Assembly (NCBI GenBank): GCA_003697105.1
Contig: RFFQ01000166.1
Location: 1-44,692, forward strand
Reading direction: 5' to 3'
DNA length: 44,692 nucleotides
DNA from: Gemmatimonadota bacterium
GTDB taxonomy: Bacteria > 4572-55 > J002
In this document: in pieces, positions 1-44,692 of the stretch
Position numbering within the stretch: the first letter of the stretch is position 1
Layout of the letters: each line of letters opens with the position of its first letter
Program-made: the position numbers and the translations under genes
The notes under the pieces: generated by a model
The model's input: the letters and a program-made list of their open reading frames with translations, nothing else
Databases searched by the model: none
Told to the model about the DNA's origin: nothing

Positions 1-1
1 A

Positions 2-169
2 AAATTGGTCGGGGCAAAATGCATTTTGGTCGGGATTTCCTCGGAAGTGGCGCAAACTCTCGTCCATATCGGTATTGATCTGGAACATCTGGACACCTTT
101 GCCACATTGGAAGATGGCTTGCAAGAAGCCCTTTACCGGATGAAATACGAAATTGCTGAACGGCTCTAA
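2..169 (+). CDS. rsbR: 3' end of RsbR-like STAS protein (partial, starts before window)
   Basis: Manual translation KLVGAKCILVGISSEVAQTLVHIGIDLEHLDTFATLEDGLQEAL...* matches the RsbR STAS C-terminus, including the AxT phosphosite region; lies directly upstream of rsbS-rsbT. Confidence 0.85.
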   Translation, partial: KLVGAKCILVGISSEVAQTLVHIGIDLEHLDTFATLEDGLQEALYRMKYEIAERL

Positions 170-198
170 TTGGATGAATTACCGAGAGAGGAGAACAT

Positions 199-579
199 AT
201 GGATCGAATTCCACTGATTGAGGTTGATAAGGTCTTGATTGCACCGGTCCAAATCGATTTAAATGATCAGGTAGCTGAACGGTTGCAACAGGAAATTTTG
301 GAACAGGTCATCCAGATCAAAGCACATGGCGTACTGATCGATTTGAGTGTAATCGATATTGTCGATAGTTACATTTTGCGGATTCTGCATGATACCGCAC
401 TGATGGTACGTGCCCTCGGTGCGGAACTGGTGGTTTGTGGTATCTCCGCTGATTTAGCGATAGCCCTGACTGAACTGGGTTTAGAACTCACCGGGGTTGA
501 GACGGCACTGGATTCTCGCATGGGGCTAGAAATTCTCCGGGAACGTGCGATTCAGAAAAGGAGGATGCTACATGGCTGA
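199..579 (+). CDS. rsbS: Stressosome STAS protein RsbS
   Basis: 126-aa STAS domain with GVLIDLSVIDIVDSY (conserved phospho-Ser) and LTELGLEL; GAGGAG RBS; stop overlaps the rsbT start. Confidence 0.9.
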   Translation: MDRIPLIEVDKVLIAPVQIDLNDQVAERLQQEILEQVIQIKAHGVLIDLSVIDIVDSYILRILHDTALMVRALGAELVVCGISADLAIALTELGLELTGVETALDSRMGLEILRERAIQKRRMLHG

Positions 580-961
580 CTCTCTCATACCGATCCGGGT
601 CGAAGCCGATATTGTAATTGCCCGCAATGAGACACGTCGTGTCGCCCGAAAAGTTGGTTTTTCCATGTCGGAACAAATCAAAGTGACCATTGCGGTTTCT
701 GAATTGGCGCGGAATATCATCAAATATGCCGGTAAAGGGGAGATCAAAGTCTCAGAGATGGGAAGTCCGCGTGGCGTTGAAATTATCGCGGAGGATAACG
801 GTCCGGGGATTGCCAATATTGAAGAAGTTCAGCGAAAAGGGTTCACGACCTCCCGGAGCTTGGGGATGGGAATGACCGCCGTTCAAGCCGCGGTGGATTC
901 GTTCCACATTGAGAGCACGGTGGGCGTCGGTACCAAAGTAACCTGCCGGAAATATGTTTGA
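572..961 (+). CDS. rsbT: Stressosome Ser/Thr kinase RsbT (GHKL ATPase)
   Basis: AVSELARNIIKYAG, EDNGPGI and SLGMGM motifs; start reassigned to ATG 572 behind GGAGG. Confidence 0.9.
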   Translation: MADSLIPIRVEADIVIARNETRRVARKVGFSMSEQIKVTIAVSELARNIIKYAGKGEIKVSEMGSPRGVEIIAEDNGPGIANIEEVQRKGFTTSRSLGMGMTAVQAAVDSFHIESTVGVGTKVTCRKYV

Positions 962-1679
962 GGGACGTCACCCGGAGAGACATCTTTCCTCAGCCAGGCC
1001 GGAATTCCATTTTCGCTCGGTGGTCACGCTGTGCACTGGCTTTCCGAGGGGGGGGGGTTGAAATACTTAGATAACGTATTCGGTAAATCATTGAGCGGCG
1101 TGTTACTTGGCCGCGATGAAATGAGTATAGAAGGAGTCGATGCTGAAATTTGGACTAGACTCTTGTTATTGATGTCAGACGGAAACGCAGATGTGAGGCT
1201 ACTTCCCGCGGGTCCGTAAAAAATAAGTGTTCTTTGAATACTGTTTCAACATCAAGCGTTTTGACTGGAAAAATCATGATTTTTGCCTCTTTTTGCCCTG
1301 AAAACAGGGCAAACGATCCCCTGAGGGCAAATCTCTGCTTTTTTGAGAAGCGCGCTGTCCGTGATTCCACCCTTCCGGCTTTTCTTTACTTTCATGTCCA
1401 TGTCATCATGTATGGTCTGATTCAGCACTGGTATTTACAGAGACGAGCGTTACCCTGATGGCTTTTTTTTGCTCAATTTCAGCTCTTTTATTGAGGGATA
1501 AAATTCAGTTTACACCTCAAATCAAATCTGATATAGTGGATCGGTCAAGGGTGAACCGGTCACGTCGAACGGCGACATACCGTCAACACAACGGACGGAA
1601 CGGTTCGCCCGTTTTAAGCAATATAGACATCGTTAGCGGTTTCTGCGGCTTCAATAATTAGAAAGGCAGGTGATTTTCT

Positions 1680-1718
1680 ATCCGACATCTCGCACCTTAA
1701 AATCGTAACCTGTTGATA
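1680..1718. mobile_element. IS1634-like terminal sequence with IHF site (copy 1)
   Basis: ATCCGACATCTCGCACC followed by TAACCTGTTGATA (reverse complement TATCAAcaggTTA, the IHF consensus). A similar copy lies at 2270. The family assignment is from memory of IS1634 ends. Confidence 0.45.
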
Positions 1719-2102
1719 TGGTGGAAAACAGAACGTCATTTGTTCGATATTTTTGTCTTTTTGGAAACCATTGCTGAACTCAATCAAGGTAATTATCCGA
1801 AAAAGCAGGAAATATTGGAGTTTACCGCCCACATCGATCAACTAGAGCCAGTCCCAGAGATACGTGAGATCGTTGCTTTTTATCTGGAACATAGTTTGAT
1901 GCCGAAAGTCGCCAAAGGTGATGCCGTACATTTAGCCTACGCCTCATACTACAAAATCGATTTTTTATTGACGTGGAATTGTAATCATTTAGCAAATGCG
2001 AATAAACGCTAGCATATTCGAATCATCAATAGTCGATTGGGTTTATCTACGCCAGAGATTGTAACCCCTTTAGGATTGTTCCGAGAGGAGTTGGATCAAT
2101 GA
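1713..2102 (+). pseudogene. PIN-domain (VapC-like) toxin pseudogene
   Basis: GDAVHLAYASYYKIDFLLTWNCNHLANANKR motif. In-frame TAG at 2010-2012, after which the frame continues HIRIINSRLGLSTPEIVTPLGLF to TGA 2100-2102. The N-terminal PIN motif is missing. Confidence 0.8.
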
Positions 2103-2296
2103 TGCTTATAAATGAAGTCTTAAAAGAAAAATACGAAGCTCAAAAAAAGTTGCTTGAAAAGGCGGAAAATGAATCTCTTGATTATTTTTCCGTTGTTGAA
2201 AAAGATGTAAAAGACCTTTTCAGTAAAAATAATTGGAAATTAACATTTGCTAAGCGAAAAGGTGGTTTTATCCGACATTCCGCACCCCATACTTAA
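2099..2296 (+). CDS. Small hypothetical protein, probable partner (antitoxin) of the PIN gene
   Basis: 65 aa, charged; GAGGAG RBS; ATGA overlap with the extended PIN frame; its 3' end runs into an IS-like end. Confidence 0.5.
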   Translation: MMLINEVLKEKYEAQKKLLEKAENESLDYFSVVEKDVKDLFSKNNWKLTFAKRKGGFIRHSAPHT

Positions 2297-2306
2297 GTAG
2301 CTGATA
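2270..2306. mobile_element. IS1634-like terminal sequence (copy 2)
   Basis: ATCCGACATTCCGCACC followed by the IHF-like TAAGTAGCTGATA; same orientation as the 1680 copy. Confidence 0.45.
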
Positions 2307-2339
2307 ATATTTAGGATAGTCCCATCTCACCAAAGCCCG

Positions 2340-2823
2340 TCAGCAGGCGAGTAGTATTCCCCGCAGGCGCTGTCGTGAGGCAAAATAAGTATAGTCGTCG
2401 GTCGCCGACGTTGTGCAAGTGACGGTGATGGTCGGGAGCCGCCGGCAGGGCATGTATCCACAGGGTAGATTCAGGAACTTCGGGAGGTCTGTTTATCTTC
2501 TCGTCGTATGATCCCCGGCCAACAGGGAGAGACCGGTTCATCCGGGTCGTGGGGCACACGATGCCCTCAAATCATTCCGCGAACACTGTCAGTACCAGAA
2601 TACAGCAGATACTCGACGTTGACATTCAGGGATTATTTGACAATATCGACCACAAGAGTTAATTGAATTATTGCATCGTCGGGTCAAAGATGGCGGCATT
2701 GACCGCCTCATCGGCAAATGGCTAAACGCCGGTATCCTTGATGGTCAGAACGTGACCCATCCGACGAAAGGCACACCGCAAGGCGGCGTGATTTCTCCGC
2801 TGCTGGCAAATATTTACCTGTAA
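2340..2823 (+). mobile_element. Degenerate group II intron remnant (partial ribozyme and frameshifted RT fragment)
   Basis: 2542-2823 reads, across two frameshifts, PGRGAHDAL / [15 protein letters not shown] / [27 protein letters not shown], i.e. intron RT subdomains. Upstream GCCGACGTTGT and AGGAACTTCGGGAGGTC resemble intron RNA motifs. The left boundary is approximate. Confidence 0.9.
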
Positions 2824-2860
2824 TTGTACTACAAACCGATTCGTGAATGAAGGAACCATC

Positions 2861-3400
2861 ATGAAAAAACATCTTGTTATTACGCTCACTGGAGCAGACC
2901 AAATTGGCATTGTGGAACAGGTTACTAAACGGGTATTGGACAACGGTGGTAATATCGAAGCCAGCCGTATGGCACGTTTGGGTGGTGAGTTCGCCATACT
3001 CATGTTGGTTTCCGTGGAAGAGTCCCAGTTTGATGCCCTAAATGAAACCATCCAGAACTTGACTCAAAGTGGTTTTCAAGTAACGACCTGTTCTACCGGT
3101 GATAACGAAACAACCCGTTACCACGGCTGGGTACCCTATACTATTGAGGTACACGGTGCGGATCATGAAGGTATCATCCACCATATCACCGGTAAACTGG
3201 CGAAACACGGGGTTAATATTGAAACAATGGATACCAACATGGTTAAAGCGCCCATGAGCGGAACACCGCTATTTATGATGAGCGCGACCGTTTTGATTCC
3301 ACCGGAACAGTCTTTTCGCACCTTGGCGGAAGAGCTGGAGCATACCGCTGATGACCTGAATGTAGATGTAGCGGTCATCCCGTTCACCGGTAAAAAATAG
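2861..3400 (+). CDS. gcvR: GcvR-like tandem ACT-domain protein
   Basis: LVITLTGADQIGIV...ASRMARLGGEFA and a second ACT domain VHGADHEGII..APMSGTPLF; start at MKKHLV. Confidence 0.8.
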   Translation: MKKHLVITLTGADQIGIVEQVTKRVLDNGGNIEASRMARLGGEFAILMLVSVEESQFDALNETIQNLTQSGFQVTTCSTGDNETTRYHGWVPYTIEVHGADHEGIIHHITGKLAKHGVNIETMDTNMVKAPMSGTPLFMMSATVLIPPEQSFRTLAEELEHTADDLNVDVAVIPFTGKK

Positions 3401-3410
3401 AACCGTCCCG

Positions 3411-4097
3411 CTATGACGGCTCTGTTCCGGTTTCCACAAAGTAGTCAAAAATTTGAGTGGAGACTTTCATAAATTCTACCATATTTTTAGCAGAGGCACG
3501 CTTATTTTTGCGATAGACAATCAACTCGTGGTTCTGCCCCTCGACCCACCAACGCCGCTTTTGGGTATATTCTTGTTCCAAAAAGGTCAGAATTGGGGGG
3601 GTAAATGCTCCCCGGACTCGCGCTTCGGGTTTCCCCACAAGCCGGTAATGTTTGGAAAATGCCGGATAAGCAGGAAAATCAATATCCTTAAATCCAAACG
3701 CTTCGCCAATTTTATGGAAGATGCTCTCTGGATGGAGGATAAATTGGGGTAAATGAAGGTGTTCGGATTGAAAGTAGATAACGGTTTGATTGTAGGTGCT
3801 CGAATTTTTCCCCGAACCGGTTACATAGCGATAATCGAATACCCGCATTAGAATATCGCGACTCTTGATGCGGCGTTCCATGATATTCCGGATCTCCCGA
3901 GAATGACCCTTTGTAAAAAGATCGAACACCTCCAGTTGTTCCAGCAAGCCGCTTTCATCTTTCGGGAAAAACCGGAAATGGAATTGGCGGGCGAGGGTTT
4001 CCATCTCCTGCCGCCGTTTATACTCAAAAAAAATCGCCAAACCCACAATGATGAGAATGATCAATACCATTCCACCGATACCGTAAATCGCGCCCAT
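3411..4097 (-). CDS. Hypothetical membrane-anchored protein
   Basis: Long ORF with an N-terminal TM helix; GGAGG before ATG 4097. Confidence 0.75.
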   Translation of the reverse strand: MGAIYGIGGMVLIILIIVGLAIFFEYKRRQEMETLARQFHFRFFPKDESGLLEQLEVFDLFTKGHSREIRNIMERRIKSRDILMRVFDYRYVTGSGKNSSTYNQTVIYFQSEHLHLPQFILHPESIFHKIGEAFGFKDIDFPAYPAFSKHYRLVGKPEARVRGAFTPPILTFLEQEYTQKRRWWVEGQNHELIVYRKNKRASAKNMVEFMKVSTQIFDYFVETGTEPS

Positions 4098-4305
4098 TTT
4101 GCCTCCTAACATATTATTTATCAATAAGTTACTGTTTGATAAATATAGAGAAAACCCGCCCAAAAATCAACAGGATTCGTAACTCCGCTAAATTGAAAAC
4201 CAACACCGGTTTAACGCTGAAAATTTCGTTTGATAAAAACTCGGATCGCAATGCCGGTACACCACTTTACTTAAATAATTAGCACCCAGTTACCTATTTT
4301 TTTAG

Positions 4306-4334
4306 TTGACACGTATCATAATTAATGGTATCCT
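4306..4334 (+). promoter_or_regulatory. Sigma70-type promoter of the J-domain gene
   Basis: TTGACA-N17-TATCCT with a TGn extended -10. Confidence 0.55.
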
Positions 4335-4383
4335 AACTCCCAATTAAACCGTCTTTTTTAGTATCAAAGATGATGATTGCCAG

Positions 4384-5217
4384 ATGTTCAGTCCTCGCGA
4401 AATTAAATATATCGCTGAGATTTTCGGGATCAAGGATGTTTTCTCACTGACCGCTGATGAATTTAAGATCATGCGCCGTAAAGCGTTTCACCGGTGGCAT
4501 CCTGATAAACGGCGTCATGAAGACCCCAATAAAGCCAATCAGCGCTTTATGATTATCAAAAAGTTAGCGGATAAAGTGGACTTCTTCCTGAAAACCCTAC
4601 CAGAAGAACGTGCGCGGATGTCTGGCCAGTTGATGGTTGCCGAGCCTCTCTTGGATTTTGGTACCGTTTACGTGGGCGATCAGCCGGTACTGAGTGTGGA
4701 GGTCTGGACACCCAGTGGTGATGCCGATATGTGGCAATTTATCCGCCCAAAAGAAAATTGGCTCACGTTGGATAAATCTGGCAATAATCTGGAGGTCAAA
4801 GTCAATGCCCGGCGTGCGGGTCGCTATTCTACTAAAATTTCCATATGGGGCAATGGGGAGTGGGCTGAAGTTCAGGTAAAAGTGGAGGTCATTGATCGTC
4901 ACCCTTTAAAGTTATCTAAATCCCGCCTTGATTTTGGCAAGGCGGAAGAGGGGCAAACCTTTGAGGATACCATCAATATTTTGAGTGATGTGCAGTGGTT
5001 TGTTAGCCGTAAACCAGATTGGATTGAGGTAGAAGCTAATGGAAATATGTTGCAGCTCAAAACAACAAAACTACCGTGTGGGAGTTTTTTAGATAAAGTT
5101 GTAATTGATAGCTATAATTCCAGTTACAAAAGTGCAACGGTGTTCATCAGTGTTGAGGTTTATCCCCAAACCATGGTGGGGAAGTTCAAAAATTTTATGT
5201 CTGGGGGGTTGCCTTAA
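4384..5217 (+). CDS. J-domain protein with two C-terminal BACON/Ig-like repeats
   Basis: RRKAFHRWHPDK..ANQRF (HPD motif), then two repeats of LDFG...W...W[LI].....L.[VL]K. Confidence 0.75.
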   Translation: MFSPREIKYIAEIFGIKDVFSLTADEFKIMRRKAFHRWHPDKRRHEDPNKANQRFMIIKKLADKVDFFLKTLPEERARMSGQLMVAEPLLDFGTVYVGDQPVLSVEVWTPSGDADMWQFIRPKENWLTLDKSGNNLEVKVNARRAGRYSTKISIWGNGEWAEVQVKVEVIDRHPLKLSKSRLDFGKAEEGQTFEDTINILSDVQWFVSRKPDWIEVEANGNMLQLKTTKLPCGSFLDKVVIDSYNSSYKSATVFISVEVYPQTMVGKFKNFMSGGLP

Positions 5218-5329
5218 GCCCTAAAAATTTACCAGCAAAACCCCAAAAAAGGTCTTGCATAAATCAATAAAAAACGATACCTTTATGCCAGATTCATGTA
5301 TCTATTAACCTAATTAGGAGGTCTTATTC

Positions 5330-5500
5330 ATGCCACGTAAAATCACAGAAGATTGCCTGGCGTGCGGCGACTGCATGGAAGTTTGTCCAGAAGAAGCCAT
5401 TAGCGAAGGCGATCCCTATTATATTATTGACCCGGATAAATGCAACGATTGCGGTGAATGTGAAGAAGTATGCCCCACGGAGGCTATCATTCCTGTCTGA
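5330..5500 (+). CDS. fdx: 2[4Fe-4S] ferredoxin (56 aa, absent from the ORF track)
   Basis: MPRKITEDCLACGDCMEVCPEEAISEGDPYYIIDPDKCNDCGECEEVCPTEAIIPV with two CxxCxxCxxxCP motifs; AGGAGG RBS; TTGCAT-N17-TACCTT promoter at 5255-5283. Confidence 0.95.
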   Translation: MPRKITEDCLACGDCMEVCPEEAISEGDPYYIIDPDKCNDCGECEEVCPTEAIIPV

Positions 5501-5527
5501 CGTTGCGGGTTCCATCTAATATCATCT

Positions 5528-5561
5528 ACGCCCAAGGCAGACGCTTTGGGCGTTTCTTTTT
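5528..5561 (+). terminator. Intrinsic terminator after ferredoxin
   Basis: ACGCCCAAGGC/GCTTTGGGCGT stem followed by a T-rich tail. Confidence 0.75.
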
Positions 5562-5587
5562 ATCTCATCTCTAACCCAAAGGACTTA

Positions 5588-6139
5588 ATGGTGATTAAAA
5601 ATCCCAAAATAGCTCTCATGGGCATCGGTGGTTCCGGCAAAACCACCCTGGCGGCAGATCTCCACCGGATTCTGGGTGTGCCTTTGATCAGCGAATGTAT
5701 CCGCACCGCGGCGCTGGAACTCGGTTTGGATACTATCAGCGAAATTGATCCCCAAACCCGTCTTGTCCTGCAAACCGTTGCCCTCTCCCGTCAAAAATCC
5801 ATGGAGTGGCTTCATGCCGCCAGTGGATTTGTCAGTGACCGCTCTCGCTATGATTACGAAGCCTATTTTGCCGGATTCTTCGGACAAAACAGCCCCGTTT
5901 GGCAAACGTACTTACGCTTGTCACGGATTGCCGCCACCAAATACGATTTACTGATTTACGTCCCGCCGTTTACCGGCACACCCGAAGATGATGGCTTTCG
6001 ATTGGGGGAAGAATTCCAAATTTTAGAACAAAATGTCGCCCGATATTTAAGAGAATTTTGCGGTGATAGCGCCCTAATTTTGGAGTCGCGTTCTAAAACA
6101 GACCGGTGTCAAGAAGCGCTCGCCTTTATTCGTGGCTGA
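5588..6139 (+). CDS. NadR/AAA_28-type P-loop kinase/ATPase
   Basis: IALMGIGGSGKTTLA Walker A, VSDRSRYD, YDLLIYVPP..EDDGFR. Confidence 0.8.
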   Translation: MVIKNPKIALMGIGGSGKTTLAADLHRILGVPLISECIRTAALELGLDTISEIDPQTRLVLQTVALSRQKSMEWLHAASGFVSDRSRYDYEAYFAGFFGQNSPVWQTYLRLSRIAATKYDLLIYVPPFTGTPEDDGFRLGEEFQILEQNVARYLREFCGDSALILESRSKTDRCQEALAFIRG

Positions 6140-6285
6140 GGGAAAAATCACCGGAAAATACACGTGAAAAATCAATGTGTAACGGCTTGTAGTAGAGCGA
6201 AGGTACTACCAAAACGCATGGTAAATTTAGGGCTTTCGGGTATCAAATCTCTAAAACCGATAAAACTCAAGGTACAAAAAAGTGA

Positions 6286-6321
6286 TTGACAAAATAAAGG
6301 CGAAACTGTATATTTATACAG
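6286..6321 (+). promoter_or_regulatory. Sigma70 promoter overlapped by a CTGT-N8-ACAG (SOS-box-like) palindrome
   Basis: TTGACA(6286)-N17-TATATT(6309); CTGTATATTTATACAG at 6306-6321. Confidence 0.6.
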
Positions 6322-6392
6322 GTTTTGTTTAGTTTTTAATTGTGAAATTACCCTGGCTTAATTATCACGTTGCCAGAAGGAGAGTGCCCAAA

Positions 6393-6530
6393 ATGAACAC
6401 GCCTACTTCGAAAACCCGGCAGGAAAAAATTCAGCAACGCTTGGCTACGATTACGTTGATGCGCCCCCGGCAGATCATCAATGGCTTGACTTTTATTTTG
6501 TATCGCCATTCTGAATCAGTTCAATGTTGA
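6393..6530 (+). CDS. Possible 45-aa small protein
   Basis: AGGAG RBS before ATG 6393, downstream of the promoter; no recognisable motif. Confidence 0.3.
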   Translation: MNTPTSKTRQEKIQQRLATITLMRPRQIINGLTFILYRHSESVQC

Positions 6531-6567
6531 ACTTTTCTTTTTAACTTCTCACAGAGGAGTTTTACCC

Positions 6568-6897
6568 ATGCGCACCGCTACGTTCAATCCCCAAAATCCA
6601 GTGGATCGGATCGATTACAACATTGCAAAATTGAAGGCTTTGGAGTATTTGGTTTCCAACACTCTTGGTGAGTATGAAGAGGGTGTCGCGATTCAGGTTT
6701 CCAATTTTTTTGATGACGTGATTGTATCATTGGAAGATACCCGCGAAGAAATGAAAGCGTGGGCAAACCAGCATCCCGCAAAACGAGTAAACCGACAACC
6801 CAAGTCTGCCTATGACGAAGTAACTGCCCATCTTGGCGAAATTTGGAACGCTGTTTCAGCGCCAATTTACCCCCAAAAACAACCGATCTCATCCTAA
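6568..6897 (+). CDS. Hypothetical protein (109 aa, helical)
   Basis: GAGGAG RBS; followed by a strong terminator. Confidence 0.7.
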   Translation: MRTATFNPQNPVDRIDYNIAKLKALEYLVSNTLGEYEEGVAIQVSNFFDDVIVSLEDTREEMKAWANQHPAKRVNRQPKSAYDEVTAHLGEIWNAVSAPIYPQKQPISS

Positions 6898-6983
6898 GAC
6901 ATCCCTCATACCGGTTTAATTAAAATTAACCATTTAACGGGGGTTTAGGATGGCTTTTCTAGTTTAACCGGTGTAACTACCAC

Positions 6984-7020
6984 AACGCCACAATGATCAA
7001 CATCATTGTGGCGTTTTTTT
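6984..7020 (+). terminator. Intrinsic terminator
   Basis: Perfect 14-bp stem AACGCCACAATGAT/ATCATTGTGGCGTT followed by a T tract. Confidence 0.85.
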
Positions 7021-7187
7021 GGCTTGGAGCAACGAATCGGGAGTGTTTCTTTTTGAAACAATAGCTGTTTTGGCCCAGTTAAGCTATGTGAACGGGTGAT
7101 AGTGGATTGGGACAAGATGTGTTTTATGAGGGTGTTAGGAGTGTTGGATAGGTCAATGATCGATAAGGTATATTATGTAAACTTTAG

Positions 7188-8615
7188 TTAGAGGTGTGGT
7201 GAAAACAACCGGAAGACCCCGTTCCGCAATTTAACCGGCAAAGGGTAGTTTTCAACCTCTCCAAAGGTCAGCGGCCGGGATTGTGATAATTTCTGCTGGA
7301 AGATTGCTATCGCCTCCCGCGCCACACCGGCATCATAACATTCTACGTTGAACTCAAAATTGAGGCGCAGACTCCGCGCATCCCAATTGGACGAACCGAT
7401 CAGTGTCCAATCCTCATCAACAATCATCAACTTGGAATGGTCAAAGGGGGGTGGCACAAGGTAAATCTGGCAACCGCGCTCCAATAACTGCCATAACTGC
7501 GCGGTGGATGCCCACTGCACCAGTTTAAGATTTCCTTTTTCAGGAATTAAAATCTGGACATTAATTCCAGAGAGTGTGGCGATATTCAGTGCCGAAATCA
7601 GCTTGCTATCGGGTATAAAGTAGGGGGTCTGGATTCGGATGGAACGCTGGGCATTGGCAATCGCCCCCAGCAACATCCAATGGATTTTCTCAAAGTCTTC
7701 ATCGGGTCCATCTGGGATGCCGCGAGCCACCACATCCCCAACGGCGCCTAACTCTGGGAACCAAGCGGCACCGGTCAATTGTTCGCGGGTGCAAAAATAC
7801 CAATCTTCCACAAAAACGCGTTGTAAACGATTCACAATGGGACCCTCCAGCCGGAAATGAAGATCATTTACCGCGAGCTTGGCATAATCGCGGATGTTCA
7901 TCCCCCCGGTAAAGCCAATTTGCCCATCGATCACCAAAATTTTACGATGATTACGCAAATTAGCATACGATAAGCGCCAGGGCCACAGGGAGGGTAAGAA
8001 AAAAGCATGGGGAATTCCCAACTTTTTGAGCCGCCACGATACAGAAGGAAAACTGTAATGCAAACCAACACCGTCAATCAGCAGGCGTACCGCCACCCCC
8101 CGTTTGGTGGCACGTTGTAAGGCTTCTAAAAAAGCATCCCCTTGGGCATCATTGCCAAAAATGTAGGTTTCCAAACTGATGGACGTTCGGGCTTGTTCGA
8201 TGGCATCCAGCATAGCGGGGTATGCCTGATCACCGTTGACCAGCATCTGCACCGTATTTCCGGTGGTGATCGGCTCTTTTAAAACAGAATCTCCATATTT
8301 AATCAATTTTAAACGTTGAGGAGCGATATGGAAGCGGTGTAAATCAGGGGCCTCTTGCAAAGTTGGGCGCGGTACCGTTGGGAGGTCTTTAAGCGCCGCC
8401 GCCCGCCGCCGGATACGATTGATCCCGAAAATATAGTACAGGAACGCCCCAACCCCCGGCGAGAAGAGAATTAAGCCGACCCAGATCACTGCCGCCCGCG
8501 AATCCCGTTTGTAAAGCAAGGCATGACATGCCGCCCAGAGGGTCAGGATGAAGAAGGTCAGGGTAAATATGTTGGAAAGTAAATTCTGCCAGAAGGCAAT
8601 CACGTTACCGGACAT
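7188..8615 (-). CDS. cls: Cardiolipin synthase (PLD family, N-terminal PLDc_N helices)
   Basis: Two HKD motifs (NHRKILVIDG, DHSKLMIVD), GSSNWDARSLRLNFE, and N-terminal TM helices. Confidence 0.92.
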   Translation of the reverse strand: MSGNVIAFWQNLLSNIFTLTFFILTLWAACHALLYKRDSRAAVIWVGLILFSPGVGAFLYYIFGINRIRRRAAALKDLPTVPRPTLQEAPDLHRFHIAPQRLKLIKYGDSVLKEPITTGNTVQMLVNGDQAYPAMLDAIEQARTSISLETYIFGNDAQGDAFLEALQRATKRGVAVRLLIDGVGLHYSFPSVSWRLKKLGIPHAFFLPSLWPWRLSYANLRNHRKILVIDGQIGFTGGMNIRDYAKLAVNDLHFRLEGPIVNRLQRVFVEDWYFCTREQLTGAAWFPELGAVGDVVARGIPDGPDEDFEKIHWMLLGAIANAQRSIRIQTPYFIPDSKLISALNIATLSGINVQILIPEKGNLKLVQWASTAQLWQLLERGCQIYLVPPPFDHSKLMIVDEDWTLIGSSNWDARSLRLNFEFNVECYDAGVAREAIAIFQQKLSQSRPLTFGEVENYPLPVKLRNGVFRLFSPHL

Positions 8616-8619
8616 CAGA

Positions 8620-9360
8620 CTACAGCCTAATCCGGGACGAGAGCGCGGCGTGATCAGACCACCGGTCCTGGCGATGCACCATCAATTCCGTAGCAATTAA
8701 CCCTTTGAGATAAATACGATCCAATTGGAGCGCCGGATAAAATGATGGAAAGGTGCGCGCATGGCGCCCGTGCAAGTCCTTAGAGACTTCCACCAGGTTT
8801 AAGGGTTGGGCGAGGTGATGATCTGCCTCACAATTCCAGTCGTTAAAATCACCAGCGACGATAACCGGCGCTTCCGGTGGTAGATGGGTGCTAATGTAGT
8901 GGCGAATCCATAAATACTGCTTGCGGCGAAAGGGCTTGAGCAGACCCAAATGGACACAAAAGGCATGCACCGGCTGGTCTATGCCGGGTACGGCAATTTC
9001 ACTGTGTAACATTCCTCGTTTTTCGCTGGGATGGGCTGAAATATCGATATTTTCCCACCGCAAGATTGGAAAGCGGGAAAGAATTGCATTGCCATAGTGT
9101 CCGTACCGGTGTACCGCATTTTTGCCGTAAACGGCTTCAACGTCGAGCGCGTCTGCTAAAAAGAGATGTTGCGGTTCTTGCCAATCCGCATGTTGGCTGG
9201 ATTTACGCCGGTTTGAGCCGGTCACTTCTTGCAAAAAGATGATGTCTGCTTGGGTGGTATGCAAGGCGTCGCGTAGGTCACGCAGGACGAAGCGACGATT
9301 AAATGAAGAAAACCCTTTGTGGATATTCAGGGTCAATACGTGGAGCGTTGGTAATGTCAT
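8620..9360 (-). CDS. YbhP-like endonuclease/exonuclease/phosphatase
   Basis: LTLNIHKG, LQEV, GNAILSRFP, AGDFNDW, LDRIY, SDHAAL; known type of linkage with cls. Confidence 0.88.
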   Translation of the reverse strand: MTLPTLHVLTLNIHKGFSSFNRRFVLRDLRDALHTTQADIIFLQEVTGSNRRKSSQHADWQEPQHLFLADALDVEAVYGKNAVHRYGHYGNAILSRFPILRWENIDISAHPSEKRGMLHSEIAVPGIDQPVHAFCVHLGLLKPFRRKQYLWIRHYISTHLPPEAPVIVAGDFNDWNCEADHHLAQPLNLVEVSKDLHGRHARTFPSFYPALQLDRIYLKGLIATELMVHRQDRWSDHAALSSRIRL

Positions 9361-9547
9361 GAAACCTCTGAATTAAAGTGAATATAATCCGGTGAGCCGG
9401 AAGGAATTAATAAAAAGGGATGGGGTTTGTCAAATGAAAAGTTTTTTTATTAGGTTTGCCGATTTGATTTGTTGTTGATAATTGATAAATTATGTAAATT
9501 TAAGATTATTTCCTTCTTTGATTACCTCTCCCATAACAACAAAATCA

Positions 9548-9590
9548 TTGCATTTTGAATAAAAATATATATATTCGGAGTATATATTCA
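9548..9590 (+). promoter_or_regulatory. vapBC promoter with two TATATA palindromic operators
   Basis: TTGCAT -35; palindrome AATATATATATT (9564-9575) and near-palindrome GAGTATATATTC (9578-9589). Confidence 0.5.
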
Positions 9591-9632
9591 CCCCATCATC
9601 AGACACCTAAATCGCTCAGGAAAGGCTCAACC

Positions 9633-9866
9633 ATGCAAACGGCAAAACTCTTCCAAAATGGAAAAAGTCAAGCGGTACGGCTACCAAAAGCCTTCCGCTT
9701 TGAGGGGGATCATGTTCTCATCAAAAAGTATGGCGATGCTGTCGTGCTCTTACCGGATCGCCCCTCGTGGAACACACTATTCGATAGCCTTAACCAGTTC
9801 TCCGAGGATTTTATGATCGACCGCCAACAACCCCTCCAGCAAGACCGACAGGAACTGTTCGAGTGA
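9633..9866 (+). CDS. vapB: VapB antitoxin (AbrB/SpoVT fold)
   Basis: MQTAKLFQNGKSQAVRLPKAFRF; GTGA overlap with vapC. Confidence 0.92.
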   Translation: MQTAKLFQNGKSQAVRLPKAFRFEGDHVLIKKYGDAVVLLPDRPSWNTLFDSLNQFSEDFMIDRQQPLQQDRQELFE

Positions 9867-10264
9867 TCTACCTCCTCGATACCAATATCTGCATCTACGT
9901 GATCCAGCACAAACCACCGGAAGTGCGCCAGCACTTTGAACAACACCATATCCGTGACATTGCGGTCTCGGCGATTACCGTTGCCGAGTTGCAATACGGG
10001 GTGGAAAAAAGCCAACAACGTGCTCGCAACCAGCATGCTCTAGATCAATTTTTACTTCCACTGACGATCATCGATTTTGATCACGCCGCGGCGCAGGCTT
10101 ACGGCAAAATTCGCTCAACGCTGGAACAGTGCGGGACGCCCATTGGCGCCCTTGACCTCCAAATTGCCGCCATCGCCCTCAGCCGGAATTTGATCGTCGT
10201 CACCAACAATACGCGTGAGTTCGCCCGTGTTCCCGGGTTAACAGTCGAAAATTGGGTGAGCTAA
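9863..10264 (+). CDS. vapC: VapC PIN-domain toxin
   Basis: YLLDTNICIY, AELQYG, PIGALDLQIAA, VTNNTREF. Confidence 0.93.
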   Translation: MIYLLDTNICIYVIQHKPPEVRQHFEQHHIRDIAVSAITVAELQYGVEKSQQRARNQHALDQFLLPLTIIDFDHAAAQAYGKIRSTLEQCGTPIGALDLQIAAIALSRNLIVVTNNTREFARVPGLTVENWVS

Positions 10265-13200
10265 TTAGCGCCGGTAGTCCTGCCAATTAATGCCATATTT
10301 GCTCATCATGGCGTAAAATTGCGTGCGATTAATGCCTGCCGCCTTCGTTGCCTGCCGGATATTCCCGCCAAACTGGGTCAGCAAATACGTAATAAATTGC
10401 TTTTCCAGAGCCGCAATTCGATCCGCTTTTGCCTGTTTCAGTTGATCCAGCGTCTGGGGGATGACCTCCGCCGCGGGTAGTTGAGCCGTTGGAGCAAGCA
10501 AATCTGCCGGCAGATCGGCTTCGGAAAGGACCGAATCTGACGCAAAAATCATCATGCGCTCAATGATATTTTCCAACTGCCGGATGTTCCCCCGCCAGTC
10601 CTGTTGCATCAAGCGGGTTAGTGCGGTATCCGTAATTTTGGTGATGGTTTTACCCAATTTCGGGTTCAACTTCTGGATAAAATGGCGTACCAACAACGGA
10701 ATATCTTCCCGGCGTTCCCGTAGTGGTGGTAATTGAATGGGTACAACCGCAATCCGGTAGTATAAATCTTCTCGAAATTCATTTTTTTCAATCAAGTCGA
10801 TCAAATCCCGGTGAGTAGCGGCGATCAAGCGGATATCGACCGAGATGTCCCGGTTGCTGCCGATGCGTTGAAACGTACGATCTTGAATCACGCGCAAGAC
10901 CTTCGCCTGTGTGGAAAGTGGCATATCGCCAATTTCATCAAGGAAAAGAGTCCCACCATTCGCCACCTCAAACTTCCCCGGTTTTGACTGAATCGCACCC
11001 GTGAATGCCCCTTTTTCATGCCCAAACAGCTCACTTTCCAGCAAATTTTCCGGCAACGCGGCACAATTGATCGCCACAAATGGCGCTGCTTTGCGCGGGC
11101 TGTTGTAGTGAATTGCCCGCGCGACCAACTCTTTACCCGTGCCGGTCTCACCCGTGATAAGCACGGTCACATTTTGCTCACTGATGACCTCCAATTGGCG
11201 ATACAGTTGTTGCATCGGGCGGGATTTGCCGATAATCTGCCCAAATTGAAAGCGCTCTGAAAGCTGTTCACTCAGCAGGTCGATTTTAGAAACCAGTTTT
11301 TCGGTCAACCGCACATTTTCAATGGCAATCGCCGCTTGTTGGGCAAGTGCGGTGAGGACTAGCAGTTGATCTTTGGAAAAGTGCGGATTTTCGACCGTAG
11401 CATCCACATATAACACCCCTAAAGGGGGATCGGTAGGGGTAACAGATGGGGGGCTGAACTTCAACAAGGGTAAACAGATGATCATTCGCAACTCTAAATC
11501 GACAATACTGCGCGTTACCGGCAGGGTCTGGGTGGAGGTGTCATCCACCACCACCGGTTGAGCCGTTTCGTATGCTTGCCGTACAATGGTGCGGCTAATG
11601 GCAAACTCATCTCCATCTAACGCCTCTCGATTTAAGCCGCGTGCGGTTTGGAAGCGGAGGGTACCCTGTTCATCCGCCAGCATAATAAAGCCGCGTTCCG
11701 CACCGGAGAGCGAGATGACGGCATCCACCGTCCGGTCAATCAAGGTGGGTAAATCTCTAGCTTGATTCAGCGCCGCAATCTGATCCAGTAAGCCAACCGG
11801 TACATCCGTAGGGCGGGTGCTGTTCAGGTAGTACCGGGTTTGATGTGCTTTTGTCCGGTTTTTTAAGTGGTCAAATTGCCGTATCGCCTTTGTTAAGTAA
11901 TGCTGCGCCTGTTCGTACTCTCCTTGTTGCCATGCCAGCAGTCCTGTCAACCGGTCAACTTCTGCCACCCAATACACGTGGGGAAAGTCCTGAAGATGTG
12001 CCTGAAGCCGCTCCAACACACCGGTGAGATGTTCCGCGGACCCTTGCACCAAATGGTACTGCATCACCCGCAAGCCACCCAAAATATGCAGTTCTGGATC
12101 GGGAATCGTGATCTCATCCAGGCGGGCAGCGGAAGGAGAAAGCCACAGCCGGATTAGCATTTCTTCCTTTGTTTGTTGGTGATCTGTCGCCAGTGCCAGT
12201 GCCTCCCGCAGGCAGGTGATAAACGGCTCAACGTCATGGCACTCAAAATGGACTAACCCCAACCAAAAGAAGGCATCGATCCGCGGAACCACGACTGCTT
12301 CAGTAGCGATAATAACCTGCTCAAAATAAGAACGGGCGACATCATATTGTCCCTGAAAATAGGCGATTTTACCTAAGCGCAAGATGCTATCAATCCAGTT
12401 TTTTATTTTTTTAGCGGTCTGAAATTGTTCCGCGGCATAAGCAATCACCTGCTGCGCTTCGGTCACCTCTCCCCGTGCCACCCCAACCCAACTGATATTA
12501 CTAGAAGCAAGTAAAATCCAAATATGTTGTTTTTTCTGCTCGGCAATATCGCGTGTAATGCGATATTGTGCCACCGCGGCGGCAAATTGCCCTTTGCTGT
12601 AATAGACCGACCCCAAATTCAGCGCATTAAGCGCAATCAAGCGCTCCTTACCACTTTGCCGGGCATAGACGAGAGCTTGCTCAAACGATTCAATCGCCGG
12701 GTCATACTGGTAGCTGTTAAAATAGGTTGCCCCGATGTTACCCAACGCCACCGCCATCCCCACCGGATTATCTGATTGTTGGTGGTAGGAAAGTGCCTCC
12801 TCAAAATAACGACGCGCCGTCTGCCAATCCCCTTGGTCGAGGTACACCGTGCCCATATCGGAGATCGAATCTGCCACCAGTTTAAGCTCATTCATCTGTT
12901 TTGCTTGCTCATGTACCTGCCGGTAAATATCAATAGCCTCATCAAACTTTGCCGCTAACCGGTAAAGCCGGGCGATTTCTAACTGCAAATAAAATGCGTC
13001 CTGTTGGCGGTCTTCAAGGTGCTGAACCAATGCCAAGCCTTTTTGATTGTATTGAATCGCAAGGCTGTATAACCCCTGCCGGGTCGCCTGTTTAGAGAGT
13101 TTGGTCACATATTCGTAAGCTTTTTCGTAGTGTTGGGCGGCTTCAAAATGGAAAGCCAAATCCTCCCACGAGTCCCCATTTAGCGCTTCCAAAACGGCAG

Positions 13201-14998
13201 CCAGCCGGGCATGCCACGTCGCCACATCTGCCAAGTGGTGATAAAGTGCTTGTTGATATTCTATCCGGGCTAATTGGTAACCAAATTCAGACTCGGTCAC
13301 CCAGTTATCCCGCAACAAATCGGTCAAAATGCCGTAAATTGCCGGTAAAGGACGCCCGGTAACATCCGCAATAACCTGCGCCGAAACCGGTTGGTGGGCT
13401 ACGGCGAGCCAGTTTAGCACCTGCCGGTCATCTGCCGGTCGTTGTTCCAAGCGGGTGATAAATAAGGCTTCGACATCCAAACTACCTTCAAATTGTGCCA
13501 GTTCCGCATGATGTACGTGCCACTGCCCCTGCCGGTAAACCAACAACCGCTGGTCGATCAAGGTGTGAATCCACTCTTCCGCTTGACCGGGGTTACCCTG
13601 ACTTTGCACCAGCACGGATTCCAGCAACCGGTTGGGGTCATCAATCCGTCCTAATACGAAATAGATTAAATCTTGTAAATCGGTACGGGCGAGCGGACGT
13701 AGTCGGATGTCCGCCGCCGTATGATTTTCTTCAGTATAAAAAATGGGGGTTTGGGTCTGTTCACACAGCTGGTCAAAAATCGCCATAGAGAGGGTATCCC
13801 AGCGATCCCGGTCATCTGCCAGCACGATCATTTGCAGTTCGCTAAGGGCATGTGCCAGATATGCCGCTACCTGATCGTAAAAAAGGTCCTCTGGAGTTTC
13901 CGCTGGGGCAATTCCGGCAAAATCCGGGTGGGTGGGCAGAATTTTGACCAATTGGGGGGCAACATCTTCCGCCGGATAGTGTTGCAGTACCGCCTGCACT
14001 AACGGTTGAAGCGTGATACCACCGGATTTGGGACTCACAACAAACACCGGAAATCCTTCCAATTGAAGCCTAAACTTGATCTCGCGCAGGAGACGGCTTT
14101 TACCAATCCCTTTTTTACCACCGATACTCAGCACGCCGGCGCGTTGGTCGCGGGCAAATTGAATCAGGCGGTCTTGTTCGGCACTCCGATTGACAAAATC
14201 ACCTGTCTTGCAAAAAACGGGTGCGGTCATACCGCTTTCCGTGTGGTAAAGCACCGCTCGCACATCTTCTGCGGTTTGGTAGCGTTCGGCTGGATTTTTT
14301 TGAAGAAGCCGTTCAATGATGCGCCACAGGTCGGGGAAGTCCGTCAAGGGTTGGGGCGATTGGTAGAGATGTCCCTGAATACAATCGGAAATCGTCGCTA
14401 TGGAAAATGGAAACTCCCCACTAATCAGTTGGTAGAGCATCACCCCGAGGGCGTACAAATCCGAGCGGGGGTCATTACGCACGCCGCGAATCCGCTCCGG
14501 GGACATATATGCCAAGGTGCCCGCCAATCCGCTTGTGCGCAGCACTTCAAAATCCGTAGATAAGCCAAAATCCATCAATTTAAAGATGCGCTCCCGGCTC
14601 ATCAGTATATTTTCAGGCTTAATATCGCCATGCACAATGCGCCGCAAGTGTACCACCGCCAAACCCTGACAAACCTGATCGCCAAGATTGCGGACAGACG
14701 CTTCCTGCCCCACAAATGCCGCTGGGGTTAATGCTCCTTCTGGCAGCAATTCCATCGTGAAATAAGCAATGCCCTCATCCGTCATACCAAAATCATGCAC
14801 CTTCAGGATGTTGGGATGATCAAGGCGGGTTAAAATGGAAAATTCACGGCGAAAACGTTCGGAAAACTGCCGTTGAGCCAATTGTTTTAATGCTACGTGT
14901 CGCTCGGCTTGAGTATCCCACGCGGCGAAAACAGTCCCGCTACTCCCTTCACCGAGGCGTTGGTCTAAGATATACCGGTGATCAAATAAGCGATCCAT
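10265..14998 (-). CDS. Multidomain sigma54 enhancer-binding protein: Ser/Thr kinase, P-loop ATPase, TPR, GAF, AAA+ and Fis HTH
   Basis: Kinase motifs [26 protein letters not shown]; second P-loop [13 protein letters not shown] repeats; GAF (GAERGFIML); [30 protein letters not shown]-terminal HTH. Confidence 0.92.
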
Positions 14999-15150
14999 GT
15001 TATAAACCCATGACTATGTCATAAATAAAAAACATAATGATAACCTCTTTTATTGAAAGTAAGTTACTTAAAATAATATATACAAAAAATGTCAATAAAA
15101 AACAACATAATTGACGTCCGTAAGGAACTACCAAAAAGAAAAAACAACCG

Positions 15151-15163
15151 TAAGAACTTGATA
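15151..15163 (-). promoter_or_regulatory. IHF binding site
   Basis: Reverse complement TATCAAGTTCTTA matches WATCAAnnnnTTR, about 30 bp upstream of the -24 box. Confidence 0.6.
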
Positions 15164-15193
15164 ATAAATAACTTAATACATATAAAACGGAAA

Positions 15194-15209
15194 TGGTACG
15201 TCATCTGCA
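15194..15209 (+). promoter_or_regulatory. Sigma54 -24/-12 promoter
   Basis: TGGTACGTCATCTGCA has correct GG-N10-GC spacing; it is divergent from the enhancer-binding protein gene and next to an IHF site. Confidence 0.7.
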
Positions 15210-15319
15210 AATTGGAACGTTTCAGATAACTCATTCTCTAGCGAACATCTGGCTTCAATTATCCCACATGTCGTTGCTAGAGTATCCTGATCCATTCTTT
15301 TTTATAAGGAGGTTGCTTC

Positions 15320-17575
15320 ATGAACCGCATGATTTCTTTATCCCTTTTTGTGTTGATTTTCGTTATGGCAACGAGTACGTTTGCCAGTACCGTGACCGGC
15401 ATTGTCACAGATGCCGAATCCGGTGACGCCTTAGCAGGTGTTTTTATGGCACTCCATGCCCGCCATCACCATCCGATGAATACCGTCACCGATGAAAATG
15501 GAGTGTACACCTTTGAGAACGTCGAAGCCGATACCTACATCCTCACGGCAGGGCTGGCGAACTATGAGCGCTTTGAAACCGAAGTTGTCGTGGGTGACGG
15601 CGAAACCGTAGAAGTCAACATCGCACTCGTTCCGTTGGATATACCCGAGGGGGCGGTCATAGGAACGGTCGTAGATAGCGAAAGCGGCGAAGCTATCGCC
15701 GGCGCGATGGTCTCATTACGAGTACACCGCTACTATCATCATGTCCGCACGGATGAAACCGGAGCGTTTCAATTCAATCATGTCCCAGCCGGGGAAGCTG
15801 AATTAGAAGCATATGCCTTTGGATATGAGGAGTACGAAACGGAATTTGAAATAGGAGAAGATGAAACCATCGAAATGACCGTTGAAATGACCGCATTGAA
15901 TATCGAATCCGGTAACGTGATGGGCACGGTGCTGGATGCCGAATCCGGCGAACCAGTGGTGGATGCTCGGGTGGTGCTCCACGGCGAACGGGGACGTCAC
16001 CCGCATAGTTTTTTCGCCCTAACCGATGAAACCGGCGCGTTTGCCTTTGAAAATATTCCGGCGGGCTTGTATGAACTAAGTGTTCGTGTGTTTGGTTACG
16101 AACGATACGATCAAGAGTTGGAGGTTGTCGCTGACGAAACAGTGAATATCACTGTCGAACTCGTACCTTTCCAAGAACCGACCTTCGGGGCACTTACCGT
16201 AACGGTAGTGGACGCGGAAACCCAAGAACCCGTCTCCCGGGCACGGGTGTCGCTCATCCGCACAGAGCGTCCGGGCTTCCACAGCCACCGGTTCACCGAT
16301 GAGGCAGGTTTAGCCGAATTTAACCGCGTCCCAACGGGGGATTACTATCTGCGCGTCCATGCCCGCGGTTATGACACCGCAGAAGCCGAAGTGACCATCA
16401 TGGAAGCAGAAACCACAGAATTAACCCTTGAAATCACACCAACCGCCCCACCGGCATACGGTAGTGTCTCGGGATTCGTCACCGATGAAGAAAGTGGCGA
16501 AGCCATTGCTGGCGCCCGCGTGGTACTCCGCCGGGAAGGGTTCCCCGGACATCACGGGCGGCGAATGTATGTGACGCGCACTGCCGAAGATGGGAGCTTT
16601 ATGTTTGATGAGGTCTTAACCGGTAATTATCGCATCTGGGCTTCCATGTTTGGCTACGAACGGGTGGATTATGTGGAAATCGAAGTCCTTGAAGGTGAAA
16701 ATACCACGGTGGACTTCGCCCTCACCCCCCTTGCCCCACCCGCGTTTGGTACGGTCACCGGTACGGTCTTCGATGCGGAAACCGGTTTACCGCTAGCGGG
16801 TGCACATGTGCGTGCCGTTGCTGCCGGACATCATGGCCGCCCCATTTTCACCCTCACAGATTCACTGGGAATGTACACCTTAGATGTGCCGGTGGGCGTA
16901 CACGATTTCCGCGCCGGACGATTCGGTTATCTCCCCGAAGTTGTTGAAGATGTGGAAATCATGGAAAATGAAACCATTACCCTGGATTTCATCCTGACAC
17001 CGTCCGATTCTGTTGAAATTTTCGGCGGGTTCTCCGTTCATATTCCGGATCAATCGTCACTGGGCGTTCAATTTATCGATCAAACCGACGGGCTGGTGAC
17101 CGATTGGCTCTGGTCATTTGGTGATGGTACCACCAGTCACGAAGCCAACCCGGACCACATCTACACCGAGGAAGGCGTTTACACGGTAACGCTGGAAGTC
17201 TGGAGCAATGATAGCTGGGATTTGGTCATGGAAGAAGACATCGTGGTGGTTCAATTCTCGACCAGTGCCAAACCCGAACAGACGGGTATCGCCGTACCGC
17301 AAGCGACCCGCTTGACGAACTATCCGAATCCGTTCAACCCTAAGACAACAATTGCCTATGAACTCCCACAGACCAGCTCCGTGAATCTATCGATTTATGA
17401 TATTACCGGACGGTTAATTTGGCAAGCCTTAAACGAATCGCAAGAAGCGGGGTCTTATACCATCGAGTGGAACGGAGTCGATCAAAATGGGCATCCGGTA
17501 CAAAGTGGAGTGTATCTATACCGCTTGACAACAGATAGCGGAAGCCTGACGAATAGTATGGTCTTGCTCAAATAA
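15320..17575 (+). CDS. Secreted protein with six carboxypeptidase-regulatory/Cna-B-like repeats, PKD and a FlgD/T9SS-type C-terminal domain
   Basis: Signal peptide; six G.V.D.E[ST]GE....A.V repeats; WSFGDG PKD motif; NYPNPFNP...SGVYLYRL...MVLLK. Confidence 0.88.
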   Translation: MNRMISLSLFVLIFVMATSTFASTVTGIVTDAESGDALAGVFMALHARHHHPMNTVTDENGVYTFENVEADTYILTAGLANYERFETEVVVGDGETVEVNIALVPLDIPEGAVIGTVVDSESGEAIAGAMVSLRVHRYYHHVRTDETGAFQFNHVPAGEAELEAYAFGYEEYETEFEIGEDETIEMTVEMTALNIESGNVMGTVLDAESGEPVVDARVVLHGERGRHPHSFFALTDETGAFAFENIPAGLYELSVRVFGYERYDQELEVVADETVNITVELVPFQEPTFGALTVTVVDAETQEPVSRARVSLIRTERPGFHSHRFTDEAGLAEFNRVPTGDYYLRVHARGYDTAEAEVTIMEAETTELTLEITPTAPPAYGSVSGFVTDEESGEAIAGARVVLRREGFPGHHGRRMYVTRTAEDGSFMFDEVLTGNYRIWASMFGYERVDYVEIEVLEGENTTVDFALTPLAPPAFGTVTGTVFDAETGLPLAGAHVRAVAAGHHGRPIFTLTDSLGMYTLDVPVGVHDFRAGRFGYLPEVVEDVEIMENETITLDFILTPSDSVEIFGGFSVHIPDQSSLGVQFIDQTDGLVTDWLWSFGDGTTSHEANPDHIYTEEGVYTVTLEVWSNDSWDLVMEEDIVVVQFSTSAKPEQTGIAVPQATRLTNYPNPFNPKTTIAYELPQTSSVNLSIYDITGRLIWQALNESQEAGSYTIEWNGVDQNGHPVQSGVYLYRLTTDSGSLTNSMVLLK

Positions 17576-17604
17576 GGACAAATCGACCCCCCCTCCCTAA
17601 AACA

Positions 17605-17647
17605 GACGACCGGCATTACGTTAGCGTAGTGCCGGGCGTCCTGTTTC
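17605..17647 (+). terminator. Stem-loop between the two secreted-protein genes
   Basis: GACGACCGGCATTACG-TTAG-CGTAGTGCCGGGCGTC, with a weak T tail. Confidence 0.6.
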
Positions 17648-17668
17648 ATTGAAATGAGGTGAGTTGGC

Positions 17669-19336
17669 ATGAAGTGGAATCACATATTGTTGGTTATGAT
17701 GAGCTTTCTGTTGGGTTTGGGGCTAATAAACTCTAGCCGCGCTCAAATGGGGAGTGTTTCCGGGCACGTTATAGATGAAAATAGCGGAGAGCCTATCTCC
17801 CGAGCCCGGGTGTATGTGATTGTGGACCGGCATTTCCGCTGGGCATACACCAATCCGGATGGGTTCTATCAAGTTTACGGACTACCGCCCACCGCCGGTG
17901 CCAAAGCGTATGTCAGTATGGAGGCACGCCACGGATTTGAAATTGTCGAATGGTACGACAATAAACCCTCCTTTGAAACAGCGGATTTCATCACCATTCA
18001 GCCGGGACAGACCACAGAAAATATCGATTTTGAAATTGCGTTGCCCCAATTTGGCGCAATTCGCGGGCGGGTCTTTGATGCGGAAACAGAGGATCCTCTC
18101 CGCGCGGAAATCATTATTTTTCAAGCGGAACACCCGGATCGCCCATTATTCCACATCATGCCAGACCCCCATACCGGCACATACGCGACCTATCTTCCGC
18201 CCGGTAGTTATATCCTATTTGCTCGCAGCCACCACCGGGAGAACCCCTATTTTCCCGAATATTATCAAGATAAACCGACGTTTTTACTGGCGGATGTACT
18301 CGAAGTAACCGCAAATGACACCTTATTTGATATTGATTTTGCGCTCGACCCCGTAACACCCCCCTTGCACACCATCAGCGGGCAGGTGCTAAATGACGAA
18401 GATTCACCGTTCAACCAAGCAATGGTCACAGCGGTTTCAATGGAAGCGATCTCGTCATCCGAAGAATGGGACCGCGTGGTATTACCCGGTAAAAGGGATA
18501 CCCCCGAAATCCATCACTTCCCCCGGGAAGGCTGGAGCACCACCCTCACCGACGAAAATGGAAATTACACCCTCGATATTTATACAGAAGATGAATATTT
18601 CATCATGGCACTTCCCCCAGAAGCGCCGGTACTTCTTGCCGGAAATACCCCCAACTGGCTCCTCTCCGATCCGCTCTATGTCAATCAGGATTTAGAGAAT
18701 ATCGATTTTTCAATTGCGATTTTGGATACGGCTCAGGAAACCACCGGGATTCAAGGACGCGTGGTGCGAAATGACGGCGAACCCCTCCGCGGCGTGCGGG
18801 TGTATGCCCTGAATCCAGAAAACGAGGAAATTGTGACCTTTACCCTAACAAACCCCCTCGGCTATTATCGTTTGCGTGGTTTAGAGCCGGATACAAATTA
18901 CCAAATCATTGCCAACCGCCTCGGTTATGATCATGCCGAGTACCCGGAAATTGTTACGACCGGTGCCGTCTATGAAATGATCACCAACATCGACTTTGAA
19001 CTCACGCGGATCACGGCATCTTCAACACCACCGCCGCGGATCACCCTTAGCATTCCTCAAAATGTCGCGCTGTACCCCAACTACCCGAACCCGTTTAATC
19101 CAGCCACCACCATACCGTATCAAATCCAGACCCCACAAGATGTGACCGTTTCCATCTATGATAGCGCCGGCAGATTGATCCGGTACTGGGAGTATCCCCA
19201 GCATCCAGCCGGATCATTCCACATTGAATGGGATGGAACCAACCAGCAACAGGTGCCGCAAAGCAGTGGAATTTACATCTACCGCTTGACGGCCAACCAG
19301 AAGATTCACGAGCGAACAATGGTCTTACTCAAGTAG
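17669..19336 (+). CDS. Secreted carboxypeptidase-regulatory-like repeat protein with a FlgD/T9SS-type C-terminal domain
   Basis: Signal peptide; four repeats with E[WY]Y.NKP...AD motifs and NIDF ends; NYPNPFNP C-terminal domain. Confidence 0.86.
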   Translation: MKWNHILLVMMSFLLGLGLINSSRAQMGSVSGHVIDENSGEPISRARVYVIVDRHFRWAYTNPDGFYQVYGLPPTAGAKAYVSMEARHGFEIVEWYDNKPSFETADFITIQPGQTTENIDFEIALPQFGAIRGRVFDAETEDPLRAEIIIFQAEHPDRPLFHIMPDPHTGTYATYLPPGSYILFARSHHRENPYFPEYYQDKPTFLLADVLEVTANDTLFDIDFALDPVTPPLHTISGQVLNDEDSPFNQAMVTAVSMEAISSSEEWDRVVLPGKRDTPEIHHFPREGWSTTLTDENGNYTLDIYTEDEYFIMALPPEAPVLLAGNTPNWLLSDPLYVNQDLENIDFSIAILDTAQETTGIQGRVVRNDGEPLRGVRVYALNPENEEIVTFTLTNPLGYYRLRGLEPDTNYQIIANRLGYDHAEYPEIVTTGAVYEMITNIDFELTRITASSTPPPRITLSIPQNVALYPNYPNPFNPATTIPYQIQTPQDVTVSIYDSAGRLIRYWEYPQHPAGSFHIEWDGTNQQQVPQSSGIYIYRLTANQKIHERTMVLLK

Positions 19337-19432
19337 CAATATAAATAAATACACACAAATGGATATAAACCTCTTTTCCATGGAGGATATAAGCCAGACA
19401 AAACACAAAAAATGCCGCCTCTAAAAGTAGTT

Positions 19433-19465
19433 AGGTGCGACGCACTTTGAAAGTGCGTCGCACCT
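19433..19465. repeat. Perfect 16-bp inverted repeat (REP-like) between convergent genes
   Basis: AGGTGCGACGCACTTT-G-AAAGTGCGTCGCACCT. Confidence 0.8.
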
Positions 19466-19523
19466 GTTCAGCCAAGGGCACAGATTCAAAAAATATGTAT
19501 GAATAATTCAGGTTAGTTTTGCA

Positions 19524-20081
19524 TTAAAGCGACTTCCACCACGCACTGGGGGGCGTTTCCAAACACGCTTGCGCAACTTCCTTAGAAATCGGGTGCTTCA
19601 GTTTTGCCAGACTACTGTTGATAAAATCATCGGTATCGGCATAGCCCACTGCCCGGTATTCAATCGCCTGAATCAAACATTCTAGTACATCGGCATCGGT
19701 CGCCAACTCATGCTCAGGGGAGGTGTCTGCCTCATCAATCCGGTATTCCAACGCCTGCAATTGACCCGCGATAACGGGAGGCAATAACCGCAGTTGATCC
19801 CGGTAGGCATCTTTTTCGGCGGCTTTTTGGTCAACGTAGCGTTTGGTTACGGCATGAGCATCGTTGATTCGTGCCTCGGAGACATCATGAAAGAGACAGA
19901 TAGTCATCGTTTTGTACGGGTCCGCACCGGCAAGTTGCGCCAAAAGATAGCCCAACACTGCCGTCCGATGAGAATGCTCGCTAACACTCTCCGGGTCTTT
20001 GACGCCCACGCACCACCAACCCGACCGTTTGACACGTTTCAATTGACCCACTTCATACAAAAATTTAGCAATATCGTGCAT
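19524..20081 (-). CDS. HD-domain phosphohydrolase (YfbR/HDDC2-like 5'-deoxynucleotidase family)
   Basis: LKRVKRSGW, ESVSEHSHR, LFHDVSEAR, DADVLE; start reassigned to MHDIAK. Confidence 0.85.
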   Translation of the reverse strand: MHDIAKFLYEVGQLKRVKRSGWWCVGVKDPESVSEHSHRTAVLGYLLAQLAGADPYKTMTICLFHDVSEARINDAHAVTKRYVDQKAAEKDAYRDQLRLLPPVIAGQLQALEYRIDEADTSPEHELATDADVLECLIQAIEYRAVGYADTDDFINSSLAKLKHPISKEVAQACLETPPSAWWKSL

Positions 20082-20094
20082 CTCACCCTTTCCA

Positions 20095-21354
20095 TCAAAA
20101 TGTTGAGCCAAAGCCGATGGATTTTTCACTGACATCCTGAAATGCCGGCGCTTTTTCACCTTCCGCGTAGCGGAAAAAGATAAAATTCTTGCCCGCTTCC
20201 ATCTGTTTTTCCAAGTCAACAAAGGGGATCATCGCGCCAAACACCTCTGTGAAAAAGGTCAAATCCTGCGCTACGGAAATCGCATAATACTGCCCATCGG
20301 CAACCCCATCCGGCGCATCCTGAAACATCGTTTGCTGATATTCCCCTTGTAGAATCAGATACGGACCAAATGCCAATTCATACCGCGCACCGAAATCAAA
20401 ACGGGCAAAGGTCGAATTACCTTCTGAATCTTCACCTTCGGGTTGGTAGCCCACATGAACCGTCAGCGGCATCGCTAACCGGGCATACCCCTTTTTTTGG
20501 TGCCATTTGAACATGGGATAATTGGTGAAAGGAATCTCAAATACACCTTGAAACCGAAAACTCTGGTTGACCCCATAGAGCAGATTATCCTCCATCGGAT
20601 TATACCGCGTTTCAAATTGGTAACCCACCGCAACTTCACTGCGATAAATCAACCCTCCCACAAAATAATACGGATGCACCACCAGATTGATGGCGGTTTG
20701 CGAGCCATTCCGCATGGAATCCCGGCTGGCAATTGTCCCTATGGAGTTTCCATCTAGGGAAATGGCATGAAGCCAAAGACCGTTGCGCGGGGTCATCCAG
20801 TTGCGCCGGAGCAGATGGAACCGAATATCATGATCAAAGGCATACTTGACATCATCCTCTACAATGCGGTGTACATTAAAATCAAACGTTTTGTCCTCAC
20901 CCACATTCCACCGGTTTGATGGAGGCGGCGTAACGACCACCGCACCCCGGTGCAAAAAATCAAGTGTTAAATTCTCCGGATCGTCTTGCCAATCCACTTC
21001 CAACTTCACCTGATCCGCATTGCCCGGCACCCAATGGATAGTCAAGATTTCGACCGGTTTACCATCCGCAAGTAACTGCCAATTTTCCCGCCTCCGGATC
21101 GAGTCCGTCACCGCTTTAATTAGCGTTTCATTACCGCTATCTTCCAGATCATATAAAAATTCGTCCCGGTCATAGAGCGTTGCGGTGAGGCTATGCCGTT
21201 TTATGGTTTTGATTTTATGTCCCTGTTCATCAAAAACGGGCGTTACCGTTTCCGCCCATTCCGCGGCTTGCAACCGGAGGAGTTCAGCGTAGCCGGTATT
21301 GACGCATCCCCAGCACAACACCCCGATTAAACTGAAAACCAACATCTTGTACAT
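20095..21354 (-). CDS. Hypothetical exported or outer-membrane protein
   Basis: Signal peptide or possible lipobox; beta-strand-rich C-terminal half; terminal Phe. Confidence 0.7.
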   Translation of the reverse strand: MYKMLVFSLIGVLCWGCVNTGYAELLRLQAAEWAETVTPVFDEQGHKIKTIKRHSLTATLYDRDEFLYDLEDSGNETLIKAVTDSIRRRENWQLLADGKPVEILTIHWVPGNADQVKLEVDWQDDPENLTLDFLHRGAVVVTPPPSNRWNVGEDKTFDFNVHRIVEDDVKYAFDHDIRFHLLRRNWMTPRNGLWLHAISLDGNSIGTIASRDSMRNGSQTAINLVVHPYYFVGGLIYRSEVAVGYQFETRYNPMEDNLLYGVNQSFRFQGVFEIPFTNYPMFKWHQKKGYARLAMPLTVHVGYQPEGEDSEGNSTFARFDFGARYELAFGPYLILQGEYQQTMFQDAPDGVADGQYYAISVAQDLTFFTEVFGAMIPFVDLEKQMEAGKNFIFFRYAEGEKAPAFQDVSEKSIGFGSTF

Positions 21355-21363
21355 GATCCCTCC

Positions 21364-21660
21364 TTATGCAGAAAAAACGATCCGCCGAAACCAGCGTTTA
21401 TCAAGGTCGGTGAACGTCATCTGTTCATCGATTTCCGGCTCTTTTTGATCCACTTGCCAACCGTAAGGGTCACTTGTACAAACTTGCGTAGCTGCCATCA
21501 AAAGCCGCTCTGGAAAAGTTTCCAGCATGGCATCCGGTACCACCTTAACCACCCGCTCCTGTTTTATACCATCCCATGTTACCGCGGCACCAATGCCTGT
21601 CCGTTGTAGTGCATCGCACAACGCTTTTCGCCGGTTTTCAGTGTTATATTCCAGTGGCAT
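21364..21660 (-). CDS. Hypothetical protein
   Basis: 98-aa ORF with GGAGG RBS; its stop abuts the RBS of the next gene. Confidence 0.65.
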   Translation of the reverse strand: MPLEYNTENRRKALCDALQRTGIGAAVTWDGIKQERVVKVVPDAMLETFPERLLMAATQVCTSDPYGWQVDQKEPEIDEQMTFTDLDKRWFRRIVFSA

Positions 21661-21750
21661 ATCATCGCCCTCCCAATTTAAAAGTAGCGTATCAAGCTGA
21701 TTTTATTTAGCATATCAGAAAGAGAAAGACCTGTCAATTAAATTTTAAGC

Positions 21751-21806
21751 TTGACACCAATATAAATAGGTTGTATGTTATTTAGGTAATTTGATACCTA
21801 AATAAC
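21751..21806 (+). promoter_or_regulatory. Sigma70 promoter with a 12-bp inverted-repeat operator
   Basis: TTGACA-N17-TATGTT; GTTATTTAGGTA-N6-TACCTAAATAAC at 21777-21806. Confidence 0.7.
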
Positions 21807-21828
21807 TTTACTTTAAAAGGAGTACAAG

Positions 21829-22110
21829 ATGTTCAATCATCACGGCGAACCGATCCGGGTTCAACGCGTTCAAACCGGAGTGCGGATGGAAAAAACGATG
21901 CTGAAAGTCCTTAAAGGATTGGCGGAATACTTTGAGATCAGCTTAGGCGATTTGCTGGAAGGCATTGTGCTACATGCGTTTGAAGGAAAAGCGCCTTTCG
22001 GGGAAGAAACCCGGCAAAAAATTGAGGAACTCAAGCGAATTTACGGCATGGAGTTTGACGCCTCTGCCAGCCACCGTTTTATTGAAGATGATCCGGAAAC
22101 CGGCGAATAG
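21829..22110 (+). CDS. Small conserved protein, probable ribbon-helix-helix DNA-binding protein
   Basis: RVQTGVRMEKTMLKVLKGLAEYFEISLGDLLE has a beta-alpha-alpha pattern; AGGAG RBS. Confidence 0.7.
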   Translation: MFNHHGEPIRVQRVQTGVRMEKTMLKVLKGLAEYFEISLGDLLEGIVLHAFEGKAPFGEETRQKIEELKRIYGMEFDASASHRFIEDDPETGE

Positions 22111-22135
22111 TACATTACCCCTCACAAATACACGT

Positions 22136-22171
22136 AAAAAACCCGTCAGACTGGGAAACGTCTGACGGGTT
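22136..22171 (-). terminator. Intrinsic terminator of the nuclease gene, between convergent genes
   Basis: AACCCGTCAGAC/GTCTGACGGGTT stem with a T tract on the minus strand. Confidence 0.8.
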
Positions 22172-22200
22172 GGGGGGAAGAAAGCTAAGAGACGTGCTGT

Positions 22201-25200
22201 TTATTTCACCAGCGTCATCATTCGGGTTTGCGTCTCTTTTTGGGAAGTCATCACATACAGGTAAACACCGCTATTCACGGCTTGACCCCGTGCATCCGTA
22301 CCGTTCCACCGGATGGTATAAGCACCCGCCGGACGGAATTCATCCACCAAGGTGGTGACGAGCCGCCCCTGTAGATCATATATCTGCAAAGAAACATGAC
22401 CCGCCGTAGCCAGATCAAAATCAATCGCGGTGGCGGGGTTGAACGGGTTGGGGTAATTCTGGGAAAGTACCACTGAGCCCGGTACTGCCGGTTCATTGGT
22501 CGGAACTAATTCCGGGTTGGTCATGATTTCCGCGTGGGAACTTCGACCCGCCATTGAAGCCGCTCCGGCAACTGTTGAGGCAATAATGCGCACCTCATCA
22601 ATGTAAATATGATCCGCATTTCCACTGGCATCGCATTGAAACCGGAACTGGGCATTTGACGGAAAGACATAACTCCCCGCATCGATTGTTACGGTAGCCG
22701 TATAGAAGGTATTGTTATTAAAATCCGTGCCTCGGGCATAGCTGGCAACCGTTTGCCAAGCGGAGCCGTCGTAGTAGCGCACCCAAAAATCCTCGTTATT
22801 TTCCATGCTGTAGGCATAAAACGCAAATTCAATATCCAGTTGATCGTAAGCCGAGACATCAACGTAGCCCGAGGTCATTGCGGATGCCGTACCCGAGTTA
22901 TCCCGAAGCCGGATAGAATAGCTACCCCCATAGGAGCGTGAACCCGAATAACGGGCACAATCGCCACCCCCATCACTCCAGCCATCCCAGCCACTTTCAA
23001 AATCGGCATAGAGCAGTTCCACGGATGCCGGCGCCAGCGTATGCGGGTCACCGTTGCCACTCAAAACCGACCAATCGATGTAGGTGTCCGTATCCGTGTT
23101 CGGGTCGGTGCGGACAATCGACGAGCCTTGCGGTGCATTCGGCAGGCTGGTACTGCCCCACCCGGACGGCAGACCTGCCCCAGCACCACCTTCCCAAGCA
23201 ACGGCATCAACCATCGCAGACCCGTTCTGTAAGATTAGAGCTTCGCCGCTATTATTGAGTGCGGGAATCGATCCATATAGATCGGCATCCGCACCGTAAA
23301 GGGCGGTAAATCCTGCGGGATCGGCGGCAATTGTCAAAAAGGATGCGCTGTCAAGATGTGTTCCGGGCGGGATCGTGTACGTTGAACCGGCACCGTTGTT
23401 ATCGGTGATCGTCCAGCCACTCAGATCGACCGTCGATCCGGTGGGATTGTACAACTCGATCCACTCTTCAATTGATTCTGTACCCGGCGTATCGTAAAAA
23501 ATTTCGCTGAAAACCACGCTAGCCACCACGGGGTCACTGATCGTTGCGGTGGTTTGGTCCATGCCGGTAGCGCCGTCATCATCCGTCACGGTCAAGTGGA
23601 TCGCATACGTTCCGGCAGTTTGGTAGGTATGCGAGGGATTCGCCACGGTGCTGGTCGTACCATCGCCAAAATCCCACAAATAGCTGACAATCGAGCCGTC
23701 CGAATCGCTTGAGCCAGCACTGCTGAAGGAGATCGCCTGTCCGGTCAAACCGGAGTAGGTTCCGTTGGCATTAGCAGTGGGAGCGGCATTCGGATTTTCA
23801 ATAGTTGCCGTGGTTTGATCCATGCCGGTAGCGCTGTCATCATCCGTCACGGTCAAGTGGATCGCATACGTTCCGGCAGTTTGGTAGGTATGTGAGGGAT
23901 TCGCCGCAGAGCTGGTCGTACCATCGCCAAAATCCCACAAATAGCTGACAATCGAGCCATCCGAATCGCTTGAGCCGGCACTACTGAAGGAGATCGCCTG
24001 TCCGGTCAAACCGGAATATGTGCCGTTGGCATGGGCGATTGGGGCAACATTGCCCGGTGTGGTGGCTTGGGTTTGCGGATTCCCGTTTCCGGTCGCAACC
24101 GACCAATCCGCGTACGTATCGGTATCGGCATTCACATCCATGCGGAAAATCGTTTCGCCCGTGGCGCAGACCGGTTGGGTGGTACTACCCCAGCCGCTGG
24201 GGACGCCGGCACTGGCACCACCTTCCCACGCCACGGCATCCACAGGTTGTGCCGCTTCATTTTGCAGAATCAGCGCATCACCACCATTATTCAGTGCCGG
24301 AATCGACCCGTACACATCGGCATCGTACCCGTACATCGCGAAAAACCCCGTTTGTACCGCCGCCACCGTTAAATAGCTATTGGGGGCAATCGTCGTTCCG
24401 GCAGAGAAGGTATAGCTCGTTCCTGTACCGTTGTTGTCAATGATCGTCCAGCCCCCCAAATCGATGGTACTGGAGCCGCCGTTGTATAGCTCGATCCACT
24501 CCTCGTCGCTGTCCGTACCCGGTGTATCATACAGAATTTCGCTAAAAATGACGCCGGTGGAACCGCTTCCGCCGCTGGTGATGGTCGCCGTCGTTTGATC
24601 CGTGCCGGTCGCACCCAAATTATCTGTGACCGTCAGGGTGACGGTGTACGTCCCTGTTGAGCTGTAACTATACACTGGATTCATGGTGGTACTGGTCGCA
24701 CCATCACCAAAATCCCAGAGATAACTAACAATCGAGCCATCAGCATCACTGGAGCCGGCACTGCTAAAGCTGATAGTTTGGCTAATTGTTCCGGTATAGG
24801 CGCCGTTGGCATTTGCCACCGGAGGTGTATTGCTGGCGCCGCCGATACTGACAAAATCGGCATAAACCGGCAGGTGATCGGAGGCATAATGTAACGCATC
24901 CGCCACATTTGCCGGTACAGACGAATTATTCCCATCATTCACGGCAAGATTAAAATGATTGCCATCATTACCCACAACCGTATAGGAACCGCTGATGTAA
25001 TCAATCCCCGCACCATCATTTACGCCATAATTGGCAAAGATCATATCAAACCGGTCATCAATACCCCCCGTAGCGCCGCCGCCGAACTGGGTTGTGCGTG
25101 GGCTTTGGGTATGGATGCTGGCAAAAGCGGCATTATCGTGCCAGTTTCCGACCATATTTGCGGGGATCAAGTCTTCGGAACGCCCGTTACCGGTGGCGAT

Positions 25201-25767
25201 AAACCGCTGGTATGCCGGTTCACCGGCATCATAAATGTTCATGTCTCCAACGATAACCCACTCCGTACCAGCCGGCAAACTTGCCAGATGATTCCGCAGT
25301 TCTGTCACTTCCCGGTCTCGTTGGGCTTCATTGGCACTGCCGGTACTGGCTTTGAGATGGCAACTATAAAATCGAACCTCGTTCCCGTTGATGGTGGCGA
25401 CATATTCGGAAATATTACGGAGTTCTGTCGGTATTTGTGCTTGAGAGACAAAGGAAACCGTAGAAGTGCGATAAAAAAACATGTGGTCTGTATCCGGACC
25501 ATCATTGAAGGTCGCCCGGGCATACCCGGGACCTAGGGCATTCAAAATCAGGTCTGCACCGCCAGCATCCACCATTTCCTGCATCAATAAGACATCCGGG
25601 TTGACATGGTTCAACACCGTCTGGAAATAGGTTTGGCGGTCACTATCCGCCGTATCCAGTTTTAGCCCATTGTAGGTCATTACCCGGAACGTGACATCCG
25701 CCAGAACGGCGGAAGAACAGACAAAAAACACCAACACCAACAGCATGACTACACGTGAGAAACGCAT
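22201..25767 (-). CDS. Secreted EEP-family (DNase I-like) nuclease with 3 PKD, 2 lamin-tail domains, a beta-sandwich domain and a FlgD/T9SS-type C-terminal domain
   Basis: Signal peptide; MTYN, QE, HLKA, GDMN, DRFD, SDHLPV; WDFGDG three times; FSEI.YD.PG...EEWIELYN twice; NYPNPFNP. Confidence 0.9.
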   Translation of the reverse strand: MRFSRVVMLLVLVFFVCSSAVLADVTFRVMTYNGLKLDTADSDRQTYFQTVLNHVNPDVLLMQEMVDAGGADLILNALGPGYARATFNDGPDTDHMFFYRTSTVSFVSQAQIPTELRNISEYVATINGNEVRFYSCHLKASTGSANEAQRDREVTELRNHLASLPAGTEWVIVGDMNIYDAGEPAYQRFIATGNGRSEDLIPANMVGNWHDNAAFASIHTQSPRTTQFGGGATGGIDDRFDMIFANYGVNDGAGIDYISGSYTVVGNDGNHFNLAVNDGNNSSVPANVADALHYASDHLPVYADFVSIGGASNTPPVANANGAYTGTISQTISFSSAGSSDADGSIVSYLWDFGDGATSTTMNPVYSYSSTGTYTVTLTVTDNLGATGTDQTTATITSGGSGSTGVIFSEILYDTPGTDSDEEWIELYNGGSSTIDLGGWTIIDNNGTGTSYTFSAGTTIAPNSYLTVAAVQTGFFAMYGYDADVYGSIPALNNGGDALILQNEAAQPVDAVAWEGGASAGVPSGWGSTTQPVCATGETIFRMDVNADTDTYADWSVATGNGNPQTQATTPGNVAPIAHANGTYSGLTGQAISFSSAGSSDSDGSIVSYLWDFGDGTTSSAANPSHTYQTAGTYAIHLTVTDDDSATGMDQTTATIENPNAAPTANANGTYSGLTGQAISFSSAGSSDSDGSIVSYLWDFGDGTTSTVANPSHTYQTAGTYAIHLTVTDDDGATGMDQTTATISDPVVASVVFSEIFYDTPGTESIEEWIELYNPTGSTVDLSGWTITDNNGAGSTYTIPPGTHLDSASFLTIAADPAGFTALYGADADLYGSIPALNNSGEALILQNGSAMVDAVAWEGGAGAGLPSGWGSTSLPNAPQGSSIVRTDPNTDTDTYIDWSVLSGNGDPHTLAPASVELLYADFESGWDGWSDGGGDCARYSGSRSYGGSYSIRLRDNSGTASAMTSGYVDVSAYDQLDIEFAFYAYSMENNEDFWVRYYDGSAWQTVASYARGTDFNNNTFYTATVTIDAGSYVFPSNAQFRFQCDASGNADHIYIDEVRIIASTVAGAASMAGRSSHAEIMTNPELVPTNEPAVPGSVVLSQNYPNPFNPATAIDFDLATAGHVSLQIYDLQGRLVTTLVDEFRPAGAYTIRWNGTDARGQAVNSGVYLYVMTSQKETQTRMMTLVK
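23545..24030 (-). repeat. Recent 261-bp tandem duplication of a PKD domain
   Basis: CATGCCGGTAGCG...GTCAAGTGGATCGCATACGTTCCGGCAGTTTGGTAGGTATG is nearly identical at 23560 and 23821. Confidence 0.9.
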
Positions 25768-25882
25768 AACAAACTCCTATGAGTTGAGTATGAGAAGAAA
25801 TGGTATTTTGTGTTTGATGATAAATGGCACAAAGCGGGCTGTCCCCGGAAAGTATGCCCCGCAAACGTTATAAACGCTGACT

Positions 25883-25955
25883 CTCCGTGGTGACAGCAAA
25901 TTTACGGTTTGCCGGTGGAGGCTCCCCCGACCCTATTACGGGGGATTACACAGAG
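25883..25955 (-). ncRNA. 2'-deoxyguanosine-II riboswitch aptamer (purine riboswitch variant)
   Basis: RNA CUCUGUG-UAAU-CCCCCG-UAAUAGGGU-CGGGGG-AGCCUCCAC-CGGCAAA-CCGUAAA-UUUGCUG-UCAC-CACGGAG folds as the P1/P2/P3 purine three-way junction with a CCGUAAA loop and 2'-dG-II-type junctions. It lies in the 5' UTR of a nuclease/LTD gene. Confidence 0.88.
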
Positions 25956-26113
25956 GAAAGAGATAACCCAGAGGGTTAAAAGATCAACTTACGCCGGTAT
26001 TAATACCCGTGAATGTTAGGATTGAATTAAGAAAACCGGCAAAAACAAAAACATAGCGGCTTGATTCTATCCGGGCAATATGCAAAGTTCATGTCAGGGG
26101 TACGATATAAACA

Positions 26114-26126
26114 TAACTAATTGATA
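26114..26126 (-). promoter_or_regulatory. IHF site upstream of the nuclease gene, next to an imperfect sigma54-like box (26081-26096)
   Basis: Reverse complement TATCAATTAGTTA; adjacent TGACATGAACTTTGCA has GA-N10-GC in place of GG-N10-GC. Confidence 0.45.
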
Positions 26127-26294
26127 TTATTTAAGTTAAACTACCATAACTAGAACACCGGTAAACGCAAAACTGATAAAGATACTTACGCTTGCAACGC
26201 CATAAGAACCGGAAAAATGGAAAGAAGCGTGATAGACACACGCCGGAAAGCGCTGTTAAAAATGATTACACTGACACCACCAAAATGTGGATAC

Positions 26295-26331
26295 AAAAAA
26301 ACAGCGGCGAGCCTTTGAAAGACTCGCCGCC
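26295..26331 (-). terminator. Terminator at the end of the PHA-associated operon
   Basis: GCGGCGAG/CTCGCCGC stem with T7 on the minus strand. Confidence 0.8.
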
Positions 26332-26362
26332 AGACACGTTCCCTAACAATTCAACCTGACCC

Positions 26363-27316
26363 TTACTTCAAAAAGTCTCGCACCGCCTGATTAAACGCAT
26401 CTGCCTGCTCATATTGAGCAAAGTGACCGCAATCCGCCAGCAAAACCAGGGTGCTATTGGGGATTTTTTGCGCCCCGATATTGGCAATATCGGCGGTACG
26501 CCCACCATGCAAGTACGGGTTGGGGATGAGTTGATCATTTTGTCCAAACACGATTAGCGTAGGCGGCTGCAGGGCATCCAACACATCCAACACCGGTTGG
26601 TCAACCATGCCGGTCACACATTTGCGGATGGTGTAGCAGTAGGCATCAAAATCGTGGGCATGACGTAGAGCAATGCGGTCGGTCACCATGAATTCCGCAT
26701 CTGGGGGCATATTGTAAAAATTATGCACCAGATTGGCGCGAATCTGCTGAACCGGAGTTAATTTCACGCCACGGGCGGTAATATTTTCCCGAAACCACTC
26801 TTTTTCCCCTTCAGAAAAGGCTTCAAATCCCGCTGGGGCAACTAAAATGAGCCGTTCCACCTGTTCAGGATATTTAAGTGCCATAATCATGGCAATCTGC
26901 CCCCCCATGGAGTGCCCCGCCAGAATGGCGGAATCAATCTTTAACTCCGCCATAAACTTCACGAGAATATCCGCATACCATTCCATCGTAATTGGATACG
27001 CCCCCTTGCTGGACTTACCATAACCGGGCAAATCCACTGCAATACAGCGATAATCCGAGCGTAAGGCTTGGATATTTTTGTGCCAGGCGGGAAGATAGCT
27101 TCCCAAACCATGAACAAAAAGGATCGTCTCACTGCCGCTACCTTCATCCACATAGGCGATGCGAATATCCGTCTCGATATCCGCATACTGAACCGCAAAA
27201 GGATATTGCAGGTCGGCAAACTCCATCTTCAAGGGAACATTCTTATAAGGGGTACAGCCCGTTAATGCAATGCTAAACCACATTAGCAATCCGATTGGTA
27301 ACATGTTGATTTTCAT
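26363..27316 (-). CDS. Alpha/beta hydrolase lipoprotein
   Basis: LTG/C lipobox, FVHGLG oxyanion motif, GHSMGG nucleophile, GQNDQLIP, CGHF. Confidence 0.88.
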   Translation of the reverse strand: MKINMLPIGLLMWFSIALTGCTPYKNVPLKMEFADLQYPFAVQYADIETDIRIAYVDEGSGSETILFVHGLGSYLPAWHKNIQALRSDYRCIAVDLPGYGKSSKGAYPITMEWYADILVKFMAELKIDSAILAGHSMGGQIAMIMALKYPEQVERLILVAPAGFEAFSEGEKEWFRENITARGVKLTPVQQIRANLVHNFYNMPPDAEFMVTDRIALRHAHDFDAYCYTIRKCVTGMVDQPVLDVLDALQPPTLIVFGQNDQLIPNPYLHGGRTADIANIGAQKIPNSTLVLLADCGHFAQYEQADAFNQAVRDFLK

Positions 27317-27348
27317 GGGATTCGTCCTTTATTATGACGCACGTCATC

Positions 27349-28383
27349 TTAATAGGTCGAATGATATTTGACCATCCGCCATTGATAATATCCGGTTAAA
27401 TCCTTGACATTAAAATGCCCGTATGGGGCACTGTAAAACACCTTTTCACCATCTTGTCCGGGAATTTGGGAGGTATAATCACCGTACACCACGCCGCCAT
27501 ACCCAATAACTTCATCCACAGTTGACCAGATGGTGTACACATAATCACCCTCATAACCACTGGTGGCATTGATATCCTCCAAAATATCAGAAACGCCATA
27601 GGGACCCATCCCCCACCACAAATAGCCCGGATAAAGTCCGTTGGTATTCGCACACGTGGGGGTGGAACCACCGCTGAGATAGCAGGAGACCAATCCTAAA
27701 TTGGCGCCGGCAATACCGACAAACGTATCCACAAAGGTCAGCGGACTTCCCAGATTGTAATATCCACCATCCAATAGGTCATACCCACTGCCCCCTTTAA
27801 TCGCTTTGCGAGCAAGGGTCACCCCCATCGAATGGGTGATCACATCGACATGATCGGCACCGGTGTATTCTTTCACCGCCAGAATAAATGCTCGGACGAA
27901 GGTCAGATATTCCCGCGAGTGGTATTGATATGCAGATAATGCCGCATTCGCCGGTCCCCACGTGGTGCCGTACAGCTCGGCGGAAGTGTACCCTTGGCTC
28001 TGAAAATAGTCCACGGATTCCGTCCAGCCCGTTTGCCCGAAAACATCACCGAGTGCTTTATCGGAGTTCCCGTGAATAAAGATAACCGGTTGGTTGGTCA
28101 CCGGATCGGAGGCAGTCAATTTACCCCCAAAACTCCCCCCGTCCAGATCGGTCCGGGCAAAATCAAACTCGCCATAACCATTTGCACTCAACCAGTTCTG
28201 AAAGTGGGGTGTTAGCCCCTCGGCAATTGCCGTTTGGGGAGAATCTGTTTTGACCGGTGGCAGGTCTGTTATTGCCGGTTCGTTGCCGGCGGGCACATCC
28301 AGAATTCCATCCGAACCACAATTTGCCAGTGCCAAGGATGTGAGGATCACACCGATTAGCATCCAGTAAAACCGAGCCTTCAT
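27349..28383 (-). CDS. Lipase_2 / PhaZ7-like esterase lipoprotein (candidate PHA depolymerase)
   Basis: LAN/C lipobox; PVIFIHGNSD, YHS..Y......FI..VKEYTG...VDVITHSMG, SC...PTC; GGAGG before ATG 28383. Confidence 0.8.
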   Translation of the reverse strand: MKARFYWMLIGVILTSLALANCGSDGILDVPAGNEPAITDLPPVKTDSPQTAIAEGLTPHFQNWLSANGYGEFDFARTDLDGGSFGGKLTASDPVTNQPVIFIHGNSDKALGDVFGQTGWTESVDYFQSQGYTSAELYGTTWGPANAALSAYQYHSREYLTFVRAFILAVKEYTGADHVDVITHSMGVTLARKAIKGGSGYDLLDGGYYNLGSPLTFVDTFVGIAGANLGLVSCYLSGGSTPTCANTNGLYPGYLWWGMGPYGVSDILEDINATSGYEGDYVYTIWSTVDEVIGYGGVVYGDYTSQIPGQDGEKVFYSAPYGHFNVKDLTGYYQWRMVKYHSTY

Positions 28384-28415
28384 AATAAACGCCTCCCATA
28401 AATTAAGGTTAAGGT

Positions 28416-29969
28416 TTAGAACATCAACCACTTAAATACCGAAAACAGCGCCCACGCATTGTCCGGCTTTTCCGTTTGATTGCCATTGGTCAGTGCGCTA
28501 TCGTAAAAATCACCGAGCGCAAGATACGCCCCGTACAGTTCCCAATCCATAAAGATTTTGAACTGATAGCCGACGCTACCATTGACTTCCAAACCGATCA
28601 AGCGACCGCCATTTTCCGGCTCCACGGTACTGAGGGCAAGCGCCGTCCCCGCTTTTGCCGAAAATTTGTTGGGAATTATATCTTTACTAAAATTGAGCGT
28701 ACCCGCTATCAAGCCGTAACCCAAATTGGAGAGGTCACTGACTGCCGACACATAGCGGTTGACAACATTTCCGTGTGGAAAAAGGAGATAAGCGCCACTG
28801 CTGATAACCAGTGCGCCGGGAGATGTCCATGTATTGCCGGTGATCACGCCACTATACAGATCATCATCGAGGGCGTCATCATCCCCGGAGGTAAACAGGA
28901 TGTCCAGCGTTACGGCGTCTTTAGCCGTTTGCCCGTACTTGTAGCCAGCTCTTAGGTTTGCCGCCATTCCAAAAATATCGGTTGAAGTACGCCAGCCATC
29001 TTCATCATGTTGTTGAACATACCCCAAGTTGGCGATGGCATAGCCATTTAAGGCAAACCGGCCAAGTGTAAATTCGGGATTCTGGTTGAAAAACGTACCC
29101 AACCAGAAAATATCCGCCCGATAGGGGTCGCTCCCCAACGGGAAACGAAAAACGCCATTATACGCCGTTAAAGCACTGGTTAAACCTTGGTTAAAAATCG
29201 AAACGCCACCCTCGCCATTCGACCGGTCATGAACATACCAGAAGGAGACGCCTTGCCGCCATGTTTTGGTCAGGTCACGCTCATACATTGCTTCCCACAG
29301 GGCGACATCATCCCGTTCTTGGATGTTATTTTCATATAATTGATAGTAACCCAGTTTCAAGCGGGCAAAATCCTGATCATGCCGTACGGAGATGCCCACC
29401 GCATCACTTCCCCAAAAATGGAGACGATAACCGGTGTACGTCATGGTACTAAAAAAGGTACGGTACGGGTTGTAAGGCGTGTCATAGAGCCGCTGCAACC
29501 CTAAATTGATTGCCCAACCGGGACGTGGGATCAGTTCGACCTCAATATTTTGTGTTTGGATGTTGGTCTGGTCACCTCCGAAGCCACCCCCAAAATTACC
29601 CCCAGCGCCATAATTTTGATCGCCCCACGTCCAATCCACTTCAAACGAGGCTCGCAATAACGCTTTGCCATTAAAAATCTTGGGCTGGTAGATGAGGAAA
29701 GGCAGTAAACGTTGTTCAAAATAGCTGGTGGCAGGACCATTGGTGCTGGTGTAATTACCGCCAAACAATCGACCGACCGTCTGCCCTTTGAAGACATCCG
29801 TTGTGGAGGAAATATTATCGGCAACACCTTTGGTGATAAAATAGGCTAAAAATTGGAACTCGCGCGGGGTTTCTTCCGGCAACCGTTCTTTTTCCGCCGT
29901 ATCCCAATCATTTGCCACCAGTGGCGAGGTGAACATCAACAACATCAGTCCGATAATGGTGATTCTCAT
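28416..29969 (-). CDS. Putative outer-membrane beta-barrel protein
   Basis: Signal peptide, many alternating beta-strands, C-terminal VFKWLMF. Confidence 0.75.
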   Translation of the reverse strand: MRITIIGLMLLMFTSPLVANDWDTAEKERLPEETPREFQFLAYFITKGVADNISSTTDVFKGQTVGRLFGGNYTSTNGPATSYFEQRLLPFLIYQPKIFNGKALLRASFEVDWTWGDQNYGAGGNFGGGFGGDQTNIQTQNIEVELIPRPGWAINLGLQRLYDTPYNPYRTFFSTMTYTGYRLHFWGSDAVGISVRHDQDFARLKLGYYQLYENNIQERDDVALWEAMYERDLTKTWRQGVSFWYVHDRSNGEGGVSIFNQGLTSALTAYNGVFRFPLGSDPYRADIFWLGTFFNQNPEFTLGRFALNGYAIANLGYVQQHDEDGWRTSTDIFGMAANLRAGYKYGQTAKDAVTLDILFTSGDDDALDDDLYSGVITGNTWTSPGALVISSGAYLLFPHGNVVNRYVSAVSDLSNLGYGLIAGTLNFSKDIIPNKFSAKAGTALALSTVEPENGGRLIGLEVNGSVGYQFKIFMDWELYGAYLALGDFYDSALTNGNQTEKPDNAWALFSVFKWLMF

Positions 29970-29985
29970 GGTTTGACCCTTTCAT

Positions 29986-30028
29986 AAAGAAAGGGACTTA
30001 CCCTGTGTTTAAGAAACAAGGTAAGTCC
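29986..30028 (-). terminator. Intra-operon stem-loop after the lipoprotein gene
   Basis: GGACTTACC...GGTAAGTCC followed by CTTTCTTT on the minus strand. Confidence 0.65.
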
Positions 30029-30045
30029 GAGTTACCACATCAAAA

Positions 30046-30588
30046 TTAGTCATCTGCCCGCACATAGTGTTGCACATTGGTTGTACCCAAAGCACCGCCG
30101 TTTGTGCTTCCAAAACCAGCTTCCGCCGTAGGAGCCGTGTTGTTGGTGCCAGAGGTTTGAACCACTTCATACGTCATACGGTGCGGGTTAACATTTGTGT
30201 TAATTTCATAGATACCGGAAACATCCGCAGAATACGGGGCAGATTGCACAATGGCGATATTGCGAATACCCTCAACACTGCTTTCGGTGGTCACGTAGGT
30301 TCCATATAGCGCACTTTCCGTCCCATCGCCATTAACTTGACGGACACTGTACGTACCATCTTCATTGAAATAGGCGTAGATGGAATCAACACCGCCCACC
30401 GCCGCGAAGAGCGTATTGAGCAATGGGGCAACATCATCTCCGGCAGAAATCCATGTGCCCACAATCAACTGTGCCGGATCGGTCGTACTACCCCCGTCAC
30501 CATCGTCATCATCACTACACCCGGCAACAAACAGCGAAAACGCAAGCAACAGCGCTGTCATCGCATAAAAAACAGACGTTTTAGACAT
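30046..30588 (-). CDS. Hypothetical lipoprotein (lipocalin-like)
   Basis: VAG/CSDDDD lipobox and acidic tether; LIVGTW motif; AAGGAG RBS. Confidence 0.8.
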   Translation of the reverse strand: MSKTSVFYAMTALLLAFSLFVAGCSDDDDGDGGSTTDPAQLIVGTWISAGDDVAPLLNTLFAAVGGVDSIYAYFNEDGTYSVRQVNGDGTESALYGTYVTTESSVEGIRNIAIVQSAPYSADVSGIYEINTNVNPHRMTYEVVQTSGTNNTAPTAEAGFGSTNGGALGTTNVQHYVRADD

Positions 30589-30644
30589 CTTGAAACTCCT
30601 TTCTTCCCCGCAGGGAACAATCTGTGAAAAAGTGAAATAAATAG

Positions 30645-32147
30645 TTATGCCAAATTCCTCAACGCATTCCGGTTGATTTTACCGGTATCGTTGAGCGGAA
30701 TGGCATCAATAAACCGCACTTGTTTTGGAATTTTATATTTAGCTAAATTGCCCTGACAATAGCGAATAACATCCTCTTCCGTGAGGGTTGCCCCGGCGTT
30801 GAGGACGACATACGCTCGCCCGACTTCACCCCACTTCGCATCCGGAACACCGATAATGGCGACATCGGCAATGGCATCGTGGGTTAACAAAAACTTCTCA
30901 ATTTCCGCCGGATAGACATTTTCCCCTCCGGAGATGTACATATTTTTCTTTCGATCCACGACATAGATGTAACCTTCAGCATCTCGCCGCACCAGATCGC
31001 CGGTCTGGAACCAACCGTCCTTGAGAGCCTCTTGGGTGGCAGTTTCATTTTTCCAATATCCGGGAGTGATGGAGGGACCCGCCAGCACTAACTGCCCCAC
31101 TTCGTCCACATCGACATCATTGCCATAGTCATCGACAATGCGGGCTTCGATGTAAAAATTCGGTTTGCCGATAGAACCCATTTTGCGCACCGCATCATCT
31201 TGGTGCAAACTGGTGACACTGGGACCACATTCCGTCATCCCGTAGCCTTGCCGCACCGGCACCCCTTTCTGGTGCCAAATGTGGATCAGTTCTAGGGGCA
31301 TCGGTTCCCCACCGACCACAAAAAAGCGCAAGGTGGATAAATCTACCGCTGAAAACGAATCCGCCGTTGCCATCATTTGGAGCATCGTTGGTACGGCGAC
31401 AAACATCGTGGCTTTCTCGGTTTCGAGTAAATTCAGCAACATCTCAGGGTCAAACTTCCGGGTGATACTCACATACGCTCCGTGATGAAAAAAGGGAGTC
31501 GGAATCACATTCCACCCGCCGGTATGAAAAAGCGGCATACACGAAACCGAGCGGTCATCCGACGTGATATTAAGCCGCATGGCGGTGTTAATGCTGTTCC
31601 AAAAGAGCATCTTGTGGGTGTACATCGCGCCCTTCGGCAAACCCGTCGTGCCAGAAGTATAAAGAATAAAAATCGGGTCATCCTCTTGGATGTCTTGCGA
31701 TTCCTTAAATTTAGTGGTTTCGTTACGATAAGCATAGCCATATTCGCCCATCTGCGCCATATCCCACACGTGCGCGATATTTTTAGCATACGTACAGTCC
31801 CATAACCTGTTTTTGAAGCTCTCCTGCACCGCTAAAAATGAGGGCTGGCAATCTTGCAACTGGAAGTCCAACTCTCGCGAGGCAAGCCGGAAATTGAGCG
31901 GAACGAGGATCAAGCCGGTTTTCTGCGCCGCAAAAAAAAGGAAAAAATGTTCCAATGAATTTTCGGCAAGAATGGCAATCCGGTCTCCCCGCTTCAATCC
32001 CATCTCGGCGGTGAACAAATTGGCAAATCGATTGGCAACCGTGTTCAATTCCTGATATGTCAGCGTTCGTCCACTTTCTACTTCTTGAACAGCGATTTTT
32101 TTCGGGGAATATTGCACCCACTTGCCCAGCCAATCATAGCGGATCAT
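30645..32147 (-). CDS. Acyl-CoA ligase (FadD/MenE-like AMP-binding enzyme)
   Basis: YTSGTTGLPKG, GYGMTE, TGDL, SGGENVYPAEIE, TGKI. Confidence 0.92.
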   Translation of the reverse strand: MIRYDWLGKWVQYSPKKIAVQEVESGRTLTYQELNTVANRFANLFTAEMGLKRGDRIAILAENSLEHFFLFFAAQKTGLILVPLNFRLASRELDFQLQDCQPSFLAVQESFKNRLWDCTYAKNIAHVWDMAQMGEYGYAYRNETTKFKESQDIQEDDPIFILYTSGTTGLPKGAMYTHKMLFWNSINTAMRLNITSDDRSVSCMPLFHTGGWNVIPTPFFHHGAYVSITRKFDPEMLLNLLETEKATMFVAVPTMLQMMATADSFSAVDLSTLRFFVVGGEPMPLELIHIWHQKGVPVRQGYGMTECGPSVTSLHQDDAVRKMGSIGKPNFYIEARIVDDYGNDVDVDEVGQLVLAGPSITPGYWKNETATQEALKDGWFQTGDLVRRDAEGYIYVVDRKKNMYISGGENVYPAEIEKFLLTHDAIADVAIIGVPDAKWGEVGRAYVVLNAGATLTEEDVIRYCQGNLAKYKIPKQVRFIDAIPLNDTGKINRNALRNLA

Positions 32148-33670
32148 TTTGGTACCTCTGATTTCGATGGAAAAAGAAGAAGCATCAACCCCCCCACCAC
32201 CACGGAGCTTAAAATCGCGATGGCAGCAGCAATCCCAGGATTTCGGACGGCGATCATCTCACCATTCTGCCACATATAACCGGTGATTCCCGGAAATTTA
32301 CCGACATAATAGATGTAAAAATGAACCACCACTGCCGTTACAGAGGCGGAAACCGGCACCCGCGTCGGAATCTGTTTTAGAAAAGTACCAAAAAGCACCG
32401 GTACAAAGGCGGCGGCAAAATAGGCGTACACTCCATTTTGGGCAAAAATACCGACACTGAGTTTTGGATTCACCAACTGATCCCATGAAATAAATGCCGT
32501 TGCCACGGCTAGGATGATAATCACAACACGATTCAGAACCATTTCTGATTTGGTACCGGAGAGCCATTTGCCAAAGATAGGTTTAATAAGGTCTGCCGTG
32601 ATCGTGGTGGAAAGGGATTGGATCAGCGCCTCTAGCGTTGAAAGTCCAGCAGAAATCAGCCCCATCACCACAATCAAACCGATAAAAACCGGAAACTCAC
32701 TCACCACATACGCCGGAATAATTCCATCCATTTTAAGAGGCTCGCCGTTCACCGTGAGATCAGGGAACGTTAATCGGGCATATAACCCGGCAATGACGAC
32801 CAGAAAAAAGAGAAGCTCCGCCAAAACACCCACGGTCAGATAAATATTGACATCTTTATCGGTCTTTAAGAAGAAAGATTTCGTGATGATGTGCGGTTGG
32901 CAGACAATCGCTACCCCCACAATAAGTTGGCAAAAAATAATCTCAAAATAGTCGCGGAAAAGAAGGCTGGTGGGATTGGTGGGAGTTGCCAAGAAGGGGT
33001 CAATAGCGCTGAGTTTTGCCAAAAACCCGTGAACCCCCTCCCGGAAATGCTCATAACCCGAACCGAGTAAAATGACCGCCACAACCAACATGATCCCAGC
33101 TTGAATCGTATTGGTATAAACCAATGAATTGGCACCTCCAAACATCATATAGCCAAAAATAAAGGTGACAATACCGATCAACGCATACAGTTCGGCGATA
33201 TTTAAGGTTTTGGAAAGCACCTTGACCAAACCCACTACAATCAGGACCACAAAGGTCAAAAGTAAGAGCGAAAGCACCGCGAAAAAGAGAGAATACCCCT
33301 CACTTTTATACCGCGAGCCAATCCACTGTGCCATCGTCAGGGCTTTGACCGTCTGCCCGTACTTGCGGAAGCCTTTCGTGAGTATGATCAACGAGATAAC
33401 TGCCGCCACCGGAACAACAATCCCAAAGGAAATCACCCCACTGATACCATAAAGGGCGATAAAACCGGGATTGATGATGAACGTCGCGGCGCTGGTCATG
33501 GAAGCGGCAAGCGACAAGCCTACAAAAATCGGATTAAATGCGATGCTCCCGACGGCATAGTCTGACATACTCTTAATTTTCAGCGCACCCCGAATAACGA
33601 ACACTAGGATGGTCGCCATGTACGCCACTACCAAAATCCAGCCGGCAAATACTAATTGTTGCGATGCCAT
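32144..33670 (-). CDS. Sodium:solute symporter (SSS family)
   Basis: About 13 TM helices, SAATFI.NPG, QPH motif, SAGLST; 4-bp overlap with the ligase gene. Confidence 0.9.
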   Translation of the reverse strand: MASQQLVFAGWILVVAYMATILVFVIRGALKIKSMSDYAVGSIAFNPIFVGLSLAASMTSAATFIINPGFIALYGISGVISFGIVVPVAAVISLIILTKGFRKYGQTVKALTMAQWIGSRYKSEGYSLFFAVLSLLLLTFVVLIVVGLVKVLSKTLNIAELYALIGIVTFIFGYMMFGGANSLVYTNTIQAGIMLVVAVILLGSGYEHFREGVHGFLAKLSAIDPFLATPTNPTSLLFRDYFEIIFCQLIVGVAIVCQPHIITKSFFLKTDKDVNIYLTVGVLAELLFFLVVIAGLYARLTFPDLTVNGEPLKMDGIIPAYVVSEFPVFIGLIVVMGLISAGLSTLEALIQSLSTTITADLIKPIFGKWLSGTKSEMVLNRVVIIILAVATAFISWDQLVNPKLSVGIFAQNGVYAYFAAAFVPVLFGTFLKQIPTRVPVSASVTAVVVHFYIYYVGKFPGITGYMWQNGEMIAVRNPGIAAAIAILSSVVVGGLMLLLFPSKSEVPK

Positions 33671-33710
33671 ATTTCATCCTCAGTTGATTGATGGAACCCG
33701 CGTCACGGGG

Positions 33711-34454
33711 CTACAGTACCAATCCCCCATCGACACTAAGTACCGCGCCGTTAATAAAACTCGCTTCATCGGAACACAGGAACAAATACGCATTGGCAAT
33801 ATCTTCCGGCTGGCCCAACCGCCCCAAGGGAGTTTTTTCCAATAGCATGGTAATCACCTTTTCCGGAACCGTTTCGATCATCTCGGTGGCAATAAAGCCG
33901 GGAGCTACCGCATTCACATTAATGCCCTTCCGCCCCAATTCCCGCGCCCAAACTTTGGTCATACCGATCACACCCGATTTAGTGGCAACATAATTGGTTT
34001 GCCCAAAATTGCCGTATATTCCGACAACAGACGAGGTATTCACAATTTTACCGGCATTTTGAGCCAGCATATACTCGGCAACCGCCCGAGTACAATTAAA
34101 TACCCCCGTTAAATTGACATCAATTACCTGTTGCCATTGCTCCGGGGTCATTTTTTTAAGTGTGGCATCCCGAGTAATGCCCGCATTATTAACTAGAATA
34201 TCAATCTGCCCATAGGTATCAACCACCGTTTTAGCGGCGGTTTGCACCGCCGTAAAGTCGGTAATATCCACCGACATGAATGTCACCTGCAAGTCCTTTT
34301 GTTGAAGCGCCTCCGCCGTTGCCGGACCCTGAGCCGAGTTGACATCCCAGATCACAACCGTCGCCCCTTCGGTGGCAAATTTTTCAGCGGCGGCACGCCC
34401 TAAGCCTCGCGCACCTCCCGTAATGATTGCGATTTTCCGGTCGAGTCGATTCAT
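33711..34454 (-). CDS. phaB: Acetoacetyl-CoA / 3-oxoacyl reductase (PhaB/FabG-type SDR)
   Basis: TGGARGLG, NNAGITRDATLKKM, NFGQTNYVATK (YxxxK); phaEC context. Confidence 0.78.
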   Translation of the reverse strand: MNRLDRKIAIITGGARGLGRAAAEKFATEGATVVIWDVNSAQGPATAEALQQKDLQVTFMSVDITDFTAVQTAAKTVVDTYGQIDILVNNAGITRDATLKKMTPEQWQQVIDVNLTGVFNCTRAVAEYMLAQNAGKIVNTSSVVGIYGNFGQTNYVATKSGVIGMTKVWARELGRKGINVNAVAPGFIATEMIETVPEKVITMLLEKTPLGRLGQPEDIANAYLFLCSDEASFINGAVLSVDGGLVL

Positions 34455-34480
34455 TTCTAGTACCTCAAATATTCTTTATG

Positions 34481-34496
34481 TTTGAAAATTTTCAAA
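34481..34496. promoter_or_regulatory. Palindromic operator 1, upstream of the phaB operon
   Basis: Perfect palindrome TTTGAAAATTTTCAAA just downstream of a minus-strand TATAAT (34502-34507). Confidence 0.7.
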
Positions 34497-34506
34497 TTTA
34501 TATTAT

Positions 34507-34547
34507 AAAAAAAGACCAGCGGTCTGCACCTCTTCAGACAGCTGGTC
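34507..34547 (-). terminator. Terminator after the regulator gene
   Basis: GACCAGCTGTCTG/CAGACCGCTGGTC stem with T7. Confidence 0.8.
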
Positions 34548-35040
34548 AGGAATGTTCATAAAGTTTTTTGCGTTCCACCGCCCATTCCTCCAAAAACAAT
34601 TGGTGATATTTTTCCATCAAGGTATAAAAGCGGTGCATTTCACGCATCCGTTGGGAAAGGGTGGATAAATCCCCATTTTCATTCGCTGCTTCCACAGTGG
34701 ATTGAAGCCGTTCCGCTAAGCGGGTATTATTCTTAATCAATTCAAATTGATTACGAAAGGCATTGGCAAAAATTTCCGGCTGAATTTCGTAATAGTCCTT
34801 ACGGGTATCCGGCACCCACACCTTGCGGATGAGGTTTTTTTCCGCCAACCGTCGCACGATTTGGCTAATGGGACCCTTACTCCGCCCCAGCTCATCCGTG
34901 ATTTCATCCAGCGATAAGGGGCGTGGATAGTACAATAATAGGGCAACAATATGCCCCATCAAGGCACTTAACCCGAACGATTGGTACGCATCCCCGAAGG
35001 ATTGGATCATTTCGTGTTTAATGGCGTCAGGTTCGTTCAT
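34546..35040 (-). CDS. GbsR/MarR-family transcriptional regulator
   Basis: FGLS..MGHIVALLLY...PLSLDEITDELGRSKGPISQIVRRL...RKDYY; start at MNEPD. Confidence 0.87.
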   Translation of the reverse strand: MNEPDAIKHEMIQSFGDAYQSFGLSALMGHIVALLLYYPRPLSLDEITDELGRSKGPISQIVRRLAEKNLIRKVWVPDTRKDYYEIQPEIFANAFRNQFELIKNNTRLAERLQSTVEAANENGDLSTLSQRMREMHRFYTLMEKYHQLFLEEWAVERKKLYEHS

Positions 35041-35067
35041 TTGGAAGTTCCCAGTAAATTCAATATA

Positions 35068-35083
35068 TTTGGTAATTTTCAAA
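35068..35083. promoter_or_regulatory. Palindromic operator 2, upstream of the regulator
   Basis: TTTGGTAATTTTCAAA, 14/16 identical to operator 1. Confidence 0.62.
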
Positions 35084-35175
35084 CGAACCAAATATACACA
35101 AATTCTAAAAATGCGCAAGCGTTTTTTTACCCATCTGGCACGCGGCATCTCGCCTTTAAACACGGGGTGATGCCA

Positions 35176-36243
35176 TTAACTTCGTTCCTGCAACCAAGCG
35201 GCAATCGCCGGGGCAAGCTCTTTTTGCGCTTTAGAACTCACAAATACGCCAATATGACCGCTCTCAAAGGCATACAGCGATGTATCCGTACTGCCCACAT
35301 GGTCTGTCAAGGGAGTCACGGCGGCGGCGGGCACAATATGGTCTTTGGTGCCATAAATATTCAGTACGGGCATGGTAATATTTTTCAGAACGACCCGTTG
35401 TTCACCCACCCGCAATTTATCTTGGATTAACTTATTCTGTTGGTATAAATCCTTGACAAACTGGCGGTAGCACTCGCCTGCCTGATCGGGGCTATCAAAA
35501 ATCCACTTTTCCATCCGCAAGAAGTTCAGGACTTTCTCTCGGTCATCCGCAATGGTTAAGAAGTTCAGATACTTTTCAATGCGTCCGAATGGGCGTAGCA
35601 TCATGAACCCGGTGTTCAGGAAATCTGCCGGTACAACCCCATAGGCATCGACCACGGCATCTACGTTGAAATCCTTCGCCCAGCGGAACAGCAAGGCATC
35701 ATCGGTGGAAAAATCAACCGGCGTGACGATTGTGGTTAAGGTGTTGACTTTTTCTGGAAACAGCGCGGCATACATGACCGATAGCGTCCCACCTTGGCAA
35801 ATCCCGATGATATTAACCGCCGGACTGCCCGTTTGCTCCCGAATGGCATCCACGCAATTGTCAATATAGCCGCACACGTAATCTTCTAAGGTCAAGTAGG
35901 CATCTGCCCGGGTGGGATAGCCCCAGTCAATCAGGTACAAATCGATACCGTGTGCCAAAAGATTCCGCACCAAACTGCGATCCGGTTGCAGATCGAGCAT
36001 GTAGGGACGGTTCACCAAGGCATAGACCAGCAAGGTCGGGATGCGTGCAGAGGGAGAATCTCCCTGTTGGTAATGGTAAAGTTGGAGCTTATCCTCCTGA
36101 TATACGAGGTCTTTAGGGGCGGTCCCAACATCCACTTCATCAATACTTAGTAAAGTTTCATAAGCACAAAACCATTGACGAAGTTGTTCCATAAGATGAG
36201 CATTTGCCCCTGCCAGATTCACATTGAATAGTGGCGTCCCCAT
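35176..36243 (-). CDS. phaC: Class III PHA synthase subunit PhaC
   Basis: YALVNRPYMLDLQPDRSLV, GICQGG (catalytic Cys), FLRMEKWIFDSPD, DHIVP, GHIG. Confidence 0.96.
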   Translation of the reverse strand: MGTPLFNVNLAGANAHLMEQLRQWFCAYETLLSIDEVDVGTAPKDLVYQEDKLQLYHYQQGDSPSARIPTLLVYALVNRPYMLDLQPDRSLVRNLLAHGIDLYLIDWGYPTRADAYLTLEDYVCGYIDNCVDAIREQTGSPAVNIIGICQGGTLSVMYAALFPEKVNTLTTIVTPVDFSTDDALLFRWAKDFNVDAVVDAYGVVPADFLNTGFMMLRPFGRIEKYLNFLTIADDREKVLNFLRMEKWIFDSPDQAGECYRQFVKDLYQQNKLIQDKLRVGEQRVVLKNITMPVLNIYGTKDHIVPAAAVTPLTDHVGSTDTSLYAFESGHIGVFVSSKAQKELAPAIAAWLQERS

Positions 36244-36245
36244 GC

Positions 36246-37508
36246 TTAATCCTTCTTTTTGGCTTTGGTTTTGGTTTTCATTTGTTTTTCAAGGGAGTTA
36301 ACCTTACGCTTGAGGTCTTGCACCGTTTTGTACAGCTCATCCATCTCCGACCGGAGCACCACCGGGTAACCGGCAAGGGTTTGTTCCATCCATTTTTGGA
36401 GTTCCGCGCGCAGTGCCAGACCCTCTTCCAGCAGTTGATTTTGTAACGTCGAAAATTCCTGAGTCTCAAATAGATCGAGAAAAACCGTTTCATTGGTATC
36501 CAGCCACAATTTGAAAAAGGCATCATAGGTGGAAATATCGTCCCCCGCCTTGATCATTTCCGCGACGCGGTCTGCCACCTGTTCCAATGCGCGCTGTCCG
36601 TGAGTGTAAATCATCTGCTGAAATTCGGCAAAACGACGGGTATATGCCTGATATTTTTCATAAATCGCTGTCATTTGTTCCGCAGGGAATAGGTGCCCGC
36701 TGGCATCATTCAGCAGGGGAGACATCGCCGCTTTGTACGCTTGATTCAGATGATCCATCACCGCAACCGCCGATGATGGGTCGGTTACCATGAGTGACGG
36801 GATGCTCTTCATGGCATGTGCCATCATTTCCGCCAGACGTGCAACCGTAGCATGCCCGCTCCCCATCACCTGTTGCCACAAATTCAAGGTTTGGGTATAT
36901 ACCTCTTTGGTTGCATCTGGTGAAATAAACTCAAAAATGCGATCCATTACCGGTTGGTAGGCTTCCGGGCGAAACAGCGCTTTGTACCGTTCCGGATCGA
37001 ACGATTTATTAAGAATATCGTGTTGTAATGGCAACCAAAGGGTAAATACTTTGGCGTATGCATCCATACTACTTAGCACATTTTCCACCATCCCCTTTTG
37101 CAGATTTCCGGAAACAGCTTTCGTCATCTGATCCATCGATTTCCATAAGGTATTTAACCATGCTTGAGCGGCAGTGGTGGTATCCTTCGGGACAAAATCA
37201 CCAAATGCCTTCTGGCTTTTTTCTAGCGTATCCTGCCATTGCTTCATTTGCTGGTGCTGCCAATCCGCCCATTGCCAGTATTGCTCTTCCGTGGAGTGCT
37301 GAAACCGTTGGAAAGCCTCCAAATACGTCTTCAACCATTCTGATGCGGCATGGGTCCCGTAAGTTGTGTCATCTGGGGGGGCGTCACCGGCAGATGCGGC
37401 ACGTTCTGTGCCGGTTGATGGGGTCGGATTCACCATATCTTGCCACGTTTTCATCCACTGCGCCTGATGTTCCAGCCAGTTGTTAAAAAAAGGGGTTGAA
37501 TTTGCCAT
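36246..37508 (-). CDS. phaE: Class III PHA synthase subunit PhaE
   Basis: Helical W/Q-rich protein with C-terminal PVVLRSEMDELYKTVQDLKR; directly upstream of phaC; GGAGG before ATG 37508. Confidence 0.9.
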   Translation of the reverse strand: MANSTPFFNNWLEHQAQWMKTWQDMVNPTPSTGTERAASAGDAPPDDTTYGTHAASEWLKTYLEAFQRFQHSTEEQYWQWADWQHQQMKQWQDTLEKSQKAFGDFVPKDTTTAAQAWLNTLWKSMDQMTKAVSGNLQKGMVENVLSSMDAYAKVFTLWLPLQHDILNKSFDPERYKALFRPEAYQPVMDRIFEFISPDATKEVYTQTLNLWQQVMGSGHATVARLAEMMAHAMKSIPSLMVTDPSSAVAVMDHLNQAYKAAMSPLLNDASGHLFPAEQMTAIYEKYQAYTRRFAEFQQMIYTHGQRALEQVADRVAEMIKAGDDISTYDAFFKLWLDTNETVFLDLFETQEFSTLQNQLLEEGLALRAELQKWMEQTLAGYPVVLRSEMDELYKTVQDLKRKVNSLEKQMKTKTKAKKKD

Positions 37509-37556
37509 CAGTACACCTCCTGTAACCAAACGTAAAAATATTTATTATTTATAACT

Positions 37557-37607
37557 TTTGATAAATTTCAAACGCTGAAAATATAATCAATTCAGGGAAT
37601 CTGTCAA
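37557..37607 (-). promoter_or_regulatory. phaEC promoter with palindromic operator 3
   Basis: Minus-strand TTGACA-N16-TATATT, followed by TTTGATAAATTTCAAA (37557-37572). Confidence 0.68.
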
Positions 37608-37877
37608 GATTTTTTTGCGGGCAGATGACCCAGTCCGGTGGTGAGCGTTGCTGTATCTGCACCATTAAAGCCTTCGCACTTGACTTTTCAGGCAAAATTT
37701 GATAGAAACTCCATATCACATCTCTGGCGAGGACAGACCCTTCTCCTTCCTCCACCACCATGGAACAACCATAAGGTAACGTGGGCGGCACACAAGAACA
37801 GTTGGGTGTTTCTGTGTGGCTTTGCGCCTTCGGGGTAACGTTATTTTTCAACCGTCTGCAAAGACTTAGCATACATT

Positions 37878-39536
37878 ATGAATCCGAAAATTCAGACCCT
37901 CCGGCAAAAGTTAGCCCATGCCCGAGGAAAAAAGAGAGTCAATCTCTTGAATGATCTGGCATTTGCTTACTGGTCTATTGATCCGCAACAGACAAAATCA
38001 TACGGGGAAGAAGCTCTTCAATTGGCACATGAATTGGATGATGATCCTTTACGAGCCAACAGCTACAGCAGTTTGGGCTCTGCCGCTTGGCGGTTGGGAC
38101 AGTATGATCAAGCCCTCGAATGGTTTCGGAAAACGATCCCCATTTACGAGGCGACCGGTCATATTGACGGTTTAGCCAAAACATATAACAATCTGGGTAT
38201 GGTTTACCAGTACAAAGGGGCGTATATGCAGGCGATCACCTGGCTAAACCGTGCATTGGAACTTAAACAAACCCTAGACAATCCAGATTCAATCGCACGA
38301 ACGTTGACGAATCTCGCGATTGTGTGCCGCCATCAAGGGGATTTCAAGCAAGCCATAGAGTATCAATTGGAGGCACTTCGGATATTTGAGAGGCAAGAAG
38401 ACTGGCTCACGGTCGCGATGTGCTATGATAATCTGGGCTATTTTTACACCGATCTGAAGGCATACGATACCGCCGAACGTTACCTCCAACACGCCCTTGA
38501 GATTTATCGCCGGTACGATCATCTGCCGCAACAGGCGGTTTGCTACCATAATTTGGGCAATATTTTTCAGGAAAAAGGTGCGTGGGATCAGGCATTAAGG
38601 TATTATCAGCGCATCGAAAAGCTGGCAGATACAATTCAAGACCCGCAGCGGATTGCCGCCACAATACAGACCATCGGTCAGGTGTATTCGGCATTGGGAA
38701 ACACGGAACTGGCAGAAGATTACTTACGCCGGGCACAGGAAATGTTCATTCAGATCGGCGATTTACGGAAAATTGCCACAAGCCACCTGCGGCTCGGTAC
38801 ACATTTGTTGACCGTCAACGCCTTTGATTCCGCGGAGGCACAATTCCGGCAAGCCCTAGAACAGGCAGAGAAAATTGGAGCAAAAGATGTACAATCCAAT
38901 GCCTTGCGGGAACTTGCCCAATTGTACGAAATTCAAAAAGATTTCTCACAGGCGCTTGCTTTTTACAAGGCGCACCACCGGGCAGAACAGGAACTGTTCA
39001 CTCGCCAAAAAACCGAGGCTATTGAACGGTTACGCATCGAGTACGAAAGTGAACGTAAGGAAAAAGAGGCGGAAATTTACCGGTTGAAAAATGCCCGCCT
39101 CGAAGCGGAAATCCGGCATAAAAACCAGGAGTTGCACTTGCTCGCGTTGAATCTGGTGCAAAAAAATCAGTGGATCGAGGACATCAAGGCGCAGATTCAG
39201 GCGGCACAACCCCAAACCGGCTTGGCGAATTGGATCGACCAACTCCGGCAAAGACTTGACAGACTTCAGGAATCCGAAGCGGATTGGGACGCCCTTGAAC
39301 AGCAATTTCAGATGGTTCACCGCGATTTTATCGAACGTCTTTCTCACCATTACCCCAATCTCACCCCTATGGAACTCAAAGTCTGCGCTCTGCTCAAACT
39401 TAACCTCACCACAGCGGACATTGCCACCATATTGTGTCGCTCTAACCGCAGTGTTGAGGATCACCGGCAATCCCTCCGCCGCAAATTTGGCTTGAAGCGC
39501 TCCCAAAACCTCGCCTCGTTCGTTGTTTCCCTTTAA
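37878..39536 (+). CDS. TPR-repeat transcriptional regulator with a C-terminal LuxR-type HTH
   Basis: About 8 TPRs (A.TYNNLG), a coiled coil, LTPMELKVCALLKLNLTTADIA...VEDHRQSLRRK; no signal peptide or TM helix seen. Confidence 0.88.
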   Translation: MNPKIQTLRQKLAHARGKKRVNLLNDLAFAYWSIDPQQTKSYGEEALQLAHELDDDPLRANSYSSLGSAAWRLGQYDQALEWFRKTIPIYEATGHIDGLAKTYNNLGMVYQYKGAYMQAITWLNRALELKQTLDNPDSIARTLTNLAIVCRHQGDFKQAIEYQLEALRIFERQEDWLTVAMCYDNLGYFYTDLKAYDTAERYLQHALEIYRRYDHLPQQAVCYHNLGNIFQEKGAWDQALRYYQRIEKLADTIQDPQRIAATIQTIGQVYSALGNTELAEDYLRRAQEMFIQIGDLRKIATSHLRLGTHLLTVNAFDSAEAQFRQALEQAEKIGAKDVQSNALRELAQLYEIQKDFSQALAFYKAHHRAEQELFTRQKTEAIERLRIEYESERKEKEAEIYRLKNARLEAEIRHKNQELHLLALNLVQKNQWIEDIKAQIQAAQPQTGLANWIDQLRQRLDRLQESEADWDALEQQFQMVHRDFIERLSHHYPNLTPMELKVCALLKLNLTTADIATILCRSNRSVEDHRQSLRRKFGLKRSQNLASFVVSL

Positions 39537-39683
39537 CCGCATCCCGTATTAATCCCGTAATGGTTTTTCAGTTAAATGAATTATGTTAAGACCGCCCATA
39601 ACAACCTATCCGGCAGAAATATACTCCGAAATACCGTATTTCTGCCGGTGGTTTTTTAATTTATCCGATGAGGAGGTCTTTTC

Positions 39684-42422
39684 ATGCGATGGTTGATTTT
39701 TTTGATAATTTTTGGCGTGTTGATTGGCGCTTTGCCCCAGTCCGGTGTAGCGCAGGTGACCTTTGACCGCACAACGCACATTGCGAATAGCGATGGCGAC
39801 GGCAGGGATGTTGATTTGGATCGGCTTTCTTCCGCCGCAATGGTGATGGCATACACCGAGGCAGTCACCCCGGAAAATACGGAATTGAGAGTCCGGATCG
39901 GTGTCGTTCACAGAGATCAGGTGGAACTCGGCACCGCCGTTGCCGTACCGGTCACCCCCGCACCTAGCCTCACGGAATTCACCGTCACGGCGCTGTCTTC
40001 CGAGCAATTTGTTCTGATTTATGGATATACCGATGATGGGGTTGGGGTCAATGCCGCCATTGCCGGACGGGTTTCGGGCACAACCATCACTTGGGGACAA
40101 CCCACGATCTTTTATCAGAATGAAGCCGGATTTTTTTCGACCGATTTTGATGCCGATGCGCTTTCGATGGATCAATTTATCGTTGCGTATCAGAACGTAC
40201 AACCGGATGTTCGGGGTGTCGTGCGAGTGGGATCAGTCAATTCTGCGAACACCATCACCTTTGAAGATGAGGTTATTTTTGAAGAAGTAACCCCTTACGA
40301 TGTCTCTGTCACGGCTCTCACCTCCACCAGCTTTGCACTCGGTTGGCGGACGGAGGGCGGCTGGGTCTGTACGGGTTCGATCTCGCCCGAAGGCATCCAG
40401 TTTTCCCCGATCCTCCCTTATGCCGAAGACGTAGCCCATTTTGGCGGGCTTTTTACCCTTCACTCGACCACGTTCGGACTCGTTTACGCTGGTACAGCTG
40501 ATGAACACGCCCAAATACGGCAAGGGTTCACGGCGGGGGAATTGTCTTTGGGGATGCCATACCCGTTTACCACAGATGAGGTTCAATTTTACACCTCGCG
40601 GGCTTCCGTCGCGCTCTCACCAACTCGATTTGTGACCACCTATTCTACCGGTGGTAACTCGCCGTCGGGGCGGGTGGTACTGGGTTCGGTTGAAGATGGC
40701 ATTCAAACGGGTGACCCCTTGATTTTCGATCCGCGTGGCGCCAACCAATCACATGTTTATACCAGCGTGACCCATTTGGATGTCAACACCTTTGTGGTGA
40801 TGTATGAAGACAATCTGGGTGAAATTGCGATCACCATTGGTACAATCGATGAAAATTCAAATGTACCGACGCCAACCCTGCAATGGGCACGAACAATCGG
40901 GGATGATGACGGCGGTTATTCCGATACGGATGCCGATCAAGGACACGCCATCACCAGTGATGACCATAGGAATATCTATGTCACCGGCGTGTTTACCGAT
41001 CCGGATTCCGGCGTAGATTGCGGCAACGGGCAGATATTATCCGGCAGTTACGAGGACATTTTTCTGGCAAAATATAACCGTACTGGGGTTTGTCAGTGGG
41101 TAATTTCCATCGGAACGGATGACCCTGTCAATATGAAAGATGGCGGTCTGGATGTGCTCTACCGCGCCGGTTATATCTATCTGACGGGTTATTTTACCGG
41201 CACGAATGTAAATTTTGGGAACGGAATTTTGATCAACGGGCATACCAACGGGGATTTGGGCAGCACGGATGCCTTCCTCGCTAAATACCGGGCATCCGAC
41301 GGACATTGTCTTTGGGCGCGGGCTATCGGCGGCACTAGCGTGGACAAAGGGTACAGCCTTGATCTGGATGTAGAGGGCAACATCTACCTCACCGGCACAC
41401 TCAGCCCCTCGGAAATATGGGATTTTGGGAATAATATCCTAATCGACTTTAACGAGAATAGTTCGTACAACGGTTTTTTGGCGAAATATGATCCGGCAGG
41501 CATTTGCGAATGGGCTCGAGTCGTTGGCGGTTCTGGGCAAGCGGTGCGGAATCAAGCTGTGACCGTAAATAGTTTTGGTGTGTACATCACCGGTTCCGCC
41601 GATGGTAATGGCAGTGCGGTTGATTTTGGCAACGGACAAACCCTGATCAACGACTCCGAAGATATTTTTTTGGCACAGTTTGCTCCGAATGGGCAATGCC
41701 TGCGCGTGCGTGGATTTGGCGGCTCACAGCCCGCTGAAATCGACCGGGGATATGGCTTAGGCACGGATTCCGGCGGTAACATTTACCTCACTGGCGCATT
41801 TCGGGGCGAAGAGGTTGATCTGGGAACAGGAGAACGGTTTACCTCATGGCTGGATGATATTTTTCTGAGCCGCTTTTCACCCTCACTTGATGGACAGTGG
41901 ACACGAGTCATCCGTGTTCCGGCAGCAAATGGCGCCGGTCATGATCTGGCAGTACGCGGTAATTATATCTATCTCACCGGAAAATACTACCCCGCCTACC
42001 GTGACATCGATTTTGGCAATGGCTTTATTTTGGACATCCATCACAGCGGTGGAGAAGATACCTTTTTAGCCCGTTACCGTGCCGCTGACGGCGCGTGCCA
42101 GTGGTTACAAACCATACCGGAAGGCTATGCCACCGGAAATGGGGTTACAGTCAACCGGCTTTTTGATGCGACCATCACCGGTTATGTGATCGGGCAAAAT
42201 GTCGATTTTGGCGGTATCCTGCTCAGTAGTATTTACAAGGATGCCTTTGTGGCGCACTATGGCGCTCCCCAGCAGAATCTAGTTGAAGAACTGATCCAAA
42301 CCCTCATTGAAGGATGGGTAGAAGCGGAAGACATCGAAATCTATGACTTGAATGCAGATCATCACTTAGATGTCGGTGATGTGCAGTACTACTTTCAGCA
42401 ATTCTGGCAACCGGAAGAATAA
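39684..42422 (+). CDS. Secreted beta-propeller (SBBP-like repeat) protein with a dockerin/EF-hand-like tail
   Basis: Signal peptide; repeated D..GNIY.TG.F / D.FLAKY...G.C.W units; C-terminal DLNADHHLDVGD; GAGGAGG RBS. Confidence 0.82.
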   Translation: MRWLIFLIIFGVLIGALPQSGVAQVTFDRTTHIANSDGDGRDVDLDRLSSAAMVMAYTEAVTPENTELRVRIGVVHRDQVELGTAVAVPVTPAPSLTEFTVTALSSEQFVLIYGYTDDGVGVNAAIAGRVSGTTITWGQPTIFYQNEAGFFSTDFDADALSMDQFIVAYQNVQPDVRGVVRVGSVNSANTITFEDEVIFEEVTPYDVSVTALTSTSFALGWRTEGGWVCTGSISPEGIQFSPILPYAEDVAHFGGLFTLHSTTFGLVYAGTADEHAQIRQGFTAGELSLGMPYPFTTDEVQFYTSRASVALSPTRFVTTYSTGGNSPSGRVVLGSVEDGIQTGDPLIFDPRGANQSHVYTSVTHLDVNTFVVMYEDNLGEIAITIGTIDENSNVPTPTLQWARTIGDDDGGYSDTDADQGHAITSDDHRNIYVTGVFTDPDSGVDCGNGQILSGSYEDIFLAKYNRTGVCQWVISIGTDDPVNMKDGGLDVLYRAGYIYLTGYFTGTNVNFGNGILINGHTNGDLGSTDAFLAKYRASDGHCLWARAIGGTSVDKGYSLDLDVEGNIYLTGTLSPSEIWDFGNNILIDFNENSSYNGFLAKYDPAGICEWARVVGGSGQAVRNQAVTVNSFGVYITGSADGNGSAVDFGNGQTLINDSEDIFLAQFAPNGQCLRVRGFGGSQPAEIDRGYGLGTDSGGNIYLTGAFRGEEVDLGTGERFTSWLDDIFLSRFSPSLDGQWTRVIRVPAANGAGHDLAVRGNYIYLTGKYYPAYRDIDFGNGFILDIHHSGGEDTFLARYRAADGACQWLQTIPEGYATGNGVTVNRLFDATITGYVIGQNVDFGGILLSSIYKDAFVAHYGAPQQNLVEELIQTLIEGWVEAEDIEIYDLNADHHLDVGDVQYYFQQFWQPEE

Positions 42423-42426
42423 CAGG

Positions 42427-43533
42427 TCACGGAGAAACGGCACGCCGGAGGTAATCCGGGTAAAATTCGCGTTGCCAGTGCCGCAACCGTGTACCCGGAT
42501 TATATTCAATCCCCCCGTAGAGATAGGAGCGCATGCGATATTCGTACACCACGTGGTCTGCGGGACGGATAGGCACAGTGGAACGAGCCGGAGGTAACGG
42601 AATCCGCACGCGAAAACCCGCATTTTGGCTATACCGGCTCCATAAGCCGGTCAGGTCGAGGTCGATCCGGCGGAACTGGCGACGAATCTCCACTTGTACC
42701 CCCCGGTCACCGTACAAAAACTGGTGATAGCCGGCATGGAGTGTGGTGTTGACCGGGGCAACGCGGTATTCCACGTACAACTGGCCGGTCACCACCCCCA
42801 GTTCAAAAAGGTTCGTGTACCGCCAAGTGGCATCCGTATAACTGGAATAGGCGGTGTATCCAGCATACCCGCCCACCGCCCACGGAGAATTGGCAAAATA
42901 TCGCTTAAATTCCAGATCGACACCATAGCGATCCTCAAAAAATTGCCCAATGGTGGCAGAAATAAACAGATTTCGGGGCAAACGCCAGGTCTGGTTGAGC
43001 GTAAGATACCCCAACTTCCACTGACCCGTGTCCGCCAGATAGCCCTCCTCCTTGAGTTCGTTGTACAGCCGAAAGATCGGTGCCACCGAAATTTGATGAC
43101 CTTGCCAAAATGTGAGCCGCAATTCCGGCATTAGATTAATCTGCAATTTCACCGCATCATCATAATTGCCTAAAATATCCTTGAGAACCGGGTGCAAAAT
43201 CAGTTGTGGCGGGGTGGAAAATGGAGGTGCGGCGGGAAGTGACCCCGGAAAATCCCAACCAATGGAACGAAAGGCACCGGTAGAATCCACCTGAATATAG
43301 CTGACCGGTAGTTGATGGTAATACGCGATGAGGGTTACTGGAGGTGATACCTGATCGAGTACATCCTGTAATGCCCGGTATTCCTCCCGAAACACGTGAT
43401 TTTGGTAAAAGAGAGTCTGATCCGAATGATTCACATCTGGGGGAAACCAAAGGTCGATCTCGTGTGCTCCCAGCAACGATGGAATTATGCTCACCCAGAT
43501 GAATAACGCTATACTACGCATGAGGTTTTCCAT
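42427..43533 (-). CDS. YjbH-like outer-membrane protein
   Basis: Signal peptide; IGQFFEDRYGVDLE, HQFLYGDRGVQVEIRRQF, GFRVRIPL. The start could be 43521. Confidence 0.65.
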   Translation of the reverse strand: MENLMRSIALFIWVSIIPSLLGAHEIDLWFPPDVNHSDQTLFYQNHVFREEYRALQDVLDQVSPPVTLIAYYHQLPVSYIQVDSTGAFRSIGWDFPGSLPAAPPFSTPPQLILHPVLKDILGNYDDAVKLQINLMPELRLTFWQGHQISVAPIFRLYNELKEEGYLADTGQWKLGYLTLNQTWRLPRNLFISATIGQFFEDRYGVDLEFKRYFANSPWAVGGYAGYTAYSSYTDATWRYTNLFELGVVTGQLYVEYRVAPVNTTLHAGYHQFLYGDRGVQVEIRRQFRRIDLDLTGLWSRYSQNAGFRVRIPLPPARSTVPIRPADHVVYEYRMRSYLYGGIEYNPGTRLRHWQREFYPDYLRRAVSP

Positions 43534-43625
43534 AAATAGACTTCCAGAAAAAACGGGACAGATCTTTGAGATTTGTCCCGTTAGGCTTTCTCTTTTATTA
43601 CCATAATGTTGGGTGCAGGTCAAAT

Positions 43626-43658
43626 AAAAAAACGACGAGAGGGGGTGTCCTCTCGTCG
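43626..43658 (-). terminator. Intrinsic terminator
   Basis: CGACGAGAGG/CCTCTCGTCG stem with T7 on the minus strand. Confidence 0.82.
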
Positions 43659-43686
43659 CTGGATAAAACCCGGATTAAAATACCGG

Positions 43687-44691
43687 TTATTTGAGAAGTG
43701 TCATCGTGCGCGTAATACTGTGTTCATTTGTCGTTAAGTGATAGATATAAACACCACTTTCCACGCTTTGACCCTTGTTATCCACACCATTCCAATTAAC
43801 GCTGTACTTACCCGGGGCAAGATATTCATCCACTAAACTCCGCACCAGACGACCACTGAGGTCATAGATGTTCAACGTCACGTGAGTATCAGTACTGATT
43901 TCGTAGGGAATACTGGTGCGCGGGTTGAATGGATTCGGGTAATTTTGACCCAACGTTACATTCTGCGGCACGGCAATTTCATCGATACCGGCCAGGGCAT
44001 CGCTACCGGGAATGCTTCCCAATTCAACCAAGGAATTACCGGCTAAACGGGCTCCGGCAGAGGCGCGGATGGTGACATCATCAATATAGATATGGTCGGC
44101 ATTTGCCGAGGCATCACACCGGAAGCGTACTTTGGCATTGCTACTATTGCCGGTGTTGATGGACACGGTCGCCGTATAGAAGGTATTGTTATTGAAATGG
44201 GTACCGCGTGCCCAGCTCGCAACGGTTGTCCAAGTGGAGCCGCCGTTACTCGAATATTGAAGCCAAAAATCTTCGCCATTTTCCATGCTGTAGCTGTAGA
44301 AGAAGAATTCCACATCGATAGAAGAGACTCCTGAAGCATCAAACGCATCTGTCGTCATGGAAGAAGCAGTGCCGGAGTTATCCCGAATACGGATCGAATA
44401 GCTCCCGCCATAGGAACGGCTACCGCTGTACCGGGCACAGTCAGAACCGCCATCATTCCAGTTACCCCAACCGCTTTCAAAATCATCAAAGAGGGTTGTG
44501 AAGCTACCGCCGCCACCGCCAACGGCATTCACTGTAACCGTCGCTTGATCGGAATCCGTCGCTCCGTCATTATCCGTCACGGTCAAGGTCACTGTGTATG
44601 TCCCAGCACTGCTGTACGTATGGCTCGGATTCGCGCTGCTGGAAGTACCACCATCTCCAAAATCCCAGCTATAGCTTACAATCGAACCATC
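43687..44691 (-). CDS. 3' part of a secreted PKD-domain protein with a FlgD/T9SS-type C-terminal domain (starts beyond window)
   Basis: Frame open to the window edge (DGSIVSYSWDFGDG...); DFESGW..DGG.DCARYSGSRSYGG domain shared with 22201-25767; NYPNPFNP. Confidence 0.88.
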   Translation of the reverse strand, partial: DGSIVSYSWDFGDGGTSSSANPSHTYSSAGTYTVTLTVTDNDGATDSDQATVTVNAVGGGGGSFTTLFDDFESGWGNWNDGGSDCARYSGSRSYGGSYSIRIRDNSGTASSMTTDAFDASGVSSIDVEFFFYSYSMENGEDFWLQYSSNGGSTWTTVASWARGTHFNNNTFYTATVSINTGNSSNAKVRFRCDASANADHIYIDDVTIRASAGARLAGNSLVELGSIPGSDALAGIDEIAVPQNVTLGQNYPNPFNPRTSIPYEISTDTHVTLNIYDLSGRLVRSLVDEYLAPGKYSVNWNGVDNKGQSVESGVYIYHLTTNEHSITRTMTLLK

Positions 44692-44692
44692 C

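Follow-up and report, generated by a model that had tools for sequence, protein, structure and literature searches.

A 2'-dG-II riboswitch aptamer before the gene for a predicted secreted, DNase-like EEP-PKD-LTD protein, with a leader that might act as an ON switch

Introduction

The window analysed here, a stretch of 44,692 nucleotides from a Gemmatimonadota bacterium (assembly GCA_003697105.1, contig RFFQ01000166.1), carries on its minus strand an RNA resembling the purine riboswitches, followed by a gene for a very large protein. The locus raises the question of which riboswitch class this RNA belongs to, what kind of gene it precedes and in which direction it might control that gene. The class to which a sequence-only reading had assigned it, 2'-dG-II, reportedly corresponds to what Weinberg et al. 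2017 called the "UCC variant group", and its gene associations are said there to include Endonuclease I and lamin tail domains (LTD). The features on which our analysis is based are collected in Table 1.

Table 1. Features of the riboswitch unit and its surroundings (positions in the window)
Feature	Position	Strand	Remarks
Canonical terminator of upstream alpha/beta-hydrolase gene	26302..26332	-	14 pairs, U7
2'-dG-II aptamer	25882..25956	-	RF03165 65.2 bits; covariation
Aptamer P1	25956-25949/25889-25882	-	
Aptamer J1/2	25948-25946	-	UAA
Aptamer P2	25945-25939/25929-25923	-	
Aptamer J2/3	25922-25914	-	GCCUCCACC
Aptamer P3	25913-25908/25900-25895	-	
Aptamer J3/1	25894-25890	-	GUCAC
Alternative hairpin, 5' strand	25880..25897	-	P3 3' strand, J3/1, P1 3' strand plus 2 nt
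Alternative hairpin, 3' strand (switching sequence)	25838..25853	-	followed by CCGCUUUGUG
GC hairpin GCGGGGC/GCCCGC + UUUGU	25862-25856/25839-25834, tail 25833-25829	-	read from sequence
Variant fold of GC hairpin, GGCAUA/UGUGCC	25858-25853/25831-25826	-	inner CGGG/CCCG
Candidate leader ORF	GUG 25830 to UAG 25779-25777	-	17 codons
Shine-Dalgarno-like AGGAG	25774..25778	-	6 nt before ATG, read from sequence
ORF of 1188-aa secreted protein	22201..25767	-	Pfam, NCBIfam
Domain order of protein	residues as given	-	signal peptide (by eye), EEP 31-250, PKD, LTD 403-515, PKD 588-647, PKD 660-740, LTD
C-terminal part of protein	residues as given	-	about 910-1100 without domain assignment; type IX sorting domain (Por_Secre_tail) 1105-1181
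Terminator-like hairpin	22140..22171	-	12 pairs, then UUUUACGUGU; 30 nt past stop codon; ends single-gene unit

Identity of the aptamer

When both strands of the window were scanned with 4227 Rfam families (cmscan), the sole match above a gathering score was to the 2dG-II model RF03165 (65.2 bits against a gathering score of 60, E 1.6e-14), and it spans model positions 1-71 of 71 without truncation. The complete purine-type three-way junction that the sequence-only reading had placed at 25883-25955 of the minus strand was found at 25956..25882, and the variant junctions are as it had described them, save that its J3/1 of UCAC is read here as GUCAC. Of the three Rfam models that it had proposed for comparison, 2dG-II scores best; the Purine model (RF00167) reaches 44.5 bits at the same site, and the 2'-dG-I model (RF01510, the Mesoplasma florum type or MFR) has no match listed at the aptamer in a permissive scan with E up to 10. 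One unnamed lower-scoring clan member was suppressed at the aptamer in the permissive scan and is presumably the Purine model. A search of the 4.18-Mb genome with RF03165 and RF00167 revealed no purine-clan copies elsewhere.

In PMC6847200, the 2'-dG-II class is characterized by a pocket of U22, C51 and C74 and by a two-nucleotide insertion in J3/1 whose first position is an invariant U; C51, the insertion and a G-C pair closing P1 are described there as shifting preference from the nucleobase to the nucleoside. Alignment to the conserved consensus letters shows the "UCC" pocket residues in the RNA examined here (J1/2 UAA, J2/3 with UCCAC, J3/1 ending in AC), as well as the J3/1 insertion beginning with U. 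The junction-proximal P1 pair, G25949-C25889, is G-C and not A-U, as it is in 32 of 32 distinct aligned aptamers, 31 of which had been collected by a search pattern that fixes both letters of this very pair. Among these 32 aptamers, 15 of the 18 consensus pairs covary. The hallmarks of the guanine and adenine riboswitches (RF00167) are absent, in that position 51 is C rather than U, the J3/1 insertion is there and P1 is closed by G-C rather than A-U. By its covariance-model score and by all of the defining sequence features, the RNA at 25956..25882 is a 2'-dG-II class aptamer, and its ligand would presumably be 2'-dG.

A purine riboswitch variant that senses guanine or guanosine instead of 2'-dG might be considered, given that the Purine model passes its own gathering score of 37 bits and that some 2'-dG-II members bind guanosine nearly as well, with poor discrimination (PMC6847200). 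We regard such a sensor as very improbable, since the score of the 2dG-II model exceeds that of the Purine model by 20 bits, and since C51, the J3/1 insertion and the G-C closing of P1 are changes of the nucleoside type (PMC6847200).

The downstream gene and its unit

The gene directly downstream begins with an ATG at 25767; the spacing of 115 nt originally given is 114 nt by our count. The predicted protein has Exo_endo_phos, three PKD and two LTD domains in the order that had been read from the sequence (Pfam); its Por_Secre_tail had not figured in that description. The EEP domain matches PF03372 with 34.7 bits (cut-off 24.5), and alignment by eye shows the candidate residues N33, E64, D175/N177 and D297-H298, which we take to be the EEP catalytic motifs. 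By sequence, the best relative of solved structure is TDP2 (E 0.0025). The C-terminal sorting domain, of type A (TIGR04183, 33.3 bits against 23; PF18962, 27.7 against 27), predicts that the protein is a cargo of type IX secretion. There are 483 homologues at E<=0.001, of which the closest are Balneolaceae-type proteins with 61-65% identity. A putative DNase activity is suggested by EEP in combination with LTD, by the secretion signals, and by Endonuclease I-LTD genes that stand under the same switch in Balneolaceae.

The terminator of the upstream alpha/beta-hydrolase gene separates that gene from the riboswitch unit. A promoter scan revealed no sigma-70-type promoter at threshold upstream of the aptamer.

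Two exclusive folds of the leader

The 3' strands of the aptamer can pair with a switching sequence further downstream to form an alternative hairpin whose 16 pairs are interrupted by two single-A bulges and whose energy is -26.6 kcal/mol at 37 C. The leader contains this hairpin in its minimum-free-energy fold; the local z-score is -2.35, and 3 of 200 shuffled sequences fold equally well. In unconstrained transcripts of 120-130 nt, the hairpin has an advantage of 3-7 kcal/mol over the aptamer fold, which a bound ligand could plausibly offset. The leader can thereby adopt two exclusive folds, namely an aptamer with closed P1 or a 16-bp hairpin that incorporates the aptamer 3' strands. The platform hairpin proposed earlier at about 25829-25862 (GC hairpin, Table 1) is real but weak, with 6 pairs, a bulge, a 16-nt loop and about -9.8 kcal/mol at 37 C; the stronger 16-bp helix excludes it, since the two have nucleotides in common and too short a connecting loop. 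In fold modelling, the GC hairpin and its variant fold form only while the aptamer holds its 3' strand.

The tail after the 16-bp hairpin lacks a canonical U-tract, and this genome's riboswitches for TPP and cobalamin have textbook terminators with U7. Some gene ends in this region do carry long-stemmed hairpins whose U-tracts are weak (22171-22140 and 19465-19433).

The modelled accessibility of the ribosome-binding site (RBS) barely differs between the two leader states: at 37 C its mean unpaired probability in the aptamer and alternative-hairpin states is 0.25 and 0.25 with the 5' end set at 25990, and 0.38 and 0.19 with the 5' end set at 25962. The freed P1 5' strand was also considered as an anti-Shine-Dalgarno sequence and rejected, its pairing of -7.4 kcal/mol being matched by 191 of 1000 shuffles and thus no better than chance.

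Pattern scans revealed no close relatives of this leader among the matches listed from genome contigs (at least 120 loci), nor among those in metagenome contigs (15 loci, all Balneolaceae-like). No RNA dataset is listed among those that match the stretch; the contigs that match it are of DNA type only, and its best matches among sequencing runs are hot-spring metagenomes.

Direction of control

On balance, we lean modestly toward the reading that the 2'-dG-II switch controls its single-gene unit, for a DNase-like EEP-PKD-LTD enzyme secreted by the type IX route, as an ON switch. The long 16-bp hairpin would represent the OFF state, an attenuator with a poor U-tract; bound 2'-dG would lock P1, prevent this hairpin and allow the gene to be expressed, so that free deoxyguanosine from degraded DNA would signal the presence of substrate and call for more nuclease. 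Both the direction of control and the way in which the hairpin might stop expression are inferred.

The relatives in Elusimicrobia carry much of this preference. In 9 of 11 leaders examined there, a canonical terminator with U5-U8 uses the P1 3' strand as its 5' half; another leader (L042) has its aptamer core paired with the RBS, and one is ambiguous. By architecture, 10 of the 11 are ON switches; in all of these 10, either a terminator or an RBS is in competition with the aptamer, and ON control is therefore favoured here as well. The 16-bp hairpin also remains stable at 70 C (-10.6 kcal/mol), a temperature at which the GC hairpin falls to -3.0 kcal/mol, and the stretch is best matched in hot-spring metagenomes. 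Furthermore, relatives of the switch precede genes for Endonuclease I-LTD, EEP-PKD-LTD and TonB-dependent receptors, all of them scavenging functions, and scavenging functions are usually substrate-induced. Weighing against ON control are the missing canonical U-tract, unlike the riboswitches for TPP and cobalamin, the RBS accessibility that hardly depends on state, the chance-level pairing of the P1 5' strand with the RBS, and a leader layout in the manner of an xpt-type OFF switch, with aptamer, switching sequence and GC hairpin plus UUUGU as its three elements.

This layout is the starting point for an opposite reading, in which the 16-bp helix would act as an antiterminator and the ligand-held P1 would free a terminating hairpin (GCGGGGC/GCCCGC with UUUGU, or GGCAUA/UGUGCC with AUUUAU), so that abundant deoxyguanosine would shut down nuclease production by negative feedback. 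The downstream segment does fold into the GC hairpin when the aptamer is enforced, the 16-bp helix does exclude it and a U-rich tail follows it directly. We nevertheless consider OFF control rather unlikely in view of the weakness and the 16-nt loop of the GC hairpin, its tail with only 4 U in 8 and the ON architecture that prevails in Elusimicrobia. Moreover, a strain variant at 25861 (run X4; one contig, depth 11) breaks one of its six pairs without compensation, and complementarity of six nucleotides within 30 nt is, by an estimate rather than a computation, not rare by chance.

It is also conceivable, if quite unlikely, that neither hairpin acts as the terminator through which the aptamer, itself real, exerts control. 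The leader has no canonical terminator, the other riboswitches of the genome have one, and positions 25829-25782 are nearly free of G. The switch might gate the translation of a candidate leader ORF, which has a possible RBS (GGGGA) within the switching sequence and a stop codon that overlaps the AGGAG of the nuclease gene; this translation would then be coupled to that of the main gene or keep Rho off a leader rich in C and poor in G. The platform might instead have decayed after transfer and left the gene constitutive. The nearest relative of the aptamer (L003) has, by eye, an AUG preceded at 7 nt by a Shine-Dalgarno-like GGAG that lies within the switching sequence. The candidate ORF here is short, however, and lies where the sequence readily yields open frames, GGGGA and GUG are 11 nt apart, and the peptides predicted for L003 and for L130 are unrelated by eye.

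A more speculative extension, to which we attach little probability, would unite the copy examined here with its nearest relatives, those of G052 and the KSB1-labelled genomes, in a sub-type that gates leader-ORF translation or Rho access in a long leader, instead of acting through a terminator or direct RBS masking, and that moves between phyla as a DNA-scavenging cassette. The cargo of such a cassette would be a nuclease here and in Balneolaceae and TonB-dependent receptors in KSB1 and G052.

Distribution and significance

In 2017, the class was described on the basis of 12 metagenomic reads, none with an assigned host (PMC5473149). Among the matches listed (at least 120 loci), it is frequent in Elusimicrobia genomes and occurs also in Balneolaceae and KSB1-labelled genomes. 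The locus examined here is a genuine instance, on its sequence, of a rare and already described class. The gene context turns out not to be new, as had been supposed, since Balneolaceae genomes and contigs from marine metagenomes have the same aptamer before an EEP-PKD-LTD orthologue (62% protein identity over 649 aa). The lineage is new in a narrow sense only, for the class is known from the hosts just named and the switch is present in one of the three genomes available for the host phylum. The other two lack both switch and gene, which suggests that the host acquired the two as a cassette. Base composition was rejected as an indicator of horizontal transfer, because the difference (0.50-0.57 GC in the gene, 0.46-0.50 in its flanks) is too small and is confounded by Gly/Ala/Thr-rich repeats.

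Our literature searches found no publication on the Balneolaceae 2'-dG-II and EEP-PKD-LTD cassettes and none that pairs a lamin tail domain with a riboswitch; among the listed matches on riboswitches, deoxyguanosine, nucleases and extracellular DNA, no title or opening of an abstract describes this gene context.

Together with its relatives, the present copy assigns the 2'-dG-II class to whole genomes in which the full gene context can be read, the hosts being Elusimicrobia, Balneolaceae, KSB1-labelled bacteria and a candidate phylum of three genomes. The genes under the switch encode secreted nucleases, Endonuclease I, phosphatases and, after the aptamer in KSB1 and G052, TonB-dependent receptors; these targets support the view that the switch may report DNA breakdown and drive DNA scavenging. 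The definition of the class is unchanged by this copy, which offers a full-length natural construct of aptamer, platform and gene for studying ON/OFF logic.

Comparison with known systems

The likeness to the known 2'-dG-II class lies in the three-way-junction fold and in the pocket residues equivalent to U22, C51 and C74. L2 and L3 are both longer than in the Rfam consensus, a sub-type common to the KSB1, G052 and Balneolaceae copies. The env1 aptamer, whose structure Matyjasik and Batey described in 2019, has U75-C76-A77-C78 (PMC6847200), the same J3/1 letters as here, with U-C inserted before A-C.

The cassettes of Balneolaceae (L016, L061, L129, L137, L143 and L145) share the aptamer sub-type, the orthologous gene and its domain order, and full-length homologues there have the type IX tail; other aptamer copies in this family precede Endonuclease I-LTD genes. 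Their start codons follow the aptamer after 39-45 nt, whereas the leader examined here has 114 nt and the 16-bp alternative hairpin. By eye, the 3' flank of P1 in Balneolaceae is complementary to the RBS, and control there is therefore probably translational; in fold models of eight such leaders, RBS accessibility changes between states by 0.02-0.23, in mixed directions.

Shewanella oneidensis ExeM and Vibrio cholerae Xds are extracellular nucleases in which a secreted, metal-dependent EEP domain is joined to a lamin tail domain (PMC6085458, PMC6746945); the protein here likewise combines EEP with LTD. The order given for ExeM is LTD, OB-fold region, EEP and GlyGly-CTERM anchor (PMC6085458); compared by domain architecture, the present protein has EEP, PKD/LTD repeats and a type IX sorting domain, without the OB-fold region.

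As for the platform, a canonical terminator is found in 9 of the 11 Elusimicrobia copies and is absent here. The pbuE (ydhL) adenine riboswitch is of the ON type and has a proper U-tract, which the present leader lacks; its ligand and pocket also differ. The two resemble each other in their layout, the 3' half of the aptamer being shared with a downstream hairpin that the ligand prevents in pbuE and would likewise prevent here.

Aptamer and relatives

In an Rfam scan of the entire 44.7-kb window, RF03165 (2dG-II) was the sole match above gathering score, which bears out the sequence-only reading in its assignment of the minus-strand RNA to the 2'-dG-II class. The Purine model scores 44.5 bits at the same site, 20 bits below the 2dG-II model, and no second site for either model was found in the 4.18-Mb genome. 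According to Matyjasik and Batey (PMC6847200), the class is marked by the pocket residues U22, C51 and C74, a J3/1 insertion of two nucleotides with an invariant U first, a base-triple-forming A after this insertion, and a P1 closed by a G-C instead of an A-U pair; all four marks are present in the window aptamer. Judged by its sequence, the RNA is real and complete and belongs to a riboswitch class that is rare but known; its gene context is of the expected kind. The same paper describes weak discrimination between 2'-dG and guanosine in some class members (PMC6847200).

Features of the riboswitch and putative nuclease gene
Feature	Position or sequence	Strand	Basis or remark
2dG-II aptamer	25956..25882	-	RF03165, 65.2 bits (gathering score 60), E 1.6e-14, full model length
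P1 strands	CCUCUGUG / CACGGAGA	-	alignment to RF03165 consensus
J1/2	UAA	-	alignment to RF03165 consensus
P2 strands	UCCCCCG / CGGGGGA	-	alignment to RF03165 consensus
J2/3	GCCUCCACC	-	alignment to RF03165 consensus
P3 strands	GGCAAA / UUUGCU	-	alignment to RF03165 consensus
J3/1	GUCAC	-	alignment to RF03165 consensus
16-bp hairpin strands	25897-25880 with 25853-25838	-	unconstrained folding
AGGAG ahead of ORF start	25778-25774	-
Predicted secreted-protein ORF, 1188 aa	25767..22201	-	start 114 nt past aptamer
Exo_endo_phos	residues 31-250		Pfam
PKD (three), lamin tail domain (two)			Pfam
Por_Secre_tail	residues 1105-1181		Pfam

A degenerate junction-core pattern, scanned over genome contigs, matched at least 120 loci, which separated cleanly when base pairs were counted in P1, P2 and P3: at least 25 of them, together with the window copy and a copy from the genome search (L003, in genome G052), have all seven P2 pairs and at least four of six P3 pairs, a combination found in none of the remaining loci among the matches listed. 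Going by record titles, the aptamer-like matches listed belong to at least 16 Elusimicrobia records, at least seven Balneolaceae records, at least one KSB1 record and at least one record labelled only 'bacterium', and a second pattern, scanned over metagenome contigs, yielded 15 loci, all Balneolaceae-like. Compensatory changes occur at 15 of 18 consensus pairs in an alignment of 32 distinct aptamers, sequences that had been chosen on pairing and fixed junction letters. Of 60 other genomes sampled, G052 alone carries a genuine 2dG-II aptamer, one in which the defining junctions are present.

In genome G044, too, a match exceeded the cut-off, but its J2/3 is of the guanine type and the J3/1 insertion is absent. 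In the second KSB1 copy (L133) a guanine-like J2/3 (GUUUCUACC) occurs alongside the J3/1 insertion and a G-C pair closing P1, which makes the pocket a hybrid. A second contig in the hot-spring data, 177 nt long and of lower depth (run X1, record 2), carries a related aptamer with six differences in 70 nt along window positions 25882-25951; its J2/3 and P3 are as in the G052 type, its upstream sequence is different, and another organism with a 2'-dG-II aptamer appears to live in the same habitat.

Leader folds and direction of control

Folded without constraint, the leader forms, instead of the aptamer, a hairpin of 16 bp that is interrupted by two single-A bulges and whose 5' strand consists of the P3 3' strand, J3/1 and the P1 3' strand. 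The local z-score of this hairpin is -2.35 (3 of 200 shuffles fold equally well), and in transcripts of 120-130 nt it is 3-7 kcal/mol better than the aptamer fold; ligand binding could bridge this difference. The small hairpin proposed by the sequence-only reading (GCGGGGC, 25862-25856, with GCCCGC, 25839-25834, then UUUGU) and a related GGCAUA/UGUGCC fold (inner CGGG/CCCG) are possible only while the aptamer keeps its 3' strand.

We lean slightly towards an ON switch, in which the 16-bp hairpin would be the OFF-state attenuator and ligand on the aptamer would prevent its formation. Among the relatives, in nine of 11 folded Elusimicrobia leaders the P1 3' strand doubles as the 5' arm of a canonical terminator with U5-U8, and in a further one (L042) the aptamer core base-pairs to the ribosome-binding site; both observations argue for ON control. 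So does the stability of the 16-bp hairpin, which much exceeds that of the small hairpin, above all at high temperature; the best-matching data for the window DNA come from hot-spring metagenomes. Also in favor of ON are a strain variant at 25861, seen in a single contig, that breaks one pair of the small hairpin without compensation, and the usual induction of scavenging genes when their substrate is present. The three-element layout of the leader is, however, typical of OFF switches, and in such a switch, which we do not favor, the 16-bp helix would be an antiterminator and the small hairpin would terminate with ligand bound. ON control must also contend with the tail CCGCUUUGUG that follows the 16-bp hairpin, where the same genome's TPP and cobalamin riboswitches have U7 terminators, and with accessibility modelling and an anti-SD test on the window leader, neither of which showed a translational route. 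More speculatively, control might be exerted through a 17-codon leader ORF (25830 to 25777) or by Rho in the G-poor leader.

Directly 5' of P1, a small minus-strand hairpin at 25964-25978 (UAACCC-UCU-GGGUUA, then UCUCUUUCCU) was flagged as terminator-like; a search for sigma-70-type promoters upstream of the aptamer gave none at the threshold used. Three Balneolaceae Endonuclease I leaders (L128, L131 and L138) carry, 13-20 nt past the aptamer, a stretch of 8-9 nt that is exactly complementary to the P1 5' strand together with the first base of J1/2 and forms an alternative closing helix enclosing the entire aptamer; L148 is without such a sequence.

The putative nuclease gene and its cassette

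The riboswitch heads a single-gene unit, since the upstream hydrolase gene ends in a 14-bp, U7 terminator and a 12-bp hairpin lies 3' of the nuclease stop codon. The N-terminus of the 1188-aa protein resembles, by eye, a Sec signal peptide, its type IX sorting domain is confirmed by NCBIfam TIGR04183, and the alignment contains N33, E64, D175/N177 and D297-H298, which we take to be the EEP motif residues.

The gene context, which the sequence-only reading suggested may be new, is not: in Balneolaceae the aptamer precedes genes for EEP-PKD-LTD proteins (as well as Endonuclease_1-fn3-LTD and Endonuclease_1-Calx-beta), and the Balneola riboswitch-linked protein is 62% identical to the window protein over 649 aa, with identical domain order. 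The closest database relatives (61-65% identity, 770 to about 1400 aa) are mostly about 1200-1310 aa long and share its EEP-PKD-LTD-type IX architecture. Our literature search found no published description of the aptamer with an EEP-PKD-LTD gene. Elsewhere, TonB-dependent receptor genes (CarboxypepD_reg, Plug, barrel) lie 430-600 nt downstream of the aptamers L003 and L133, the gene after the first KSB1 copy encodes a protein without Pfam match, and Elusimicrobia copies precede metallo-beta-lactamase-fold proteins, dual-specificity phosphatases, GTP cyclohydrolase II, a response regulator, a radical SAM protein and unknowns.

Within the host phylum, one of three genomes in the collection has the riboswitch, and likewise one of three an EEP homologue (query residues 1-320). 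Neither switch nor homologue occurs in the remaining two (93% and 99% complete), and this absence, along with the 62% identity shared with Balneolaceae proteins, suggests that the host acquired riboswitch and gene as a cassette, a matter that base composition does not decide. The value of the window copy lies in host range, cassette spread and an unusual expression platform.

On the strand of the nuclease gene, 2 kb farther downstream and separated from it by a terminator and a promoter-like site, 19524-20222 encodes an HD-domain protein that matches Pfam HD_3 and YfbR-like 5'-deoxynucleotidase, with only 28 bits against the NCBIfam 5'-deoxynucleotidase cut-off of 122; an enzyme of this type would convert dGMP to the presumed ligand. 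The window also encodes two more type IX cargo proteins of CarboxypepD_reg repeats (15320-19336, plus strand; 751 and 555 aa, both with Por_Secre_tail), a 1577-aa fusion of Ser/Thr kinase, AAA_16/TPR (STAND-like), GAF and sigma-54 activator domains (10265-14998, minus strand) and, adjoining a PLD-type (cardiolipin-synthase-like) gene, a second, small EEP protein of 246 aa (7188-9360, minus strand) whose context is unrelated to the riboswitch unit.

The 1188-aa protein is a predicted DNase, from its secretion signals, from the same switch ahead of Endonuclease I genes elsewhere, and from the EEP-LTD combination that it shares with ExeM, a characterised extracellular nuclease (PMC6085458). The likeness of the aptamer to env1 extends to single letters, U75-C76-A77-C78 of env1 being identical to the J3/1 U-C-A-C of the window.

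Follow-up and report, generated by a model that had tools for sequence, protein, structure and literature searches.

Proteins of the sodium:solute symporter (SSS) family are importers. For lipoproteins, a consensus signal for surface export is given for Bacteroides fragilis in excerpts of PMC5080379, and among solved FabG-type enzymes 4nbu is described as an NADH-dependent FabG in excerpts of PMC5264612, while 2et6 is a (3R)-hydroxyacyl-CoA dehydrogenase. Proteins of these kinds are encoded in one locus of the window, the whole stretch of 44,692 nucleotides analysed here. The locus is read, with slightly less than even confidence, as a module that takes up (R)-3-hydroxyalkanoates, as oligo-esters or monomers, and is joined to a class III polyhydroxyalkanoate (PHA) synthase and a PhaZ7-like hydrolase.

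Gene content and organization of the locus

The original prediction of ten co-oriented genes is borne out by ORF coordinates and family scans: ten ORFs, all in the same orientation, occupy the minus strand from 26363 to 37529 (Table 1). Going by these coordinates, no intergenic gap exceeds about 135 nt, and the SSS and ligase genes share 4 nt. The likely start codons lie at 37508 for phaE (an ATG, from sequence), at about 35040 for the regulator (Met42 of the listed ORF, fixed by ortholog comparison) and at 28383 for the Lipase_2 gene. The hairpin 3' of the last gene is the strongest terminator-like one in the scanned region. Furthermore, a pattern scan placed two sites between the regulator and fabG, one weakly terminator-like and one promoter-like, so that phaEC possibly forms a transcription unit of its own.

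Table 1. Features of the locus, from 5' to 3' along the minus strand
Feature	Position	Strand	Evidence
Promoter-like site TTGACA-16-TATATT	37580..37607	-	11/12 consensus positions, 5' of phaE; consensus match only
phaE, class III PHA synthase subunit	36246..37508	-	PF09712, 81.2 bits (cut-off 25.7)
phaC, class III PHA synthase catalytic subunit, GICQG box	35176..36243	-	TIGR01836, 474.7 bits (cut-off 365.3)
Winged-helix (MarR/GbsR-like) regulator	34546..35040	-	Weak HTH_24/MarR_2 matches
NAD(H)-type FabG-like (R)-3-hydroxyacyl-thioester dehydrogenase / 3-oxoacyl reductase	33711..34454	-	NF004198, 320 bits (cut-off 296)
SSS family inner-membrane transporter	32144..33670	-	PF00474, 113 bits
Acyl-CoA ligase, ANL family	30645..32147	-	AMP-binding, 302 bits
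Lipocalin-like lipoprotein, predicted surface-exposed, C-SDDDD	30046..30588	-	AF2 model, lipobox, acidic run
Outer-membrane beta-barrel, AlgE/OprD-like fold	28416..29969	-	AF2 model, pLDDT 72; Foldseek
Lipase_2 lipoprotein, PhaZ7-like subfamily	27349..28383	-	PF01674, 195 bits
Alpha/beta-hydrolase lipoprotein, predicted periplasm-facing, Ser136-Asp261-His298	26363..27316	-	Abhydrolase_1, 113 bits
Terminator-like hairpin	26302..26332	-	14-bp stem, 8 G-C pairs, T run; pattern match only

Judged by its sequence, PhaEC is intact. PhaE scores 69 bits against TIGR01834, under the cut-off of 154.95; relatives of PhaC that are 60-67% identical carry the class III PhaC name, the nearest coming from MAGs of Nitrospirota and Thermodesulfovibrionales. 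As had been claimed, no thiolase (phaA), phasin or PhaR is recognisable in the window, the scan of its 17 other ORFs for these families giving no match. A genome search located a thiolase on a different contig of the same genome, so that the re-polymerisation without a thiolase proposed earlier is not needed.

For the regulator, a winged-helix protein, the name GbsR is a loose one, the matches being weak MarR/CudC-like ones alone (51 bits to CudC, cut-off 218). The reductase falls under the cut-off of the acetoacetyl-CoA reductase model TIGR01829 (263.5 bits against 302.1), and among solved structures it is closest to 4nbu (303 bits) and 2et6 (248 bits). Asp37 is present in 68/68 module copies, whereas the genome's other FabG carries Ser-Arg at this position. 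On the strength of this residue the module enzyme is classed as NAD(H)-type, and the earlier label phaB/fabG is corrected to that extent. Such an enzyme fits a catabolic role no less than a synthetic one.

No family was found in the family scans for either the 180-aa lipoprotein (lipobox VAGC, read from sequence) or the 517-aa barrel protein, whose sequence starts with a signal peptide and ends in Phe. The lipoprotein model (pLDDT 87.8) matches lipocalin-fold proteins with Z 9.9-8.5, and comparison assigns it a lipocalin/FABP-like fold. The acidic run behind its lipid-anchor Cys agrees with the B. fragilis export consensus in the excerpts cited above, a rule derived from Bacteroidota, the host genome belonging to another, sparsely sampled lineage. 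For the barrel, the model has an AlgE/OprD-like fold: AlgE is matched in Foldseek with E 2e-13 and TM 0.5-0.6, followed by Occ/OprD channels, and no FadL chain occurs among the matches listed.

In the family models the SSS protein is distant from PanF, PutP and ActP. The ligase exceeds the NCBI "long-chain-fatty-acid--CoA ligase" subfamily cut-off (487.8 against 476), its nearest structures being feruloyl-CoA synthetase and fatty-acyl-CoA synthase (347 bits), then FadD13 and MenE. The Lipase_2 protein has a THSMG box, a lipobox LANC and an N-terminus, C-GSDG, with no clear surface-export signal. Five residues never vary within its family (Ser, Asp, His and two Cys). PhaZ7 entries are its only solved relatives (8/8 sequences), and the family profile scores 88 bits to PhaZ7 compared with 27-36 bits to Bacillus LipA-type lipases; the PhaZ7 equivalog model gives 90 bits, far under its cut-off of 450, and relatives are annotated as lipase or triacylglycerol lipase. 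The alpha/beta-hydrolase has a GHSMG box, a lipobox LTGC and a catalytic triad whose conservation across 80 orthologs is 97% or more; an acidic run behind the Cys is lacking in 54/57. MhpC and BphD are among its solved relatives. In the family models, neither hydrolase reaches a PHA-depolymerase cut-off, the score to the intracellular scl-PHA depolymerase model being 94.7 bits (cut-off 300).

Conservation of the module across genomes

Homologs of the barrel number 929; among the 120 matches listed, identity is 54-65% and the lineages are of the FCB group. The neighbourhoods of 94 distinct homologs, mostly from Bacteroidota genomes and metagenomes, were surveyed. It can be observed that seven of the ten genes recur there, which agrees with the linkage anticipated: the lipocalin-like lipoprotein immediately 5' of the barrel gene (87/90 informative loci), the alpha/beta-hydrolase immediately 3' (85/86), a CoA ligase or 4-hydroxybutyrate-CoA-transferase-like enzyme (78/79), an SSS or MFS transporter (62/67) and a FabG-like reductase (56/57), with regulator orthologs 5' of fabG in 20/55. 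The CoA-transferase-like enzyme (347 bits to 3eh7) stands in the ligase's place for 24 of the 93 other barrel sequences of the tree, which comprises 59 ligase-type and 24 CoA-transferase-type loci. At the SSS position, an MFS anion transporter was found by scanning in locus L054, and an unlabelled 408-aa ORF is listed in L057; in L058 a MaoC/PhaJ-like hydratase follows the ligase. In 11 of 28 loci, the cluster contains or adjoins a gene for an acetoacetyl-CoA-type thiolase.

The phaEC and PhaZ7-like genes, earlier taken as parts of the same conserved system, do not belong to it: phaE and phaC each occur in 0/47 informative loci and the Lipase_2 gene in 0/62. Since, in addition, PhaC_N is matched in 0/34 barrel-holding Bacteroidota genomes, the core module works without PHA synthesis. 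Further occurrences suggest that each of these three genes recurs beside the module in one other lineage. In a CSSED10-310 MAG (about 61-63% identical), PhaC and the barrel are encoded on one 8899-bp contig, six accession numbers apart, a spacing which, as deduced from these numbers, equals that of the window; by the same reckoning, the barrel of a Bacteroidota MAG has a Lipase_2 homolog two accession numbers away.

A KASIII-like gene is present in 63/67 related loci; in the window it was not found, and phaEC is present instead. The gene missing here and the PhaC gene gained both encode Cys-dependent enzymes that use acyl-CoA. The KASIII-like protein exceeds the NCBI beta-ketoacyl-ACP synthase 3 subfamily cut-off (258 against 249), and Cys-Thr-Tyr replaces Cys-His-Asn in 75/75.

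Alternative readings of the locus

Two alternatives, scavenging of lipids and of aromatic esters, are live. In the former, considered unlikely, both lipoprotein hydrolases would act as lipases or esterases, fatty acids would travel via the lipocalin-like protein and the barrel, and the ligase would be a FadD whose products enter beta-oxidation, lipid synthesis or medium-chain PHA. The ligase's long-chain cut-off, FadD13 and fatty-acyl-CoA synthase among its nearest structures, the lipase annotation of the Lipase_2 family and the lipocalin/FABP-like fold are consistent with this. However, an SSS or MFS anion symporter would be superfluous, as to our knowledge long-chain fatty acids require none; the ligase is interchangeable with an enzyme whose family acts on short acids, the barrel resembles AlgE/OprD with no FadL among the matches listed, and the Lipase_2 profile prefers PhaZ7 to LipA-type lipases. 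Aromatic esters are improbable: here ferulate- or coumarate-like acids, set free by an esterase, would be imported and activated with CoA, and their chains would be shortened in a CoA-dependent, beta-oxidative manner (hydratase, SDR dehydrogenase, thiolase). Feruloyl-CoA synthetase as the ligase's best solved relative, OprD/Opd channels including vanillate-bound OpdK among the barrel's fold relatives, the MarR-type regulator, weak matches of the MFS replacement to aromatic-acid symporters, and MhpC and BphD point this way, but the CoA-transferase-like replacement argues for short aliphatic acids, the recurrent PhaC and PhaZ7-like links are left unexplained, and no hydratase/aldolase lies in the window.

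It is also unlikely, to the same degree as lipid scavenging, that an ordinary phaE-phaC operon, perhaps with the regulator, lies by chance 5' of a module whose substrate is unconnected to PHA. All 47 other informative loci lack phaEC, the sites in the regulator-fabG interval fit such a junction, and the nearest PhaC relatives suggest a separate origin; yet the phaC-to-barrel spacing deduced for the second lineage is equal, the PhaZ7-like gene sits within the module, the lost and gained genes share Cys-dependent acyl-CoA use, and regulator and FabG-like gene are direct neighbours in the order of the standard module. Priming of fatty-acid synthesis, in which a short or branched acid would be imported and turned into a CoA ester with which, in relatives, KASIII and FabG would start acyl chains, seems a shade less probable than the aromatic case. 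The KASIII-like and FabG-like genes adjoin and the former passes its subfamily cut-off, but Cys-Thr-Tyr lacks the residues on which decarboxylative condensation depends in the established KASIII mechanism, the reductase is NAD-type against the genome's Ser-Arg FabG, the window has no KASIII-like gene, and the envelope hydrolase is not accounted for. Most improbable is biosynthesis of a lipid or polyester with export through the barrel, or an OleABCD-like pathway (KASIII as OleA, hydrolase as OleB, ligase as OleC, SDR as OleD). The barrel's closest match in fold, AlgE, serves in export, and the four enzyme classes superficially resemble OleABCD. Against this, an inner-membrane synthase, a periplasmic scaffold and, in the window, an OleA-like gene are lacking, SSS proteins import, the hydrolase is a non-cytoplasmic lipoprotein, beta-lactone synthetase (OleC) is found in 0/13 solved ligase relatives (E up to 1e-60), and the SDR is of the classical FabG type.

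Proposed uptake route and comparison with known systems

For the favoured reading, uptake of (R)-3-hydroxyalkanoates, a short hydrophilic acid is suggested by the SSS protein (MFS anion transporter in L054), the CoA-transferase-like replacement, the acetoacetyl-CoA-type thiolases and the barrel's match to AlgE and Occ/OprD channels. (R)-3-Hydroxyacyl chemistry is favoured by the reductase's nearest structures, its Asp37 and the hydratase in L058, and a link to PHA by intact PhaEC, the PhaZ7-nearest Lipase_2 protein and the neighbours in the CSSED10-310 and Bacteroidota MAGs. Counting against PHA are the absence of phaEC and of the Lipase_2 gene from the related loci surveyed, the possible separate transcription of phaEC, the unclear export signal of the Lipase_2 protein, the failure of PHA-specific depolymerase models to pass, the ligase's long-chain score and feruloyl-/fatty-acyl-CoA synthetase structures, the lipase annotations, a lipocalin-like binder that suits hydrophobic ligands too, and the near-universal KASIII-like gene, for which we know of no role in 3HB catabolism.

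From the observed gene content, folds, catalytic residues and conserved linkage, we infer topology, transport direction, substrate identity and coupling to PhaEC as follows. In the conserved FCB-group module for uptake and assimilation, the surface lipoprotein would capture a small ester or acid, the barrel would pass it across the outer membrane, and the periplasm-facing serine hydrolase would cleave ester bonds. The freed carboxylate would be imported by the symporter and converted to a CoA thioester by the ligase, the NAD-type enzyme would interconvert (R)-3-hydroxyacyl-CoA and 3-oxoacyl-CoA, and the thiolase from elsewhere in the genome could cleave the latter. Lineage-specific additions are phaEC upstream and the PhaZ7-like lipoprotein between barrel and hydrolase. 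The 3-hydroxyacyl-CoA could be burnt or re-polymerised. The outside-to-inside route predicted originally is matched by its parts (a surface-export-like signal, an AlgE/OprD-like channel fold and a hydrolase that looks periplasm-facing), with (R)-3-hydroxyalkanoate oligomers or monomers released from PHA as the most likely substrate class. The position of phaEC beside this putative ester-uptake module hints at a cell feeding on the bioplastic of other cells.

The module is a widely conserved yet unstudied gene set, apparently for the import of small acids that are released from esters at the envelope. The comparison with a PUL made in the original prediction applies to its logic of uptake, which the module shares, and not to its components, since SusC and SusD are both absent.

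Conserved linkage around the barrel

Neighbour counts for loci centred on barrel homologs indicate that the conserved unit comprises seven of the ten genes of the locus, phaE, phaC and Lipase_2 being additions. The linkage expected in the original prediction was therefore observed for the seven and absent for these three, as displayed in the Table. Barrel homologs number 929 in a large protein collection, and the 120 of them that were listed share 54-65% identity with the barrel and derive from Calditrichota, Ignavibacteria, CSSED10-310 and Bacteroidota. The barrel was also found in 34 of 401 sampled Bacteroidota genomes, and metagenomes yielded 243 matches. Three sets of loci were counted, namely 4 from genome contigs, 20-kb regions around 20 of the 34 Bacteroidota matches, and 80 from metagenomes. 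A greedy ORF call was followed by blastp labelling (E <= 1e-8) against the ten proteins of the window and a few proteins of the related loci L007, L043, L054 and L058. Ten loci with a barrel ORF identical to that of another locus were dropped, and each count refers to loci with enough flank. Barrel identities across the counted loci ranged from approximately 41% to 65%; since the loci are mutually related, the counts do not represent independent events. No other recurrent gene family was found in the flanks beyond close relatives.

Genes of the ten-gene locus and other features, with the related loci that carry each gene near the barrel homolog
Feature	Position (strand)	Description	Related loci
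Ten-gene locus	37529 to 26363 (-)	ten head-to-tail ORFs	
phaE		PF09712, 81.2 bits against a cut-off of 25.7 (Pfam scan)	0/47
phaC		class III PhaC; TIGR01836, 474.7 bits against a cut-off of 365.3; GICQG box	0/47
Regulator		winged-helix; weak MarR/CudC-like matches alone	20/55
fabG		FabG-type SDR (family scan)	56/57 (FabG-like)
SSS		sodium:solute symporter (family scan)	62/67 (SSS or MFS)
Ligase		ANL acyl-CoA ligase (family scan)	78/79 (ligase or CoA-transferase)
Lipoprotein		180 aa; no family match	87/90 (just upstream of barrel)
Barrel		517 aa, signal peptide; no family match	
Lipase_2 lipoprotein		PF01674, 195 bits against 20.3, profile positions 1-218 of 219; THSMG box	0/62
Alpha/beta hydrolase lipoprotein		Abhydrolase_1; GHSMG box	85/86 (just downstream of barrel)
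KASIII-like gene of relatives	L043:4137-5126 (+)		63/67
Thiolase of relatives			11/28
Helical 483-aa protein of relatives	L007:12493-13944 (+)	all-helical, ~480 aa; no Pfam/NCBIfam match	23/46
Rejected phasin/PhaR candidate	37549-37872 (-)	107 aa, 5' of phaE	
TPR-LuxR protein	37878-39536 (+)	TPR-rich, C-terminal LuxR/GerE helix-turn-helix; divergent from phaE	
912-aa ORF	39684-42422 (+)	no Pfam match	
1577-aa fusion	10265-14998 (-)	Ser/Thr protein kinase + AAA_16 + TPR + GAF + sigma-54 activator domain	
Type IX-sorted proteins	15320-17575, 17669-19336, 22201-25767, 43687-44592	C-terminal sorting domains	
ORF beside sole thiolase	G000:C199:2755-3483 (-)	on contig C199 of the window's genome; starts with repeated MKDEGGR-like peptide units	

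Regarding the additions, PhaC_N matches occur in 7 of the 401 Bacteroidota genomes, none of which is among the 34 barrel holders, and a close Lipase_2 homolog occurs in none of the 401. Accession numbers suggest that the additions recur elsewhere. In a CSSED10-310 MAG that holds one of the PhaC relatives, this PhaC (MFC1852324.1) and the barrel (MFC1852318.1) each map to a single contig of 8899 bp, six accession numbers apart, which is the spacing in the window (barrel, lipoprotein, ligase, SSS, fabG, regulator, phaC). In a Bacteroidota MAG, a Lipase_2 homolog (MEO1051905.1) and the barrel (MEO1051907.1) are two numbers apart on one 43580-bp contig. We infer from these numbers that phaC stands beside the module in the former and Lipase_2 in the latter. 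Among the lineages seen here, only that of the window and one other have PHA genes joined to the module, and the window serves as a functional clue in this respect.

Within the window, ORF and family scans confirmed ten co-oriented genes without thiolase, phasin or PhaR, none of which was found among the other 17 window ORFs scanned. Intergenic gaps within the locus, taken from the coordinates, are at most approximately 135 nt. A promoter-like site matching the consensus at 11 of 12 positions lies 5' of phaE, and the strongest terminator-like hairpin of the region lies 3' of the last gene. Between the regulator and fabG there is a weaker pair of terminator-like and promoter-like sites, and phaEC may form a transcription unit separate from the rest of the locus. 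The short ORF 5' of phaE was considered as a phasin/PhaR candidate and rejected, because it has no family match, an odd Cys- and Pro-rich sequence and promoter-like sites inside; it is probably not a gene. The TPR-LuxR protein divergent from phaE could regulate the locus. In the relatives, the helical protein of approximately 480 aa, encoded either 3' of the hydrolase or divergently from fabG, commonly with an ORF of approximately 131 aa ahead of it, may be a regulator; the 483-aa form has no detectable similarity to the TPR-LuxR protein. One of the type IX-sorted proteins, of 1188 aa with endonuclease/exonuclease/phosphatase, lamin-tail and PKD domains, lies directly downstream of the locus.

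The genome itself comprises 4.18 Mb in 199 contigs and is 96.9% complete, from a sparsely sampled lineage; type IX secretion sorting domains in several window proteins indicate the FCB group. Neither the barrel nor class III PhaC was found in two compared genomes of the same class. The lack of a thiolase applies to the window only, since the 3.5-kb contig C199 carries a 395-aa ORF that scores 346 bits to Thiolase_N and is the sole thiolase of the genome. No match to Phasin_2 or PhaR was obtained in the genome, and the intracellular PhaZ model gave only a weak match to PhaC itself. The stretch is present in two hot-springs metagenome sequencing runs, and none of the runs listed is of RNA.

Proteins of the envelope

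The AF2 model of the barrel (pLDDT 72) retrieved AlgE first in Foldseek (E 2e-13, TM 0.51/0.60), followed by MOMP, OprD/Occ channels, chitoporin and ScrY, with Occ/Opd channels at E 1e-7 to 1e-5. The ESM Atlas model agrees with this result, matching Alginate_exp clusters at TM 0.90. At the level of sequence, no Pfam match was obtained at E <= 0.01, including PF13372 (Alginate_exp), for which 5 of the 120 listed relatives carry a precomputed match, and the barrel profile retrieved nothing among PDB sequences at E <= 10. Genes for alginate or exopolysaccharide synthesis were found neither in the window nor in 104 related loci. Several Gly-rich stretches that are conserved in sequence were modelled with low confidence and may represent loops inside the barrel, forming a constriction. 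Transport through the barrel is predicted to be inward.

The lipoprotein model (AF2, pLDDT 87.8) is an eight-stranded lipocalin-like barrel with VIA Z values of 9.9-8.5 to Tp0751, BACOVA_00364, BT_0846 and BACUNI_01346. Foldseek returned only weak matches, none at E <= 0.001, and the sequence profile retrieved chance-level rows only among PDB sequences. After the lipid-anchor Cys the window protein reads SDDDD, which is the surface-export consensus of Bacteroides fragilis according to passages of PMC5080379. At least two acidic residues occur at positions +2 to +6 in 63 of 69 orthologs with a recognisable lipobox. The acidic run is absent in 54 of 57 orthologs of the alpha/beta hydrolase, for which the lipobox pattern missed 42 further sequences. 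On the basis of this pattern, the lipoprotein is predicted to be a surface binder and the hydrolase to face the periplasm.

Across 80 orthologs, the catalytic triad of the alpha/beta hydrolase (Ser136-Asp261-His298) shows conservation of at least 97%. Its solved relatives are the uncharacterised hydrolase 4f0j, the C-C hydrolases MhpC, BphD and HsaD, and a PHB depolymerase to which the N-terminal half alone matches; these relatives are not diagnostic. Searched alone against solved structures, the Lipase_2 protein matched PhaZ7 exclusively (8 of 8 sequences, E approximately 1e-16, residues 100-279), and the profile of the 32-member family scored 88 bits to PhaZ7 versus 27-36 bits to Bacillus LipA-type lipases. 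Ser185, Asp290, His323 and two Cys are invariant in the 32 members; the THSMG box aligns with the AHSMG box of PhaZ7, as does the His region with its counterpart, the latter stretch not being significant alone. PhaZ7-type depolymerases cleave amorphous PHB and lack lipase activity, and their aromatic lid residues are used for polymer binding. The alignment retains equivalents of Tyr105 and Tyr190, lacks the Tyr176 region and has Leu for Tyr189. Annotations of the relatives read lipase, and NF050060, the NCBIfam model for PhaZ7, gave 90.2 bits, far below its cut-off of 450. Of the earlier PhaZ7/Lipase_2-like label, Lipase_2 membership holds; judged by sequence, the protein is a Lipase_2 member nearer PhaZ7 than LipA and not a PhaZ7 equivalog. 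In one metagenome cluster of 393-aa Lipase_2 homologs (P0158, 47 member sequences), an AMP-binding match (PF00501) is precomputed; a ligase gene may abut the lipase gene in that lineage.

Enzymes of CoA thioesters

The PHA synthase family is defined by a lipase-like box, G-x-C-x-G, with a Cys nucleophile, which in the window reads GICQGG. Most of the listed PhaC relatives (60-67% identity) bear the name class III PhaC and come from Nitrospirota, Thermodesulfovibrionales and Deltaproteobacteria MAGs. PhaE scored 69 bits against NCBIfam TIGR01834, under the cut-off of 154.95 despite its PF09712 match, and is thus considered a divergent PhaE.

The reductase had been called phaB/fabG. TIGR01829 (acetoacetyl-CoA reductase PhaB) scored 263.5 bits without reaching its cut-off of 302.1, the pocket is predicted not to be of the NADPH type, and the FabG equivalog NF004198 was passed (320.4 versus 296). 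In short-chain dehydrogenases the residue after beta-strand 2 relates to cofactor choice, a basic residue being of the NADPH type. The module reductase carries Asp37 (VVIWDVN) at the end of beta-strand 2 in 68 of 68 copies and, by this rule, is predicted to use NAD(H); the second FabG of the genome (contig C65) reads GSRT (Ser-Arg) at that position. Of the solved proteins, the closest are 4nbu (303 bits) and 2et6 (248 bits), the latter being the (3R)-hydroxyacyl-CoA dehydrogenase of MFE-2. The former is an NAD-bound FabG of Bacillus sp. SG-1, from a study whose title concerns NADH-dependent FabG (PMC5264612).

Among solved proteins, a feruloyl-CoA synthetase and a fatty-acyl-CoA synthase (347 bits) are the nearest to the ligase, ahead of FadD13 and MenE. 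In a derived clade of the FastTree barrel tree, comprising 24 of the 93 other sequences, the ligase is swapped for a CoA-transferase-like protein whose score to 3eh7, a 4-hydroxybutyrate CoA-transferase, is 347 bits, and these clusters gain a second KASIII-like gene and a thiolase. Further variants concern the SSS, in place of which L054 has an MFS anion transporter and L057 an unlabelled 408-aa ORF at the same position, and a MaoC/PhaJ-like hydratase that follows the ligase in L058, with same-size ORFs there in L060 and L061. From these swaps, a short, water-soluble hydroxy-acid is favoured, which would be handled as the thioester of an (R)-3-hydroxyacyl or 3-oxoacyl group.

The KASIII-like protein of the relatives carries Cys-Thr-Tyr in place of the Cys-His-Asn of FabH in all 75 copies, as aligned to S. 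aureus FabH; second copies carry Cys-Leu-His (29/29), and the genome's own FabH (contig C81) retains Cys-His-Asn. Given the established KASIII mechanism, the Cys-Thr-Tyr set rules out an ordinary decarboxylating condensing enzyme, and the protein may transfer acyl groups instead. The KASIII-like module gene was not found in the window genome, and accession spacing indicates that the CSSED10-310 contig lacks it. Both carry PhaC, another Cys-dependent enzyme that uses acyl-CoA, and it may be speculated that PhaC functionally replaces the KASIII-like enzyme.

Proposed function and comparison with known systems

The polyester idea of the original prediction is partly supported. The module is real, conserved and undescribed in the literature searched, and its proposed function is plausible. 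Quite likely it serves to scavenge, from the envelope through to CoA activation, a small carboxylic acid that is set free from esters. The surface lipocalin-like protein would capture small esters or acids, the AlgE/OprD-like barrel would pass them into the periplasm, and the periplasmic hydrolase would cut ester bonds. The symporter would then import the acid for the ligase to convert to its CoA ester, and the NAD-type dehydrogenase and thiolase would lead to acetyl-CoA. In the window lineage, the PhaZ7-like lipoprotein may add attack on polymer, while PhaEC may re-polymerise 3-hydroxyacyl-CoA. That the substrate is a 3-hydroxyalkanoate from PHA is given a little under an even chance. A further proposal, a phylum-spanning outer-membrane system that takes up breakdown products of PHA from other cells, with PhaEC here replacing the KASIII-like enzyme and re-polymerising scavenged monomers, appears rather unlikely. 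Its outer parts would be the surface binder, the AlgE-like channel, a periplasmic oligomer hydrolase and the symporter; its inner parts would be a CoA-activating enzyme, an NAD-dependent (R)-3-hydroxyacyl-CoA dehydrogenase and the Cys-only KASIII-like acyl-transferring enzyme, for which PhaEC would stand in the window lineage and the CSSED10-310 relative. If true, external polyester would reach the cell's own storage granules, bypassing acetyl-CoA.

Several readings compete with the PHA proposal: scavenging of lipid esters or aromatic esters, supply of primers for fatty acid synthesis, an Ole-like pathway or export, and plain adjacency of phaEC to the module. The ligase passes the cut-off of a long-chain-fatty-acid--CoA ligase subfamily, which argues against PHA and is compatible with lipid esters; the swaps among relatives point instead to a short hydroxy-acid. 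Aromatic esters would suit the feruloyl-CoA synthetase relationship, and primer supply the KASIII-like gene, which has no role in known 3HB catabolism and in this respect also weakens the PHA proposal. An OleABCD pathway is opposed by the lack of an OleA-type KASIII-like module gene in the window genome, by ligase relatives that are CoA ligases, and by the lipoprotein signal peptide of the hydrolase, in contrast to cytoplasmic OleB. Adjacency gains from the absence of phaEC in the 47 informative related loci and from its possibly separate transcription. The latter weighs against PHA, as do the Bacteroidota sample, in which the core module is confined to genomes without a PhaC_N match, and the fact that no PHA-specific model was passed.

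In sludge, mats and sediments, PHA serves as a major store of carbon; it is also a commercial bioplastic. The open-access literature searched holds no account of Gram-negative outer-membrane uptake of soluble PHA breakdown products, and no description of such a module was found in open-access papers and preprints. Nothing relevant came up there on loci for the use of PHA or polyester, on 3HB oligomers crossing the outer membrane, on PhaZ7 in Bacteroidetes, on proteins of the alginate-export family or on KASIII-like acyltransferases. Three core-module proteins, the barrel, the lipoprotein and the Cys-Thr-Tyr KASIII-like protein, have no assigned family.

In comparison with Bacteroidota PULs, to which the locus had been likened, the working logic is identical: one co-oriented cluster encodes a surface lipoprotein with an acidic export signal, transporters for the outer and the inner membrane, a hydrolase in the periplasm, enzymes in the cytoplasm and a regulator of its own. 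Membership does not follow, since the locus has neither TonB-dependent SusC nor SusD. In their place are an AlgE/OprD-like diffusion barrel and a small lipocalin-like binder, and its enzymes belong to the ester hydrolases and the CoA-thioester enzymes, where PULs have glycoside hydrolases. The barrel shares its fold with the alginate exporter AlgE and the substrate-specific OprD/Occ channels but is paired with the lipocalin-like lipoprotein and a hydrolase, without alginate genes. Class III PHA synthase operons contain phaC-phaE with phaA, phaB and phasin, as in Allochromatium vinosum. Likewise, phaE and phaC are adjacent in the window, with a 3-oxoacyl reductase gene nearby; unlike those operons, the locus lacks thiolase, phasin and PhaR, its reductase is of the NAD type, and the operon runs on into the envelope uptake module. 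The reductase resembles 4nbu and 2et6 in the Asp at the end of beta-strand 2, and differs in the location of its gene inside an uptake module. Finally, the Lipase_2 protein is similar to Paucimonas lemoignei PhaZ7 (PDB 2vtv, 4bvl and others), an extracellular depolymerase of native PHB, in fold family, xHSMG box, length (approximately 340 aa) and a pair of conserved Cys, and one of its His residues aligns with the region of the catalytic His. By contrast, it is a lipoprotein, with one lid Tyr region deleted and one Tyr replaced by Leu, and aligns significantly over residues 100-279 alone.
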